Under the pieces are notes generated by a model. That model ran no database searches, was not told the DNA's origin, and saw nothing but the letters and a program-made list of their open reading frames with translations. A stretch of DNA of 64,000 nt. It comes from a virus. How positions within the stretch are numbered: the stretch's first letter is position 1; each line of letters begins with the position of its first letter. Shown here in pieces: positions 1-64,000 of the stretch. Location of the stretch: positions 32,001-96,000 of IMG/VR virus record IMGVR_UViG_3300032315_000979. The stretch is one strand, 5' to 3'. The position numbers and the translations under genes were made by a program.

Positions 1-2
1 CA

Positions 3-299
3 AATGGTGGTCCAGGTGCAACTGGTCTATCACCATTTGGTATTCCTTTGATTGAAGTACCTTTGATGCCAGAAACCGCTACTGGTGACTACTCAGCAGC
101 TGCAGGCAGTCATGGTTTTGTGGAACTTACATTCCCTAACAACCGTGTAATTGGTATCCACCGTGACATCACAGTGTACCGCCAGTTCAAGCCAAAGACT
201 GACACAATTGAGTACACACAGTACATGAGAGTTGCAGCCAACATTGAAAATGCTGATTCATATGTAATCGGTAAGAATGTTAAGTTGCGTTCACTCTAA
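3..299 (+). CDS. Major capsid protein, C-terminal fragment (5' truncated by the window)
   Basis: Frame is open from base 3. The sequence FGIPLIEVPLMP...LTFPNNRVIGIHRDITVYRQFKPKTDTIEYT.YMRV...IEN.D is typical of HK97-fold capsid C-termini. A strong terminator follows. Confidence 0.8.
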   Translation, partial: NGGPGATGLSPFGIPLIEVPLMPETATGDYSAAAGSHGFVELTFPNNRVIGIHRDITVYRQFKPKTDTIEYTQYMRVAANIENADSYVIGKNVKLRSL

Positions 300-322
300 T
301 TTAAACAATTAAAGTAGATATT

Positions 323-351
323 GGGCGGGGTTCACAAGAACCCCGCCTTTT
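323..351 (+). terminator. Rho-independent terminator after the capsid gene
   Basis: Perfect 10-bp stem GGCGGGGTTC-acaa-GAACCCCGCC followed by TTTT. Confidence 0.85.
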
Positions 352-383
352 ATCATATTTAAATTGATTTAAATTAACATAAG

Positions 384-392
384 TGGTAAGAT
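384..392 (+). promoter_or_regulatory. Extended -10 promoter, probably giving a leaderless transcript for ORF 400
   Basis: TGgTAAGAT lies 7 nt before ATG 400, with no Shine-Dalgarno. Confidence 0.55.
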
Positions 393-399
393 TGATCAT

Positions 400-699
400 A
401 TGACTAATAAAGAAACAAGTGTAACATCTAAAGAAATTAATAAACCAAAGAAGGCTGTAGCAAAAAAAGTTGCAGTGAAAAAAGAAATTACTCAAGAAAA
501 CATTTCTGAAGAAGGAAGGGTTTTGATTGTGTTTGAAAGTGGAGCTGGGTATTCAACTGCATCTGGATTCCGTTTTTCACAAAGAAATAAAATGGGCTTG
601 CTTCCAGCAGAAGAAGCCAACTTGCTTCTTGCATTGGATAATTTTAGATTACCTAGTGATGAAGAAAAAGAAATGTATTATACTAATCAGGAGGATTAA
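400..699 (+). CDS. Small capsid-adjacent protein: Lys-rich N-terminus plus a ~50-aa domain shared with GT4 55030-56286
   Basis: Directly follows the capsid gene. The SGAGYST...NFRxPxDxE motif recurs at 56125-56265. Confidence 0.75.
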   Translation: MTNKETSVTSKEINKPKKAVAKKVAVKKEITQENISEEGRVLIVFESGAGYSTASGFRFSQRNKMGLLPAEEANLLLALDNFRLPSDEEKEMYYTNQED

Positions 700-701
700 T
701 A

Positions 702-1085
702 ATGGCAGGCAATCTTACAAACTATCTTGAGAATAAACTGATTGATCATTTTCTTGGAACGACAACATATACCAAACCTACGAATGTTTATGTAGCGCTA
801 TTTACAGTCGCACCATCTGATGCAGCTGGTGGAACAGAAGTTACTGGTGGTTCATATGCTCGCAAAATTGCAACATTCACCGCTGCTTCAAGCGGTGCAA
901 CATCAAATGATGGCAATATTGACTTTACAGGAATGCCAGCAGTAACAACTGTAGCAATTGGTATTTTTGATGCAATTACAACTGGAAACATGTTGTTGTA
1001 TGGAACACTTACAACAAATAAAACAACAGATGCTGGGGATACTTTAAGAATCGCAACTGGCGATCTTGATATCAGCATTGACTAA
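702..1085 (+). CDS. Virion structural/fibre-associated protein
   Basis: SD GGAGG. The pattern NYLENKLIDH...YVALFT..P.DA.GGTEVTGGSYAR is common in phage minor tail/fibre proteins. Confidence 0.65.
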   Translation: MAGNLTNYLENKLIDHFLGTTTYTKPTNVYVALFTVAPSDAAGGTEVTGGSYARKIATFTAASSGATSNDGNIDFTGMPAVTTVAIGIFDAITTGNMLLYGTLTTNKTTDAGDTLRIATGDLDISID

Positions 1086-1091
1086 GGGGTT

Positions 1092-1436
1092 TTGATGCTG
1101 AGAAGAGAATTTACAGGAGCTGCGCTAAGAACAAACTTAAGTGCAAATATTTCAAGTGGTGACTCTTCTTTTACTGTAACCGATGCTATTGGTTTTCCAT
1201 CTGGATCAAACCCTTTTGCAGTAGTTGTTGACAGAGGAACATCTGATGAAGAGAAGATGCTTATCTCTTCAAGAAGTACAAATACTTTTACAATCCAGAT
1301 TCGTGGTTATGATGGAACAACCGCAAGATCACACACATCTGGTGCGTTTATAGACCATGTTCTTGACGCAGCAACTATTCAAGACATGAATACAACAACT
1401 TATGATAATGAAGTTTTAATGTGGATGGGGGCATAA
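1092..1436 (+). CDS. Virion protein with a ~70-aa domain also present twice in the tail hub protein
   Basis: Motif L.ANISS.D.SFTV...FP...E.....RG..GT.A.SHT.G. Hydrophobic C-terminal tag NEVLMWMGA. Start is TTG 1092 or ATG 1095. Confidence 0.6.
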   Translation: MMLRREFTGAALRTNLSANISSGDSSFTVTDAIGFPSGSNPFAVVVDRGTSDEEKMLISSRSTNTFTIQIRGYDGTTARSHTSGAFIDHVLDAATIQDMNTTTYDNEVLMWMGA

Positions 1437-1769
1437 ATGGCAAATCTAGTTCCGAAGTCTTTATATCTAGGCAATTCAACGGGTTCTAATGTTTATACTG
1501 TTGCAAATACTGCTGGTAATTACACAATTATTAAAGCAATAAATGTTTGTAACACAAGCGATACAGCAAATGCTACAGTTAGCATTCATATTCTAACAGC
1601 AGGAGCTTCTCCAGCAAATAATAACAAGATTATCAGTAATGCTAATGTTATTAAAAGTGATGTTTTGTACTACAACACATCAATTGTCGTTCCAGTAAAT
1701 AGCAATGTCTATGTATCATCCAGTAATAGTTCTGTAACCTTTAATATTAGCGGAGTAGAATATGCCTAA
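1437..1769 (+). CDS. Small beta-sandwich fibre adaptor-like protein (paralog of 18066-18419)
   Basis: IIKAINVCN...ATVSIHI...ISGVE resembles VFKVNALYVSN...ADVNVDI...CSYEE. Confidence 0.55.
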   Translation: MANLVPKSLYLGNSTGSNVYTVANTAGNYTIIKAINVCNTSDTANATVSIHILTAGASPANNNKIISNANVIKSDVLYYNTSIVVPVNSNVYVSSSNSSVTFNISGVEYA

Positions 1770-2127
1770 TCTTATTAATAGTGGTGGAACTGGTGGTTCT
1801 GGTGCTTCTGCAATTATAACCTGGGACACGACAAAAGAAGAGTTTAAGATTGGCGATAAGTTTTATGGGTTTCAGTACTACCCAGCAAATGCAAAGCTGA
1901 TAGTTCAAGAAATCCTTGAACCAGGTACGATTACAAATGAATATGACACTGGAACCAATGTGGTGTCAATTCCAAAACATAGATTAGGGGATACTTTTAC
2001 TGCAGATAATGAGTATTTTGATCCTTCAAATCATGCTATATATAAAAATTGGCTAACCAGTCAAGCTGAATTAACATTTTCTTGGTATACTGGTAACGAA
2101 AAGAATTTAATAGTGGAGGTTGCATAA
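1762..2127 (+). CDS. Hypothetical virion protein
   Basis: Tightly packed ORF in the structural operon. Confidence 0.55.
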   Translation: MPNLINSGGTGGSGASAIITWDTTKEEFKIGDKFYGFQYYPANAKLIVQEILEPGTITNEYDTGTNVVSIPKHRLGDTFTADNEYFDPSNHAIYKNWLTSQAELTFSWYTGNEKNLIVEVA

Positions 2128-4125
2128 ATGGCTGCAATAGATCTTGGTAGACTAAGGTTCTACCACCAGGGTGTGTATAGTAGTGCTACTACATATGAAA
2201 TGAATGATGTTGTGGCATATGGTGGTAAATCCTATGTATACATCAATACAACCAATGCAAGTAATAATCTCCCAACTAATGCAACATACTGGAGTGTCAT
2301 GTCTGAAGGACAAGACTACAAGGGTAACTGGGCAACAGCAACTGCTTATGTAGTAGATGATATTGTTGTTAGAGGTGGTTCAACCTATATTTGTTTGATC
2401 GCAAACACATCTGGAACATTCTCTACCGATCTCGCAGCAAATAAGTGGGAGTCATTCACCCGTGGTATTAGAAATCGTGGTTCGTGGGCTGCAAACACAG
2501 CTTATTTGAAAGATGATGTTGTTTACAACGGTATTGACTATGCAATTGCTACATCAGACTTTACATCAAACTCACCTGGCTTTGCTAACGAAACAGGTGG
2601 AAGATGGGAAACGATTGTCAATGGCGCTGACCCTATTCCATCACAGGTCGGTAATTCGGGTAAATTAATAACAACAGACGGAACAAATGCTTCTTGGACA
2701 TCAACTCCAAGCGTAAATACAATTGCTGTTGCTGGAAACACCTTTATTGGCGCAAACGCCGCAGCATTTGCAAATACACTAACTAATCCGACACTTGTTG
2801 TACAATCAAATACGCTAAATTACTCACAGATTGCATTTAGAAACTTAGGTGCAAACGCAAATAGCTCAACAGACTTTATTGCATACGCTGATATTAGTGA
2901 TGACGATACTGGTTGGATTGATATGGGTATTACATCCTCAAACTTTAACGATCCATCATTCACCATTACTGGTGCTCATGACGGATATGTTTTCGTAGAA
3001 GCTCCAGCAAACACTGCAGGAAAGGGAAACTTGATTCTTGCAACTGGTGGTAATGGAACACAGAATAAAATTATCTTTGCTGCTGGTGGTTTGTTGAGTG
3101 ACAAAACTCAAATGGTTATTACTCCAAACACATCTGTTGCAATCAATATCGCAACCAACTCTACAAGCGCAACAACTGGTGCGCTAACTGTTGCTGGTGG
3201 TCTTGGTGTTGGCGGTAATGTTTACATTAACGGTAATACTAATATCGTTGGTACAATCACTGTTGGTGGTGGTGCGTTTCAGTCAAACAACCTGACTGTA
3301 TCAGACCCAATTGTATTCATGGGTAATACAAACACTGGTGATACTTTTGATCTAGGATTTGCTGGTAAGTTTAATGATGGAGCTGTCAAGTACGCAGGTC
3401 TTTTGCGAGATGCATCGGATAGCGGAAAGTTCAAGCTGTTTACAAACCTAACAGCTGCCCCTTCATCAACAGCAAACTTTGCTGCAGCAGCAAGTGCATC
3501 GCTAGTCGTGGCAGGTGTTGAGGCAAGCGGAAATGTTGTAATCACATCCAATGTCGCTTCAGCAAATACAACATCTGGATCACTTATCATAACTGGTGGT
3601 GCTGGTATCTCTAATAATGTTTTTGTTGGAGGTAACATCTCAGTTGCTGGAAACGCAACTGTTACAACAAATCTAACTGTTACTGGAAACACAACTCTTT
3701 CAACCGATCTTGCTGTGACTGGTAATACCACCTTAACTGGTGGTCTGACAGTTTCTGGAGCGCTCGTAGCAGCGGAGATGTCAGAAATTGCAACATCTGG
3801 AACAATCAGTACGAATGTTTTGACACTTGATTGGACAGCTACAAATATCAGTTATGTAAGTTCTCCATCAGCAAACTTTACAATCAATGTTACCAATGCT
3901 CCAACTACAAATGATAGAGCATTGTCTGTAACCGTAATTGTTACTCAAGGAGCAACTCCATATATTCCAAGCGCATTGCAAATTGCTGGATCTGCACAAA
4001 CAATTAAATGGGGTGGTGGTTCTGCTCCGTCTGGAACAGCAAGTAAAATTGACATCTTTAGCTTCGTGTTGCTAAGAACAGGAAGTGCATGGACAGTCTT
4101 TGGTAGTTCAAGCTTGAACTACTAA
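2128..4125 (+). CDS. Long fibre protein with three N-terminal CBM5/12-like repeats
   Basis: Repeats of G.[YW]....Y...D.V...G..Y, a Gly/Thr/Asn-rich beta shaft, and a C-terminal ...TIKWGGGSAPSGT..KIDIFSF domain typical of fibre ends. Confidence 0.75.
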   Translation: MAAIDLGRLRFYHQGVYSSATTYEMNDVVAYGGKSYVYINTTNASNNLPTNATYWSVMSEGQDYKGNWATATAYVVDDIVVRGGSTYICLIANTSGTFSTDLAANKWESFTRGIRNRGSWAANTAYLKDDVVYNGIDYAIATSDFTSNSPGFANETGGRWETIVNGADPIPSQVGNSGKLITTDGTNASWTSTPSVNTIAVAGNTFIGANAAAFANTLTNPTLVVQSNTLNYSQIAFRNLGANANSSTDFIAYADISDDDTGWIDMGITSSNFNDPSFTITGAHDGYVFVEAPANTAGKGNLILATGGNGTQNKIIFAAGGLLSDKTQMVITPNTSVAINIATNSTSATTGALTVAGGLGVGGNVYINGNTNIVGTITVGGGAFQSNNLTVSDPIVFMGNTNTGDTFDLGFAGKFNDGAVKYAGLLRDASDSGKFKLFTNLTAAPSSTANFAAAASASLVVAGVEASGNVVITSNVASANTTSGSLIITGGAGISNNVFVGGNISVAGNATVTTNLTVTGNTTLSTDLAVTGNTTLTGGLTVSGALVAAEMSEIATSGTISTNVLTLDWTATNISYVSSPSANFTINVTNAPTTNDRALSVTVIVTQGATPYIPSALQIAGSAQTIKWGGGSAPSGTASKIDIFSFVLLRTGSAWTVFGSSSLNY

Positions 4126-4137
4126 TCGGAGGATATA

Positions 4138-5052
4138 ATGGGTTTTCTTTTTAAAGCATCTAAATCTCTTGGACCACTAAGCCCAAGACAACTTCTTTCA
4201 AGACTTGCTGGCTTTACAGATTCTTTTACAGCTAGTAATAGCGCATCAGCGCTTCCTACATCAGTAGCGACTCCTTGGGAAGCAACAAGAGGAACATGGG
4301 GTATTACAAGCAATAAAGCCTATGCAGTAAACGCCCCTTCAAGCTATGCTGTTGCGGCATTTGATGCAAAAACAGAAAATGCTACTGTTAGATCTACAAC
4401 TGATAATACTGGTGCTGGTGTTGGTGTCTCATTTTGGGTAACTGATTCTAATAACTGGTGGGGAGCCCACTCTAAAAAAACATCCACAACGGGAACTCCG
4501 TATATTTGTCCATCTGGTGGAACCGTGTCTGGGTCTAACTGCAACTACTCATACGGAGCAACTGGGTTTGCAAACGCCTACTACTTCTGCCCAGGTGGTT
4601 ACACATATCATGGTATTTGTTGTTTGTTAAATGGTCATGAATGGGTTGGTTGCATTGGTCCAAGCAGTTCCCCTGCCCCAACCACTTATGGATGCCCAAG
4701 CGGTGGTTCATTAAGCGGTACAACATGTTATGTTACATATGCTGCAAGTTTGACAACATATTACAACCATACCCTTGAGACAGTTAAGAATACTGCTGGA
4801 ACTATCACAACAGTTAACTCAACAGCAATAGCAAACACCACTAATAATAGTGATTATGTTGCTTATGTGCAGGCTAGTACAACAGCACCAAGCGCTGTTG
4901 TTACTGCACAAATGACATCTGGTGGAGCAGTTGCATCTTATACAGCACCTGCTGGAACACCAGCAATATCTAAAAAGCATGGTATGCTTGTTGGACCTAG
5001 TACGCTAAACGGTGTAACAACTGTTGAGACCTTTACATACACTCCAAACTGA
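4138..5052 (+). CDS. Fibre tip / adhesin-like protein with a Cys-rich insert
   Basis: SD GGAGG. Beta-rich body with the insert YICPSGGTVSGSNC...CPGGY..GICC...YGCPSGGSLSGTTC. Confidence 0.6.
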   Translation: MGFLFKASKSLGPLSPRQLLSRLAGFTDSFTASNSASALPTSVATPWEATRGTWGITSNKAYAVNAPSSYAVAAFDAKTENATVRSTTDNTGAGVGVSFWVTDSNNWWGAHSKKTSTTGTPYICPSGGTVSGSNCNYSYGATGFANAYYFCPGGYTYHGICCLLNGHEWVGCIGPSSSPAPTTYGCPSGGSLSGTTCYVTYAASLTTYYNHTLETVKNTAGTITTVNSTAIANTTNNSDYVAYVQASTTAPSAVVTAQMTSGGAVASYTAPAGTPAISKKHGMLVGPSTLNGVTTVETFTYTPN

Positions 5053-5055
5053 TCT

Positions 5056-5220
5056 ATGGATAAAGAAAATATAAGTTTAAGCAAGGCTGCGGAGCGCTTG
5101 GCTATTTGCAGAGAATGTCCTCGGCTGTTCAAACCAACCGTCACATGCAAAGAGTGCAATTGCTTTATGAAAATAAAAACACATCTTATAAATGCTACAT
5201 GTCCATTAGGAAAGTGGTAG
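5056..5220 (+). CDS. 54-aa Cys-rich protein, DUF6171-like (not in the ORF track)
   Basis: Translates as MDKENISLSKAAERLAICRECPRLFKPTVTCKECNCFMKIKTHLINATCPLGKW, with CxxC, CxxCxC and a terminal CPLGKW. Confidence 0.75.
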   Translation: MDKENISLSKAAERLAICRECPRLFKPTVTCKECNCFMKIKTHLINATCPLGKW

Positions 5221-5229
5221 TATTATTGT

Positions 5230-5625
5230 GTGAAAAAATACGAAATCAAGCATACAATACACGGTCCAGCTGTAATCTATGAAGGAGAAATTCTTTTTTT
5301 AGATCAAACTTTGAATTTTTTTGATATCATTGATGAGAATGCAGAGTTTTTGTTTGATATAACAGATGCTCTAATATCAAACATCAAAGAAGAGGTTGGA
5401 TATTTACTGTCAGCACTAGAAGACCGCCATCCAGCTAATGTTGGACCAGCCTATGCTGTAATTGGATCAATAAGCCATTACTGGAGATTGGTTCATAACG
5501 AATACCCAGAGTATAGTCAAGCAATGCTTAAGGCTAAAGGCGAAGAAAACACATGGGATATGAATAACCAAAACAATGCTTTGATTCACAAATTTTACAC
5601 AAAAGGAAAATTAAATGATAATTAA
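5230..5625 (+). CDS. Hypothetical protein
   Basis: GTG start 6 nt after TGgTAGTAT. Overlaps the next gene. Confidence 0.6.
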   Translation: MKKYEIKHTIHGPAVIYEGEILFLDQTLNFFDIIDENAEFLFDITDALISNIKEEVGYLLSALEDRHPANVGPAYAVIGSISHYWRLVHNEYPEYSQAMLKAKGEENTWDMNNQNNALIHKFYTKGKLNDN

Positions 5626-6223
5626 TCCAAATTTCCATTATAGCGTAACTCATCCGTTTATTGCTTTAAGTAATGTTTTTACTAGCGATGAATGTGATTT
5701 GATATCTGAAATTGGCAATCGTTTGCCAATGGTTGACTCTGTTGTTGGTGGTGAAAAACCAACTCATACCCAACACAGACAGTCAACAAATTCTTTTATG
5801 GAGCCAAATTCAGAAACAGAATGGATTTTTAATAGAATTATTGAAGCATCAACTTTTGTTAATGAAAGATATTTTCAATATGATTTGTACGGATTTTCTT
5901 TTTTGCAATACACAGAGTATTGCGACAAGTTAGATCACTATAACTGGCATATGGATATTGATCCACTTAGGGATGTCCAGAGTGGTCATATTGCACTCAC
6001 TAGAAAATTATCAGCAAGTGTTATTTTAAGTGACCCATCTGAATATGAAGGTGGTGATTTGGAAATGTATATTAATCTAGACACAACGGCGGAGCATACA
6101 GTTGCTCAGGAAAAGGGAGGAATTATTTTTTTCCCATCATATGCAATGCATAGAGTCACGCCAGTATCTGATGGATTAAGAAAAAGTCTTGTTGTTTGGA
6201 TAGAGGGTCCAAGATTTAAATGA
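5615..6223 (+). CDS. 2OG-Fe(II) oxygenase, prolyl-4-hydroxylase/PKHD-like
   Basis: Motifs WHMD, RKLSASVILSDP.EYEGG, FFPSYAMHRVTPV..G.RKSLVVW. Confidence 0.9.
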   Translation: MIINPNFHYSVTHPFIALSNVFTSDECDLISEIGNRLPMVDSVVGGEKPTHTQHRQSTNSFMEPNSETEWIFNRIIEASTFVNERYFQYDLYGFSFLQYTEYCDKLDHYNWHMDIDPLRDVQSGHIALTRKLSASVILSDPSEYEGGDLEMYINLDTTAEHTVAQEKGGIIFFPSYAMHRVTPVSDGLRKSLVVWIEGPRFK

Positions 6224-6954
6224 GTTTAGATATTAGATTTATTCCAATTGGGAAACTAGCAGCTACAACAACACCAAGTCCAAAACCAGCAAAAAATTAT
6301 ATTCCTGAGTGGTGGAAAAAGATTGATTCATATATTGGTGGAAAAGCAGATTTTCTATCTGACTCAAGCCTCAACACTACAGTAAAGCATTGTATGCCGT
6401 ATATTGATGCGCTCACTGGTGGTTATATTCAAGAACTATCAACTGATATTTATGTAGACATAAAAAAAGATGCGGATAATAATTTTGTTATTAAGATAAA
6501 TCATTCCCTTCAAATTCCAGGTCTTGCCCCCATAAAATACCGAACATATCCTAAAGATGCTTCAATTCAAAAATTTCCAGAAGGCTACTATCCAATTGAA
6601 TTCACTTGGTCTGAAAACTGGGTAACTGACACCCCAGATGGGTGGTCAACATTATATACTCATCCTATGAATAGATATGATTTACCTTTTATAACACTGT
6701 CTGGTCTGGTTGATACGGACAGGGGTAAGGTTAATATTGATGGCTCAATCCCTTTTTATATCAAAGATGGGTTCTCTGGGGTTATTCCAGCGGGGACACC
6801 TATCTATCAAATGCTGCCTGTTAAAAGAGAGTCCTGGGTGTCTGATGTTGAAGAGTATAGTGAGTATAGATACTTTAGAGATCTTCCCAGATTAAAAAAA
6901 TACTTTACTGGTGGTTATGTAAAAAATATTTGGCACAAGAAGAGGTATGAGTGA
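6220..6954 (+). CDS. Conserved phage protein of oxygenase clusters (DUF6065-like)
   Basis: Motifs PKPA..YIPEWWK, T.KHCMP.IDA...GY, TP.GWS.L.THPMNR, SG.VDTD, IPAGTPI.Q..P.KRE.W. Confidence 0.6.
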   Translation: MSLDIRFIPIGKLAATTTPSPKPAKNYIPEWWKKIDSYIGGKADFLSDSSLNTTVKHCMPYIDALTGGYIQELSTDIYVDIKKDADNNFVIKINHSLQIPGLAPIKYRTYPKDASIQKFPEGYYPIEFTWSENWVTDTPDGWSTLYTHPMNRYDLPFITLSGLVDTDRGKVNIDGSIPFYIKDGFSGVIPAGTPIYQMLPVKRESWVSDVEEYSEYRYFRDLPRLKKYFTGGYVKNIWHKKRYE

Positions 6955-7706
6955 TGAAATCAAAAGAATCAAATGAAATAATTGTTTACTGGGCTCCCTG
7001 GTGGACTCCAGAACCTGGTATTAATCTAGACATTGTATATCATGATCCAGTAAATATATACAAAGATTTTATTTCAAGAGGCGACCCTGATAGACCGTAC
7101 CCAAACTTCATCAATTGCCCAGCTGTTTCTGAAAAGTTTAAACGAACTTTTATGGTTAAAAATGTTGCTGAAACAGCTTTGCGTTGTGATCTTGATGAAA
7201 ATAAAGAAATTAAAATTAGTTATTTAAATTCTAGAACAACAAATAGTGCTGCGGGTATTCGTCATCAACCAACCTTAAAAGAAAATCTTTTGTTTGAATA
7301 TCACATGGCATATGCGCTATTTTCAGAAGAAAGCCTAACATTGGCAACTAGCTCTCCATATTTCCATAAAACGCCTCATTTACAGTATGGTGCGCTAGTT
7401 CCTGGGTCTTTTGATATTGGTCGTTGGTATAGACCGATTATTGCAGAATTTAATTTATGGACAGACAATGATTACTTCCATATTCAGCCAGACGAGCCAT
7501 TAATGTATTGGGAATTTTTTACAAACAAAAAAATTATCTTAAAGCGATATGAAAGAACTCAAAAGCTTTATGACATTACTAGTTCTGTAATAAATTTTAA
7601 ATTGGTAAAGAGGGGTTCCAACCTTCTTTCAAGATATAAAAAATTTGATGAATCATCTTTAAGAGCTATAATTCTTAAAGAAATTAAAGCTAATTTGGTG
7701 GAGTGA
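6951..7706 (+). CDS. Conserved hypothetical protein of oxygenase clusters
   Basis: Motifs CPA, PG.FDIG.WYRP, DEPL.Y. Translationally coupled to its neighbours. Confidence 0.55.
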   Translation: MMKSKESNEIIVYWAPWWTPEPGINLDIVYHDPVNIYKDFISRGDPDRPYPNFINCPAVSEKFKRTFMVKNVAETALRCDLDENKEIKISYLNSRTTNSAAGIRHQPTLKENLLFEYHMAYALFSEESLTLATSSPYFHKTPHLQYGALVPGSFDIGRWYRPIIAEFNLWTDNDYFHIQPDEPLMYWEFFTNKKIILKRYERTQKLYDITSSVINFKLVKRGSNLLSRYKKFDESSLRAIILKEIKANLVE

Positions 7707-7709
7707 TAA

Positions 7710-9182
7710 ATGAATATTGTCATTGTTGGTTCTGGTACAGCTGGTTTAATATCTTGTATATATTTAAAACAGGCTTTCCCAAAATATAATATAAAAGTTA
7801 TATCATCATCTTCAATCGGTATTATTGGTGTTGGTGAAGGCTCAACTGAGCACTGGAAGCAGTTTCAGGATTATTGCGGCATTGACCCTCACGACATGGT
7901 TATCAATACTGATGCTACTTATAAACTAGGTATCAAGTTTGAAAATTGGACCAAGCATACTCGTGAGTATTTTCATAGCGTTAATTCATCTGGAGCTCTG
8001 CATAAAGGAGGCTTTATACCAAGTTACGCAGATGCTGTTTTGAAAAATGAGTTATTAACAAATAGATTTTCATCTCTCGGTATTAATAAAAATGAAATTG
8101 ATGATGTTCAAAACCATCCTCACTATGCAAATCAATTTCATTTTGATACATTCAAAGTTAATGAATATCTTACTAAAGTTGCAAAATCAAGAGGTATTGT
8201 TTTTGTTGATGATGAAGTAACTTCTATAAAAAGAGATTCTGAATCTGGCTTTATTACTAAGGTTTCTTTGAAAAAAAATAGAGATATTAAAGGTGATTTT
8301 TTTATTGACGCAAGTGGATTTAAAAGGATCTTAGCAAGTGAATTTGACGATCAAAATTTTGTTTCATACGAAGAATATCTCCCATGCGATTCAGCAATTG
8401 CTTTTCCAACAGAAAGTGATCCTTCTGGTCAGATTAGACCTTACACTAGAGCCATCGCAATGAATTCTGGATGGGTTTGGGAAATTCCTACTCAAAAAAG
8501 AAGAGGAAATGGATATGTGTTTTCCTCCAGGTATGCAACTGAAATAGATGCTGTTGATGAGTTGTCTAAAATTTTTTCTCGTGAGATTATTCCAGCCAGA
8601 TCATTTAGGTTTAAACCTGGATATTATAAAAAAACTTGGCAGTTTAATTGCGTTGCAGTCGGTCTTGCTGCGTCTTTTGTTGAGCCATTAGAGGCAACTT
8701 CAATTAGCACAACTATTCAGCAAATTATGATTATCTCATCTCATCTATCTACATTTAATAATAAAACAAAATTTGGTATTGATGAATATCATAAACATAT
8801 GGATTCTGTGATGGAAAATATTTTGGCAATGATTTCAATGCACTACATTTCTGACAGAGACGATACAGACATGTGGAAAGACCAGAAATACACCAAGAGA
8901 CCAGATCTGGTTAATAGGTTACTAGGTCTCTGGCAAGAAAGACTTCCAGAAGCTCAAGACATCCCAAGGACTGGATTTGAATTATTTCACACCTATCACT
9001 TCTATCACATTGCTCAAGGTCAGGGGTTGATCAATACAAAAAATGCAAAAGCTCAATTGGATGCATACGATGCCAATGCTGTTATAAAAGATTGGTATGC
9101 TCAATACAGCAAGCAAAGATCTGCTAAAAAACTGATAGATCACGGAAAAGCTTTGAAGGGTCTGTATGTTGGAAATAGATAA
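7710..9182 (+). CDS. Flavin-dependent halogenase (tryptophan halogenase family)
   Basis: FAD motif GSGTAG, IGVGEGST, ATYKLGIKF (catalytic Lys position), FHFD, WVWEIP (WxWxIP) and FVEPLEAT. Confidence 0.9.
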   Translation: MNIVIVGSGTAGLISCIYLKQAFPKYNIKVISSSSIGIIGVGEGSTEHWKQFQDYCGIDPHDMVINTDATYKLGIKFENWTKHTREYFHSVNSSGALHKGGFIPSYADAVLKNELLTNRFSSLGINKNEIDDVQNHPHYANQFHFDTFKVNEYLTKVAKSRGIVFVDDEVTSIKRDSESGFITKVSLKKNRDIKGDFFIDASGFKRILASEFDDQNFVSYEEYLPCDSAIAFPTESDPSGQIRPYTRAIAMNSGWVWEIPTQKRRGNGYVFSSRYATEIDAVDELSKIFSREIIPARSFRFKPGYYKKTWQFNCVAVGLAASFVEPLEATSISTTIQQIMIISSHLSTFNNKTKFGIDEYHKHMDSVMENILAMISMHYISDRDDTDMWKDQKYTKRPDLVNRLLGLWQERLPEAQDIPRTGFELFHTYHFYHIAQGQGLINTKNAKAQLDAYDANAVIKDWYAQYSKQRSAKKLIDHGKALKGLYVGNR

Positions 9183-9738
9183 CTTTATTCCAGAATTTTA
9201 TCAAGACTCAATTTTAAAAACACTGTCTGAGTCAAATATTCAATGGTTATATGTTGATGGGGTTGCTGGAACAACGACTGATGTCAACACTCCTGGAGTT
9301 CAGATGTCACAGGACCAAACTGCATTCTACCATGTCGCTTTCAGAGATGGCAAGCCAGAATCTCATTTGTTTTATACACTTAGACCGATGATAGACGCAA
9401 TTCAATATCAAATTAAAAAACCAATATCTGATCTGTCTAGAATAAGAATAGGTCTTACTACATCATCATTCCATCCTGGACATCATGCTCCACATGTTGA
9501 TTTTTATGCAAGGCATAAATCTCTGCTATACTATGTAAACGATAGTGACGGAGATACTGTCTTTTACAATGAGCATTACAATGGTGATACCAGTGTAAAG
9601 GATTTTACTGTTCAAAAAAAAGTTACTCCTAAAAAGGGTAAAGCAGTATTTTTTGATGGCTTTCATTATCACAGCTCTGGAGTTCCACAAAAAACGCTCA
9701 AGAGAATGGTGATCAATATAAATTACAGGGATGACTGA
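9166..9738 (+). CDS. 2OG-Fe(II) oxygenase
   Basis: PHVD...YYVNDSDGDT...PKKGKAVFFDG..YHSS..P....R.VININ. Confidence 0.85.
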   Translation: MLEIDNFIPEFYQDSILKTLSESNIQWLYVDGVAGTTTDVNTPGVQMSQDQTAFYHVAFRDGKPESHLFYTLRPMIDAIQYQIKKPISDLSRIRIGLTTSSFHPGHHAPHVDFYARHKSLLYYVNDSDGDTVFYNEHYNGDTSVKDFTVQKKVTPKKGKAVFFDGFHYHSSGVPQKTLKRMVININYRDD

Positions 9739-10304
9739 TGGAAGTTGTAGACAATTTTTTACCAAGATTTTATCAGGAAACAATATATAAAAGTATATTG
9801 CTTGAGCAAACACCGTGGACTATTATTGATGAAATTAGTGGTGCAAGCTCCGATGTAGATATTGATGGCATAAAAGTATTAAAAAAACAAACTGGTTTTT
9901 ATCATATGTGCTTCGGTGACGATCAGGTTTACTCAAATCTTTTTTACACTATAAGACCAATTCTTGATGCGATAGAGCACTACTGCAATAAGCCAATTGA
10001 AAGTCTAATTAGGGTTAGGGTAGGCATGTTTACCAAATCATCAGAATCTGGAACAAATTCACCGCATGTAGACTTTTCTGACGAGCATAAATCTTTTCTA
10101 TACTATGTAAACAATAGTGACGGAGATACTGTTTTTTATAATGAAAACTATAAAAACATAAAAGATGGAAGTGGATTTAGTGTAAAGCAAAAAGTGTCCC
10201 CAGTAATGGGTAAAGCTGTTCTTTTTGATGGGCTGCAGTATCATAGCTCTTCACCACCAGTTCTTAACGACAGAAGAGTTGTTATTAATATAAATTATTT
10301 GTGA
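9738..10304 (+). CDS. 2OG-Fe(II) oxygenase (paralog of the preceding gene)
   Basis: PHVD...YYVNNSDGDT...GKAVLFDG..YHSS.PP....R.VININ. Confidence 0.85.
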   Translation: MEVVDNFLPRFYQETIYKSILLEQTPWTIIDEISGASSDVDIDGIKVLKKQTGFYHMCFGDDQVYSNLFYTIRPILDAIEHYCNKPIESLIRVRVGMFTKSSESGTNSPHVDFSDEHKSFLYYVNNSDGDTVFYNENYKNIKDGSGFSVKQKVSPVMGKAVLFDGLQYHSSSPPVLNDRRVVININYL

Positions 10305-10311
10305 GGTACAG

Positions 10312-10941
10312 ATGTTTAAAGTTGTAGATAATTCAATTCCATTTCATTTTCAAGAATCTCTAAAACAGATGGTTCTTGATCCAGACTTGCCTTGGTCATA
10401 TGCTGAACATTTTTCATCAGATGGTTTAAGAAACAATCCTAAGAGGACAAAGTTTATTTCAAAAGGTATGGATTTTGAAAGAAGTTATGGTTTTAATCAT
10501 AATATTTACTTTTATCAAAATAATATGGAAATACAAAAAAGCCCCCTGTTTGACCGCTTCTACCCAGTTGTGTATTCATGGATGGATCAAGTTGATATTG
10601 TTAGAGTGATTAGAATGAATTTAAGATTAACAACTAAAATTACAGATAAACCAGTTGTTGATGAACCGCATGTTGATTACAGCGATAAGGGGATTTGCAC
10701 TGTAGTTTATTATCTTTTTGATACTGATGGTAAAACAATTTTCTTTGATAGAAAATTTGAAAAAGGCGATCCTTCACAAGATGAAATTGAACTAACACCT
10801 CTGCACTCAATATCACCCAAGCAGGGTCGTGCTGTATTTTTTGATTCTGATACTTATCACTCAGCATCTCATCCATCAATGACAAATAATAGAATAACCC
10901 TCAATGTTCAATATCTAAGCTCGGAGTTTAAAGGTGCTTAA
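10312..10941 (+). CDS. 2OG-Fe(II) oxygenase (third paralog)
   Basis: PHVD...YYLFDTDGKT...PKQGRAVFFDS..YHSA..P....RITLN. Confidence 0.85.
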   Translation: MFKVVDNSIPFHFQESLKQMVLDPDLPWSYAEHFSSDGLRNNPKRTKFISKGMDFERSYGFNHNIYFYQNNMEIQKSPLFDRFYPVVYSWMDQVDIVRVIRMNLRLTTKITDKPVVDEPHVDYSDKGICTVVYYLFDTDGKTIFFDRKFEKGDPSQDEIELTPLHSISPKQGRAVFFDSDTYHSASHPSMTNNRITLNVQYLSSEFKGA

Positions 10942-11224
10942 ACCGATTGATATTATAGAAGTTTCAAAAAAATGGGGCAGTCGTGAATACTGGACTAAGA
11001 CAAATATAGTTGAAGCTTGGGCTTTTATGACTAAGATCGCCATCATATTTCCAGGTCTGTTGTTTGGGGTGCAGTTTTGGTGGTTATATATATTTGCTCT
11101 TGTGTCAAGTTTGGCTTTGATTCTGACATCAACAATTAAGACTATGCCAACCATTATTTGGTTTAATATCGCATGGGTACTTCTTGCTTCTGCATCAATA
11201 ATTAAATATTGGTGGTGGTCTTAA
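10934..11224 (+). CDS. Small membrane protein (about 3 TM segments)
   Basis: Hydrophobic, Trp-rich segments. Confidence 0.65.
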   Translation: MLKPIDIIEVSKKWGSREYWTKTNIVEAWAFMTKIAIIFPGLLFGVQFWWLYIFALVSSLALILTSTIKTMPTIIWFNIAWVLLASASIIKYWWWS

Positions 11225-11278
11225 TTTGCCCGTTCAGTATTATATTTATCGTTATTCTATTTAATAGGTTTAAAGCTT

Positions 11279-11308
11279 TTGTCAAATTAACTTTTTCTAA
11301 GTTATAAT
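11279..11308 (+). promoter_or_regulatory. Sigma70-type promoter, probably leaderless for ORF 11315
   Basis: TTGTCA (11279-84), 18-nt spacer, TATAAT (11303-08). GTG start 6 nt downstream. Confidence 0.65.
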
Positions 11309-11314
11309 CTTTAT

Positions 11315-13702
11315 GTGAACATTAACTTTCGTAAAGGCTCTTGGGCGATATTGCCTGCACTAATTGTATCTCTTGTATCTATATTTATATCTTCTCCATA
11401 TGCAAACGCAAATTCTGTTTCTATTCCAAATGCAGGGTTTGAAGATAACACTTTTACTGGCTGGTCAAGAGGGTCGCAGACAGGAAATCTTGGGGCATCA
11501 ATTAACGGAGGCGGCACTGGAGTAACCATATTTAATGGCTCAAGAACATTTACTCATGGTCCAAATGGCGCAATGGGAAGCCCAACAGTTAATGGTGCGC
11601 CAAACCCATATTATGCCCCTGCAGTCGCTGCGGGTAGCTGGACTTTTTCTCCAAAAGGTGGAACATACGCTGTTGCTCTGCAACCAAAGGGTGAACAGAC
11701 ATTTAATCAAGCAGCCGCTGCCCTCGGTCTTTCTAATTCTGAAACATCTGGCATCAGATCTATGCTCGCAAGTCAGGCTTCTGCTGCTGGTTTTGGTGCT
11801 GGCAATCCAACCGATGCTGCATGGATTACTCGTGAAGTTCAATTAACCGCAGGAATAGTTTACACAATGTCTTGGAACTACATGGCAACTGATTATGTTC
11901 CATTTAATGATGGCTCAATTACCTCACTTGTCCCTGTCACCGTTGCATCAACTCCAGTTATAACTGTAAATAATTTTGAACAATCATATGCACTTCTTGG
12001 TTTTACAAATCCAGGCACAGGAGACTATTCAACAAACTCCTACGGTGCTACTGGCTGGCAAGTGTCAACTTATGAAGTTTCTGTGTCAGGAACATACAAA
12101 CTTGGCTTTACATCATTTAACCTAGATGACCAAGGTTTGTCACCAGTGTTGATGATTGATGATGAAGTAGGCGCAACGCAAAAATGCACTCAAGGAAGTG
12201 GATGTGCTGTTTTTGGTGGGGTTGAACCAAATAATGAAACAGCCCCGACACTTCCCCCAACCACTACTACGGAAGCAACTACTACTACAACCTCTACGAC
12301 TACTACGACAGTTCCACAAACTACGACAACTTCAACTACCACAACTACGACAACTTCAACTACCACAACTACGACAACTTCAACAACTAGCACTACCAGC
12401 ACAGTTCCAGAGTCAACTTCTACAACCGAGGTGGAAGTGACAACTACAACCACCACAGTTCTTATAAATACAACAGTGCCCCTAACTGTTCAACCTGAGG
12501 TTACAAATCCACCAGAAACGCTCCCAGAGGCTCCTGAGGAGGTGTTTCCACAGCCTAGCCCAGATGTAACTCCAGATCCAGAACCTGCCGTAGAAGAAAA
12601 CCCAGATGAAACCACAGACTCAATTTCTGAAGAAGTTCCTGTAGACACCAGTGTGCCAGAAGAAACAGTGACCACCGATCCAGAAGTTGTGACTACAATT
12701 CCAGAAGAGGAGACCACAACTACAGAACCAGTTGATACTGCGCCTGAAGAAGTGACCGCAGAAGAGGTAGCGGTAATTCTAGAAGAAATTGCGAACGCCT
12801 CTGCTGAAGAAGTTATTGATGTGCTGTCTACATTAAGCATTGAGGAAGTGACAGCGGTAATTGAAAATATCTCAGTTGAGCAACTTACTGAGGTTCTTAA
12901 TGATCTACCTGTGGAAGAGGTTATAAATCTGATTGAGTCAATTGACTCTGCAGAAGCGCTTGAAAATATTGTTGACGCAATCAGCGAAGAAACAATTGAT
13001 CCAGATACTGCAATTGCGGTTATTGAAAATGGAAACTTTGAAGAGCTACCAATTGAGCAAATTGCGGAAGTATTCGCTGCAATTGAACCAGATCAGTTTA
13101 CCGAAGAACAGAAAACGGAATTAGCAGCAGCACTTACTGACGCTCCTGTTGAGATTAAGGAATCGTTTGAGGAAGAAGTTGACATCTATGGAGATGGGTT
13201 TGATGACTACATCCCAACAGGTTCATCTATTGATGTTGGAACTCGTAAGACAGTTCTCGCTGCAGCTGCAGCCATGACAGCGATAACTGCAGTTGGTGCA
13301 GCAACATCTGGTGGATCTACTGGTGGTTCAACTGGTGGATCTGGAGGCTCTGGCGGCTCTGGCGGTTCTGGTAGCACAGAAGGTCGTTCCAGAAAAGAAG
13401 AAGAATCTGAAGGCGGGTTCTCTGGAGAAATTGCAGGTCCAGGAGAAGACGATGGTGAAGATTTTACAAAAAATAGTATATACAAGTATTATATAAGGGA
13501 GGGTAAAGAAATGAAAAAGTTTAATTTGTTTGGTTTTAGCAAAAAGGTGTGGGATATTACTGCTGGATTGGCATTTACCCTCGCAGGAAGCCTTGTAGTT
13601 TATATTACACTTTCTGGTGTAACACAGAAAATTGCTGGAATTGCAACATTAACAGCTATTCTTGTGCATTATGTACATGAAATTCTAAAGAATGACGAAT
13701 AA
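11315..13702 (+). CDS. Secreted, membrane-anchored surface protein with a Thr/Pro/Glu-rich stalk
   Basis: Signal peptide ending ANA, a beta-sandwich domain (IPNAGFED...), poly-Thr and acidic linkers, a hydrophobic Ala-rich segment, a Gly/Ser linker and two C-terminal TM helices. Confidence 0.75.
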   Translation: MNINFRKGSWAILPALIVSLVSIFISSPYANANSVSIPNAGFEDNTFTGWSRGSQTGNLGASINGGGTGVTIFNGSRTFTHGPNGAMGSPTVNGAPNPYYAPAVAAGSWTFSPKGGTYAVALQPKGEQTFNQAAAALGLSNSETSGIRSMLASQASAAGFGAGNPTDAAWITREVQLTAGIVYTMSWNYMATDYVPFNDGSITSLVPVTVASTPVITVNNFEQSYALLGFTNPGTGDYSTNSYGATGWQVSTYEVSVSGTYKLGFTSFNLDDQGLSPVLMIDDEVGATQKCTQGSGCAVFGGVEPNNETAPTLPPTTTTEATTTTTSTTTTTVPQTTTTSTTTTTTTSTTTTTTTSTTSTTSTVPESTSTTEVEVTTTTTTVLINTTVPLTVQPEVTNPPETLPEAPEEVFPQPSPDVTPDPEPAVEENPDETTDSISEEVPVDTSVPEETVTTDPEVVTTIPEEETTTTEPVDTAPEEVTAEEVAVILEEIANASAEEVIDVLSTLSIEEVTAVIENISVEQLTEVLNDLPVEEVINLIESIDSAEALENIVDAISEETIDPDTAIAVIENGNFEELPIEQIAEVFAAIEPDQFTEEQKTELAAALTDAPVEIKESFEEEVDIYGDGFDDYIPTGSSIDVGTRKTVLAAAAAMTAITAVGAATSGGSTGGSTGGSGGSGGSGGSGSTEGRSRKEEESEGGFSGEIAGPGEDDGEDFTKNSIYKYYIREGKEMKKFNLFGFSKKVWDITAGLAFTLAGSLVVYITLSGVTQKIAGIATLTAILVHYVHEILKNDE
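12320..12384 (+). repeat. 24-bp tandem repeat (about 2.7 copies) encoding the Thr-rich stalk
   Basis: ACTACGACAACTTCAACTACCACA at 12320 and 12344, partial copy at 12368. Confidence 0.85.
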
Positions 13703-13754
13703 ATAACTCTGAGATATAATAGGTATTGACCCGTTGGGGTAAGGAGGTGGTCTT

Positions 13755-13952
13755 TTGTCTACTTTGTTGAATGAATCAAATAAGAAAATGCTCTCGTCAT
13801 GGGCGAGATCGTTTTTTGGAGCTGCTTTGGCTGTCTATATGACAGGCAATCATGACCCGAAAGCAATTGCTACAGCAGGTGTCGCTGCTATTGCACCAGT
13901 AATTATGCGTTGGTTGAATCCAAACGATTCGGCTTTCGGAAGAAAGAAGTAA
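13755..13952 (+). CDS. Holin-like membrane protein
   Basis: Strong SD AAGGAGGT before TTG. Two hydrophobic segments, basic C-terminus (RWLNPND..FGRKK). Upstream of the endolysin. Confidence 0.65.
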   Translation: MSTLLNESNKKMLSSWARSFFGAALAVYMTGNHDPKAIATAGVAAIAPVIMRWLNPNDSAFGRKK

Positions 13953-13964
13953 GGTTAATTTAAA

Positions 13965-14213
13965 ATGGCACAGATACAAAACATCCTCCTTAGAATTATT
14001 GCAACATTTGCTGCTTCTGGCTTGGGTGTTGTCGGTGCTGGCACGATTGCTGGTGTCCCGCTATGGAAAGCGATTTTCATGGCGGGCATCGCAGGAGTAG
14101 CAACCGTTATTGAAGGATTGTCAAGAGCATTCCTGGATGATGGTAAACTTAGTCTAGACGAAATTGATCGTGTCTTTTCAAAAACTGAAAAGAGAAAAGA
14201 GGAGATTAAGTAA
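13965..14213 (+). CDS. Holin-like membrane protein
   Basis: Two TM segments and a charged tail (DDGKL...EID). Coupled to the endolysin by TAATG. Confidence 0.6.
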   Translation: MAQIQNILLRIIATFAASGLGVVGAGTIAGVPLWKAIFMAGIAGVATVIEGLSRAFLDDGKLSLDEIDRVFSKTEKRKEEIK

Positions 14214-15055
14214 TGGCTAAGAGAACAGAATGGGATTATATCGTTGAAGTAAAGATGCCTGTTGCGCTTAAAGGTGTTGAACCAGGTAAATTACATGCAA
14301 GTTTGCTCAGGGATATTCCAGGCGGTGGAAAGTTGTTTTACCTTGCGGCTGATGCATGGTTAGCAATGGTTGAGGCTGCAAAGGCTGATGGTGTTGAGCT
14401 TAAGCCCACGAGCAGCGGCGATCTATATCGCAGTTATGAGAGCCAAAAGGCAGGATTTCTTACTCGCTACACTCTTGAGAATACAGGAACTGGATCAACA
14501 AAAACTTTTGAAGGTAAGACTTGGTACTTGAAGAAAGGTATGGCGATGCTTGCCACACCTGGTAAGTCACAGCACAACCTCGGCTTGGCAGTTGATATTG
14601 CCAATGCAAGTGATAAGAAAAGAATTAATTGGTTGATTGCTAATGTTGAAAAGTTTGGGTGGAGTTGGGAAGTAGTTCCTTCAGAGCCTTGGCATATCCG
14701 TTATGTTTGTGGTGACGCAGTACCTCAAGCAGTAAAAGATTATGTTGCTCGTAATCCAAAGCCAGGCAGTCCCTTTGGTTCAGTAGCAGAGCAAAAAGCT
14801 GCTGCTGAAGCAAAAGCAGCAATCCCTGCTCCAAACAAAATAGCTGCTGCATCTAAGCCAAACATTATAAAAGATAATAAAGGCTCTGCTGTAAAAGAAG
14901 CGCAAACTCTTCTTGTAAAACATGGTTTTGCTTGTAAGCCAGATGGTGATTTTGGACCTAAAACACAAGAGCTTGTAAAGCAATTTCAAAAATCAAAAGG
15001 TCTTTCAGTTACAGGTGATGTTGATCAAAACACTTGGGCTGCGTTGCTGGCATAA
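14213..15055 (+). CDS. Endolysin: M15/VanY-type zinc peptidase plus C-terminal peptidoglycan-binding domain
   Basis: YRSY..Q, A.PG.SQHNLGLAVD and EPWH motifs. C-terminal DGDFGPKT...VK.FQ...GL...G.V...TW..L (PG_binding_1). Confidence 0.9.
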   Translation: MAKRTEWDYIVEVKMPVALKGVEPGKLHASLLRDIPGGGKLFYLAADAWLAMVEAAKADGVELKPTSSGDLYRSYESQKAGFLTRYTLENTGTGSTKTFEGKTWYLKKGMAMLATPGKSQHNLGLAVDIANASDKKRINWLIANVEKFGWSWEVVPSEPWHIRYVCGDAVPQAVKDYVARNPKPGSPFGSVAEQKAAAEAKAAIPAPNKIAAASKPNIIKDNKGSAVKEAQTLLVKHGFACKPDGDFGPKTQELVKQFQKSKGLSVTGDVDQNTWAALLA

Positions 15056-15087
15056 CCAATCTTTGATAATATCTTATAGGAGATATT

Positions 15088-15420
15088 ATGGCTGCAACTA
15101 GAAATATTACTATTTATCAAGGCGATACTTATGCTCATGAGCTACGCATTAGAAATAGTGCTAATGCTAATGTAACTATTACATCTAGAACTTACTCTGG
15201 TCAGATTAGAAAGAAAAGAAACTCTGACACGGCTGCAGCGACATTTACATCTGAAATCACAAACGGTGCTAATGGCATTGTTGTTATGTCTTTGTCTGCT
15301 GCGGCTACAGCAAATATTGCTGCAGGGACATATGTTTATGATTTTCAAGAAACTAATGGCACCATTATCACCACACTGATTACTGGAACAGTAACAGTAA
15401 CTGGTGAGGTAAGTAGGTAA
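15088..15420 (+). CDS. Beta-sandwich fibre anchor protein (BppU/LtfC-like)
   Basis: NITIYQGDTY...GQIRK...LSAAATA....GTYVYD.Q...G.VTV..EVSR. SD AGGAG, with TGaTAATAT upstream. Confidence 0.65.
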   Translation: MAATRNITIYQGDTYAHELRIRNSANANVTITSRTYSGQIRKKRNSDTAAATFTSEITNGANGIVVMSLSAAATANIAAGTYVYDFQETNGTIITTLITGTVTVTGEVSR

Positions 15421-15719
15421 TGGCTGGGGACATCACAACCGTTCAGGTAACTAGCGGTGACATAACATCCCTATCTGTATCTACAGATGTCTCAAATATC
15501 ACGGTTGCTTCTGAGATTACAGCAGTAACCGTACAAACGAATGATACAACAGTACTAACTCAATCCCCTGGAACTATAAATTTAGCATCACTTTCCTTTG
15601 CTACATCAGATCCAGCCGATGTCGCTAGAACTGCAAGTGTTGGAGTAAGCAATTTAGCGGCTAGGGCAGATCATGTTCATAGTGCAGCAAATCTATTAAT
15701 GGATGGAGGAAATTACTAA
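15420..15719 (+). CDS. Short fibre/linker protein
   Basis: ARADHVH motif. Ends MDGGNY. Confidence 0.6.
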   Translation: MAGDITTVQVTSGDITSLSVSTDVSNITVASEITAVTVQTNDTTVLTQSPGTINLASLSFATSDPADVARTASVGVSNLAARADHVHSAANLLMDGGNY

Positions 15720-16909
15720 TGGCGAATACGCTGAGAATTAAAAGAAGGGCGACTGGCAGTGCTGGCGCACCTACAAGTTTGGAGAATGCAGAATTAGCAT
15801 TTAACGAAGTAGATAATATTCTTTACTACGGTAAGGGAACTGGTGGCGCAGGTGGATCTGCAACCACTGTTGAAGTAATTGGCGGTCTTGGTGCTTTTCT
15901 TGCTTTAACAACTGATCAAACAATTACTGGCAACAAGACATTTAATGGCACAACGATTGTCGCAACTCCAACTGCAAACGGTCACGCAGCTACTAAGCTT
16001 TATGTTGATAGTGCAGTTGCCAATGTCGCAACTTCGTTTACAGCGGCTGGCGATAGCGGCACAGTCACTATCTCTAGCGGAACTGACACTCTTACAATTG
16101 CTGGTGGAACTGGTTTAACATCGTCAGCAGCATCTGTTGATACGATTACACTTAATCTTGATAACACAGCAGTTACGGCAGCTAACTACGGTGCGGCTGG
16201 ATCTGTTGCAACATTCACTGTTGATGCACAAGGTCGTTTAACTGCTGCTGCAAACACAACTATTTCAATCACTGCTTCACAAGTTAGTGATAGAGCAACA
16301 AACCTTGTAACGGGTTTGACAGGAACTGCAAATGAAATTGCAGTATCAAACTCTGGTGTTGGTGCAGTAACACTTAGCCTTCCAGCTAATGTTACGATCA
16401 GTAATAACCTCACAGTTTCTGGGGATTTGATTGTTAATGGTAATACAACAACTCTTAACACAGCAACACTCGTTGTTGAGGATAAGAACATTGTTCTTGC
16501 AAATGTTGAATCACCAACGGACACGACAGCTGATGGTGCTGGATTTACAATCAAAGGTGCAACAGATAAGACATTGAACTGGGTTGATGCTACTGACGCT
16601 TGGACATCCTCTGAGCACTTCAATATTGTTTCTGGTAAGTCATTCTACATTGGGGGCTCGGCTGTACTTTCAAATACAACTTTGGCTTCAAGTGTCGTTA
16701 CCTCAAGTCTTACATCTGTAGGTACAATTGGTACAGGTGTATGGCAAGGAACTGCTGTAGCAATTGCTTATGGCGGTACTGGCTCTGCAAATGCTTCTGA
16801 TGCAAGAACTGCATTAGGTCTTGCAATCGGTTCAAATGTTCAAGCCTACAGCGCTCAGCTCACAGCACTTGCTGCGAACACTGCTACAATTGATGGTGGT
16901 ACTTTCTAA
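15719..16909 (+). CDS. Fibre protein segment
   Basis: N-terminal RIKRR....AP.SL...ELAFNE domain, ATKLYVD and TVDAQGRLT motifs. Ends IDGGTF. Confidence 0.75.
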   Translation: MANTLRIKRRATGSAGAPTSLENAELAFNEVDNILYYGKGTGGAGGSATTVEVIGGLGAFLALTTDQTITGNKTFNGTTIVATPTANGHAATKLYVDSAVANVATSFTAAGDSGTVTISSGTDTLTIAGGTGLTSSAASVDTITLNLDNTAVTAANYGAAGSVATFTVDAQGRLTAAANTTISITASQVSDRATNLVTGLTGTANEIAVSNSGVGAVTLSLPANVTISNNLTVSGDLIVNGNTTTLNTATLVVEDKNIVLANVESPTDTTADGAGFTIKGATDKTLNWVDATDAWTSSEHFNIVSGKSFYIGGSAVLSNTTLASSVVTSSLTSVGTIGTGVWQGTAVAIAYGGTGSANASDARTALGLAIGSNVQAYSAQLTALAANTATIDGGTF

Positions 16910-16922
16910 TTAAGAGGCTTGA

Positions 16923-18062
16923 ATGGCTAATGTAATTAAGTTAAAAAATTCAGGAACAGCGAATAGCGCCCCTACTTCACTTGAGGTGGGGGAGCTTGCT
17001 ATTAACTATGCTGATGGAAAAATTTATTATAAAAATTCAAGCAATGTAATTGTACAATTTTCCACTTCTAGCGGTTCTGGAATAACAGTATCTGAAACAC
17101 CGCCTGCATCACCATCTGCTGGAAACTTGTGGTATGAATCTGATACTGGTAAAACATTTATTTATTACGATAGTTATTGGGTTGAAACATCTGGCGCTGA
17201 TGGCTCTCAAGGTGCTACTGGCTCTACAGGTCCAGAAGGTGGTACAACAACCTTAACAACAAAGGGCGATATTTTAGCAAGAGATGCTTCAGCATCTGTG
17301 CGTCTTCCCGTTGGAACTAATGGAAAGGTATTGACTGCAAATTCGTCTACTACGACTGGCTTAGAATGGGTAACACCAACAGTTTATGCAACAGTTGCAA
17401 ATCTAAGTACATTGTCAAACACTGTAACAGATATTTCAGGTAATGCAAGTACTCTTTCAAATACTGTTACAACTCTGTCTGCCAATGTCAGCACTCTTTC
17501 AAATACAGTCACTTTAAAAGCTAACATTGCATCCCCAGCATTTACTGGAGTACCAACAGCCCCAACTGCCGCTAACACAGTAAATAATACACAAATCGCA
17601 ACGACTGCTTATGTAAAAACCGTTATTGGGGATTTGATAAATTCAGCACCAGCAACACTAGACACTCTTGGTGAGATTGCAACATCGCTTGCAAATAACG
17701 AATCTCTGTCATCAACATTGACAACATCAATCGCTCTTAAAGCACCGCTTGCGGATCCTACCTTCACAGGAACTGTTTCGGGTATTACAAAATCAATGGT
17801 TGGTCTTGGAAGTGTTGATAACACAACAGACCTTGGAAAACCAATCTCAAACGCTACACAAACAGCGCTTGATCTAAAAGCCCCTCTTGCAAATGCTACA
17901 TTTACGGGGACAATTGTTCTCCCAGCAACAACATCAATTGCTAATGTTACATCAACAGAGATTGGATATTTAGATGGTGTTACATCTGATATTCAAACAC
18001 AGTTAAACACAAAAGCATCAACAGGAAAAGCCATAGCAATGGCAATAGTATTCGGAGGATAA
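16923..18062 (+). CDS. Fibre protein segment
   Basis: Homologous N-terminus (IKLKNS....APTSL..GELAINY), SPAFTGVPTAPT, APATLDTLGEIA and KAPLA repeats. Ends GKAIAMAIVFGG. Confidence 0.75.
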   Translation: MANVIKLKNSGTANSAPTSLEVGELAINYADGKIYYKNSSNVIVQFSTSSGSGITVSETPPASPSAGNLWYESDTGKTFIYYDSYWVETSGADGSQGATGSTGPEGGTTTLTTKGDILARDASASVRLPVGTNGKVLTANSSTTTGLEWVTPTVYATVANLSTLSNTVTDISGNASTLSNTVTTLSANVSTLSNTVTLKANIASPAFTGVPTAPTAANTVNNTQIATTAYVKTVIGDLINSAPATLDTLGEIATSLANNESLSSTLTTSIALKAPLADPTFTGTVSGITKSMVGLGSVDNTTDLGKPISNATQTALDLKAPLANATFTGTIVLPATTSIANVTSTEIGYLDGVTSDIQTQLNTKASTGKAIAMAIVFGG

Positions 18063-18065
18063 GAT

Positions 18066-18419
18066 ATGGCAGCGCCAAATATAGTCAATGTAACAACGAT
18101 TACAGGCAAGACAGCGGTTCTTGCTGTAACCACTACAGCAACAGCAATTGTTACGAATTCTGGTTCAAGCGGAAAAGTATTTAAAGTTAATGCTCTTTAT
18201 GTCTCCAATATTGACGGAGCTGCTGCTGCTGATGTGAATGTGGATATATTCAGATCTTCTACTGCGTATCATATTGCTAAAACAGTTTCGGTACCAGCAG
18301 ATGCAACGCTAGATGTCATTAGCAAATCTATTTATTTGGAGGAAGGTGACACGCTTCGTCTTACTGCTTCTGCTAACTCTGACCTTGAAGCCGTGTGTAG
18401 TTATGAGGAGATTAGTTAA
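18066..18419 (+). CDS. Fibre adaptor protein
   Basis: MAAPNIVNVTTI.GKT...K.IYLEEGD.L......SYEEIS pattern. Confidence 0.6.
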   Translation: MAAPNIVNVTTITGKTAVLAVTTTATAIVTNSGSSGKVFKVNALYVSNIDGAAAADVNVDIFRSSTAYHIAKTVSVPADATLDVISKSIYLEEGDTLRLTASANSDLEAVCSYEEIS

Positions 18420-19396
18420 TGCCGCAGTTTCCTGGGCAAAGCATCGGTGCATCTGGTTTATGGAGTTTAAATGAAGTACGAGATGCTGTATCTGGTTTTA
18501 ATTGGGTATCTCAAAAACCAAATGCTGTTGAGTATTTAGTAGTAGGCGGTGGAGGCGGTGGTGGTAATTATGTCGGTGGCGGTGGAGGCGGTGGTGGATT
18601 TGTTGAAGGAACAGTGTCTGTTGCTGCTGGAGTTACTTACACAATAACAGTCGGTAATGGTGGTGCTGGAGATGCTGCTGGAGCAAACTCAAGCATTGTT
18701 GGCGGAAGTATAAATATCGTTGCTCTGGGCGGTGGTCCTGGCGGAAGATACGCAGATAACCCTGGAACTGCTGGTGGTAGCGGAGGTGGATGCGGTGGAG
18801 TGTCAAATACATCAACCCGCCCTGCTGGTGGTGGAGGATTACAGCCAACCTCAGCGTCTGGTGGTTATGGAAACGCTGGCGGTTCATCAACTTTTGGTGG
18901 AAGAACTGGTACTCCAACATCTGGGCATGGTGGAGGCGGAGCAGGTGGTCCAGGAGGGAACGGAGATGGCGCTTTAACAACAAAAGGCGGAGATGGGAGG
19001 GCTTCATCTATAACAGGAGCAACACTGGTTTACGCAGGCGGAGGTGGAGGCGGTGGCTACTACAGTCCAGGTTCTGACGGAGGAAGAGGTGGTGGAGGAG
19101 GCGGTGGAGGTCATGGCGCAACTGGTGCTGGAGCTGGTGGCACAGGCGGATCTAGCAATGGTTCAGCAGGAAGCACCGTAGGTGAAGGACCAGGTGGTGC
19201 TGGTGCCGCAAACACTGGAGGCGGTGGTGGAGGAACTGGTCATAGCCAAGCATCTGGCGGAGGTGGTTCAGGAATTGTTGTAGTTCGCTACTCAGACTCT
19301 TTTACGGCTGCTACAACTACTGGCTCTCCAACAATAAACCTGTTAAATGGATATAGAATTTATGTATTCAATGCTACTGGGAGTATCACTTTCTAA
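18419..19396 (+). CDS. Glycine-rich adhesin / receptor-binding-like protein
   Basis: VEYLVVGGGGGGG...YTITVG.GG...ANTGGGGGG...GGSGIVVVRY...YRIY.F..TGSITF, a polyglycine-rich domain. Confidence 0.75.
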   Translation: MPQFPGQSIGASGLWSLNEVRDAVSGFNWVSQKPNAVEYLVVGGGGGGGNYVGGGGGGGGFVEGTVSVAAGVTYTITVGNGGAGDAAGANSSIVGGSINIVALGGGPGGRYADNPGTAGGSGGGCGGVSNTSTRPAGGGGLQPTSASGGYGNAGGSSTFGGRTGTPTSGHGGGGAGGPGGNGDGALTTKGGDGRASSITGATLVYAGGGGGGGYYSPGSDGGRGGGGGGGGHGATGAGAGGTGGSSNGSAGSTVGEGPGGAGAANTGGGGGGTGHSQASGGGGSGIVVVRYSDSFTAATTTGSPTINLLNGYRIYVFNATGSITF

Positions 19397-20226
19397 TGCC
19401 GCAATTTCCATCATCAAGAGGAGCTTCTGGTATTTGGTCGTTAAAAAAACATAGAAATTTTAAGATAGGGAATAACCTTCCTCCTGCACTTGACGGTTCC
19501 ACTGAAGCGTTGGCTGCACCAAGCGCTCTTTACTTGCGTAATGAACTTGAAATAAAAACAAGTGGTAATTATTGGATAAAGCCAGCAGGATATAGTGGAG
19601 CAGCAGTTCTTCTTTGGTGCGATATGACCAATCTTGGTGGAGGTTGGGTTCTTATTGGTAAAGGTCGTCAATCTTCTGATAACAGTGGTGGTTGGTTTGG
19701 AACAAATAACGAACTATCTCTTTCTGGACTGCAGCAAGCAAATGCTTTTTCCGCAGGCATAAGCAAAGTGAGTTCTTCATTTGTTAATTATTTAATGAAC
19801 GGAACATCTAGCGGATGGAAAAATTTTGACGGCGAAAACTATCTTGTAGCAAATAGAATTAGCAATGCCACCGATGGCTATTCTGGCATTGGAGATAGCT
19901 TTTATCATAAGATAACTAATCAATCAGCATTTGCGTGGGTTGATCAATTTGGTTCCACCCCAACAGACGGTGGAACTAATGCAGGGACAGGAGTTAATCG
20001 CCGTTATCCAAATATTTGGCTAGGCGGGACTCAAACATCTACAGATGTTTCTGGATTTCGTGATAATGATTTTGGTTCAGGAAATGGAACGGCAAGACTA
20101 TTTACTTGGCACTGGAGTGGTCACGGTGTCCATCATGGTTGGTCTTCTGGCTCAACTGAAACTCGTGGTTTTCAAAATGGTTCTGAAGCCCACGCTATTC
20201 AATTTGTCCAATTATGGGCAAGATAA
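19396..20226 (+). CDS. Adhesin with a fibrinogen-like/lectin-type domain
   Basis: DGST...AAPSA, SGNYWIKP and WCDMTNLGGGWVLI motifs. N-terminus is shared with the preceding gene. Confidence 0.7.
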   Translation: MPQFPSSRGASGIWSLKKHRNFKIGNNLPPALDGSTEALAAPSALYLRNELEIKTSGNYWIKPAGYSGAAVLLWCDMTNLGGGWVLIGKGRQSSDNSGGWFGTNNELSLSGLQQANAFSAGISKVSSSFVNYLMNGTSSGWKNFDGENYLVANRISNATDGYSGIGDSFYHKITNQSAFAWVDQFGSTPTDGGTNAGTGVNRRYPNIWLGGTQTSTDVSGFRDNDFGSGNGTARLFTWHWSGHGVHHGWSSGSTETRGFQNGSEAHAIQFVQLWAR

Positions 20227-20276
20227 GCATAAAAATTCGTAAAAAAGTTCTTTATAATCTATAATGGATACTAACT

Positions 20277-20438
20277 ATGGCTGCCATTAATTTTCCCTCT
20301 GATCCTGATATTGATGATACGCATTCTGCCAATGGAAAAACTTGGATTTGGGATGGGGAAAAGTGGATTATGAATACGCAAAATGTTACTAATAAAATTA
20401 ATGATTTAGAAGTATCGTTAGCAATGCAGACTTTTTAA
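20277..20438 (+). CDS. 53-aa fibre-related protein (not in the ORF track)
   Basis: Translates as MAAINFPSDPDIDDTHSANGKTWIWDGEKWIMNTQNVTNKINDLEVSLAMQTF. The INFP..P......NG.TW.WDG.KW motif is typical of fibre N-termini. Confidence 0.6.
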   Translation: MAAINFPSDPDIDDTHSANGKTWIWDGEKWIMNTQNVTNKINDLEVSLAMQTF

Positions 20439-20458
20439 AGGCTGAAAAATAGTAATAC

Positions 20459-20467
20459 TGTTATAAT
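20459..20467 (+). promoter_or_regulatory. Extended -10 promoter, probably leaderless
   Basis: TGtTATAAT, 6 nt before ATG 20474. Confidence 0.65.
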
Positions 20468-20473
20468 TGTATT

Positions 20474-21403
20474 ATGGATGATGTAAAGATTGAAACAAGC
20501 AAAACACTAACTTTAACGCTTCCAAGCGACCCTACATCTAATGTGGTGTCAGTTAGTTTGTATCATGAGTTTGGATCACTTGTTTCTGGTCCAACAAACG
20601 CAACAAGATCAAGTGCTGGAGTTTATACCATCACCTATGGTCAAGCAGCTTCTGGTATCTATATCTTAAATGCTGCGGGAAGATATCGTGCTGATTTTAC
20701 ATATACGATAAGTTCAACATCATACACACAGTCACAATACTTTAATGTCTATACGCCATACATTGATATTGACACCTTCTTTGAAGACCATCCAGAGCTT
20801 GAAACCGATTGGTATGACAAGTTTGAAAAGATGGAAAAGAAGGTAAGGAATATTATCAATACTTATTGTGGTCAGTCCTTTGAATACTATCCTAATAAAT
20901 ATCTTGAAGTCATGGGTTCTGGAAAGAATACACTTCATATCCCAAACCCAATCACTACGCTAAGAAAAGTCACATCCGACCCAGGAACAAATGATGAAAC
21001 GGTTCTGCACGACTACTCCGATGCAACTTTAAATCACATTGAGAAAATCAGAGAGCCTCACAGCTTCGGTAGCTCCTACTACCTGCAATTTAGAAAATCT
21101 GTTCTGGATAGCGTGAATGTTCTTTTGCTTGTAAATAGATTTGATAAGCAAAGTATTTACAGAGTTGAAGGCGATTTTGGTTGGCAATTTGTTCCGAACA
21201 ATATTGAGCAGGCAGCGGATCTTTTGCTGGTTGACATGATGAATGATGATTCTGAATTCAGAAGGCATGGAATTCAAAGAGTTGAAATGGATACAATTAG
21301 ATATGAAATCAATACCACAAACTTCTTTGAGACAACGGGCAACATTGATGCAGATGTCCTTCTTATGGACTACACGCTGTTTGTAATGGACTATGTGGTT
21401 TAA
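20474..21403 (+). CDS. Head-to-tail adaptor with an N-terminal Ig-like extension
   Basis: IINTYCGQSF...V.GDFGW..VP.NIEQAA.LL...TGN..AD.LL.DY. Confidence 0.7.
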   Translation: MDDVKIETSKTLTLTLPSDPTSNVVSVSLYHEFGSLVSGPTNATRSSAGVYTITYGQAASGIYILNAAGRYRADFTYTISSTSYTQSQYFNVYTPYIDIDTFFEDHPELETDWYDKFEKMEKKVRNIINTYCGQSFEYYPNKYLEVMGSGKNTLHIPNPITTLRKVTSDPGTNDETVLHDYSDATLNHIEKIREPHSFGSSYYLQFRKSVLDSVNVLLLVNRFDKQSIYRVEGDFGWQFVPNNIEQAADLLLVDMMNDDSEFRRHGIQRVEMDTIRYEINTTNFFETTGNIDADVLLMDYTLFVMDYVV

Positions 21404-21778
21404 ATGTCTAACGGTGTTTTTATAAACCTTCCGCACAAAATGGATGTCTACACTAAGACAACATCTGTTAATGCTGCTGGGCAACAAACAACATCATACA
21501 CAATGTCGGGAACAATTAAAGCCCTGTATCAGTCAATGTCTTCTGAAAGAAGAACATATCCGTATGTTGCAAATATTGACGAAGTTGAATTTTTTATTTC
21601 ACACAAAGATGCTCAGTATGCAAACTATAGCAATAAAATTCAAAATGTAGTTGACCGCTACGGTAATTCAATAGTTGATTATCCAGTAGAGATTGTAAAC
21701 ATTGATAAAAGAACTGGTTATAACGGTAAGGTTAGAATGATTCTTTTAACTTGTAGGAAGATTACAGAAAATGCTTAG
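21404..21778 (+). CDS. Head-to-tail stopper / head closure protein
   Basis: Size and position after the adaptor. Confidence 0.55.
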   Translation: MSNGVFINLPHKMDVYTKTTSVNAAGQQTTSYTMSGTIKALYQSMSSERRTYPYVANIDEVEFFISHKDAQYANYSNKIQNVVDRYGNSIVDYPVEIVNIDKRTGYNGKVRMILLTCRKITENA

Positions 21779-22301
21779 TATTCAGGTCAACAAGTCAGCT
21801 TTGATTCAAACAGAGATGGCGGCTATCTACTATTCAGTCCTACCAGTCCGAGTTCAGCATGCACAGGTGCAGGCAATGATGAGGTCAAAGCGTGACATGA
21901 AGATGGCAACAGCCGATCTAGGAAGGGCTGCAAAGTATTTACAATACGAAATCATTCCATTTGGTCCAACAGGCATGACTTTAAAAGTAAAACCATATCC
22001 AAAAGGGTCATTTAGAAAAGATGGTGGAAATATCCAGATCGGGTCTGCAATTCTTTTAACTGGTAAAAAAGGTGGTGGTGTAATCAGAGGAAAAGGAAAT
22101 GGGATTATGAAAGTAAGATCAGCCTCTGTTGCACAAGGCTATTCGGAGTTCTATAGAGCTGTTAGAAAAGTAGCAATTCCTTCAAAAAGAAAAGAAATTA
22201 GAGAGATTGCAAAACAAGTTATTATTAAAAACCTTAAACAAGAATTTATTAGACAAGGTTTTACCGCAAGAGGTGCTGGCGGGGTGGATGTGGTAAGGTA
22301 G
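21771..22301 (+). CDS. Neck / tail completion protein (basic)
   Basis: Synteny only. Confidence 0.45.
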   Translation: MLSIQVNKSALIQTEMAAIYYSVLPVRVQHAQVQAMMRSKRDMKMATADLGRAAKYLQYEIIPFGPTGMTLKVKPYPKGSFRKDGGNIQIGSAILLTGKKGGGVIRGKGNGIMKVRSASVAQGYSEFYRAVRKVAIPSKRKEIREIAKQVIIKNLKQEFIRQGFTARGAGGVDVVR

Positions 22302-22304
22302 TTT

Positions 22305-22715
22305 ATGCCAATTAGCGTCTATTCTATAAACACTTATCTTAAGGCAGATACTACTCTGGCTAATATTGCTGGAAAAGTTATGAACTTTTTTCCAGTAATT
22401 GGCTACAGCACAGAAACAGCTCCTTTTGTAATTTACTATTACAATCCACATATCCCATCTGTTGAGTCATACTGGAACAGGTATGACGCAATTAGGTATT
22501 CTATTTATGATTCGGATGTTGACAGGTTATTTCAAATCTCAGAAAGATTAATCAAACTCCTTGGAGAAGGAGATCAGATTCAAGGAAATGTTGCCAGTTC
22601 AAGCGTAAGAGTTCTTAGCTCACAACTGGTATCAAGTTCTTTGTCAGAGCCTATTGAGAAAGAAGGTTGGTACCAAATGGACCTTGATTTCTCGCTGTTC
22701 TCAGTGAGCCTCTGA
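22305..22715 (+). CDS. Tail terminator protein
   Basis: L.AD..L......PFVIY pattern. Lies before the major tail gene. Confidence 0.6.
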   Translation: MPISVYSINTYLKADTTLANIAGKVMNFFPVIGYSTETAPFVIYYYNPHIPSVESYWNRYDAIRYSIYDSDVDRLFQISERLIKLLGEGDQIQGNVASSSVRVLSSQLVSSSLSEPIEKEGWYQMDLDFSLFSVSL

Positions 22716-22740
22716 TATATTTGTGGTATCATAAAAGTAT

Positions 22741-22935
22741 ATGAAGTATAATGTAATTACATACATCGGCAAGACTCCAGGGTTTTCCGTGAAACTAGGT
22801 AAAGAGGTTTATGAGTTTGAGTGGCAAAAAGGCGTAGGAATAGGTCGCCGCTCAGATGAAATAAAATTAGATCACGCCGTGAAGATTTCTAAATGGCGAG
22901 ATCGCAAGGGCAAGAAAATATTTGTCCTTGAATAA
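22741..22935 (+). CDS. Small hypothetical protein
   Basis: ATG 8 nt after TGgTATCAT (22724-32). Confidence 0.6.
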   Translation: MKYNVITYIGKTPGFSVKLGKEVYEFEWQKGVGIGRRSDEIKLDHAVKISKWRDRKGKKIFVLE

Positions 22936-22950
22936 CAGGAGGATAGTAAA

Positions 22951-23529
22951 ATGGCAGTAACAACTTCCAATATCGTAGTTGGTGAGGCTTCAGTAAAGAC
23001 TGGTGCTTCTAACATTACGATGACGAATGCAGATTTTGATAGCTTGACAGATGTGGGCGCAACCCAAGGTGGTCTTGAAATTTCGTGGGAACCAGACATG
23101 GTTGACATTGAAATTGACCAGTACGGTGACGCAGCAAAGGTCATTCAGTCAAAGGTGAAAGTAATGGTTAAGACAACCCTTGCAGAAGGAACTCTTAATA
23201 ACCTTGCAACAGCATGGAGCTATGACAATACAACTGGTGGAAATGACATCAAAGCAAACAATGATGGCGCAAACACCAAGACCTTGTTGTTCGGTTCGCA
23301 GAGCGTGTACCCATACGAGTACGCAATCCAAGTAACTGGATATGCCCCAGGTTCAACAGCAGCAGTGACAAAGACACGCAAGTTTAACACTAAGCGAGCA
23401 GTGTCAATGACCACTTCAATGCTATCAATGAAGAGAGCAGAAGCTTCAGTTTTTGAAGTTTCGTTCCGTGTTCTTCCAGTAGTCGGTGACACTGGTTACG
23501 AATATGGCAAGATCATTGACCAAAGCTAA
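22951..23529 (+). CDS. Major tail (tube) protein
   Basis: SD AGGAGG. NIVVG.A...VGATQGGLEI.WEP...DIEIDQ...KTTLAEGTL.NL..AW...F.V.FR.LP...YG.I.D. Confidence 0.85.
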   Translation: MAVTTSNIVVGEASVKTGASNITMTNADFDSLTDVGATQGGLEISWEPDMVDIEIDQYGDAAKVIQSKVKVMVKTTLAEGTLNNLATAWSYDNTTGGNDIKANNDGANTKTLLFGSQSVYPYEYAIQVTGYAPGSTAAVTKTRKFNTKRAVSMTTSMLSMKRAEASVFEVSFRVLPVVGDTGYEYGKIIDQS

Positions 23530-23552
23530 TTAAAACCAAAAGTTTGTACTAA

Positions 23553-23603
23553 GCGAAAACTCCTGAGAGTCGGTATGATATACTGAAACTTGGGAGTTTT
23601 TGC
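23553..23603 (+). terminator. Long imperfect hairpin between the major tail and chaperone genes
   Basis: Outer arms GCGAAAACTCCTGAG / CTTGGGAGTTTTTGC. Inner stem TCGGTAT-gat-ATACTGA, with G-U pairs. Confidence 0.55.
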
Positions 23604-23641
23604 ATTATTCCCACTATTATAAAACAAGGAGCACATAAAAA

Positions 23642-23950
23642 ATGGCAACAAATACTGATCTGTTTAAGGGTACTGAGATTACATTTTCTGATGGAAAGAA
23701 GAGAATCGTAAAGCCTTTGACAATTAAGCACCTTCGTGAATTCATGAAGGTTGCAAACGATATGAAGTCCAATGATGAAGCTGGAATGACTGATGAGGAC
23801 ATTGATAAGATGATCGCAGCAGCCTCAATCGCACTGAGAAAGGCTGATCCAGAGTTGGCTGCAAATCGTGATTTGCTTGAAGACATTCTTGACCTTAGAA
23901 CATTTGGTGAAGTAATGGCTGCAGCAATGGGTAACGACCCAAACCAATAA
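23642..23950 (+). CDS. Tail assembly chaperone (G)
   Basis: Lies between the major tail and tape measure genes. SD AAGGAG. Slippery heptamer at the 3' end. Confidence 0.85.
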   Translation: MATNTDLFKGTEITFSDGKKRIVKPLTIKHLREFMKVANDMKSNDEAGMTDEDIDKMIAAASIALRKADPELAANRDLLEDILDLRTFGEVMAAAMGNDPNQ

Positions 23951-23983
23951 ACGGGGATGGCGAGGGTGGTGAACCCTTGTCAT
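23938..23983 (+). promoter_or_regulatory. Programmed -1 frameshift signal
   Basis: C CCA AAC heptamer (23938-44). The -1 frame is open into ORF 23977. An 11-bp hairpin lies at 23957-83. Confidence 0.8.
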
Positions 23984-24273
23984 GGAATGAGATTCCCCTT
24001 CTCAAATATGAATCAGAAATATTTGTACAGGTCGGTGCATGGAAAAATCTAGAGGAGTTAGAGGAATCTCTAATCCTTCATGAGATGTTTCTATTGTACC
24101 GAGCTTGTACCAATGAATTCAGTAAGAATATCAAAGCACTCGCCTTGGCTCAAGGCGCTGATGTTGACTTTGAAGATGACTGGTACTCGCCAGAAGATAG
24201 AGTACCAGATGAGCCAATGAGACCATTTGAAGTAATGAACTTCGGCATTCCATTGGGATATCAAGCAGATTAA
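23938..24273 (+). CDS. Tail assembly chaperone extension (T part of the G-T fusion)
   Basis: The -1 frame reads PKPINGDGEGGEPLSWNEIPLLKYESEIF... No obvious SD precedes the TTG at 23977. Confidence 0.75.
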   Translation, partial: PKPINGDGEGGEPLSWNEIPLLKYESEIFVQVGAWKNLEELEESLILHEMFLLYRACTNEFSKNIKALALAQGADVDFEDDWYSPEDRVPDEPMRPFEVMNFGIPLGYQAD

Positions 24274-24321
24274 TGATTGCTGATTATCTAAAAAAATGGG
24301 ATAATATTTGTTGGTACAAAC

Positions 24322-27300
24322 ATGTCTGATGTTGATCTAATAATTAATGTACATACTAATGGCGTTAAGGATATTACTAACCTTAGTGCTGCCACTAGAG
24401 CCTTAGCCCTCAATCTAAGGGGTATTACAGTACCAATGAGCAAGCTTGATGCTCACAGCCGAGCTGTGAACAAAGCTCTTGGAATGACAAACAGAAGCAT
24501 GAATGATCATGCAAAGACTGCCAAGCAGATGATTGCAAATCAGAAGGCTCTGAGTGCAGAAACTAAGCGTGTTCAATCAAACATCAAGTCATACGCTATG
24601 GCTATTCAATCAGCTGGTGGTACAACCACAGCGTTTGGTAGAGAGCTGATCCAAAGCAGGAATGAATTAAAGCAATTTAGTTCAACCCTAAGAGGCTTGC
24701 GAATTAGAGCATTTGGCTCAGACCTTGGTTCAATATCACTAAAACTACAACGAATTGGTAAAGACGCACAGTTTGTTGGTAGAAGCTTGATGATTAACCT
24801 CACAGCTCCAATCCTTCTATTTGCAAGAATGGGCTTCCAGAGCTTGTTGAAGGTTGATGAGCAATTTGTAAGATTGACAAAGGTTCTTGAAGGCGTTGCT
24901 ATGACAACCGATCAAGCAAACTCAAAGCTTAAAGATTATCTTGGTCCAGACAAGGAGAAGAGAGTCAAGCAAATGACCGACTCCTTTAGAGAACTAAATA
25001 CCGCTTTGACCGAGCAAAGCGCAAGATTCGGTGTCGCAAAAGATTTAGTAGTTAGTCTGGCTGTTGATTTTGCAGAACTTGGTGTTACTGCAAATGAAAA
25101 TATTGTAGCACTTACTGAATTAGCATTAGCTGCAGAAAAATTGGGAGGAATGGATGCATCTGGTGCGCAAGATCTATCCTCAGCCTTGTTCTTTAATGCA
25201 ACGAGAGCATACGAGGTTGCTGGTGCATTTGATGATGTAACAACAGCTGCTGAGCGTGAATCTAAAGCTATAGCGTCAGCAACAGTTCAGCTCAACATGT
25301 TCAACACAATTGAAAATGTCACCGCACTTTCATTGAAAGACCTTGCTGATTCACTACCTGAACTTGGAGGTATGGCGCTAAGTTTCGGACTATCAATGAC
25401 AGAAGCAGCCGCTCTGCTTGCACCAATGAAGGCTGCTGGTTTTGATATTGGCGCATCTGCAAACTCAATTAAAGTATCTTTGCAAAGAGCAATTGTTCCA
25501 ACTAAGCAAAATGTTGAACTACTAGCAAAACTTTCTAAGCAATATGGTGTTACTGGCAAATCTGGTAACGCATTTAGCGAATCAACAAAGACTGGTCTAA
25601 CAGGACTTCAAGCTATTGTTGATATTTTTGGAAAAGTTGTTGAAGGTGGAAAAAACACTGAAGCTGGACTGAAACTGATGTCTGAAATATTTGAAAAGCG
25701 TCAGGGTCCAAGAATGTATGTTGCTATTGAACAATTGAATCAGTTTGATGCTGCTTTGAAAAATGTTAATGCTAATCAATCACCAGAAAGATTGATGGCA
25801 GGTGTTGCTGAAGCATCCATTAGAGCCTTTAATAAACTTAACGGCACAGCACTCCCAGAAACAATAAGTCAGTTTAGTGATATTGGTGTTATCGCAAGAA
25901 TTGCTACTGCTGAAGTTGGAGCATTAGTTGATGGGTTTAAAGGCAAAGGTGCAGGCGGTGGTATTACAGCAGCAGAAAAGAAAGGTGCTATGGAGGCACG
26001 AGATGCTGTAGCCAAGCTGATTAAAGAGAAGAAATTAAATGAAGATATTGACTTAATCAGCCAAGTTAAAACACAGGCTGGTCGTGCTCTGCTTGTTGAG
26101 CTTGCAGGTGCATCTGGCGCTGCGGATGTAGCAAACATGGAATTAGAGCAGTCATTGAAATCTCTTTCGGTTGCTACTCAGAGAATAAAGATTGCATTTA
26201 AAAACTTTGCTGCAGATGTGCTTAGAAATGTAGCTCCATCACTAAAGAAGTTGTCTGATACGATCAACAGTCTTTATCTAAAATGGCAAGCACTAAGTGA
26301 CACAACAAGAGAAAGAATATCCAAATTAATTCTTGGCTTCCTCGGTTTCTTAGCAGTAATGGCACCAGTAATTCTTGCATTAGGAACAATGCAATCATCT
26401 ATCGGTGTGCTTGGAAGAACCGCTACATTCTTCTTACCGAAGCTAAAGAATTTTGAAGGTGGTCTTGTAGGAATTGCTGGTGGAGCAAAGAAAGCAACCA
26501 CGGCAATGACAGATATGTATAACAGTTTCCTTGGCAAGAAACAACCACTTTCTATGCTTCCAAGTTTTGCACCTGCTGGCGGTACAGCATCATCAATGAT
26601 TGGTATGCCAACAAGAGTTGGTCGCAACATCACACTCCCTGGCAATATTGCTCCAACCCCAACACCACTAACTGGACTTACAGGCGCTGCTAGAACAAGT
26701 GCCATCAATGCAAACAGAGCAGCGAGGCTTTCTCATGCAGCAACAGGAAGACTGGGTGTAGATCAGTATCTTAGAAATGAAGCAAGTATGCTTTCTGCTA
26801 ATAATATGCGACTTAATGCTCGTGGTCGTGTAATTGGTCCAAGGGGTGGTTTTGTTGGTGGTAACATTCTTGGAAAAATTTCTGAAGCATCAGTATTAAG
26901 AGAAGCCGCTCTTGCGGATTCTGGAATCTCTAGAACAATGTCTGGAGGCGCAAGGCTTGCTACAAAGAGAGGCTTTGTAGATGTTACTGAAGACAGAGCA
27001 TTAAGAATTGCTCGTGGTGGTATTGGTGGTGCAATAGCAAGAAGAACAGCGGCGCTTCCTGGTTTGGCTGATTCATTTACTTCAGCTACTGGCGTAACAG
27101 GAAGAGGTTTTGCAAGAGGAATGCTACCTACCCGTGGAGGGATCGCAACTGGTGCAGGAAATGTTAGAGGTTTAGCGTCAGCTGCATTTAACGCTGGTCC
27201 AGTTGCTGCTTACACAAAGTCGGTGCAAGGTGCTAAAGCTGCAGTTCAAGCAATGAAGATTGAACAGATGGCTTTGGGTGGTAGCGCTGGAAAAATTAGA

Positions 27301-30300
27301 ACAATGTCAACTGCAATGACTGGTTTTATGAAAGCTACAAAGCTTGGAACGGTTGCTCTTAAGTTAATGAAGATTGCTTTGATATCAACTGGTATTGGCG
27401 CAATCATGCTGGGCATCGGTGTTGCTGTTTATATCATTGTTAAAAACTTTAGTGCTTTTAAAGATAAAGCATCTAATGCAATACTAAGAGTCAAGAACGC
27501 ATGGGCAATATTTAAAGAATCTATTGGGATGCTAATTCAGCCTTTTGTAGATTTGTTTTCAATAATCGGTGGTGGTTCTAAGAAAGGTGGAGATGCTGTT
27601 GGCGGTCTTGCAAGCGCATTTGATTTAGTTGGGAAAGTACTACAGAAAGTAGCTTCTTGGTTTAAGATGCTGGTTGAAAACTTTATTCAGCCATATCTGT
27701 ACATGATTATTGATATTGTAATGTTTGTTGTTTCAATATTCCAAGGCAACTGGGGTAAAGCTTTTGATTACCTTGTTGCCGCTACCTCTGGTGCAGTAAA
27801 GATTGTTATTAAGTTAATTGCCGCTTTGCTAAAAGGAATGGTGTGGATCACCGCTGGTGGAATTAAGTTGATAATCGGATACTTTACACTAATTCCAAAA
27901 GCTGTTGCTAAAGTGTTTAGTTTCCTTGAAAGAATTCCAGGTGTTGGTGGAATATTTGGATGGATTGGTGACAGTATCAATTTCGTTATTGACGGTCTTT
28001 ATGGATTGGTTGATGCGGGTAAAAATGCTGCTAGTGGTGCCATTGATGCAGTAGCTAACGCAGCAACTGGATTGCTAGATAAGGGCGTATCTAAGGGTAT
28101 CAGCTCAGCCGAGGGTAAAATCAGTAATGATACAAAGATTAAAGACGCAGCAGAAGAAACTGGTGAAGAAGCTGGCGAAATCATGGGTAACTCCTTTGGT
28201 GATGGCTTTGAAGAGTCTGACGCTACTGGAAAAATTGCAAAAGCCATTGAAGAGGGCATTGTTGATGCCATTCAGAAACTTCAAGATTATGTTGCTGGAG
28301 AGATGGCAGATGCATTAACTAAGTTTGTAGATGCATCCGTTAAGGCTCTTGAAAAGCAAAAAACATCTGCTCTAAAAGTATTTGATGTCCAAATCAAAAC
28401 ACTTGGTAAGCTTGAAAAAGCAGAAGAATCGCTTACCAAGAAGAAAGAATACGAAAATAATAGAAGAAAGATTATTGACAACCAAGCTCTTAGTAATGAG
28501 CAGTTCCGTAGAAACTATGCATTGGCTGTTTATGAAGGTCGTGTTGATGACGCAAGAATGCTACAGCTTCAGCAGAGCGCTGATGAAAAAGGATTTAGTA
28601 GTGACCTTTTAACAATTGAGCAAGAAAGGTCAAAGGATCTCGCAAAAGAAAACCTTGATGCTCTCAAGGAAGCTATTAACGAAGCAAAAGATGCAGCTTC
28701 ATTATTCTTTGAAGAATCAATTGCTAAGTTCCAAGAGTCTGCTGCTCTAATTACAAAGGTTGCACCAGTTACTGTTGAACAATATACGGCGCAACTACAA
28801 GAACTTCAAACATTAACAGAAACAAACGCTACCAATATGAATACAACATTTGGTGCGATGTTTGAAATTTTTGCAACCACAATTGCAGACAAGATGCCAA
28901 ACAAGGTTATTGGACCATTTGCAACAAATCTTGACGAACTTGTATTAGTAGCAAAAGAAAAATTTGGTCTTGGATCTGATAAGAGTGAAAACACTGTAAT
29001 TGGTATTACTATCGGAATGCTCGCTGGAATGGGAGTACAGTTTGGTGAAGGAAAGCAATTAGTAATTGATTCGTTCGGTGTAATAACATCTGGTCTCGCT
29101 CAAAACTTTACGGATATGAAGACCAAGTTCTTGGATGAGGTTAAGAGCGATTTCATTACAAACTTTAAGAAGGCACTGGATGAAGCAGAGCCAACAAAGG
29201 TTTTCAATCAAGCAATCATTGATGGAAACCTAAGCATCCTTAGAAGCTTCCAGAACATGGTGGATCTAAACCCAGCACTGATGGAGAAGTTAAGAAAGAG
29301 TCTTGATCCAGCAATTAATAAATACCTTGAACTAAAAGCAGCCGCAGATGCAGCAAAAGATGCAGCAGGAGCTGCAGCAGACGCAGCAGCAGGCGGTGGG
29401 GGCGGTGGTGGTGGAGGTGGAGGCACTGGTTCCCAACCAGGACCAGGAACACCTGCAGGTGGAAGAGCAGATGCATTTGCAAGAAATAATGAACTCAGAG
29501 CTGCCAGAAATCTAAGAGCACTTACATATCAAGAATTTATTGGAAATTACAAGGGCTTCAAGAAGGGTGGAATAATTCCATCAAGAACGCAAAATCAAAA
29601 TCAAGGGTATCCAGAGGGCTTCATCCCAGCTCCAACACAAGAAGGTGTACCAACGCTTCTTCATGGTGGAGAATACATTCTTAATGCGAAGGCGGTTTCA
29701 AGAATCGGTGTAGGTGCTTTGAATAAGATGAATAATAACCTTATTCCAAAATTCCTTAAGGGTGGTCAGGTTCCAGGTGGAAAGAAAGGTACAGCTTCAA
29801 ACACAAGAGGAACGGCAGATCGTCTTGAACAGAAAGTTACCAATAAAACATCTGCTTCGCCAAGTTCATTAAAAGCTCCAATAGACTTGTCAAAAATTCA
29901 AGGCGTTACTTTAAAACCGACTACACCTGTTAGTCCAAAAATTCCAGGAATTGCAACACCTGGTCACACCTATAGCTCCTCAGAGATAAAAAAACTTACA
30001 ATGCGACCAAACACTTATTTGGTTCCAGCCCCATCTTTCACATCCCCTGGAACTAAACAAGCGCCTAAAGAGTTCTTCCAAGTTGCAACAAGACAAGAAG
30101 CGCTTTCTTATGCACAAATAAAAATGCAAAATGATGCTAAGGCAGCACAAAGAGCAGAGCAAGAAAAGTGGACAACATGGGAAAGATTTATTGGTCAAAA
30201 CACAGTTAATGGGGTCTCAACAATAGGTGGTCCATATAAACAATCGGGTATTGCAAGTGCAATTGAAAAATTCCCACTCGCAGGACTTCTTGTAAAAGAT

Positions 30301-39800: not shown

Positions 39801-40752
39801 GACTTCACTTAGTGATTCTACAAACATAACAAAAGCAGACTATGTTGTTTCACTCCAGTGTAACAAAGTTGTAATTCCTATCTCGTCTGTTCAAACAATT
39901 TCTGGGTCATTACAAAAGCTTTGGTCTCCACCAGATAATGCTTCATTAACAATTACTGAATTAACTGCCAATGTTACATCTTCAGATACATCAATGTATG
40001 TACTATCAACAGTGACAACGCAATTTCCACAGACTGGTTATTTAAAGATTAATAATGAAATTATTAAATACCTATCAAAGACAGCAACATCTTTTAACAA
40101 CCTTGAAAGAGGACAGTTCCAAACGGTTGCTGCAAATCATACCACTGGTAATAGAGTAAGAGAAACTAGATATTATGATGTAAAGTTTGACAAGTCTCCA
40201 GCGTACAATGTTAGATCACCATACATTGATGCAATATTGTTTGAATATCCAAGTTTGATAAACATAGATAGATTCCTATCGTATGCCTACGGAGCGGAAT
40301 TAATTGTTTCTGCAGCAAGCGGTAATGACATTCATTCGGTAGCCTTCCTTCAGGGAACAAACCCAATAACACAATATCCGTATGCTACAAGTATTGTTGG
40401 TACAGCTGTCGTTATGTCAGAACAGAATGCTCAGGTAAAAGAACAATCAGCATCAACAAGTGAAAGTATTAGAAAATACGGGGTTAAAGATTTAACTCTC
40501 CAAAGTCCACTCATCACAGACTCAGTGCATGCTCAAAAACTGGCTGATTTTATCATATCAAAAACACAACTTCCAGTACCTGTTATTAATATTGATATTG
40601 CAGCAATGCCCAAGATTCAATTAGGTGATAGAATTAGAATAACAACACTAAGCGCATTGGATATCACCAATAGTGATTTCTGGGTAATATCTCACAACCT
40701 AACAGTTGGAGATAATGTTACCCAAAGTTTAGTGTTGAGGAAGGTGTCCTAA
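36844..40752 (+). CDS. Tail hub / large minor tail protein with PA14-like and LamG-like domains
   Basis: PA14-like GLRARFW...FDGYY...GGVRIYLDD...LRIEFY. LamG-like FSHIAVTYDG..LKYFVNG...IDEFAMY. C-terminal SIRKYG...P.IQLGDRI. Confidence 0.75.
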   Translation: MLTSGMYGKELSSSFNTAITSPAQRIKPKIIIKWLDSRHVDNLVITTNDAPASNAYPGRGFFFPAKEAMNGIKRQSFTWAVAGAKDIDGNVIRADGSWYAMPSLTSSDISNTQLGSNLEFGWWSNSVSTANVHATYDGYQFATNPYVEATFTTRKVNKVRIVTSEFYGQISTYLLQVFDGSLNTLLSEVGTIPAGSYYQDHILSTALSSQNVSRIRVTVYTTVNPQDYARIQEIVPIYETDISDYVISYSVNRARDVHSTSLPVGGSEIASVDLNLDNTTKVFNIFSNSSTYGQYMVKDLEVEIYTGWRIKKPPSDNIDASYLTTTLQSNISNADMSFTVLDRSVLPAGGAGDSFIVVLDKDTQSEETILCASVNSSNVVTILERGYGNTIEKSHTAGCEVRFDIYEYVKNGTFYVDEWSSGTDMSVSANLQDWGKFLSERTINYGFFMQNAYVGDAIENLLMRANFPSADIVKLNNYRRGAKSRGAVASFSFNEESIDRSGNNIVSSTGLRARFWAMPTNKRDSSVKDIVADAIDKELSPLDKALGEKAFSSPSYTALSKSISSSSAYAVDLSNFSFTALDSAVYSEYYNGVFDGYYISPASGLEQLVVTISYGGVRIYLDDILVLNRFNLATVSTRYASQMINFKAGVPRKLRIEFYHSYNDAGAASFDISLYRAPDGGSDVLISASQCCTIVAMDSIGSKDASSNIANEDAFNHRNNGVYVNSPVLNQPSGLTSDPGDKSVLLQSNSYVRIPYCASSNLTSESQDPWSIEFFGKFHNGSFSSDGEYISNWGNANPTTGFEFFNNSSSNGFKIKCVLANSAVVTETVSSNTALSNSAFSHIAVTYDGLYLKYFVNGDLKDTEIIEGTPISWASSDITIGGRGASFTSGAEVSPATIRSLYIDEFAMYRKCLTDEQVEDRYVESSIQPLTEFAFLYGNENSIREIANDISFADMGRFYINEYDKAKYEHFYRFFEPSIDQHASVQTSLSDSTNITKADYVVSLQCNKVVIPISSVQTISGSLQKLWSPPDNASLTITELTANVTSSDTSMYVLSTVTTQFPQTGYLKINNEIIKYLSKTATSFNNLERGQFQTVAANHTTGNRVRETRYYDVKFDKSPAYNVRSPYIDAILFEYPSLINIDRFLSYAYGAELIVSAASGNDIHSVAFLQGTNPITQYPYATSIVGTAVVMSEQNAQVKEQSASTSESIRKYGVKDLTLQSPLITDSVHAQKLADFIISKTQLPVPVINIDIAAMPKIQLGDRIRITTLSALDITNSDFWVISHNLTVGDNVTQSLVLRKVS

Positions 40753-42326
40753 TGCCTAGTGAGAATACAATATACTTCTACCCTGGTCGTGGTGGGCACT
40801 CTCATGATGGGAATAATTCAAGCTTTATTGACACTTCGGTATATTCCTTATTTGATTTTTCTTGGGGCGAAGTCGGTGATCCAGACAGACGGGCTTCTCA
40901 GAGAATAAACTATAACGCATTTAGAGACTTCGTTATAACTACTGTCAATGGATCAATACTAGAGCCATCTGGACTTGTTCTTCAGCCAGGAATGGTGAAC
41001 GGATCTGCTCATATTATCTCAAGGTCAATTGAAGCTAATACTATTGCTGCAAATACATTAACTGCAAATGAGATTTCTGCAAATACAATTACATCAAATG
41101 AACTGGCTGCAAACTTTGTTCTTGTTAATACAATAATTGCAAGTAGTGATTTTAATGGAGCATTTAATCCAACTACATTTGCACTAAGTAACACTGGGAC
41201 AGATGGCTGGGCTATTACAAGTGCTGGTGATGCTGTATTTACTAATGGTCTTTTTAGAGGAAATCTTTTTGTTGGTGCTAACGATTATTGGTATTCAAAT
41301 GGAGATTTTGCTCTCGGTGGGAACACTGGTATTTATAGAAATGCGGGCGGGGGAATTACTCTTGGTGCTAATGTAACAATACTTGGTGGAGTGATAGCAT
41401 CGTCTGTTGCAACTCCAGGTATTGATATTGATTCTGCTGGAAATCTAACTGCTAATACATTTGCTCTTTATGGAAATGGCGCAATTGTCACATCAAGTGG
41501 TAATTTTGCGGTTGATATATATGGGAATCTTTATGCTGAGAGTGCAACTCTGCGTGGAGAAATATCAAGCGATACATTTGTTACTCATAATAGATTCGGT
41601 GTAGATGTAAACTATACAAGACCAACGGTTCTTATTGATAATGCAAATAATGAATTCTCTCTTAATTCCGCAGGAGGTGGTATAAGACTAGAAGCTGATC
41701 AATGGCTTGCTTATAGAAGCGGAGATAGTTTTTATAGAATGAATTTTAATTTTGATACAGCAAATTACTCCTTGCTTGGTCAATTCTATGTTGATGGTGG
41801 CATTACCGCTGCTGGAGAATTACAGGGCGATTATGTAAACATTACTGGAGATGGTGTATATTACAATGCAAGTAATCTAGCTTTTGCGCAAACGCAAGGT
41901 GTATTTCCAATTTCTTTTGCCTATAGGATTTCTGGTGGAAGATACTATCTTATAGCTAATAATGATACCAACACACTAGGAACAATAACCTGGACACCTT
42001 CTGATAGAAGAATTAAAGAAAATATATCACCAGTATCTAGCGACATTTTAAATAAATTTTATTCAATTAATGTATATGAATTTAATTGGAATGATAAAGC
42101 CCCCTCATTTTTAGACAGAAATCTTGTTAATGTCGGTGTTATAGCCGATGAATTGGTAACTATTGTTCCAGATGCCGTAGATGATTTTGGTTCAGACGGG
42201 GATGAACCTAATAGATGGGCAACTGTTGAATATGAAAAAATAGTTCCTTATGCAATTGCAGCAATCCAGGATTTAAATAGCAAAATACAGGCGTTAGAAG
42301 CAAGAATTGCTGAGTTGGAAGGGTAA
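40752..42326 (+). CDS. Tail fibre/spike with a C-terminal intramolecular chaperone (peptidase S74)
   Basis: I.ANTIT repeats. PSDRRIKENI...GVIADEL...V.YEKIVP..IAAIQDL coiled-coil end. Confidence 0.85.
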   Translation: MPSENTIYFYPGRGGHSHDGNNSSFIDTSVYSLFDFSWGEVGDPDRRASQRINYNAFRDFVITTVNGSILEPSGLVLQPGMVNGSAHIISRSIEANTIAANTLTANEISANTITSNELAANFVLVNTIIASSDFNGAFNPTTFALSNTGTDGWAITSAGDAVFTNGLFRGNLFVGANDYWYSNGDFALGGNTGIYRNAGGGITLGANVTILGGVIASSVATPGIDIDSAGNLTANTFALYGNGAIVTSSGNFAVDIYGNLYAESATLRGEISSDTFVTHNRFGVDVNYTRPTVLIDNANNEFSLNSAGGGIRLEADQWLAYRSGDSFYRMNFNFDTANYSLLGQFYVDGGITAAGELQGDYVNITGDGVYYNASNLAFAQTQGVFPISFAYRISGGRYYLIANNDTNTLGTITWTPSDRRIKENISPVSSDILNKFYSINVYEFNWNDKAPSFLDRNLVNVGVIADELVTIVPDAVDDFGSDGDEPNRWATVEYEKIVPYAIAAIQDLNSKIQALEARIAELEG

Positions 42327-42344
42327 ATAAGGTATAATAGATAA

Positions 42345-43013
42345 ATGGCTTACGAGAACTATTCACAAGTTTCATGGACTGATGGAACCCCGATTACTGG
42401 AGACAGACTCCAGCAGGTGTCTACAAACATCCAGCAGGTCAAAGAGGCTACTGATGACAGCCCGCAGGGTATTAAGAAGATTAAAACCATTACTAGCAAT
42501 AGTAACTCTTTTAATAACTTCTCAACATCAAATTTAATTGTTTCATTGGAAAATGAATCTGGAACTGGCGGTCCAGACAATAGAGTTACTATCTCAGCTA
42601 GTCGTTACTACAGAGTAACCATCTCATTCCCTGGTTTTGTTGTTGACGAAAAAGGAGCTGAGGATGCTAAGTATATTCTAAAGATTGCAAACGGAACTTT
42701 TGGAAGTGCAAATACAACTTTGTATAAAGCAATATTTACTCCACCAGTGTTTCTTTTTAGCAATGTTACAGCAGGTGCTAACTCTGCTACTGTTGCATTT
42801 AAGAATGCAGCATATGATACATTCTTTGGCGCTGGAACACATTCTGTTATTTTATCTAGCAATATTTCTGGGGCTAATTCTCAAACATATTTTGCAACTG
42901 TTGAAAGAGAGCAGGGTGCTTCAGCAACCAACTCTCCAGCCTTCTATGTACCAGCAGCATCTGCAAGCCATGTGTTGCAATTGTATGTTGAAGACATTGG
43001 TGGGATTGCATAA
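42345..43013 (+). CDS. Minor tail protein
   Basis: Y..VSW..GTPIT.D.LQQ...N N-terminus, C-terminal LYVEDIG. TATAAT (42333-38) lies 6 nt before the ATG. Confidence 0.6.
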   Translation: MAYENYSQVSWTDGTPITGDRLQQVSTNIQQVKEATDDSPQGIKKIKTITSNSNSFNNFSTSNLIVSLENESGTGGPDNRVTISASRYYRVTISFPGFVVDEKGAEDAKYILKIANGTFGSANTTLYKAIFTPPVFLFSNVTAGANSATVAFKNAAYDTFFGAGTHSVILSSNISGANSQTYFATVEREQGASATNSPAFYVPAASASHVLQLYVEDIGGIA

Positions 43014-43448
43014 TTGAGAGAAGTTAAGCTTGCTTCTAAGAGAGAAGATATTGATTGGACAATCAAGTTTGCCTCTGGAGAAGATAGCCCTAACTTTAGC
43101 GGTGGTAAGTATATTGATGATAAAGGTTATGTTAGAGTTTTAAAACCAGATCATCCTAAAAATATTCGTGGATATACATATGAGCATCGTCTTGTCATGG
43201 AGAAGTATCTAAACAGATACCTGCAGCCGTGGGAAACTGTTCATCATATTAATGAGGTTAAAGTAGATAATAGACTATCCAACTTGTTCCTCTGCACACC
43301 AGAAGAACATAGTGCGCTTCATAAGGAAGGAAACAAGATGTCTACTGAGCATAAAAAGAAGATGAGAGATAATGCTCATGCAACAAAACCTCATACTAAA
43401 AAGAAAAACGCTACTAAATCAATTCAAATAAAAAAAAGACTCCCGTAG
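43014..43448 (+). CDS. HNH endonuclease-family protein
   Basis: GY.YEHRLVME..L.R.L...E.VHHINE.K.DNRLSNL......EH...H. Confidence 0.85.
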   Translation: MREVKLASKREDIDWTIKFASGEDSPNFSGGKYIDDKGYVRVLKPDHPKNIRGYTYEHRLVMEKYLNRYLQPWETVHHINEVKVDNRLSNLFLCTPEEHSALHKEGNKMSTEHKKKMRDNAHATKPHTKKKNATKSIQIKKRLP

Positions 43449-43500
43449 CAACTTTCTGAATATCCTTATGATATGATTGACGAGAACCAAAGGAGTCCTT

Positions 43501-44667
43501 ATGAAAGTTTGTGCAACAGAAGGTTGCGATATCCAATTTGAACCAAAAACAGCTAATGCTAAATATGGTGATAAATCGTGCAGAAAGACCATTGATGTTA
43601 ATGGTCTTTGCAAGTATAGACGGGAGAATGGGTTGTTTGAAACACTTCCTGATCCTGAGACTGGACAAGTTCCAGTTACAGAAAGTGAGTTAAGACTTTC
43701 TTATAATAAGCTCTTGTCAGAGTACAACAAGGTCAAGACAAAGAGTGATGATTTAGCGGGTGCTCTATATAGAGCTGTTAAAGAAGATGTTGAGTCCGTT
43801 AAGTATGTGCCAGTGCCAAAGCCAAAGTTTGATAGAACAACAAAGGATGAGGAAGTTGCAGTAGCAATCATTGCTGACTGGCAGCTTGCCAAAATTACTC
43901 CAGACTACAACTCGCAGGTGTGTGAAGAAAGAATCTATAAGTTTGCTGAAAAGATTGTTCATCTCACTGAGATTCAAAGAAAAGATCACCCTGTGAAAGA
44001 AATTAGAATTTGGGCTCTTGGTGACATCATTGAGGGAGAGCTAATTTTTCCAGGTCAGTCATTCTTGATTGATGGTGGTTTGTATAGACAGATCACTGTT
44101 GATGGTCCAAGAATTATGAAAAACTTTATTAACATTCTTCTTGAGAACTTTGAGAAAGTAACATTCGTTGGCGTGATTGGTAATCATGGTTCAATTGGTG
44201 GTCGGGCAAGAAGAGATCATGATCCTGAAACAAATGGTGACAGGATGCTTTATCGCATTACACAATTGATGTTTGAAAAGGAGAAGAGAATTGAGTTCAA
44301 GATTCCTGATGGTCGTGGTGAGCGACATTGGTATGCCGTTGACAAGATTGGTAATTACAAGAGTTTGCTATGTCATGGCGATCAGTTTGGCAGTCTATCT
44401 ACTTTCTACTCTTTTCAGAAAAAAGCCTACGGATGGAAAATAGGTGCGGTTGAAGAAGCGTTTGATGATATCTATCTAGGACACTTCCATACTCCAACAA
44501 AGATGACATTCAATACTGTTCAGGTAAGAATTTCAGGAAGTCCTGAGTCTACAAATACATATGCTGCAGAAAGCCTTGCAGCTGTTGGTAGACCTTCACA
44601 GGCGCTGATGTTCGTACACCCAGGAAAGGGTATTGTAACAGCAGAATATAATTGCTGGCTGGACTAA
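43501..44667 (+). CDS. Calcineurin-like metallophosphoesterase with an N-terminal Zn-ribbon and coiled coil
   Basis: Motifs DWQ, LGDIIEG, GNHG, HGD, GHFH. ATG 43501 has SD AAGGAG (the ORF track starts at 43477). TGaTATGAT at 43469. Confidence 0.8.
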   Translation: MKVCATEGCDIQFEPKTANAKYGDKSCRKTIDVNGLCKYRRENGLFETLPDPETGQVPVTESELRLSYNKLLSEYNKVKTKSDDLAGALYRAVKEDVESVKYVPVPKPKFDRTTKDEEVAVAIIADWQLAKITPDYNSQVCEERIYKFAEKIVHLTEIQRKDHPVKEIRIWALGDIIEGELIFPGQSFLIDGGLYRQITVDGPRIMKNFINILLENFEKVTFVGVIGNHGSIGGRARRDHDPETNGDRMLYRITQLMFEKEKRIEFKIPDGRGERHWYAVDKIGNYKSLLCHGDQFGSLSTFYSFQKKAYGWKIGAVEEAFDDIYLGHFHTPTKMTFNTVQVRISGSPESTNTYAAESLAAVGRPSQALMFVHPGKGIVTAEYNCWLD

Positions 44668-44668
44668 T

Positions 44669-44887
44669 ATGACAAAAGCAACTGGCATCTATTGCAGAAA
44701 TTGCACTGGAAGAATGTTTACTGGTCAGCAATACTATGCATTTCAAAAAAACTATATTGACCTTACATGTATTCGGTGCTCTGTATCTGTTGATGTTGAG
44801 GTCAAGAAGTTGAATAAGATTTTATCGTACCTTGGATTTAAGACAGTAGAGGCGAGACATGATCTCAAAGAAGCCAATAACAAATAA
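44669..44887 (+). CDS. Small Zn-ribbon protein
   Basis: CRNCTGRMF...LTCIRCS. Confidence 0.65.
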   Translation: MTKATGIYCRNCTGRMFTGQQYYAFQKNYIDLTCIRCSVSVDVEVKKLNKILSYLGFKTVEARHDLKEANNK

Positions 44888-45293
44888 ATTTTACAAGTAC
44901 GCTGGTAATATTGTAAAGATTAAAAAAATTTCCAAAGGGAAAAATAAGATTTACATTGAACAGCTTGATAGTAAAAATATTATTGATATTCCATACGAGC
45001 AGTCTGAAATTTTAATTACTAGACTGTATACTGTTGGAGAAGTTGCTAAGATTGTTGAGCGTAGACCCGACACTCTTAGGAAATATGAAAGAAAAAACTT
45101 AATTCCATCAGCAAGTAAATTTGGAGATGAATACAGTGGATATTCAAGCTGGAGATACTATGATGAAAGCGAAGTATATGAAATGATTGAATTTTTCAAT
45201 CAAAGAACACAAGGTCGCCCCATTGTGCAATCAGGCAGTGGGGTTGGTAATGCAATAAAATTATTGGAACAAAAAGTTAAACTTCATAAGTGA
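44859..45293 (+). CDS. MerR-like HTH DNA-binding protein
   Basis: YTVGEVAKIVERRPDTLRKYERKNLIP....WRYY. Confidence 0.8.
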   Translation: MISKKPITNKFYKYAGNIVKIKKISKGKNKIYIEQLDSKNIIDIPYEQSEILITRLYTVGEVAKIVERRPDTLRKYERKNLIPSASKFGDEYSGYSSWRYYDESEVYEMIEFFNQRTQGRPIVQSGSGVGNAIKLLEQKVKLHK

Positions 45294-45300
45294 GGAATAT

Positions 45301-45513
45301 ATGACAACATCAAAAGAAAAGACAACAGAAATTTGGGCTTCATTAGGAATTACCAAGAATCTTGGTAACTATGAGTCACTTAGGCTAGATGCTGGCGCAA
45401 GAGTTCAGGCATCTGATGCAGATGACCCTGAGGCATGGGCAAAAGTTTGGGCATCAATTGATTCTCAGATTGAAGCTAAGTTGCAAGAGCTAGACAATGA
45501 AAGTCCAAAGTGA
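45301..45513 (+). CDS. Conserved phage hypothetical protein
   Basis: LGITKNLGNYESLRLD motif. SD GAGG. Confidence 0.65.
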   Translation: MTTSKEKTTEIWASLGITKNLGNYESLRLDAGARVQASDADDPEAWAKVWASIDSQIEAKLQELDNESPK

Positions 45514-45796
45514 TTGGATAGAGCAAGCTGTATGTGCAAAAGATAAACGATCAATTGCTTGGCTATCCTATGACATTAAAGACATAGAATACGCCAAGCA
45601 AGGTTGTTCTTTATGCAAAGTCAGAAAAGAATGCTTTGTAAATGCATGGCAGAATAATCCGTATGTCGGTGTAAATGCTGGTATATCAGAGTATGATTTC
45701 CTAATTCTTACATGGAAGGAGGCGAATAAGCCTAATGGAAGCAACTGGTCAAGAACTAATAAACTTCTTCAAGGAATCTTGCAAAAAATCAAATAA
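45497..45796 (+). CDS. whiB: WhiB-family (4Fe-4S) transcription factor, divergent
   Basis: DW...AVC...AK..C..C.VRKEC...A.....GVNAG.SE. Confidence 0.75.
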   Translation: MKVQSDWIEQAVCAKDKRSIAWLSYDIKDIEYAKQGCSLCKVRKECFVNAWQNNPYVGVNAGISEYDFLILTWKEANKPNGSNWSRTNKLLQGILQKIK

Positions 45797-46040
45797 GCTA
45801 TTCATTCCAGATTCTCCAAGACAAGAATCTGTTGCGGATGCAATTGCTGATTTTTATAAAAGACAGGAGTTGTTTGATGCGATACAATTGTTCGTCAAGT
45901 CAAATAGCGGACCTTTTTTGATATTTGATTTTGCTGTTGAGTCAAGATCATATGTTGATCGGGTTAAATTTGAGAACAAGTCAACTGATAAGTTTAAAAA
46001 CATCGTAGAAGAAACAAGGAAGAGAATGGTCTCTGAATGA
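45735..46040 (+). CDS. Hypothetical protein (possible helicase accessory)
   Basis: Directly precedes the helicase with an ATGA overlap. Confidence 0.55.
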   Translation: MEATGQELINFFKESCKKSNKLFIPDSPRQESVADAIADFYKRQELFDAIQLFVKSNSGPFLIFDFAVESRSYVDRVKFENKSTDKFKNIVEETRKRMVSE

Positions 46041-47254
46041 ATTACGAAACAAGATTGCTCAACTCAATTGTTGAAAGCAATGGGTATGTAGAAGCTGTTA
46101 ACCAAGGTGTAGAAAATGTCTTTGTAGAGAATAGAGATATTTGGAACTTCATTGTTTCTCACTATGACGAGCATAAGAAAGTTCCATCAAAGGATACGAT
46201 TAAGCATCACTACGCTGATTTTGATTTTGTACTCACTCCAGAGCCTCTTAAATACTATGTTGATGAAGCAAGGCGGGAATCGCTTTCGTATCAGACTAGA
46301 TCAATTGTTTCTAAAGCTCATGCAATTCTTGGGGATCTTGGTCCAAAGGAATCACTTTCATACTTGATGGAGGAGACTTCAAGGCTTTACAAGTTCTCCA
46401 GTAGCCTTAAAGATACTGACTTGGCTGGTGAGTGGAGAGATAGAGCGCAGAGTCTAAAGGAAAGGTCGTTGCGAGATAACAACGAGCTTCAAGGAGTACC
46501 TAGCGGTATCAATGTTATTGATAAGACATTCGGCGGTTGGCAACCAGGAGACTTCGTTGTTTTGCTTGGTTGGACTGGTGTTGGTAAATCATTCATTGCA
46601 CGATTGTTTGCGGTAAATGCATGGAGAGCTGGCTACAGACCTCTCATTATTTCTCTTGAAATGAACAAGATGCAAGAGGGTCAGCGACTTGATACTTTAC
46701 TTAACAATGGAGAGGGTAACTTTACTAATACAGACCTTGTAAGGGCAAACCCTGCCGTTGTAGATAAGTATGAGAAGTGGGCAGAGGAAATGTTTGAGGG
46801 TAAGCATGCAATCCATCTTGTAACATCAGAAGGTCTTGAGACAGCAGATCAGAACATGGTGCAGGCAAAGATTGATCAATACCATCCCGATCTAGTTATT
46901 CTTGATTACCACGGTCTGTTTGATGACTCCAGTGGTGCTAAAACAGAAACTGAAAAGGCTAAGAACCTTTCTAAAGCTTTTAAGCGAATGGCGGTCAAGA
47001 ACAATGTTCCGATCATAGATGTTGCTGCAGTAACCATGTCAGAGGGTCACTCAGAGCGACCACCAGAGCTTGAGGAAGTCGCATGGAGTAAGCAGTTAGC
47101 TTATGATGCCGACCTCGTTCTTGCAATTCACAGAGAACCATCGTCAGATGTGTTTCAAGTTGTTTCACGAAAGGTTAGAAGAGCACATCACTTTGGCTTC
47201 TACCTTAGATGGAATCTAGAGACTGGTAAGTGGGCAGAAGAATGGGACATCTAA
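46037..47254 (+). CDS. dnaB: DnaB-like replicative helicase
   Basis: Walker A GWTGVGKS, ISLEM, VILDY, LAYDADLVL. Confidence 0.9.
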   Translation: MNYETRLLNSIVESNGYVEAVNQGVENVFVENRDIWNFIVSHYDEHKKVPSKDTIKHHYADFDFVLTPEPLKYYVDEARRESLSYQTRSIVSKAHAILGDLGPKESLSYLMEETSRLYKFSSSLKDTDLAGEWRDRAQSLKERSLRDNNELQGVPSGINVIDKTFGGWQPGDFVVLLGWTGVGKSFIARLFAVNAWRAGYRPLIISLEMNKMQEGQRLDTLLNNGEGNFTNTDLVRANPAVVDKYEKWAEEMFEGKHAIHLVTSEGLETADQNMVQAKIDQYHPDLVILDYHGLFDDSSGAKTETEKAKNLSKAFKRMAVKNNVPIIDVAAVTMSEGHSERPPELEEVAWSKQLAYDADLVLAIHREPSSDVFQVVSRKVRRAHHFGFYLRWNLETGKWAEEWDI

Positions 47255-47442
47255 TGCAGGAGGGAATGTTGGTTGGAACAGCTAAGGATATAGAAACAAT
47301 TGCTAAACTCAGACCCTGGATGGAAGACGAAGCGAGGGAAAAATATGGTTACAAGGGCAAGTCAAGACTTGTTACGGAATATCATGAGAAATCCGAAATA
47401 TTCTCATTCGCAATCATTTTTGACGATGAATCTAGAGATTGA
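47254..47442 (+). CDS. Hypothetical protein
   Basis: ATG 47254 overlaps the helicase stop (TAATG). MQEGMLVGTAKDIETIAKLRPWMEDE. Confidence 0.55.
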   Translation: MQEGMLVGTAKDIETIAKLRPWMEDEAREKYGYKGKSRLVTEYHEKSEIFSFAIIFDDESRD

Positions 47443-48325
47443 AGTAAAGGAACTTTTCAGTAAGTATGGAATTCAAATCCATGCTGAGTCTGGTAATGAA
47501 GTTACTATCTATTGCCCGTTCCATAAGAACAGGAACACGCCATCTTTCTATCTGAATAAAAAAACTGGGCTATGGCAGTGTTTCAATCCATCTTGTGGAG
47601 AAAAGGGTAATTTTAAGAAGCTGTATCGTCAGATAACTGGTAAGTCATATGGTCGGCAAACTGTATTAGACCCAACCGCTTTGAAGAACGAGTTAGATCG
47701 TGCGCTCAGACCACCAGTTGCAGAGCAAGAGCTTAGTCTTGATAATGTAATCATTGACTACGAAGATGGTAGCAAAACATCAAAACTGACTCCGTTTATT
47801 GAAAGGGGTCTGTCATTAGATACTCTTGAGCATTTTGAGATTGGGTTTTCTGAAAACAAGAATCGTATTGTAGTGCCAGTCCGTAACCCTCAATATAAGC
47901 TAGTTGGGTTGATTGGTCGTGCAATAGAGTCAGAGCAGGAACCCCGATATCTGTATAACACTGGCTTTAAGAGAGCCCTTGTTCTGTTCAATATTCAGAA
48001 TGCGAAGCATCACCCTGATGTTATAATAGTAGAAGGGAGTGTTGATGCGATGAAAGTCCACGAAGCTGGATTTCCAAATGTCGTAGCAACACTCGGAGCG
48101 CAGGTGTCCGCACAGCAAGTATCTATGTTAAAGAAATACTTTGACAAAATTATTATCTTTTCTGATAACGATGAAGCTGGTAATGCGATGCGAGATGCTA
48201 TAATTAATTCTTGCTGTGGTAAAGAACTGTACACAGCGAGCATTTCTGATGGGTTGAAAGATCCAGGGGAAATGTCAGTAAAACAAATACAAGACAGTAT
48301 CAATAACAAACAAATAATCATATAG
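47426..48325 (+). CDS. dnaG: DNA primase (CHC2 Zn finger + TOPRIM)
   Basis: CPFH..R.TPSF...W.CF...C, IVEGSVDA, FSDNDEAG, KDPGE. Likely start is ATG 47426. Confidence 0.9.
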   Translation: MNLEIEVKELFSKYGIQIHAESGNEVTIYCPFHKNRNTPSFYLNKKTGLWQCFNPSCGEKGNFKKLYRQITGKSYGRQTVLDPTALKNELDRALRPPVAEQELSLDNVIIDYEDGSKTSKLTPFIERGLSLDTLEHFEIGFSENKNRIVVPVRNPQYKLVGLIGRAIESEQEPRYLYNTGFKRALVLFNIQNAKHHPDVIIVEGSVDAMKVHEAGFPNVVATLGAQVSAQQVSMLKKYFDKIIIFSDNDEAGNAMRDAIINSCCGKELYTASISDGLKDPGEMSVKQIQDSINNKQIII

Positions 48326-48333
48326 GAGACATT

Positions 48334-48981
48334 ATGTCATTTACATCACTTAAAACACTAAAAGACCTTGAGAAAGCCGTTGTGCCAACTCAAGGCACAG
48401 CAAAGGGAGTAAAGAAATACTTTACTCTTCAATCAGGCGATTCGTTCAAGATTCGCTTTAGACAGGAACTCACAGAAGACGCTAAGTTTTTTGATGAGGA
48501 AATCGGAACTGGTATTTCAGTCCCAGTAGTTACATCACCAATCAACTGGAAGTGGAGAGTTGCATCTACCGCTTCGTTTGAGAAGTTTAACTATCGCTGT
48601 TGGGCTACTGAGCAGTCAGTATCTGATAAGGCTTGGAGACCTAAGCCGCACCTGTTGATTAACATCGCAGTTGAAGTTGAGCCAGGAGTTTGGGAACCAC
48701 GAATTCTTGACACTACATTCAACCAGCGCCATGTTGGTCTTACTTTGATTGAGTATGCTAAGGAGTTTGGAACAATTACAGACCGTGAGTACAAGTATTC
48801 ACGAACTGGATCTTCAGCTTCTGATACTAACTATAGCCTTATCCCTTTGAATGTTTCTGAAGCAACAAAGGTAATCAAGGATTTGCCAATGCATGATTTG
48901 GAAAGTGTTTACATGACTCTTCCATATGAAAAGCAACAGATTTTCTTGACAACTGGTGAGCTAAATAAAGATAGTTGGTGA
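48334..48981 (+). CDS. Single-stranded DNA-binding protein (T4 gp32-like)
   Basis: L..GDS.KIRF...ITDREYKYSRTG....DT.Y.LIP. Position after primase, SD AGGAG, followed by a terminator. Confidence 0.65.
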   Translation: MSFTSLKTLKDLEKAVVPTQGTAKGVKKYFTLQSGDSFKIRFRQELTEDAKFFDEEIGTGISVPVVTSPINWKWRVASTASFEKFNYRCWATEQSVSDKAWRPKPHLLINIAVEVEPGVWEPRILDTTFNQRHVGLTLIEYAKEFGTITDREYKYSRTGSSASDTNYSLIPLNVSEATKVIKDLPMHDLESVYMTLPYEKQQIFLTTGELNKDSW

Positions 48982-48993
48982 TTGTTATTCATT

Positions 48994-49018
48994 GGGGAGG
49001 GGGAAACCCCTCCCCTTT
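48994..49018 (+). terminator. Rho-independent terminator
   Basis: GGGGAGGGG-gaaa-CCCCTCCCC followed by TTT. Confidence 0.8.
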
Positions 49019-49032
49019 AACAAAGGATTTTT

Positions 49033-49557
49033 GTGAAGCGTAAGTCAATTGTTCTTGACCTTGATGGCGTAATTGCCGATATTGATACTGCAATATCTAA
49101 TTACCTTCATTACAATTTTGGTGTAAATGAAGACTACAGTAGCTGGTTAATTTCTGATACAAAAGATAAAGAAGCGTTAAAGCTATTTTCTGATGAATTG
49201 TTTTGGAAGAATCTTATTCCGTTTGAGGATGCTTGGTATCAAATTAATAAATGGTTTTCGGATGATATTGATGTCCACATTGTAACAGCAAGAAGAAGAG
49301 AGGCTTCTGTGAGAATGACAGAGCCCTGGCTTGATGCATGGAGAATTAATACTCTCAGACCTAAGTTTGCGAAAATAAATAAAAAATATGAAATTGTTTC
49401 TGAGATTCAACCAATTTTTATGGTTGAAGATAATCCTCATGAAGTTATTTCTTTAAGAAATCACGGTATAAACTGCTATCTCCGAAAAGCATGGTACAAT
49501 AAACCTTTCTGGAATGATTTACCTTGTATTGAAAACCTTTACGAATTGGAGATTTAA
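49033..49557 (+). CDS. HAD-family 5'(3')-deoxyribonucleotidase-like protein
   Basis: DLDGVIAD, IVTAR, K, VED motifs. Confidence 0.8.
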   Translation: MKRKSIVLDLDGVIADIDTAISNYLHYNFGVNEDYSSWLISDTKDKEALKLFSDELFWKNLIPFEDAWYQINKWFSDDIDVHIVTARRREASVRMTEPWLDAWRINTLRPKFAKINKKYEIVSEIQPIFMVEDNPHEVISLRNHGINCYLRKAWYNKPFWNDLPCIENLYELEI

Positions 49558-52500
49558 GTGACAGAGTTTGTCCACTTGCATTGTCATAGCGAGCACTCGC
49601 TACTAGACGGAATGTCAACACCTGAAGAGATCGCACAAATGTCAAGCTCTAACGGTCAGTTTGCTGCAGCAATTACAGATCACGGAACAATGGCTGGAGT
49701 TCTTAGATTTCAAGATGCGTGTCAGAAACATGCTGTGCGACCAGTTTTTGGTGTTGAGGCATACTTTGTACCTTCAGTAAAAAATGACGGTGATGGTAAG
49801 CATGAGAGATTTCACTTAATTCTTCTTGCAAAAAATAATATTGGTCTTAATAAGTTATTTAAAATGTCACAAATTGGTTGGCAAGATAACTTCTACTACA
49901 AGCCAAGAATTGATTTTGATCTCCTAGAGGATATGGTTGATGATGACATTATTGCACTCTCTGGTTGCAGAGGAAGCTCTATCTCAAAAGCAATTGAGGC
50001 TGGGGATTATGGGCGGGCAGAACAATTGTCCGAAAGATTTGTTAAGATTTTTAAAGACGATTTTTACTTTGAACTACAGGCTTGGAATCCCAAAGAGATT
50101 AATGATGGATTGCTTGATTTAGCATCATCGTTTGGGAAGAAGGCGGTAGCAACTGCTGACTGCCATTTCCCAACACATGCAGACAAAGGTGTAGAAGAAG
50201 TTCTCCTTCTTGTATCCCAGTACCCAAGTATTGGTGCTCAAACAATTAATGCTGCAAAAGAAAATCTTGCAACACTACATACTTGTGGTCCAGATTTGAT
50301 TGACAGAGTTAATCACCTGTACCCTGATAGGTATTTGCGGTTTGATGATATCAATCCATATATTGCTGACGCTACAACTGTGCTTTCTTGGTTTAAAGAA
50401 GCTGGGTATGATAGGCAGGATATTCTAGAAAATACAATTGAGGTTGCAAGTAAGTGTAGTGCTGAGATTGTAAAGAGAAGAAATCTTCTTCCAAAGTACA
50501 TGAAGTCACTTAACTCAGACGAGTATCTATCCGAACTTACAAACTTTAGATTGAAAGAACTCAATCTTGGTGATGAGTACAAGACAAGGCTTGATGAAGA
50601 GCTTGGGATTATCAAACAACTTGGATTCTCTGATTACTTCCTAATTGTATGGGATTTGATTTCCTGGGCTGATGCGAATGGTATTGGTCGTGGTACTGGT
50701 CGTGGTTCTGTTGGTGGTAGCGTAATGGCATTCCTTCTCAACATTACAAAAGTAGATCCAATCAAATACAATCTATTGTTTGCACGATTCATTAACCCTG
50801 ATCGTAACGACTATCCTGACATTGACTTGGACTTTGAAGATAAGCGTAGAAATGAAGTTAAATCTTATTTAAGAGAAAGATGGGGGCGTGACAATGTTGC
50901 TGCAATCACTACTTATGGTACTTTTAAGCCTAAGTCGGCTATTAAAGATGTTGCTAGAGTTCTTCAAGTTTCATATGAAGAGACTAATAACATCACTCCT
51001 TTTTTTGAGACAATTGAGGAGCTTATGGAATCGTCTAAAGGTAAGATATTTTGTAATAAGTATCCAGATGTTCCAAAAGTTGCTAAAAGACTAGAGGGAA
51101 GAATTAGAAACGCTGGTGTTCATGCTGCTGGCATGGTTGTTTCATCTATTCCACTAAGTGAAGTCTGTCCGATTGAAACAAGAAAAGAAACAGACGGTGG
51201 AGAGCGTGTAATGGTTACGGCATTTGATATGACGGATGCAGAAGCTGTTGGGCTTATTAAGATTGACATCTTAGGTCTAAAGACCGTATCTGTAATTAAA
51301 GACTGTCTAGCGAAGATTAAAGAGCGCACAGGGCTTGATGTAGAGGCTCAATCATTGTCACTTGACGACCAAGCGGTATTTACTAACTTCAATAACGGTA
51401 ATACCGTAGGCGTATTCCAAACGGATGCTGCAGCATATAGGAACCTAATTGAGCGAATGGGAATTGATGACTTCAAGGATCTTGTTGTATCAAATGCGCT
51501 GGTTAGACCAGGAGCTTTGCTTTCGCAGGGTCAGAAGTATATTGATTGCAAGAAAGGTTTTACCGAGCCCTACTATCCTGATAAATCAGTAAAGGATATT
51601 CTTGAAGAAACATATGGTACTGTAATTTTCCAAGAGCAATTAATGCAAATGTCGGTAAAGATATCTGGTTTTACATGGTCTGATGCTGACAAGCTAAGAA
51701 AGATTATCGGAAAGAAAAGAGATGTTGCAGAATTCAAGCAGTATAAAGATAAGTTTATCAATAATGCAATCATTCCAAAAACAGAGGCAAAGCAAATGTG
51801 GTCTGAGTTTGAAATGTCTGCTCTATATATGTTCAATAAATCACATGCTGTAGCATATTCAATGCTTTCATATCAAACAATGTGGTTGAAAGTTAACTAT
51901 CCACTTGAGTTCATATGGTCTCTTCTATACAACGAAGATTCGTCTGAAAAAATTACCGCTTACTTGATGGAAGCTCAGAGACTAAAGATTAATATTCTTC
52001 CACCAGATGTTAACTATTCGGAAGAATACTTTACAACATATGACAAAGATGGAGTAGAGGGAATCAGATTTGGTCTGTCAAATGTTGCTGGTTGTGGTGC
52101 ATCGGCTATTAAAGAAATTACATCTAAGAGACCATTCAACTGCTTAGATGAATTCAACAACAAATGCTCTAAATCCGCTGTTAAAGCTCCGCTTAGAGAA
52201 AACTTAGAAAAGGTGGGTGCCTATGCGTCACTTAATCATGTATCTCAATATCAGCACGAAAGATACTATCTCCCAGTCCTGGGCTTCTCCATCCAGTCGG
52301 GTGAAGAAAAGAATGAGATGGATGAATTCGTTGGTAATCTTGCTGATTTCCATGAAATCAATTCTTCATTAACTCTTATTAAAGCAATTGTTAGATCAAC
52401 AAAGAAAACACCTCAGTATCTGAGAATTGAATTTGAAGATCACTCAGGTTCAGCTACCGTGTTTGCGGATAGAAATACTGAGATGGCAAATAGAGATTAT

Positions 52501-52956
52501 GTATACGCTTTGATTGGAGATAGAACACTTCATTCTTTCTGTGATGCTTATAATTTCATCGGCTCAGACTTGCATAAGTTTATTACTCTTAGACAAAAGG
52601 GTGATAATCATGAATACAACTGGCTGTATGATACTGGTCTTGGTCATGTTGATGAAGAAAAGACTCTTATGTATGTTATGCACTCAAGAGTCTTTACAAC
52701 ATCAAAAGATAAGACAATGGCTAACATGTATTGCTGGGATGGAAAGCAGATATTTAAGGTTGTTATTTTCCCTAGACCATATACCAAGCTCAAGGGTATT
52801 ATCAAGCAGGGACAATGGTATGCAGCAAGGCTTTCAAAGATTGAGGAAAAGCAAACTCTAACTCGTATGGACTCATACAAGGTGGAATCTGACTCTGCTA
52901 TTATTAGCATTGAAAATTATATTGAAAGAAAAAATCTGGTCAAAGCTATTGTCTAA
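49558..52956 (+). CDS. dnaE: DNA polymerase III alpha subunit
   Basis: PHP domain HLHCHSEHSLLDG, GRGSVGGS, PDIDLDF, HAAG, KIDILGL, FNKSHAVAY. Confidence 0.95.
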   Translation: MTEFVHLHCHSEHSLLDGMSTPEEIAQMSSSNGQFAAAITDHGTMAGVLRFQDACQKHAVRPVFGVEAYFVPSVKNDGDGKHERFHLILLAKNNIGLNKLFKMSQIGWQDNFYYKPRIDFDLLEDMVDDDIIALSGCRGSSISKAIEAGDYGRAEQLSERFVKIFKDDFYFELQAWNPKEINDGLLDLASSFGKKAVATADCHFPTHADKGVEEVLLLVSQYPSIGAQTINAAKENLATLHTCGPDLIDRVNHLYPDRYLRFDDINPYIADATTVLSWFKEAGYDRQDILENTIEVASKCSAEIVKRRNLLPKYMKSLNSDEYLSELTNFRLKELNLGDEYKTRLDEELGIIKQLGFSDYFLIVWDLISWADANGIGRGTGRGSVGGSVMAFLLNITKVDPIKYNLLFARFINPDRNDYPDIDLDFEDKRRNEVKSYLRERWGRDNVAAITTYGTFKPKSAIKDVARVLQVSYEETNNITPFFETIEELMESSKGKIFCNKYPDVPKVAKRLEGRIRNAGVHAAGMVVSSIPLSEVCPIETRKETDGGERVMVTAFDMTDAEAVGLIKIDILGLKTVSVIKDCLAKIKERTGLDVEAQSLSLDDQAVFTNFNNGNTVGVFQTDAAAYRNLIERMGIDDFKDLVVSNALVRPGALLSQGQKYIDCKKGFTEPYYPDKSVKDILEETYGTVIFQEQLMQMSVKISGFTWSDADKLRKIIGKKRDVAEFKQYKDKFINNAIIPKTEAKQMWSEFEMSALYMFNKSHAVAYSMLSYQTMWLKVNYPLEFIWSLLYNEDSSEKITAYLMEAQRLKINILPPDVNYSEEYFTTYDKDGVEGIRFGLSNVAGCGASAIKEITSKRPFNCLDEFNNKCSKSAVKAPLRENLEKVGAYASLNHVSQYQHERYYLPVLGFSIQSGEEKNEMDEFVGNLADFHEINSSLTLIKAIVRSTKKTPQYLRIEFEDHSGSATVFADRNTEMANRDYVYALIGDRTLHSFCDAYNFIGSDLHKFITLRQKGDNHEYNWLYDTGLGHVDEEKTLMYVMHSRVFTTSKDKTMANMYCWDGKQIFKVVIFPRPYTKLKGIIKQGQWYAARLSKIEEKQTLTRMDSYKVESDSAIISIENYIERKNLVKAIV

Positions 52957-53678
52957 TGAAGTTAACTATATACATTCCTACATATAAAAGAGAATCTCTT
53001 GATGCTTGCTTAAATAGTATTGCATCACAGCACAATGACCATGTTGAAATTATTGTCTCTGATAACGACCAGGATGGCTCTGCGGGAAACATAGTTTATA
53101 AATATAAAGATTATGTATCTGAGTATTCAATTAGAAAACAAAATATTGGCTGTGATGGAAATTGTTTACATGGAATCACAGCTGGTGATGGAGAATATGT
53201 ATGGGTCGTTGGGGATGATGACATTATCCTACCAGGGGCTATAGATACTATTTTATCAATGCTTGATGGAACAGACCGCATAATGCAATTTTCACCGTAT
53301 TCTGGTGAAGTAACACCTGGGTTTTCTGGTACAATGTCTGGGTTGATAACTACACTTAATGATAAATCATTTTTAATTGCTGCGACATTGGCAAGTATGA
53401 ATGTGTGGAGAAGGGATGCTATGGACTTTAGAACAGGAGTAAAGCACTTGGATTCTAGAAATGTTTTGGCTTGGGCTGGTCTCAACTGCAAGACAGTTAG
53501 TATTCCAAGTACTCCAACAGTTTTGGTTAATGATACTAATCATTTTGAATTTAGGGATTTTGATCGGGTTATGTTTGAATACTCAGATGCACTAGCTGAT
53601 GCTAATAGTGTTGAGAGATTTACTTTTTATAATGCAAATAAATGGAATTTCGTTAGCGCTTCATTGGAGAAAAAATGA
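52956..53678 (+). CDS. Glycosyltransferase family 2
   Basis: LTIYIPTYKR, EIIVSDN, NIG...N, GEYVWVVGDDD. Confidence 0.85.
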   Translation: MKLTIYIPTYKRESLDACLNSIASQHNDHVEIIVSDNDQDGSAGNIVYKYKDYVSEYSIRKQNIGCDGNCLHGITAGDGEYVWVVGDDDIILPGAIDTILSMLDGTDRIMQFSPYSGEVTPGFSGTMSGLITTLNDKSFLIAATLASMNVWRRDAMDFRTGVKHLDSRNVLAWAGLNCKTVSIPSTPTVLVNDTNHFEFRDFDRVMFEYSDALADANSVERFTFYNANKWNFVSASLEKK

Positions 53679-54109
53679 TTGTATATACAGGTGGAACATT
53701 TGATCTATTTCATTCGGGTCATAGTAGATTACTAGAGAGATGTAAGAAAATAGCTGGCGTTGATGGTCAAGTAGTGGTGTCAGTTAACCCAAGCGAGTTC
53801 TGCTCTCAATATAAAGAACCACCAATTTGTGATTTGTTTGAAAGAATGGAAGTTGTGTCTTCTTGTAAATGGGTGGATAAAGTTATCATCAACACAGGTG
53901 GGGCTGACTCAAAACCTGCTATCCTAGAGGCAAAAGCAGATGTCATTGTTGTCGGCTCAGATTGGGAAACCAAAGACTATTTTAAACAAATGGACTTTAC
54001 CCAAGAATGGCTTGACGAGCATAATATTAAAGTTGTCTTTGTTCCTTACAGTGAACATATATCAACAACAATTATTAAATCAAGAATTCTAGACAGAATG
54101 TTTCAATAA
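53675..54109 (+). CDS. Cytidylyltransferase (TagD/RfaE-like)
   Basis: GGTFDLFHSGH, WVD.V, GSDW, ISTT.IK. Confidence 0.9.
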   Translation: MIVYTGGTFDLFHSGHSRLLERCKKIAGVDGQVVVSVNPSEFCSQYKEPPICDLFERMEVVSSCKWVDKVIINTGGADSKPAILEAKADVIVVGSDWETKDYFKQMDFTQEWLDEHNIKVVFVPYSEHISTTIIKSRILDRMFQ

Positions 54110-54118
54110 AGGAGAAAT

Positions 54119-55033
54119 ATGTTAATTGTAGATAAGCGTAAAGGGCACACAATGCCCATTCATGATGTTATTCCAACTCCCAGCATCGGTTTGAATCGGG
54201 CTTTAGGTGGCGGACTTAATACTGGTGCGACTCACTTGTTTTGGGGTACTCCATCGGTGGGTAAAACGACTATGTGTTTTCGGATTATTGCCGAAGCCCA
54301 AAAGCTTGGGTATCGCCCCGTTATCATTGACTCGGAGTCATCTTATAATGATGAGTATGCTGCCAAGTGCGGGATTAACATTGAAGATGTTGTAATCATT
54401 CAATCAACGATTGTAGAAGACATCATGAAGAATCTGATCGGATATCTGACGGATGATAAGGAGAAGCATATCTTCTTGTTTGACTCGCTGTCTAACATCA
54501 TCAAGGAAGAGTTCTATGATAAGCCTGAAGGTGGTAAAGCAATGGGCTTGCAATCACGCTCGCAGGGCTACCTGTTGCAGAAGCTGGTGAACTATCTCCA
54601 TAAGGAGCGCAACATCATGTTGTTCGTTGCTCACCAAACAGTTGACTTGAGCGGAATGTTTGCTATCACGAAAGCCAAGATGGGCAACACGGTTCACCAT
54701 AACATGCACAACATCGTCAAGTTGTTCTTGTCAATGTCAAAGGGTGAAATGGAGCGTGAGGAGAATAACATGATCACCTCGCAACGAGCGACTTGGACTG
54801 TTGAAAAGACAAAGCAAATTCCTACCATCGGGGCAACGGGATATTATTATGTTCTGCCACAAGAGGGAAGAATTGACCAAGAGCGTGAGATTATTGATAT
54901 TGCCATTGAGATGGATATTATTCAACGCAAGGGTGCCTGGTATAACTATGAAGAAAGCAAATGGAATGGTATGGGCTCAATTGAATTGACTGCCAAACAG
55001 TCAAAGGATATCCTCAAGCTCATTAATGCGTGA
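54119..55033 (+). CDS. recA: RecA/UvsX-like recombinase
   Basis: TPSIGLNRALGGG, Walker A GTPSVGKT, IDSE, FDSL, I..KGAWY.Y. Confidence 0.9.
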   Translation: MLIVDKRKGHTMPIHDVIPTPSIGLNRALGGGLNTGATHLFWGTPSVGKTTMCFRIIAEAQKLGYRPVIIDSESSYNDEYAAKCGINIEDVVIIQSTIVEDIMKNLIGYLTDDKEKHIFLFDSLSNIIKEEFYDKPEGGKAMGLQSRSQGYLLQKLVNYLHKERNIMLFVAHQTVDLSGMFAITKAKMGNTVHHNMHNIVKLFLSMSKGEMEREENNMITSQRATWTVEKTKQIPTIGATGYYYVLPQEGRIDQEREIIDIAIEMDIIQRKGAWYNYEESKWNGMGSIELTAKQSKDILKLINA

Positions 55034-56286
55034 TATTTTCAATCCATACTGATCAGCATATTAAAGATGCAAAAAGTATATTTGGCTACGCCTATGGATA
55101 TAACAACATTGTAAAGCACTTTAATCAGTTCACCTACTATGGGAAGCAAATGCAGGTTGTTGATAACGATCCGTCTGCACAGGTTCAGATGTTTTATATG
55201 GAACCAGAATGGCATCACCATATAACTGGTCAGGATTTTCGTCAGCCTGGATTTAAAAAACATCATGACCATCAGTACAAGATTAATGGTACATACCTAG
55301 AAGCAACCAAAGCTTGGGAATGGTGGATTCCCACCATGAAAACATTTGATGAGATCTGGGTGGGCAATCAATTCTCTGCAGATGCAGTTGCTAACTCTGG
55401 TGTTGATACCCCTACATACATCTTTGAATTAGGCGTTGATGATATGTGGACACCTTTTAAAAGAGGAAATCGGGGAAAGATTAGATTCCTTCATGTTGAC
55501 TCCGATAGTGCTCGCAAGAGAGCAGATCTTGTTGAAGCAGCCTTTCTTAAATTATTCAAGGGTAATGATGATGTTGAACTTACATTAAAGTATCACGGCG
55601 ATGGAAGTCCAGATGGTTACAGCGTCATGAGTCTGTTTAATCAATCTGCTGAGAGTAATGTTAAGAAGATATTTAAAACTATTACGCAAGAAGAGATGGT
55701 TCAGCTATATCACGATCATGACATCTTGGTGTACCCAACAGAGGGTGAAGGGTTCGGGCTAATCCCTCTCCAGGCATTAGCAACAGGTATGCCTACCATT
55801 TCAACAAGTAGATGGTGTTCGTATGAAAAATATCTTGGTGACAATATTATTGAATCAACGCTTGGTAAAACACAACACTCTGGTTATCATACTGGCGATG
55901 TTATTCTTCCAGACTTTGACTCAACCGTTGAGTTGATGAAGAATGCGGTTGATAATTTTGATGCTCAGTGTGATTACTATTATAAGCAAGCTCCTAAGGT
56001 CATTAAAGAATACAACTGGCAGTCTCAGTGTGACAAGATGCTTAAGTCTTTAATTAAGCGTGTTGGGATAAGTATGTTTGAACCAATTGAGGGCGTAGTC
56101 AGGGATAAGTACATATATCTTCAAAGCGGGGCTGGATATAGCACAGGCAATGATGTAAAATTCTCAAGAGAGAAGCCGATACAAAAGGTTTCCGATGATG
56201 AGTATAATTCTTTAATTAGAAATCCTAATTTTAGAAAACCAACCGATCAAGAGATTACAAAATATTTAGGAGGCTATAATGGATAG
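55030..56286 (+). CDS. Glycosyltransferase family 4 with an extra C-terminal domain
   Basis: DEIW, RKRAD, LY..HD..VYPTEGEGFGLIPLQALATGMPTI, YNW. The C-terminal ~55 aa resemble ORF 400-699. Confidence 0.9.
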   Translation: MIFSIHTDQHIKDAKSIFGYAYGYNNIVKHFNQFTYYGKQMQVVDNDPSAQVQMFYMEPEWHHHITGQDFRQPGFKKHHDHQYKINGTYLEATKAWEWWIPTMKTFDEIWVGNQFSADAVANSGVDTPTYIFELGVDDMWTPFKRGNRGKIRFLHVDSDSARKRADLVEAAFLKLFKGNDDVELTLKYHGDGSPDGYSVMSLFNQSAESNVKKIFKTITQEEMVQLYHDHDILVYPTEGEGFGLIPLQALATGMPTISTSRWCSYEKYLGDNIIESTLGKTQHSGYHTGDVILPDFDSTVELMKNAVDNFDAQCDYYYKQAPKVIKEYNWQSQCDKMLKSLIKRVGISMFEPIEGVVRDKYIYLQSGAGYSTGNDVKFSREKPIQKVSDDEYNSLIRNPNFRKPTDQEITKYLGGYNG

Positions 56287-56620
56287 TATGGAGTTTAATA
56301 ATTATCAGTTTCGTGCGGCAAAGACCGCCATTTACCCTAAAGAGGGCTTACAGGGGCTCCTATACACCTCTCTGGGGCTCGTATCAGAGGCTGGTGAGGT
56401 CGCTGGGAAGGTTAAAAAGGTGCTCCGTGACGATCAGAGCATCATTTCTCCAGACCGTCATGAGCAGCTCGTAGATGAACTTGGTGATGTGTTGTGGTAT
56501 TGCGCAATGGTTGCAGATGAATTAGGAATCACTCTTGGCTATGTTGCTATGAGAAATATAGATAAGCTAGAGGATCGGATGAATCGTGGTAAAATCCAGG
56601 GTTCAGGAGATAACCGATAA
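56279..56620 (+). CDS. MazG-like nucleotide pyrophosphohydrolase
   Basis: LGLVSEAGEV..KVKK..RD, ELGDVLWY, N..KL..R..RG.I.GSGDNR. Confidence 0.9.
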   Translation: MDSMEFNNYQFRAAKTAIYPKEGLQGLLYTSLGLVSEAGEVAGKVKKVLRDDQSIISPDRHEQLVDELGDVLWYCAMVADELGITLGYVAMRNIDKLEDRMNRGKIQGSGDNR

Positions 56621-56662
56621 TTATTGCACGATTACAGTAGTTATGAGATCCTATAACTACCT

Positions 56663-56839
56663 ATGGTTGTATCAAAAAAGAAATTAATCAAAGATGTCTC
56701 TAGATTAGAAAAAAAGCTTAGAGAAACTGAAAGCAAACTGCTTGCTATTCGTGTACAATACATCTTGATGAGAGCAGATCGTAATCGTCTGAAAGAAGAA
56801 TTAGGTGAAGAGAACAGAGAAGGAAGAGATCAAGCGTGA
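56663..56839 (+). CDS. 58-aa coiled-coil hypothetical protein (not in the ORF track)
   Basis: MVVSKKKLIKDVSRLEKKLRETESKLLAIRVQY... fills the intergenic gap. Confidence 0.5.
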   Translation: MVVSKKKLIKDVSRLEKKLRETESKLLAIRVQYILMRADRNRLKEELGEENREGRDQA

Positions 56840-57107
56840 CAACGCCAAGGCTGTCAAGAATTCGGGTCGGGGGCTTAGGAAAGGGGATGCTTCTCTTCAT
56901 AAGTTTTTGGTTGATTATAAGCATAATGAAAAAACTTTTACGCTAACCATCAAAGCTTGGACTAAGATGAGAAAAGATGCATGGAATGCAAACTATAAAT
57001 ATCCATGCATTTCTGTTGTTTTCGGAGAGAACTCTGAGTCAAAGGTCGCTATAATTGACTGGGAAGTATTCCAGGATTTAATTAAAGGAAGCGAATATGA
57101 AGCTTAA
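56805..57107 (+). CDS. PD-(D/E)xK Holliday junction resolvase-like nuclease
   Basis: E......KNSGRG..KGDA.....LVDYK. Confidence 0.75.
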   Translation: MKRTEKEEIKRDNAKAVKNSGRGLRKGDASLHKFLVDYKHNEKTFTLTIKAWTKMRKDAWNANYKYPCISVVFGENSESKVAIIDWEVFQDLIKGSEYEA

Positions 57108-57273
57108 ATTTTGTTGCGATAAACTATCTGGTCACAAGAGTCTTGGTATAAACCTTGATCATGATGAATTCGCTATTGGTGTAAATCTTATATTTTGGTT
57201 TGTTGGGATTGCAAAAGTTTATCCACCATATCAAGCTTTAGTTAAAACAGAGGATCTAAGAAAGGATATTTAA
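57097..57273 (+). CDS. 58-aa hypothetical protein (not in the ORF track)
   Basis: MKLKFCCDKLSGHKSLGINLDHDEFAIGVNLIFWFVGIAK... TAATG coupling to the next gene. Confidence 0.5.
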   Translation: MKLKFCCDKLSGHKSLGINLDHDEFAIGVNLIFWFVGIAKVYPPYQALVKTEDLRKDI

Positions 57274-57590
57274 TGCCAGATATTATTGTTGACCCTGAAG
57301 TTCTTGCAGCGCAGATGGGTGATAAGTCAGAAGAGTTTATTAAATGCTTGGGTATTGTCCAAGACATTATTGAGAATCCACAAGATTATATTGGTATGCA
57401 AGCTATTAAGTATGCAAACATCTTGGCTGGGTATAGAACGCTTATGATTGTGAAATCACAAGCCTTTAAAAGAAGATCTACTATTATGAGCGAACAAGAT
57501 AAGTTTGTTAATGATATTTGGAAAACAATGTACGAAGCACTAACTGAAAACATCAATGCCTTAAAACTGGCAGCAAAAGGAGTAAATTAA
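57273..57590 (+). CDS. Helical hypothetical protein (possible recombination mediator)
   Basis: Lies between the resolvase and Cas4-like genes. Ends ENINALK. Confidence 0.55.
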   Translation: MPDIIVDPEVLAAQMGDKSEEFIKCLGIVQDIIENPQDYIGMQAIKYANILAGYRTLMIVKSQAFKRRSTIMSEQDKFVNDIWKTMYEALTENINALKLAAKGVN

Positions 57591-58340
57591 ATGAAGGCAC
57601 TAAAGCAATTAAGAACACCGAAAGCGGTAGCTCCCGAAGGTGGTGAGGTTGTGATGAAGGATTTAGTTGAGGCTATCAATGATCATCTTGCTCTTAGAAA
57701 TACAACAAACTTTAAGAAAGTCAATGGTTTCCACCCTAGTTATACTAATCAGTGCGCTAGGTACTGGTATTACATGTTTGAAGGGGCAAATGTAACACCT
57801 TCATTTAGCTCTCAGACATATCGTATTTTTGATAATGGACATGCTGTTCACGAAAGGCTTTATAGTTATCTCAGGGATATGGGTATTCTAGTTGCTGAAG
57901 AAATTAAGGTAACTCATACAGATCCACCAATTGAAGGTACTGCGGATGGTATAATTAACTGGTATGGTGAAAAACTAATTGAGCTGAAATCAATCAGTCA
58001 AGAAGGTTTTCATTATAGACAATTACATAATAAACCAAAAGATGAACATTACCGACAAGCCCAGATTTACATGGAATGCCTGAACCTAGATTCTGGCTTT
58101 GTAATTTACGAAAACAAAAACAATCAAGAGATTCTCCCTATCTTTATTGAGAGGGATCAACCTTTTATTGACAAACTATTTAAAAAGTATAGGAAGTTCT
58201 ATGGCTCATATTTGAGTCAAGAAATTCCTGTCCAGCCTTACAAGAGGACATCGGCTAACTGTAACTCTTGTGATTTGGCTGCTCTCTGCTGGGCAGAAGG
58301 AGTACAGGATTATGAAGGAAAAGGGGAAGAGCCCTTCTAG
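57591..58340 (+). CDS. Cas4-like exonuclease (solo, not CRISPR-associated)
   Basis: PS...QCAR, G..VHE, G.ADG, ELKS, QAQIYM, C..C.....C. Confidence 0.85.
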   Translation: MKALKQLRTPKAVAPEGGEVVMKDLVEAINDHLALRNTTNFKKVNGFHPSYTNQCARYWYYMFEGANVTPSFSSQTYRIFDNGHAVHERLYSYLRDMGILVAEEIKVTHTDPPIEGTADGIINWYGEKLIELKSISQEGFHYRQLHNKPKDEHYRQAQIYMECLNLDSGFVIYENKNNQEILPIFIERDQPFIDKLFKKYRKFYGSYLSQEIPVQPYKRTSANCNSCDLAALCWAEGVQDYEGKGEEPF

Positions 58341-58363
58341 ATTTAATTTATGTGAACGGGTAG

Positions 58364-64000: not shown

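Follow-up and report, generated by a model that had tools for sequence, protein, structure and literature searches.

A tape measure protein with an exchangeable, motif-fenced cassette in an uncultured 109-kb phage

Introduction

Tape measure proteins (TMPs) of phages are usually viewed as passive rulers, sometimes with one small lytic motif. The length of the TMP sets the length of the tail, at about 0.15 nm per residue, and the C-terminal end of the protein is located at the tail tip and is the first part to leave the tail. In phage T5, the TMP pb2 carries a C-terminal peptidase. In mycobacteriophage TM4, the Rpf motif mt3 is embedded in the TMP gp17 and was found to be counted fully in tail length (PMC1796659). 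These two cases resemble the TMP family presented here in that a functional domain which is not part of the ruler lies in-frame within the TMP, where it acts at entry. However, in TM4 and T5 the hydrolase is a single small motif, about 100 aa long, in a constant location, whereas the slot described below, which has a copy of a duplicated motif on either side, contains shuffled modules that add up to 0 to 3,014 aa and is swapped between phages, and in the phage studied here its content shows no recognisable hydrolase.

The TMP gpH of phage lambda is cut in a Gly-rich region, and its C-terminal fragment (gpHC) remains at the tip (PMC12617516; PDB 8IYK). In Thermus phage P23-45, the TMP gp96 (5,002 aa) forms a fusion with a virion RNA polymerase (PMC10770324), for which a role early in infection, after passage through the tail, has been proposed. 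Like the protein described here, gp96 is a giant TMP with an optional part, enzymatic in gp96, that is missing in some relatives, but its RNA polymerase is N-terminal, represents a single domain type and is not accompanied by a flanking repeat. A likeness also exists to the TMP-related effectors of the Sle1 type that occur in contractile injection systems of actinobacteria (PMC13277306) and to polymorphic toxins in general (PMC3482391), which combine a conserved delivery part with diverse exchangeable domains. In these cases, the variable domain is C-terminal, belongs to cellular injection or secretion systems and is often accompanied by immunity genes. In contrast, the variable part described below is internal, with both sides conserved, it belongs to a phage TMP, and no immunity-like gene adjoining the TMP gene was evident.

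Results and Discussion

The tape measure gene and its surroundings

The window analysed in this work is a stretch of 64,000 nucleotides from the genome of an uncultured 109-kb phage, the record of which shows direct terminal repeats and carries a completeness rating of 100%. An open reading frame on the plus strand (24322-35352) encodes a protein of 3,676 aa, P0001, without any internal stop. In searches against PHROG families of TMPs, P0001 matched phrog_5448 (3.6e-27), phrog_10030 (4.8e-19) and, at its C-terminal end, phrog_3336. The Pfam family PhageMin_Tail (PF10145) matched residues 251-439 with 31.2 bits (E=2.5e-7; cut-off 33.2 bits), and a precomputed PF10145 match is listed for P0001 and for nearly all of its relatives. 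The gene is located 3' of genes for an Ig-domain or major-tail-like protein (22951-23529) and, downstream of the latter, for a frameshifting tail assembly chaperone pair (G/GT-like; 23642-24273, plus strand; phrog_10504 match, 1.6e-11), and 5' of tail-tip genes (35353-42326, plus strand) that encode proteins of 140 aa and 354 aa, a minor tail or hub-like protein of 1,302 aa and a tail fibre of 524 aa. The frame layout of the chaperone pair was taken straight from the sequence and consists of a reading frame at 23642-23950 and a -1 frame extension at 23935-24273, with a slippery heptamer CCCAAAC at 23938-23944. Family matches and gene position agree and, at the level of sequence, confirm the reading frame as one intact phage TMP. 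When GenBank phages were searched at the DNA and protein levels, the ruler part of P0001 yielded only two remote matches, both to TMPs of Rhodococcus phages.

The unusual length of the gene and a shift in composition near 30.8 kb might suggest a chimeric assembly, or two genes that were fused by a sequencing error. However, the frame is open across 11 kb, collinear full-length homologues of P0001 are present in independent ENA, NCBI and JGI assemblies, the layout with two motifs described below occurs in more than 80 family members, and the genome record with its terminal repeats is complete. The probability of an artefact, which the initial annotation had named as a risk in the form of a chimeric assembly, is therefore practically negligible.

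Ruler, duplicated motif and C-terminal tail

The ruler part of P0001 (residues 1-1690; 24322-29391, plus strand), the length of which is conserved across the TMP family, holds the PhageMin_Tail region (nt 25072-25638), an Ala/Lys/Glu-rich stretch and three hydrophobic segments at residues 665-697, 1011-1046 and 1121-1191. An Ala-rich hinge precedes a poly-Gly tract of 11 Gly residues (residues 1691-1701; 29392-29424, plus strand), and by analogy this tract may be the counterpart of the Gly-rich region in which lambda gpH is cleaved. Motif copy 1 extends over residues 1744-1820 (29551-29781, plus strand), with KGFK at residue 1744 (nt 29551), HGGEY at residue 1781 (nt 29662) and FLKGG at residue 1811 (nt 29752). 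Motif copy 2 extends over residues 3553-3617 (34978-35172, plus strand), with KGFK at residue 3557 (nt 34990) and HGGEY at residue 3578 (nt 35053). The HGGEY cores of these copies of about 60 aa are separated by exactly 1,797 codons, and the positions and the spacing that the initial annotation had given for the poly-Gly, KGFK and HGGEY features all match the sequence.

An alignment of copy 1 with copy 2 covers 57 aa with 35% identity (E=1e-11), a similarity that, judged from the sequences, is far above chance level. A motif HMM built for the family detects the two copies with 6e-34 and 7e-37, values which are partly circular as both copies were among the seeds. Motif copy 2 also has matches in TMP PHROGs, including phrog_3336, at their C-terminal end. 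After this copy comes a C-terminal tail (residues 3618-3676; 35173-35352 with the stop codon, plus strand), which is conserved (dN/dS of 0.05) and is a presumed anchor to the tip complex by analogy with lambda gpHC. Across the TMP family, 66±22 residues are found after the last motif.

When a profile from eight motif copies was compared to the PDB, there was a single match, to 8iyk_H, which was weak (E=0.49, 40 columns). It places the profile on gpH residues 734-773 and also picks up a second, half repeat at 776-790. On the basis of this weak sequence match (E=0.49), gpH would share with the TMP described here the order of a ruler, a Gly-rich region, a motif of the form GG...P..vH.GE.V...A..RIGVG, a second partial copy and a short tip-binding tail. 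In gpH there is nothing between the motif copies, exactly the layout shown by the relatives L014 and P0039 (see below), whereas in P0001 they are separated by a cassette of 1,721 aa and in other relatives by up to 3,014 aa. The weak likeness of the motif to the C-terminal piece of gpH suggests that the slot is tip-proximal in the TMP and thus close to the end that leaves the tail first.

Replacement, loss and shuffling of the inter-motif sequence among relatives

A comparison with the DNA of the relatives L004 and L009 delimits an exchangeable cassette of 1,721 aa (residues 1840-3560; 29839-35001, plus strand), with its left junction at about 29810-29852 and its right junction at about 35002-35004. 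In a blastn comparison with L004, the window showed 96.3% identity at 20230-29839, none at 29840-35003 and 94.7% from 35004 on, and between those flanks L004 has 5.07 kb without detectable homology to the window cassette. Similarly, L009 has flanks that are 95-96% identical and a non-homologous insert, and an hhalign comparison of the window cassette with the L004/L009 type gave no alignment past the first 22 aa. L014, which has a syntenic tail module, encodes a TMP of 1,950 aa that corresponds to residues 1-1828 and 3547-3676 of the window protein and carries its motifs in tandem, and P0039 likewise lacks the insert and has tandem motifs. Identities of ruler and cassette were discordant, amounting to 97% and 0%, respectively, for L004 and to 56% and 77% for P0002.

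Related phages thus lack the block, carry an unrelated replacement or, as described below, have it in reshuffled order, so that the cassette is an exchangeable module, and these sequence comparisons show that it moves horizontally. The proposal that the duplicated motif brackets an exchangeable cassette is hence borne out by the non-homologous inserts of L004 and L009, the lack of an insert in L014 and P0039 and the discordance of P0002, and the check that the initial annotation had suggested, namely that relatives' TMPs should have conserved flanks and a variable insert, came out positive. In the alignments, the exchange breakpoints are seen to sit in conserved DNA that codes for the segment after motif 1 and for the start of motif 2, and a suggested role of the motifs as recombination boundaries agrees with exchange boundaries that fall in the motif-coding flanks. 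Processing at the FxxGG motifs, the other role that had been suggested, would have its parallel in the cut that lambda gpH receives in a Gly-rich region (PMC12617516). At the DNA level, no direct repeat common to the two motif copies of P0001 was found, so that intragenic repeat-mediated deletion was ruled out as the mechanism of exchange.

Among phages that are about 95% identical over 26 kb, large differences occur only at the cassette and at the tail-fibre tip, a pattern typical for host-interface loci. As one of only two large differing loci in phages that are 95-96% identical, the slot stands out as a host-interface locus with rapid turnover. A scan of metagenome contigs yielded just one further locus.

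The position of motif 1 varies little among 84 related TMPs (start at residue 1804±72), while the span between the motifs ranges from -6 to 3,014 aa. Twenty-eight cassette groups were obtained at a mutual coverage of at least 60%, and the sequences show at least 28 cassette architectures, which are made of shuffled sub-modules. These lengths bear on the possibility that the inter-motif sequence is just additional tape without any separate function, its diversity being due to a weak constraint on a spacer, which would imply that the tails of the relatives range from about 290 to 760 nm. TMP length does set tail length, and in TM4 even an embedded enzymatic motif counts. However, the ruler proper is conserved in length, while the slot varies between 0 and 3,014 aa among close relatives, and a spacer should have no need of another motif copy that is so strongly conserved.

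Composition and sub-modules of the cassette

In its composition the cassette differs from the ruler, with 9.5% versus 6.1% aromatic residues, 5.1% versus 2.0% Pro and 8.6% versus 13.8% Ala, and Ser and Asn are also higher in the cassette. The insert is thus aromatic- and Pro-rich and unlike the ruler, as had been noticed at the outset, and this difference argues against mere additional tape. The absence of Cys from the whole protein, as in the ruler, fits such tape. The GC content is 0.33-0.38 in the cassette, 0.40-0.45 in the ruler and 0.386 as the window average, and GC3 amounts to 0.16-0.24 in the cassette, 0.22-0.33 in the ruler and 0.19-0.31 in other genes. From the GC of the window and the GC3 of the other genes it follows that the Ala/Gly-rich ruler is a GC-rich outlier and that the cassette is at, or slightly under, the genome norm. 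The initial annotation had described the insert as AT-rich, and its GC and GC3 are indeed lower than those of the ruler, but the AT-richness is only modest and mostly due to amino acid composition. A foreign origin by base composition was rejected, as GC and GC3 of the cassette are so close to the genome norm.

Four sub-modules can be distinguished within the cassette. Sub-module A (residues 1890-2148; 29989-30765, plus strand) is helical by prediction. Type Ib cassettes share it at 88%, and P0023, P0026 and P0029 at 30-32%, and a mosaic breakpoint is located at residue ~2148. Sub-module B (residues 2170-2477; 30829-31752, plus strand), for which AlphaFold2 gave pLDDT values of 23-46, is cleanly missing in P0004, and P0091, P0048 and P0057 have it in a different place (34-39% identity). 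Sub-module C (residues 2478-2650; 31753-32271, plus strand) is Ser/Gly-rich and has many indels and a dN/dS of 0.44. Sub-module D (residues 2651-3546; 32272-34959, plus strand) has homologues in other cassettes, namely in those of type Ib and in P0016, P0017, P0043 and P0119 (23-39% identity). In P0003, which has the same cassette type, module B is 92-98% and module D 29-58% identical, and in P0002 the opposite is the case. Sub-modules of 250-300 aa that are recognisable at 30-40% identity in spite of a changed position or order are domain-like rather than spacer-like.

Values of dN/dS were 0.17-0.44 for the cassette, 0.07-0.18 for the ruler and 0.05-0.08 for the motifs (0.08 for motif copy 1). 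The cassette is under purifying selection, which is weaker than that on the ruler, and a dN/dS below 0.5 together with few indels inside one cassette type would not be expected for additional tape. Hydrolase domains were detected in the same slot of two relatives. An Rpf-like transglycosylase domain (PF06737, 27.7 bits) is present in the slot of P0061 at 1843-1901, right after motif 1, and an NlpC/P60 domain (PF00877, 33.5 bits) in the slot of P0115 at 3273-3368, right before motif 2. Their presence speaks against a pure extension of the ruler as well.

Searches for a function of the cassette

The window cassette gave no match in searches against Pfam, PHROGs, NCBIfam, PADLOC and PDB sequences or, at the DNA and protein levels, against GenBank phages, and Pfam, NCBIfam and PHROG searches detected no muralytic domain in the window TMP. 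When the entire cassette was used in a protein-language-model search of the ESM Atlas, the highest score was 0.76, which is no lead. In an exhaustive HMMER search of 1.84 billion representative proteins, all relatives of the cassette were TMPs or TMP fragments; therefore, its modules were not visibly captured from known enzymes. A search among shorter proteins for standalone forms of the cassette returned only a 249-aa fragment from a contig end, and the records of L004, L009 and L014 contain no standalone cassette-like genes.

The AlphaFold2 model of residues 1899-2720 had a mean pLDDT of 34.5 and was unusable. For residues 2170-3369 the mean pLDDT was 44.1, and moderate confidence was reached only at ~2581-2889. 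The one domain predicted there, which is counted with sub-module D (residues 2581-2614 and 2658-2889; nt 32062-32988), is helical with a small sheet. A Foldseek search of the PDB with the model of residues 2170-3369, informative for ~2581-2889 only, gave no match at E<=0.001, and in a VIA-align wide comparison the best Z, of 5.0, was to generic helical proteins, so that no fold was assigned. A DUF3626/ADP-ribosyltransferase-like domain was considered for residues 2171-2426, for which there was no Pfam match at E<=1 and for which AlphaFold2 (pLDDT 23-46) predicted almost no strands. A search of the whole genome with PF12294 gave no match, and control genomes were equally silent.

The initial annotation had postulated effector domains that act against host defence or in host takeover, a suggestion that found no backing, as the window cassette matched no family, no fold and nothing related to defence. 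The low-confidence models would fit a non-globular, ruler-like or metastable polypeptide just as well as an orphan fold modelled from a shallow alignment. Pure additional tape can draw on these models, which are mixes of helix and coil, on the lack of an enzymatic domain match in the window cassette and on the confinement of cassette relatives to TMPs. Given the differences in length, composition, modularity and selection set out above, we consider it unlikely.

The language-model neighbours of the type II cassette (L004/L009) include LepB_N, PI3_PI4_kinase and HipA_2 at 0.91-0.93, and unnamed clusters at 0.97. In addition, this cassette contains DxWLGNxD...N and IDxGG patterns, which may be read as kinase-like. 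The type II cassette had no match to the HMMs PF18640 and PF00454 or in sequence searches of the PDB, and a possible PI3/4-kinase- or HipA-like domain in it is a lead only.

Proposed build and role of the cassette

We consider it rather probable that P0001 is a three-part TMP with a motif-fenced, horizontally exchanged cassette that is delivered early to the host. The first part would be the ruler, from residue 1 to about 1700, which is conserved in length, has hydrophobic segments and ends with an Ala/Gly hinge. The second part would be a terminal module of the lambda gpH C-fragment type, made up of the two motif copies of about 60 aa and the tail of about 60 aa, and in minimal relatives the motif copies of this module lie side by side. 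The third part would be the 1,721-aa cassette, which occupies the slot between the motif copies. As the C-terminus of a TMP is at the tip and is the first to come out, the cassette probably lies in the distal part of the tail lumen until infection, presumably metastable and for the most part unfolded or helical, and it would reach the envelope or the cell of the host as the first polypeptide. There it would serve host-specific entry, by envelope penetration or conduit formation, or an early manipulation of the host. That the cassette is stored in the lumen, processed and ejected is our inference. A cassette stored in the lumen probably also adds to the length of the tail, and since the embedded motif of TM4 counts fully toward tail length, the functions of cargo and ruler would not be mutually exclusive.

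Alternatively, the cassette might act in assembly only, as a scaffold- or chaperone-like propeptide that aids the formation of tail and tip, is cleaved near the motifs and is lost before maturity. Lambda gpH is indeed cut near its Gly-rich region, three out of six C-fragments may leave the virion, and the motifs and the poly-Gly tract of P0001 could be cleavage marks. However, such a propeptide should evolve together with the conserved tip proteins, yet unrelated cassettes sit between flanks and next to tip genes that are 95-96% identical, short-form relatives assemble without any cassette, and the slot of some relatives contains cell-wall hydrolase domains, which would be pointless unless they are delivered to the host. 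An assembly-only role appears quite improbable to us.

A more far-reaching version of early delivery, which we put forward tentatively and with some doubt, is that the slot is a general, recombination-driven payload platform, through which each phage would fill its tail lumen with a different string of proteins and inject it ahead of its DNA. The payload would include kinase-like enzymes and wall hydrolases, along with numerous folds that are not yet known, and would beat host-specific barriers or seize the cell. The duplicated gpH-type motif would be the recombination handle, possibly doubling as a processing or docking signal, and the window cassette would represent at least four new families of injected effectors.

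Whichever role applies, at least 84 TMPs of uncultured phages of about 100-117 kb form a family in which a ruler of fixed length is combined with a variable, motif-fenced slot. This slot offers a testable handle on what siphophages send into the cell before their DNA, on the storage of large polypeptides in the tail lumen and on whether tail length is decoupled from TMP length. The flanking motifs would be natural joints that could be used for experimental swaps of cargo. Some TMPs of the family have three motif copies and hence two slots.

Gene context of the tape measure protein

The region 24322-35352 (+) consists of a single unbroken ORF coding for 3,676 amino acid residues. PHROG tape measure families matched residues 15-1082 and another matched the C-terminal end, and Pfam PhageMin_Tail aligned with residues 251-439 at a score slightly below the cut-off. 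Together with the position of the gene between chaperone and tail-tip genes, these matches indicate a siphovirus-type tail module in which the ORF encodes the tape measure protein (TMP). Upstream lie an Ig-domain or major-tail-like gene and then the chaperone ORF (23642-23950), whose 3' end, GAC CCA AAC CAA TAA, contains the canonical -1 slippery heptamer CCCAAAC (23938-23944). With the -1 frame open until 24273, the tail assembly chaperone and its extension (23642-24273) just upstream of the TMP gene correspond to a programmed frameshift of the lambda G/GT type. Downstream genes code for a minor tail protein of 1,302 aa and for a tail fibre. The source virus record (108,687 bp; window, bases 32001-96000) is classed as complete, with direct repeats at its termini.

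The duplicated motif and its possible parallel in lambda gpH

The positions in the initial annotation for the poly-Gly linker (29392) and for the two HGGEY cores (29662 and 35053, with 1,797 codons between them) were all correct. The two motif copies of about 60 aa share 35% identity across 57 aa (E=1e-11), and the motif is common to about 10 PHROG TMP families, being internal in some. When a profile of eight motif copies was compared with the PDB, the sole match was lambda gpH (8IYK chain H), covering gpH residues 734-773, with a further half-repeat aligned at 776-790; despite the weak E-value of 0.49, the pattern appears convincing to us. Lambda gpH is cleaved in a Gly-rich region close to its C-terminal end into gpH*, the ruler product that later builds the trans-envelope channel, and gpHC (about residues 690-853), which binds the tip protein gpI through its final residues (PMC12617516). 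The order in the window TMP, that is poly-Gly, motif, cassette, motif and a 60-aa tail, parallels gpHC, and the TMP may plausibly carry a gpHC-type terminal module. Such an arrangement would place the cassette close to the tail tip, in the portion of the TMP that presumably leaves the tail first. With the cleavage of gpH in mind, the cassette might also be regarded as a propeptide serving in assembly only, a reading that we consider rather improbable.

The poly-Gly tract (29392-29424) differs in length, with 11 Gly in the window and in the related TMP P0006, 7 in the related contig L009 and 6 in L014. Homorepeats in TMPs have reportedly been linked to tail length in a 2026 paper (PMC13585406).

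Replacement, absence and shuffling of the cassette

It had been proposed initially that the duplicated motif brackets an exchangeable cassette, and this proposal held, as the flanks are conserved and the insert (29839-35001, residues 1840-3560) is variable, being replaced in contigs L004-L008 and absent from L012-L014. At the DNA level, the IMG/VR contigs L004-L008 match the window with 96.3% identity over 20230-29839 and with 94.7% identity starting at 35004, and between these matching flanks they carry 5,071 nt without similarity to the 5,164 nt of the window. The left junction lies in DNA coding for ...VPGGKKGTASNTRG... and the right junction in DNA coding for ...GGYVPG..., the start of motif 2. 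The cassette of L009 is of the same alternative type (type II), with 70% protein identity to that of L004, and profile-profile comparison of the window type with the alternative type gave no match past the first 22 residues. In L012-L014 the tail module is syntenic with that of the window and the TMP has only 1,950 aa, equivalent to window residues 1-1828 plus 3547-3676, so that motif 1 directly adjoins a second copy lacking the HGGEY core; the related TMP P0039 (2,071 aa) has two full motif copies in tandem.

A search with the ruler part (residues 1-1690) recovered 114 TMPs of 2,024-5,070 aa on contigs of at most 117 kb. Among the 84 with at least two motif copies according to the motif HMM, motif 1 starts at residue 1804±72 and 66±22 residues follow the last motif, and the inter-motif span ranges from -6 to 3,014 aa (mean 1,322±587). 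Several TMPs have three motif copies, equivalent to two slots in series, and 28 cassette groups were distinguished at a mutual coverage of at least 60%.

Ruler and cassette identities are discordant: L004 is 97% identical to the window in the ruler and 0% in the cassette, whereas the TMP P0002 is 56% identical in the ruler and 77% across the full length of the cassette. P0003, with the cassette type of the window, shows 92-98% identity in residues 2170-2530 and 29-58% beyond, and P0002 shows the reverse. Type Ib relatives, which share sub-module A with the window, are 81-96% identical over residues 1-2148 and 25-39% thereafter. P0004 lacks residues 2177-2451 in a clean gap, and the block of about 300 aa missing there lies at different positions in P0091, P0048 and P0057. 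Discordant identities and relocated blocks therefore show that the cassette itself is a mosaic of sub-modules A to D. As replacement, absence, the family-wide pattern and the discordant, shuffled histories all agree, the insert is, to judge from these comparisons, a discrete and exchangeable cassette. An artefact is very unlikely as an explanation.

Composition and selection

In comparison with the ruler, the cassette is richer in Ser, Asn, Pro and aromatic residues and poorer in Ala, and hydrophobic segments are absent. The AT-rich codon use noted by eye in the initial annotation stood only in part: the GC content of the cassette is indeed lower, but its GC3 of 0.16-0.24 falls partly within the range of other genes (0.19-0.31). 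The lower GC is largely due to amino acid content, and an origin of the cassette from foreign DNA was rejected on these grounds. Relative to the related contig L015, dN/dS values were 0.17-0.44 for the cassette, 0.07-0.18 for the ruler and 0.05-0.08 for the motifs, consistent with purifying yet relaxed selection on the cassette.

Contents of the slot

Among more distant family members, P0061 has an Rpf-like transglycosylase directly after motif 1, as does P0064 at a sub-threshold score, and P0115 has an NlpC/P60 peptidase directly before motif 2. A recognisable hydrolase domain was looked for in the window TMP and not found, and this TMP does not fall into the hydrolase-bearing class.

The type II cassettes contain a block (L004:11264-12046 and its counterpart in L009) that is 97% identical over 290 aa between the two contigs, and many consecutive columns of their alignment are invariant. 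Its DxWLGNxD...N and IDxGG patterns presumably resemble a kinase catalytic loop. Language-model neighbours are unnamed standalone bacterial and viral proteins of 220-310 aa (at 0.97) and, among named ones, LepB_N, PI3_PI4_kinase and HipA_2 (at 0.91-0.93). HMM and PDB searches gave no confirmation of a kinase-like domain, which we treat as a lead only. The block reappears at different positions of other cassettes with 32-35% identity.

For the window cassette, sequence searches of Pfam, PHROGs, NCBIfam, PADLOC and PDB gave no match, and no lead came from a language-model search. When residues 2150-3349 were compared exhaustively by HMMER with 1.84 billion representatives, seven proteins were recovered, all of them TMPs of the same family or contig-cut fragments thereof. 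AlphaFold2, which was run on the window cassette with alignments of full-length homologues, gave a mean pLDDT of 34.5 for residues 1899-2720 and of 44.1 for 2170-3369. Values of 60-85 were reached only at residues ~2581-2614 and 2658-2889, a predicted helical domain with a small sheet for which no significant structural neighbour was found (Foldseek E>0.7; best VIA Z 5.0). A DUF3626/ART reading of residues 2171-2426, which may still apply, found no support from Pfam, from AlphaFold2, whose pLDDT of 23-46 over this stretch is too low to judge a fold, or from a whole-genome search in which the control genomes likewise gave no match.

The tail-fibre tip

In the tail fibre gene (40752-42326), the 3' part (41687-42322; the last ~210 codons) has no DNA similarity in the contigs L009, L015, L001 and L014, whose sequences on either side of it match at 94-98% identity. 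The tip is a second hypervariable locus, presumably at the host interface, besides the TMP cassette.

A model for the role of the cassette

The comparisons show a ruler of fixed length followed by a motif-fenced slot, the contents of which are exchanged through recombination in the conserved flanks and are rearranged inside. We propose that the cassette is stored in a metastable form in the distal tail lumen, that upon infection it would leave the tail first, and that it may serve host-specific entry or the manipulation of the host early in infection; it probably adds to tail length as well. A role at the host interface is supported by the fact that, over the 26 kb shared with L009, only the cassette and the tail-fibre tip (41687-42322) differ greatly, by the wall hydrolases in the slots of relatives, and by published precedents, namely the Rpf motif within the TMP of TM4 (PMC1796659) and the virion RNA polymerase fused to the TMP of P23-45 (PMC10770324). 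Against an effector stand the lack of any known activity in the window cassette, its poor fold predictions and the fact that the embedded motif of TM4 counts as ruler (PMC1796659). That the cassette is purely a ruler is unlikely in our estimation, and we favour, with moderate confidence, the role in entry or early manipulation proposed above.

TMP-related effectors of injection systems have diverse C-terminal domains (PMC13277306). Such effectors, TMPs with one small embedded motif and a TMP-RNA polymerase fusion are already known. What appears to be new is a slot that is fenced by a duplicated terminal motif, accommodates shuffled modules totalling as much as 3,014 aa and is swapped among near-identical phages.

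Other features

Cysteine is absent from the whole 3,676-aa TMP and histidine amounts to just 0.2-0.5%. An endolysin-like protein of 280 aa is encoded at 14213-15055, and its N-terminal 170 aa match positions 916-1067 of phrog_16823 (2e-40), an internal segment of a TMP PHROG, so that one lytic domain is free here and TMP-embedded in other phages. The phage also encodes a tryptophan-halogenase-like protein at 7710-9182 (phrog_2928, 6e-107) and a DNA polymerase of 1,132 aa at 49558-52956 (phrog_405, 2e-290).

Follow-up and report, generated by a model that had tools for sequence, protein, structure and literature searches.

A GT4 glycosyltransferase of a complete phage genome ends in a domain homologous to the C-terminal domain of the small protein encoded right after the major capsid gene of the same phage. 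The two genes lie in the window analysed here, a stretch of 64,000 nucleotides covering bases 32001–96000 of the IMG/VR record IMGVR_UViG_3300032315_000979, which is complete at 108,687 bp, has direct terminal repeats and has a GC content of 37.7%. Both open reading frames exist as an earlier sequence-only reading of the window had described them, the small gene at 400–699 (99 aa) and the glycosyltransferase gene at 55030–56286 (418 aa), each on the plus strand, and the peptides quoted from them are located at 538–678 and 56125–56265. That reading took the common domain for an address tag that brings the enzyme to the capsid, an idea that is plausible and partly supported by what follows. Our explanation, which as a whole we hold at somewhat under an even chance, is that the small protein works as a head-assembly or packaging adaptor resembling gpFI of phage lambda, and that its C-terminal domain serves on the glycosyltransferase as an address module.

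The similarity between the two copies can be seen in a simple pairwise comparison. BLASTP aligns residues 43–93 of the small protein with residues 362–412 of the glycosyltransferase without gaps, with 20 of 51 residues identical (39%; E 9e-10), which bears out the earlier hand count of 19 in 47. Profiles built from one class of protein recover the other: an HMM made only from 38 small-protein domains picks up the glycosyltransferase tail at E 7.9e-12, and with one made only from 42 tails the small protein comes up at E 5.5e-14, while for both the next-best of 1,707 six-frame ORFs lies at E 0.08–0.8. Because the single-class profiles find each other and no other ORF falls below 0.08, the similarity is real homology and the domain is present in exactly two copies. 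No third copy was found by HMM search in the whole 108,687-bp genome, and the domain is absent both from a second GT4 (60318–61382, plus strand; 27% identical to the tailed enzyme), as had been claimed, and from a third GT4 encoded ahead of the window (genome positions 24060–25073).

The first copy sits in a head module. Upstream of it the gene order is third GT4, ribonucleotide reductase, portal, an 83-aa ORF, a 607-aa prohead protease/DUF6321 protein and a 348-aa HK97-fold major capsid protein (MCP). The last of these genes, whose 3' end occupies positions 3–299 of the window (plus strand; full gene at genome positions 31253–32299), is the major capsid gene that it had been taken for, since its product matches phrog_1623 at E 3.6e-83 and the Pfam family Phage_capsid at E 9.5e-9 and is 51% identical to the MCPs annotated in the Streptomyces phages Yaboi and Tomas. 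A gap of 100 nt separates it from the small gene, which is followed directly by a gene for a Gp80-like head fibre or head protein (702–1085, plus strand; PF23140 E 1.1e-38, phrog_240 E 1.6e-29). This arrangement is conserved. Of the related viral-contig loci that extend far enough upstream, every one (76 of 76) has an MCP homologue that ends fewer than 400 nt before the small gene; two minus-strand loci flagged by the synteny script show the same gene order on inspection. The Gp80-like gene is the downstream neighbour in 78 of 80 loci. Members from cultured phages occur only in the Streptomyces Stanwilliamsviridae, where Yaboi gp53, Tomas gp55 and Sham gp26 (three genera, two subfamilies) directly follow the annotated MCP in the order portal, small ORF, protease, MCP, family member; the capsid-gene adjacency described for the window therefore extends to cultured phages as well. 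These phages were reached only through more distant family members, as neither megablast with the window's first 8 kb nor tblastn with the small protein found anything in 50,697 phage records. Because a syntenic family gene follows the MCP and the MCPs are 51% identical, the phage is, judging from its genes, a low-GC freshwater relative of the Streptomyces Stanwilliamsviridae actinophage lineage.

The small protein itself has two parts, a lysine-rich N-region (residues 1 to ~40) and a conserved C-terminal domain (residues 43–99; 526–696, plus strand; alignments A1 and A2) that is predicted to be strand-rich and then to run helix-strand-helix (AlphaFold2 model mb215ed45d7dd, mean pLDDT 87.7). 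It matches phrog_9487, a family of unassigned function, at E 5.9e-6, as do 66 of 86 family representatives (best E 2.4e-18); Pfam searches of the window protein and of 86 relatives left the domain without a family. The homologous clusters number 106, with sizes of 59–141 aa. Across them the layout is a disordered, often DNA-binding-like N-region followed by an alpha/beta C-domain of ~55 aa, and the domain always stands at the extreme C-terminus, with a median of 2 residues after it. The N-regions are variable, of low complexity and disordered-looking, many with a Lys/Ala/Pro patch of basic character; matches to histone-H1-like HC2 or SAP domains occur in a few and GRP (AT-hook-like) motifs in some, so that the DNA-binding-like motifs of the family sit in the N-region and not in the C-domain.

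Searched against 1.84 billion representatives, the domain profile gave 106 matches at E ≤ 1e-3, and these are almost only proteins of 60–150 aa with a C-terminal domain, together with this GT4 lineage. The domain is not, then, widespread with no link to capsid genes, a distribution that the sequence-only reading had set against its own idea. The census of architectures suggested by that reading came out in part: copies on their own do occur beside capsid genes, and no fusion to an enzyme other than a glycosyltransferase was found, GT4 being the sole fusion partner. Long repeat proteins (P0125, P0195 and similar) were considered as fusions and rejected, as many stretches in them match only 13–34 profile positions each, which is the mark of a motif or of low complexity.

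On the enzyme, the domain had been said to lie beyond the normal GT-B end, and three observations agree with this: the matches of glycosyltransferase families (Pfam, PHROG) end at residue ~341, the AlphaFold2 model shows a separate domain at 361–413, and naturally tail-less orthologues stop at residue ~354. The protein scores above the gathering cut-offs of Glycos_transf_1 and Glyco_trans_1_4 (PF00534, 35.3 bits against 26.4; PF13692, 35.8 bits against 27) and matches phrog_2170 at E 3.8e-43. Its model (meb993fc735b5, pLDDT 84.3) consists of a GT-B catalytic body (residues 1–345; 55030–56064), a lower-confidence linker (346–360; 56065–56109) and the second copy of the domain (361–413; 56110–56268, all plus strand), in which strands and helices follow the same order as in the first. 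The linker is variable, with a pLDDT of 66 in the block 351–360; identity among orthologues drops fastest here, and it is here that the tail-less orthologues stop. The body has the two-Rossmann GT-B fold, with at least 500 GT-B matches in Foldseek at E ≤ 1e-3, led by 3oy2, 7qsg and MshA; the best is the chlorovirus NY2A glycosyltransferase 3oy2 (E 5e-12), and the protein-O-glycosylating enzymes SdgB and GtfA are also among the matches, a likeness that does not identify the acceptor. The E-x7-E donor-binding motif reads E240-GFGLIPL-Q248, with Gln in place of the second Glu, and Q248 is nearly invariant across orthologues. By this modelling, the domain is an extra module on a complete GT-B enzyme.

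The surroundings of the tailed glycosyltransferase are not those of the small gene. It lies outside the head module, within a replication module with the order DnaB-like helicase, primase, Pol III alpha, GT2, cytidylyltransferase, RecA, tailed glycosyltransferase, MazG and RuvC, and a 5'-nucleotidase-like gene is also near it, alongside MazG and RecA. The GT2 (52956–53678, plus strand; Glycos_transf_2 E 2.5e-14) and the TagD-like cytidylyltransferase gene (53675–54109, plus strand; CTP_transf_like E 6.3e-18) are possible partners in the synthesis of a glycan or an activated precursor.

The tail has been kept across the clade. Orthologues of the glycosyltransferase are present in 79 viral-contig loci, and the tail is kept down to 55% glycosyltransferase identity. 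It is cleanly missing from two sets of orthologues, L123/L124 (84% identity) and L146 (60%), in which no remnant was found in any frame, and such clean deletion marks the tail as an accessory and not a catalytic part. With dN/dS values (Nei-Gojobori) of 0.18 for the tail and 0.07 for the body, purifying selection acts on the tail, which evolves faster than the body. A word-based search with the tail reached no further than its own 95% cluster because that method is limited in sensitivity; the locus scans show the tail clade-wide. Cultured relatives have a GT4 and a small protein and no fusion: in the 25 records of Stanwilliamsviridae phages among the matches listed, the matches to the homologous GT4s end at residues ~341–365, leaving the domain region unaligned. 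As the cultured matches stop there, the fusion is confined to this freshwater clade. A domain tree places all glycosyltransferase tails with small proteins of the same lineage and splits this group from 55 distant small proteins (SH-aLRT 98); the tree rests on few columns and a quick method and does not resolve whether the tails are monophyletic. The simplest history would be that the 3' part of the small gene was duplicated onto the end of a GT4 gene in the clade ancestor.

Where records are complete enough the two copies occur strictly together, the tail and the small-protein copy both being present in all three sufficiently complete distant relatives. Such co-occurrence, with the derivation of the tail from the small protein of the same lineage, might also be expected if the two copies hetero-oligomerised, so that the glycosyltransferase rode on the small protein or glycosylated it and the small protein's own partner were left unbound. 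We think this improbable, since there is no sign of oligomerisation and the two classes have evolved at very different rates, with a mean identity of 72% among the small-protein domains and 44% among the tails.

The losses of the tail bear on a further alternative, that only a fold has been reused. The tail would then help in recognition of an acceptor or membrane, or in oligomerisation or stabilisation of the glycosyltransferase, and the target would be a host envelope polymer or something else outside the virion. Besides the two tail-less sets, the rapid divergence of the tail and the structural look of the conserved positions common to both copies fit this view, as do the place of the enzyme outside the head module and the nearby TagD-like cytidylyltransferase and GT2, which recall envelope-polymer pathways. 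Set against this, a generic fold would be expected elsewhere too, whereas among the 1.84 billion representatives the domain occurs only in post-capsid small proteins and in this glycosyltransferase, and purifying selection on the tail persists clade-wide. Fold reuse alone is in our view unlikely.

What the domain does in the small protein is best approached through phage lambda, whose gene order is E then FI, so that FI directly follows the major capsid gene. With both aligners we used, the top fold match of the domain is YqbF (2HJQ), at 22% identity over 51 residues and Z 4.7 in VIA and at TMq 0.58, an rmsd of 2.3 Å over 46 and E 2.2 in Foldseek; the C-domain of lambda gpFI (2lsm) is matched with Z 3.6 and an rmsd of 2.0 Å over 43 residues. 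The Z-scores are tied with matches to the ribosomal L9 N-domain and the GINS B-domain, and for this reason the fold does not discriminate. Packaging_FI, the nearest Pfam-named cluster in the ESM Atlas, scores 0.75, a level at which the tool itself warns that matches are often due to chance. Popovic et al. are said to have identified the C-domain of gpFI as its head-binding part in 2012, and reportedly proposed YqbF-like prophage proteins as its structural relatives; yqbF follows the capsid gene yqbE in the skin prophage of B. subtilis. Sequence comparison adds nothing to this. The Pfam search gave no match to PF14000/gpFI or YqbF at E ≤ 1, hhalign of the 86-sequence family with lambda gpFI returned a probability of 0.35%, the PF14553 HMM had no match at the locus (its sole match in the genome is an unrelated stretch of 13 residues, E 0.018), and searches of PDB sequences and profiles with alignments A2 and A3 gave chance matches or none. 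A better gpFI profile was out of reach, as the homologues listed were all at least 86% identical and too shallow for one. With no sequence or profile similarity and tied Z-scores, we do not class the small protein as a member of the gpFI family. Four weak lines (gene order, the role of gpFI, the fold and the language-model cluster) converge on gpFI, and by this analogy the small protein may work like a gpFI-type adaptor.

An adaptor of this type need not bind the shell with the domain in question. gpFI is described as a chaperone of packaging that links the capsid with the complex of terminase and DNA, and gpFI-type adaptors touch both sides (PMC13595911). The domain might bind another component of the packaging vertex, such as terminase, portal or the DNA end, and the glycosyltransferase would then be brought to the packaging machine. 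The acidic character of the small protein's conserved C-terminal helix would suit this reading, and a putative terminase region lies directly after the second GT4. We nevertheless consider it quite unlikely: the conserved synteny is with the MCP gene and not with terminase or portal genes, and there is no obvious acceptor for a glycosyltransferase at the motor.

If the domain leads to the head, the acceptor would be a virion protein, and glycosylation of virions by phage glycosyltransferases is established in actinophages (PMC12363180, which for virion glycosylation in the mycobacteriophages Che8, Corndog and Myrna cites Freeman et al. 2023). DNA is an unlikely acceptor on sequence grounds, because the genome holds no homologue of ThyA or ThyX (the thymidylate-synthase-type hydroxylase/hydroxymethylase) and no C5-methyltransferase, while in known DNA glycosylation the sugar goes to a pre-formed hydroxyl on the base (PMC13326640). 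The same two facts weigh against the reading in which the domain binds nucleic acid, the tailed glycosyltransferase glycosylates phage DNA and the small protein is a DNA-condensing head protein. Such a reading would account for a glycosyltransferase inside a replication module beside MazG, RecA and the 5'-nucleotidase-like gene. The RNA-binding L9 N-domain among the fold look-alikes could be counted for it, as could the cytosine methyltransferase-like ORF that, read from sequence, stands beside the glycosyltransferase in some relatives. It is nonetheless very improbable, as the DNA-binding-like motifs of the small-protein family are in the N-region and not in this domain.

The weakest step of the address-module explanation is that the glycosyltransferase copy would keep the small protein's partner. 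The conserved residues common to the two copies (G, Y, T, G, F, L, FR, P and S/T-D-x-E) look like core and helix-cap positions and mostly structural, for which reason a common partner can only be proposed. In the small protein the last helix is acidic and strongly conserved (SDEEKE.YY), a feature that the glycosyltransferase tail has not kept, and the tails diverge to 17–33% identity while the MCP stays at ~80%.

We thus propose a mechanism in which the 99-aa protein would be a gpFI-like adaptor of head assembly or packaging, its flexible N-region carrying a basic, DNA-binding-like patch and its ~55-aa globular C-terminal domain docking on the shell of the procapsid or capsid. The 3' domain-coding part of its gene would, in the ancestor of a freshwater Stanwilliamsviridae-like clade, have been duplicated onto the end of a GT4, behind a flexible linker, where it would serve as an accessory address module and concentrate this particular glycosyltransferase at assembling heads. 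There, together with the GT4s that lack the tag, the GT2 and the cytidylyltransferase, the enzyme would glycosylate a head-surface protein. The explanation draws on robust homology, on a small gene that follows the MCP in 76/76 loci and on the E-FI order in lambda, and the adaptor part on a C-terminal domain behind variable disordered N-regions with H1-like, SAP and GRP motifs; the fold look-alikes YqbF and gpFI C-domain and the Packaging_FI cluster lend a little further weight. The address part draws on the separately folded tail behind a linker, kept to 55% identity at a dN/dS of 0.18, on the co-occurrence of the copies in three distant relatives and on the grouping of tails with same-lineage small proteins (SH-aLRT 98). 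We also count for it the cultured relatives that have a GT4 and a small protein and no fusion, the actinophage precedents (PMC12363180) and the case against a DNA acceptor. Against it we count the lack of a sequence link to gpFI or YqbF, the tied fold Z-scores, the structural look of the common residues, the loss of the acidic helix in the tail, the divergence of tails faster than that of the MCP and the location of the enzyme beside MazG in a stretch of replication and recombination genes. Homology, architecture, synteny, purifying selection and clade-wide retention are observed; binding of the C-domain to the capsid, retention of that partner by the glycosyltransferase copy and a virion protein as acceptor are inferred. 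A more general version, in which the post-capsid C-domain is a portable folded capsid-address module that phages copy onto enzymes, here a GT4 that would start or complete a head-surface glycan while docked on the capsid, we regard as doubtful.

Phage virion glycosylation is known. A natural folded docking domain common to a head-module protein and a glycosyltransferase, if our explanation is right, would offer a testable mechanism by which such enzymes are recruited to their structural targets, would assign phrog_9487, which is widespread and includes proteins of cultured Streptomyces phages, its first function, and would provide a naturally occurring tag with which enzymes could be loaded or displayed on HK97-type capsids. 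Should the domain not bind capsids, the fusion would still be a clean intragenomic domain capture under selection.

Several known systems resemble this one in part. Yaboi, Tomas and Sham have homologous MCPs (51% identical), GT4s (33–36% over residues ~13–345) and the post-capsid small protein, but the Stanwilliamsviridae GT4s have no domain at their C-terminus in the 25 records among the matches listed. Like the protein studied here, lambda gpFI (PF14000, 2LSM) is small, is encoded after the capsid gene and has two parts, a flexible N-part and a small folded C-domain; it differs in having no detectable sequence similarity, with a Z of 3.6 tied with unrelated small folds, and to our knowledge shares no domain with any enzyme. 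YqbF (PF14553) pairs a small domain with an HeH/SAP-type motif, as some family members here do, but in inverted order, with the domain N-terminal and the HeH motif C-terminal, and it has no glycosyltransferase fusion and no PF14553 match at the locus. We know of no docking module described on mycobacteriophage glycosyltransferases. Those systems share with ours an actinophage-type lineage and phage GT-B enzymes, with capsid or tail proteins as proposed acceptors (PMC12363180); here, unlike there, the glycosyltransferase is away from the structural genes and virion glycosylation is only predicted.

Closest in concept are the tags that direct proteins to capsids: the capsid targeting sequence of the T4 internal proteins and Alt, the C-terminal tail of the HK97 prohead protease and the cargo peptides of encapsulins. 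In all of them a short module steers an enzyme to an assembling shell, as we propose for the tailed glycosyltransferase. Those tags are short peptides that load their cargo inside the shell, whereas here a folded domain of ~55 aa has been duplicated from a head-module protein onto a glycosyltransferase.

Only one of the phage's three GT4 glycosyltransferases carries the extra C-terminal domain, namely the 418-aa tailed enzyme encoded at window 55030-56286. Its paralogues are GT4 no. 2 (window 60318-61382) and a GT4 encoded upstream of the window (G000 24060-25073 in full-record numbering, equivalent to L160:260-1270), and these three are accompanied by one GT2 and one cytidylyltransferase-like protein, whose genes lie at window 52956-54109. 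Orthologues of the tailed enzyme that naturally lack the domain are found in related viral contigs at L123:2501-3565, L124:2501-3565 and L146:2501-3565. In L123 and L124, the tail-less gene is directly followed by an ORF homologous to window 56805-57107, which means that mazG and one small ORF were lost in the deletion as well.

The profile search with the extra domain also matched P0125, a 792-aa metagenomic repeat protein in which a ~44-aa unit bearing F-R-x-P-T-x-D-E-I occurs ten times. This match is confined to the last third of the profile and is probably a motif-level hit. The window also contains a 3,676-aa ORF (24322-35352).

Within the structural module lies an enzyme island (window 5615-10941) encoding four prolyl-hydroxylase-type 2OG-Fe(II) oxygenases of family PF13640 (5615-6223, 9166-9738, 9738-10304 and 10312-10941) and, at 7710-9182, a flavin-dependent tryptophan halogenase (Pfam E 9e-106). 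Another PF13640 match, weaker and below the cut-off, is on the minus strand at G000 15731-16291. The island enzymes may act on virion proteins by hydroxylation or halogenation, possibly providing sites for glycosylation, or they could synthesize a small molecule. The 607-aa prohead protease (L160:5615-7435, equivalent to G000 29415-31238) fuses an S78-like protease N-domain to DUF6321 (E 2.3e-27) and ~350 more residues, possibly a built-in scaffold.

The donor-binding motif of the tailed enzyme (residues 238-248, window 55741-55773) reads E-x7-Q in place of the E-x7-E of GT4 enzymes. Q248 is nearly invariant among its orthologues, and GT4 no. 2 likewise has Q at the equivalent position.
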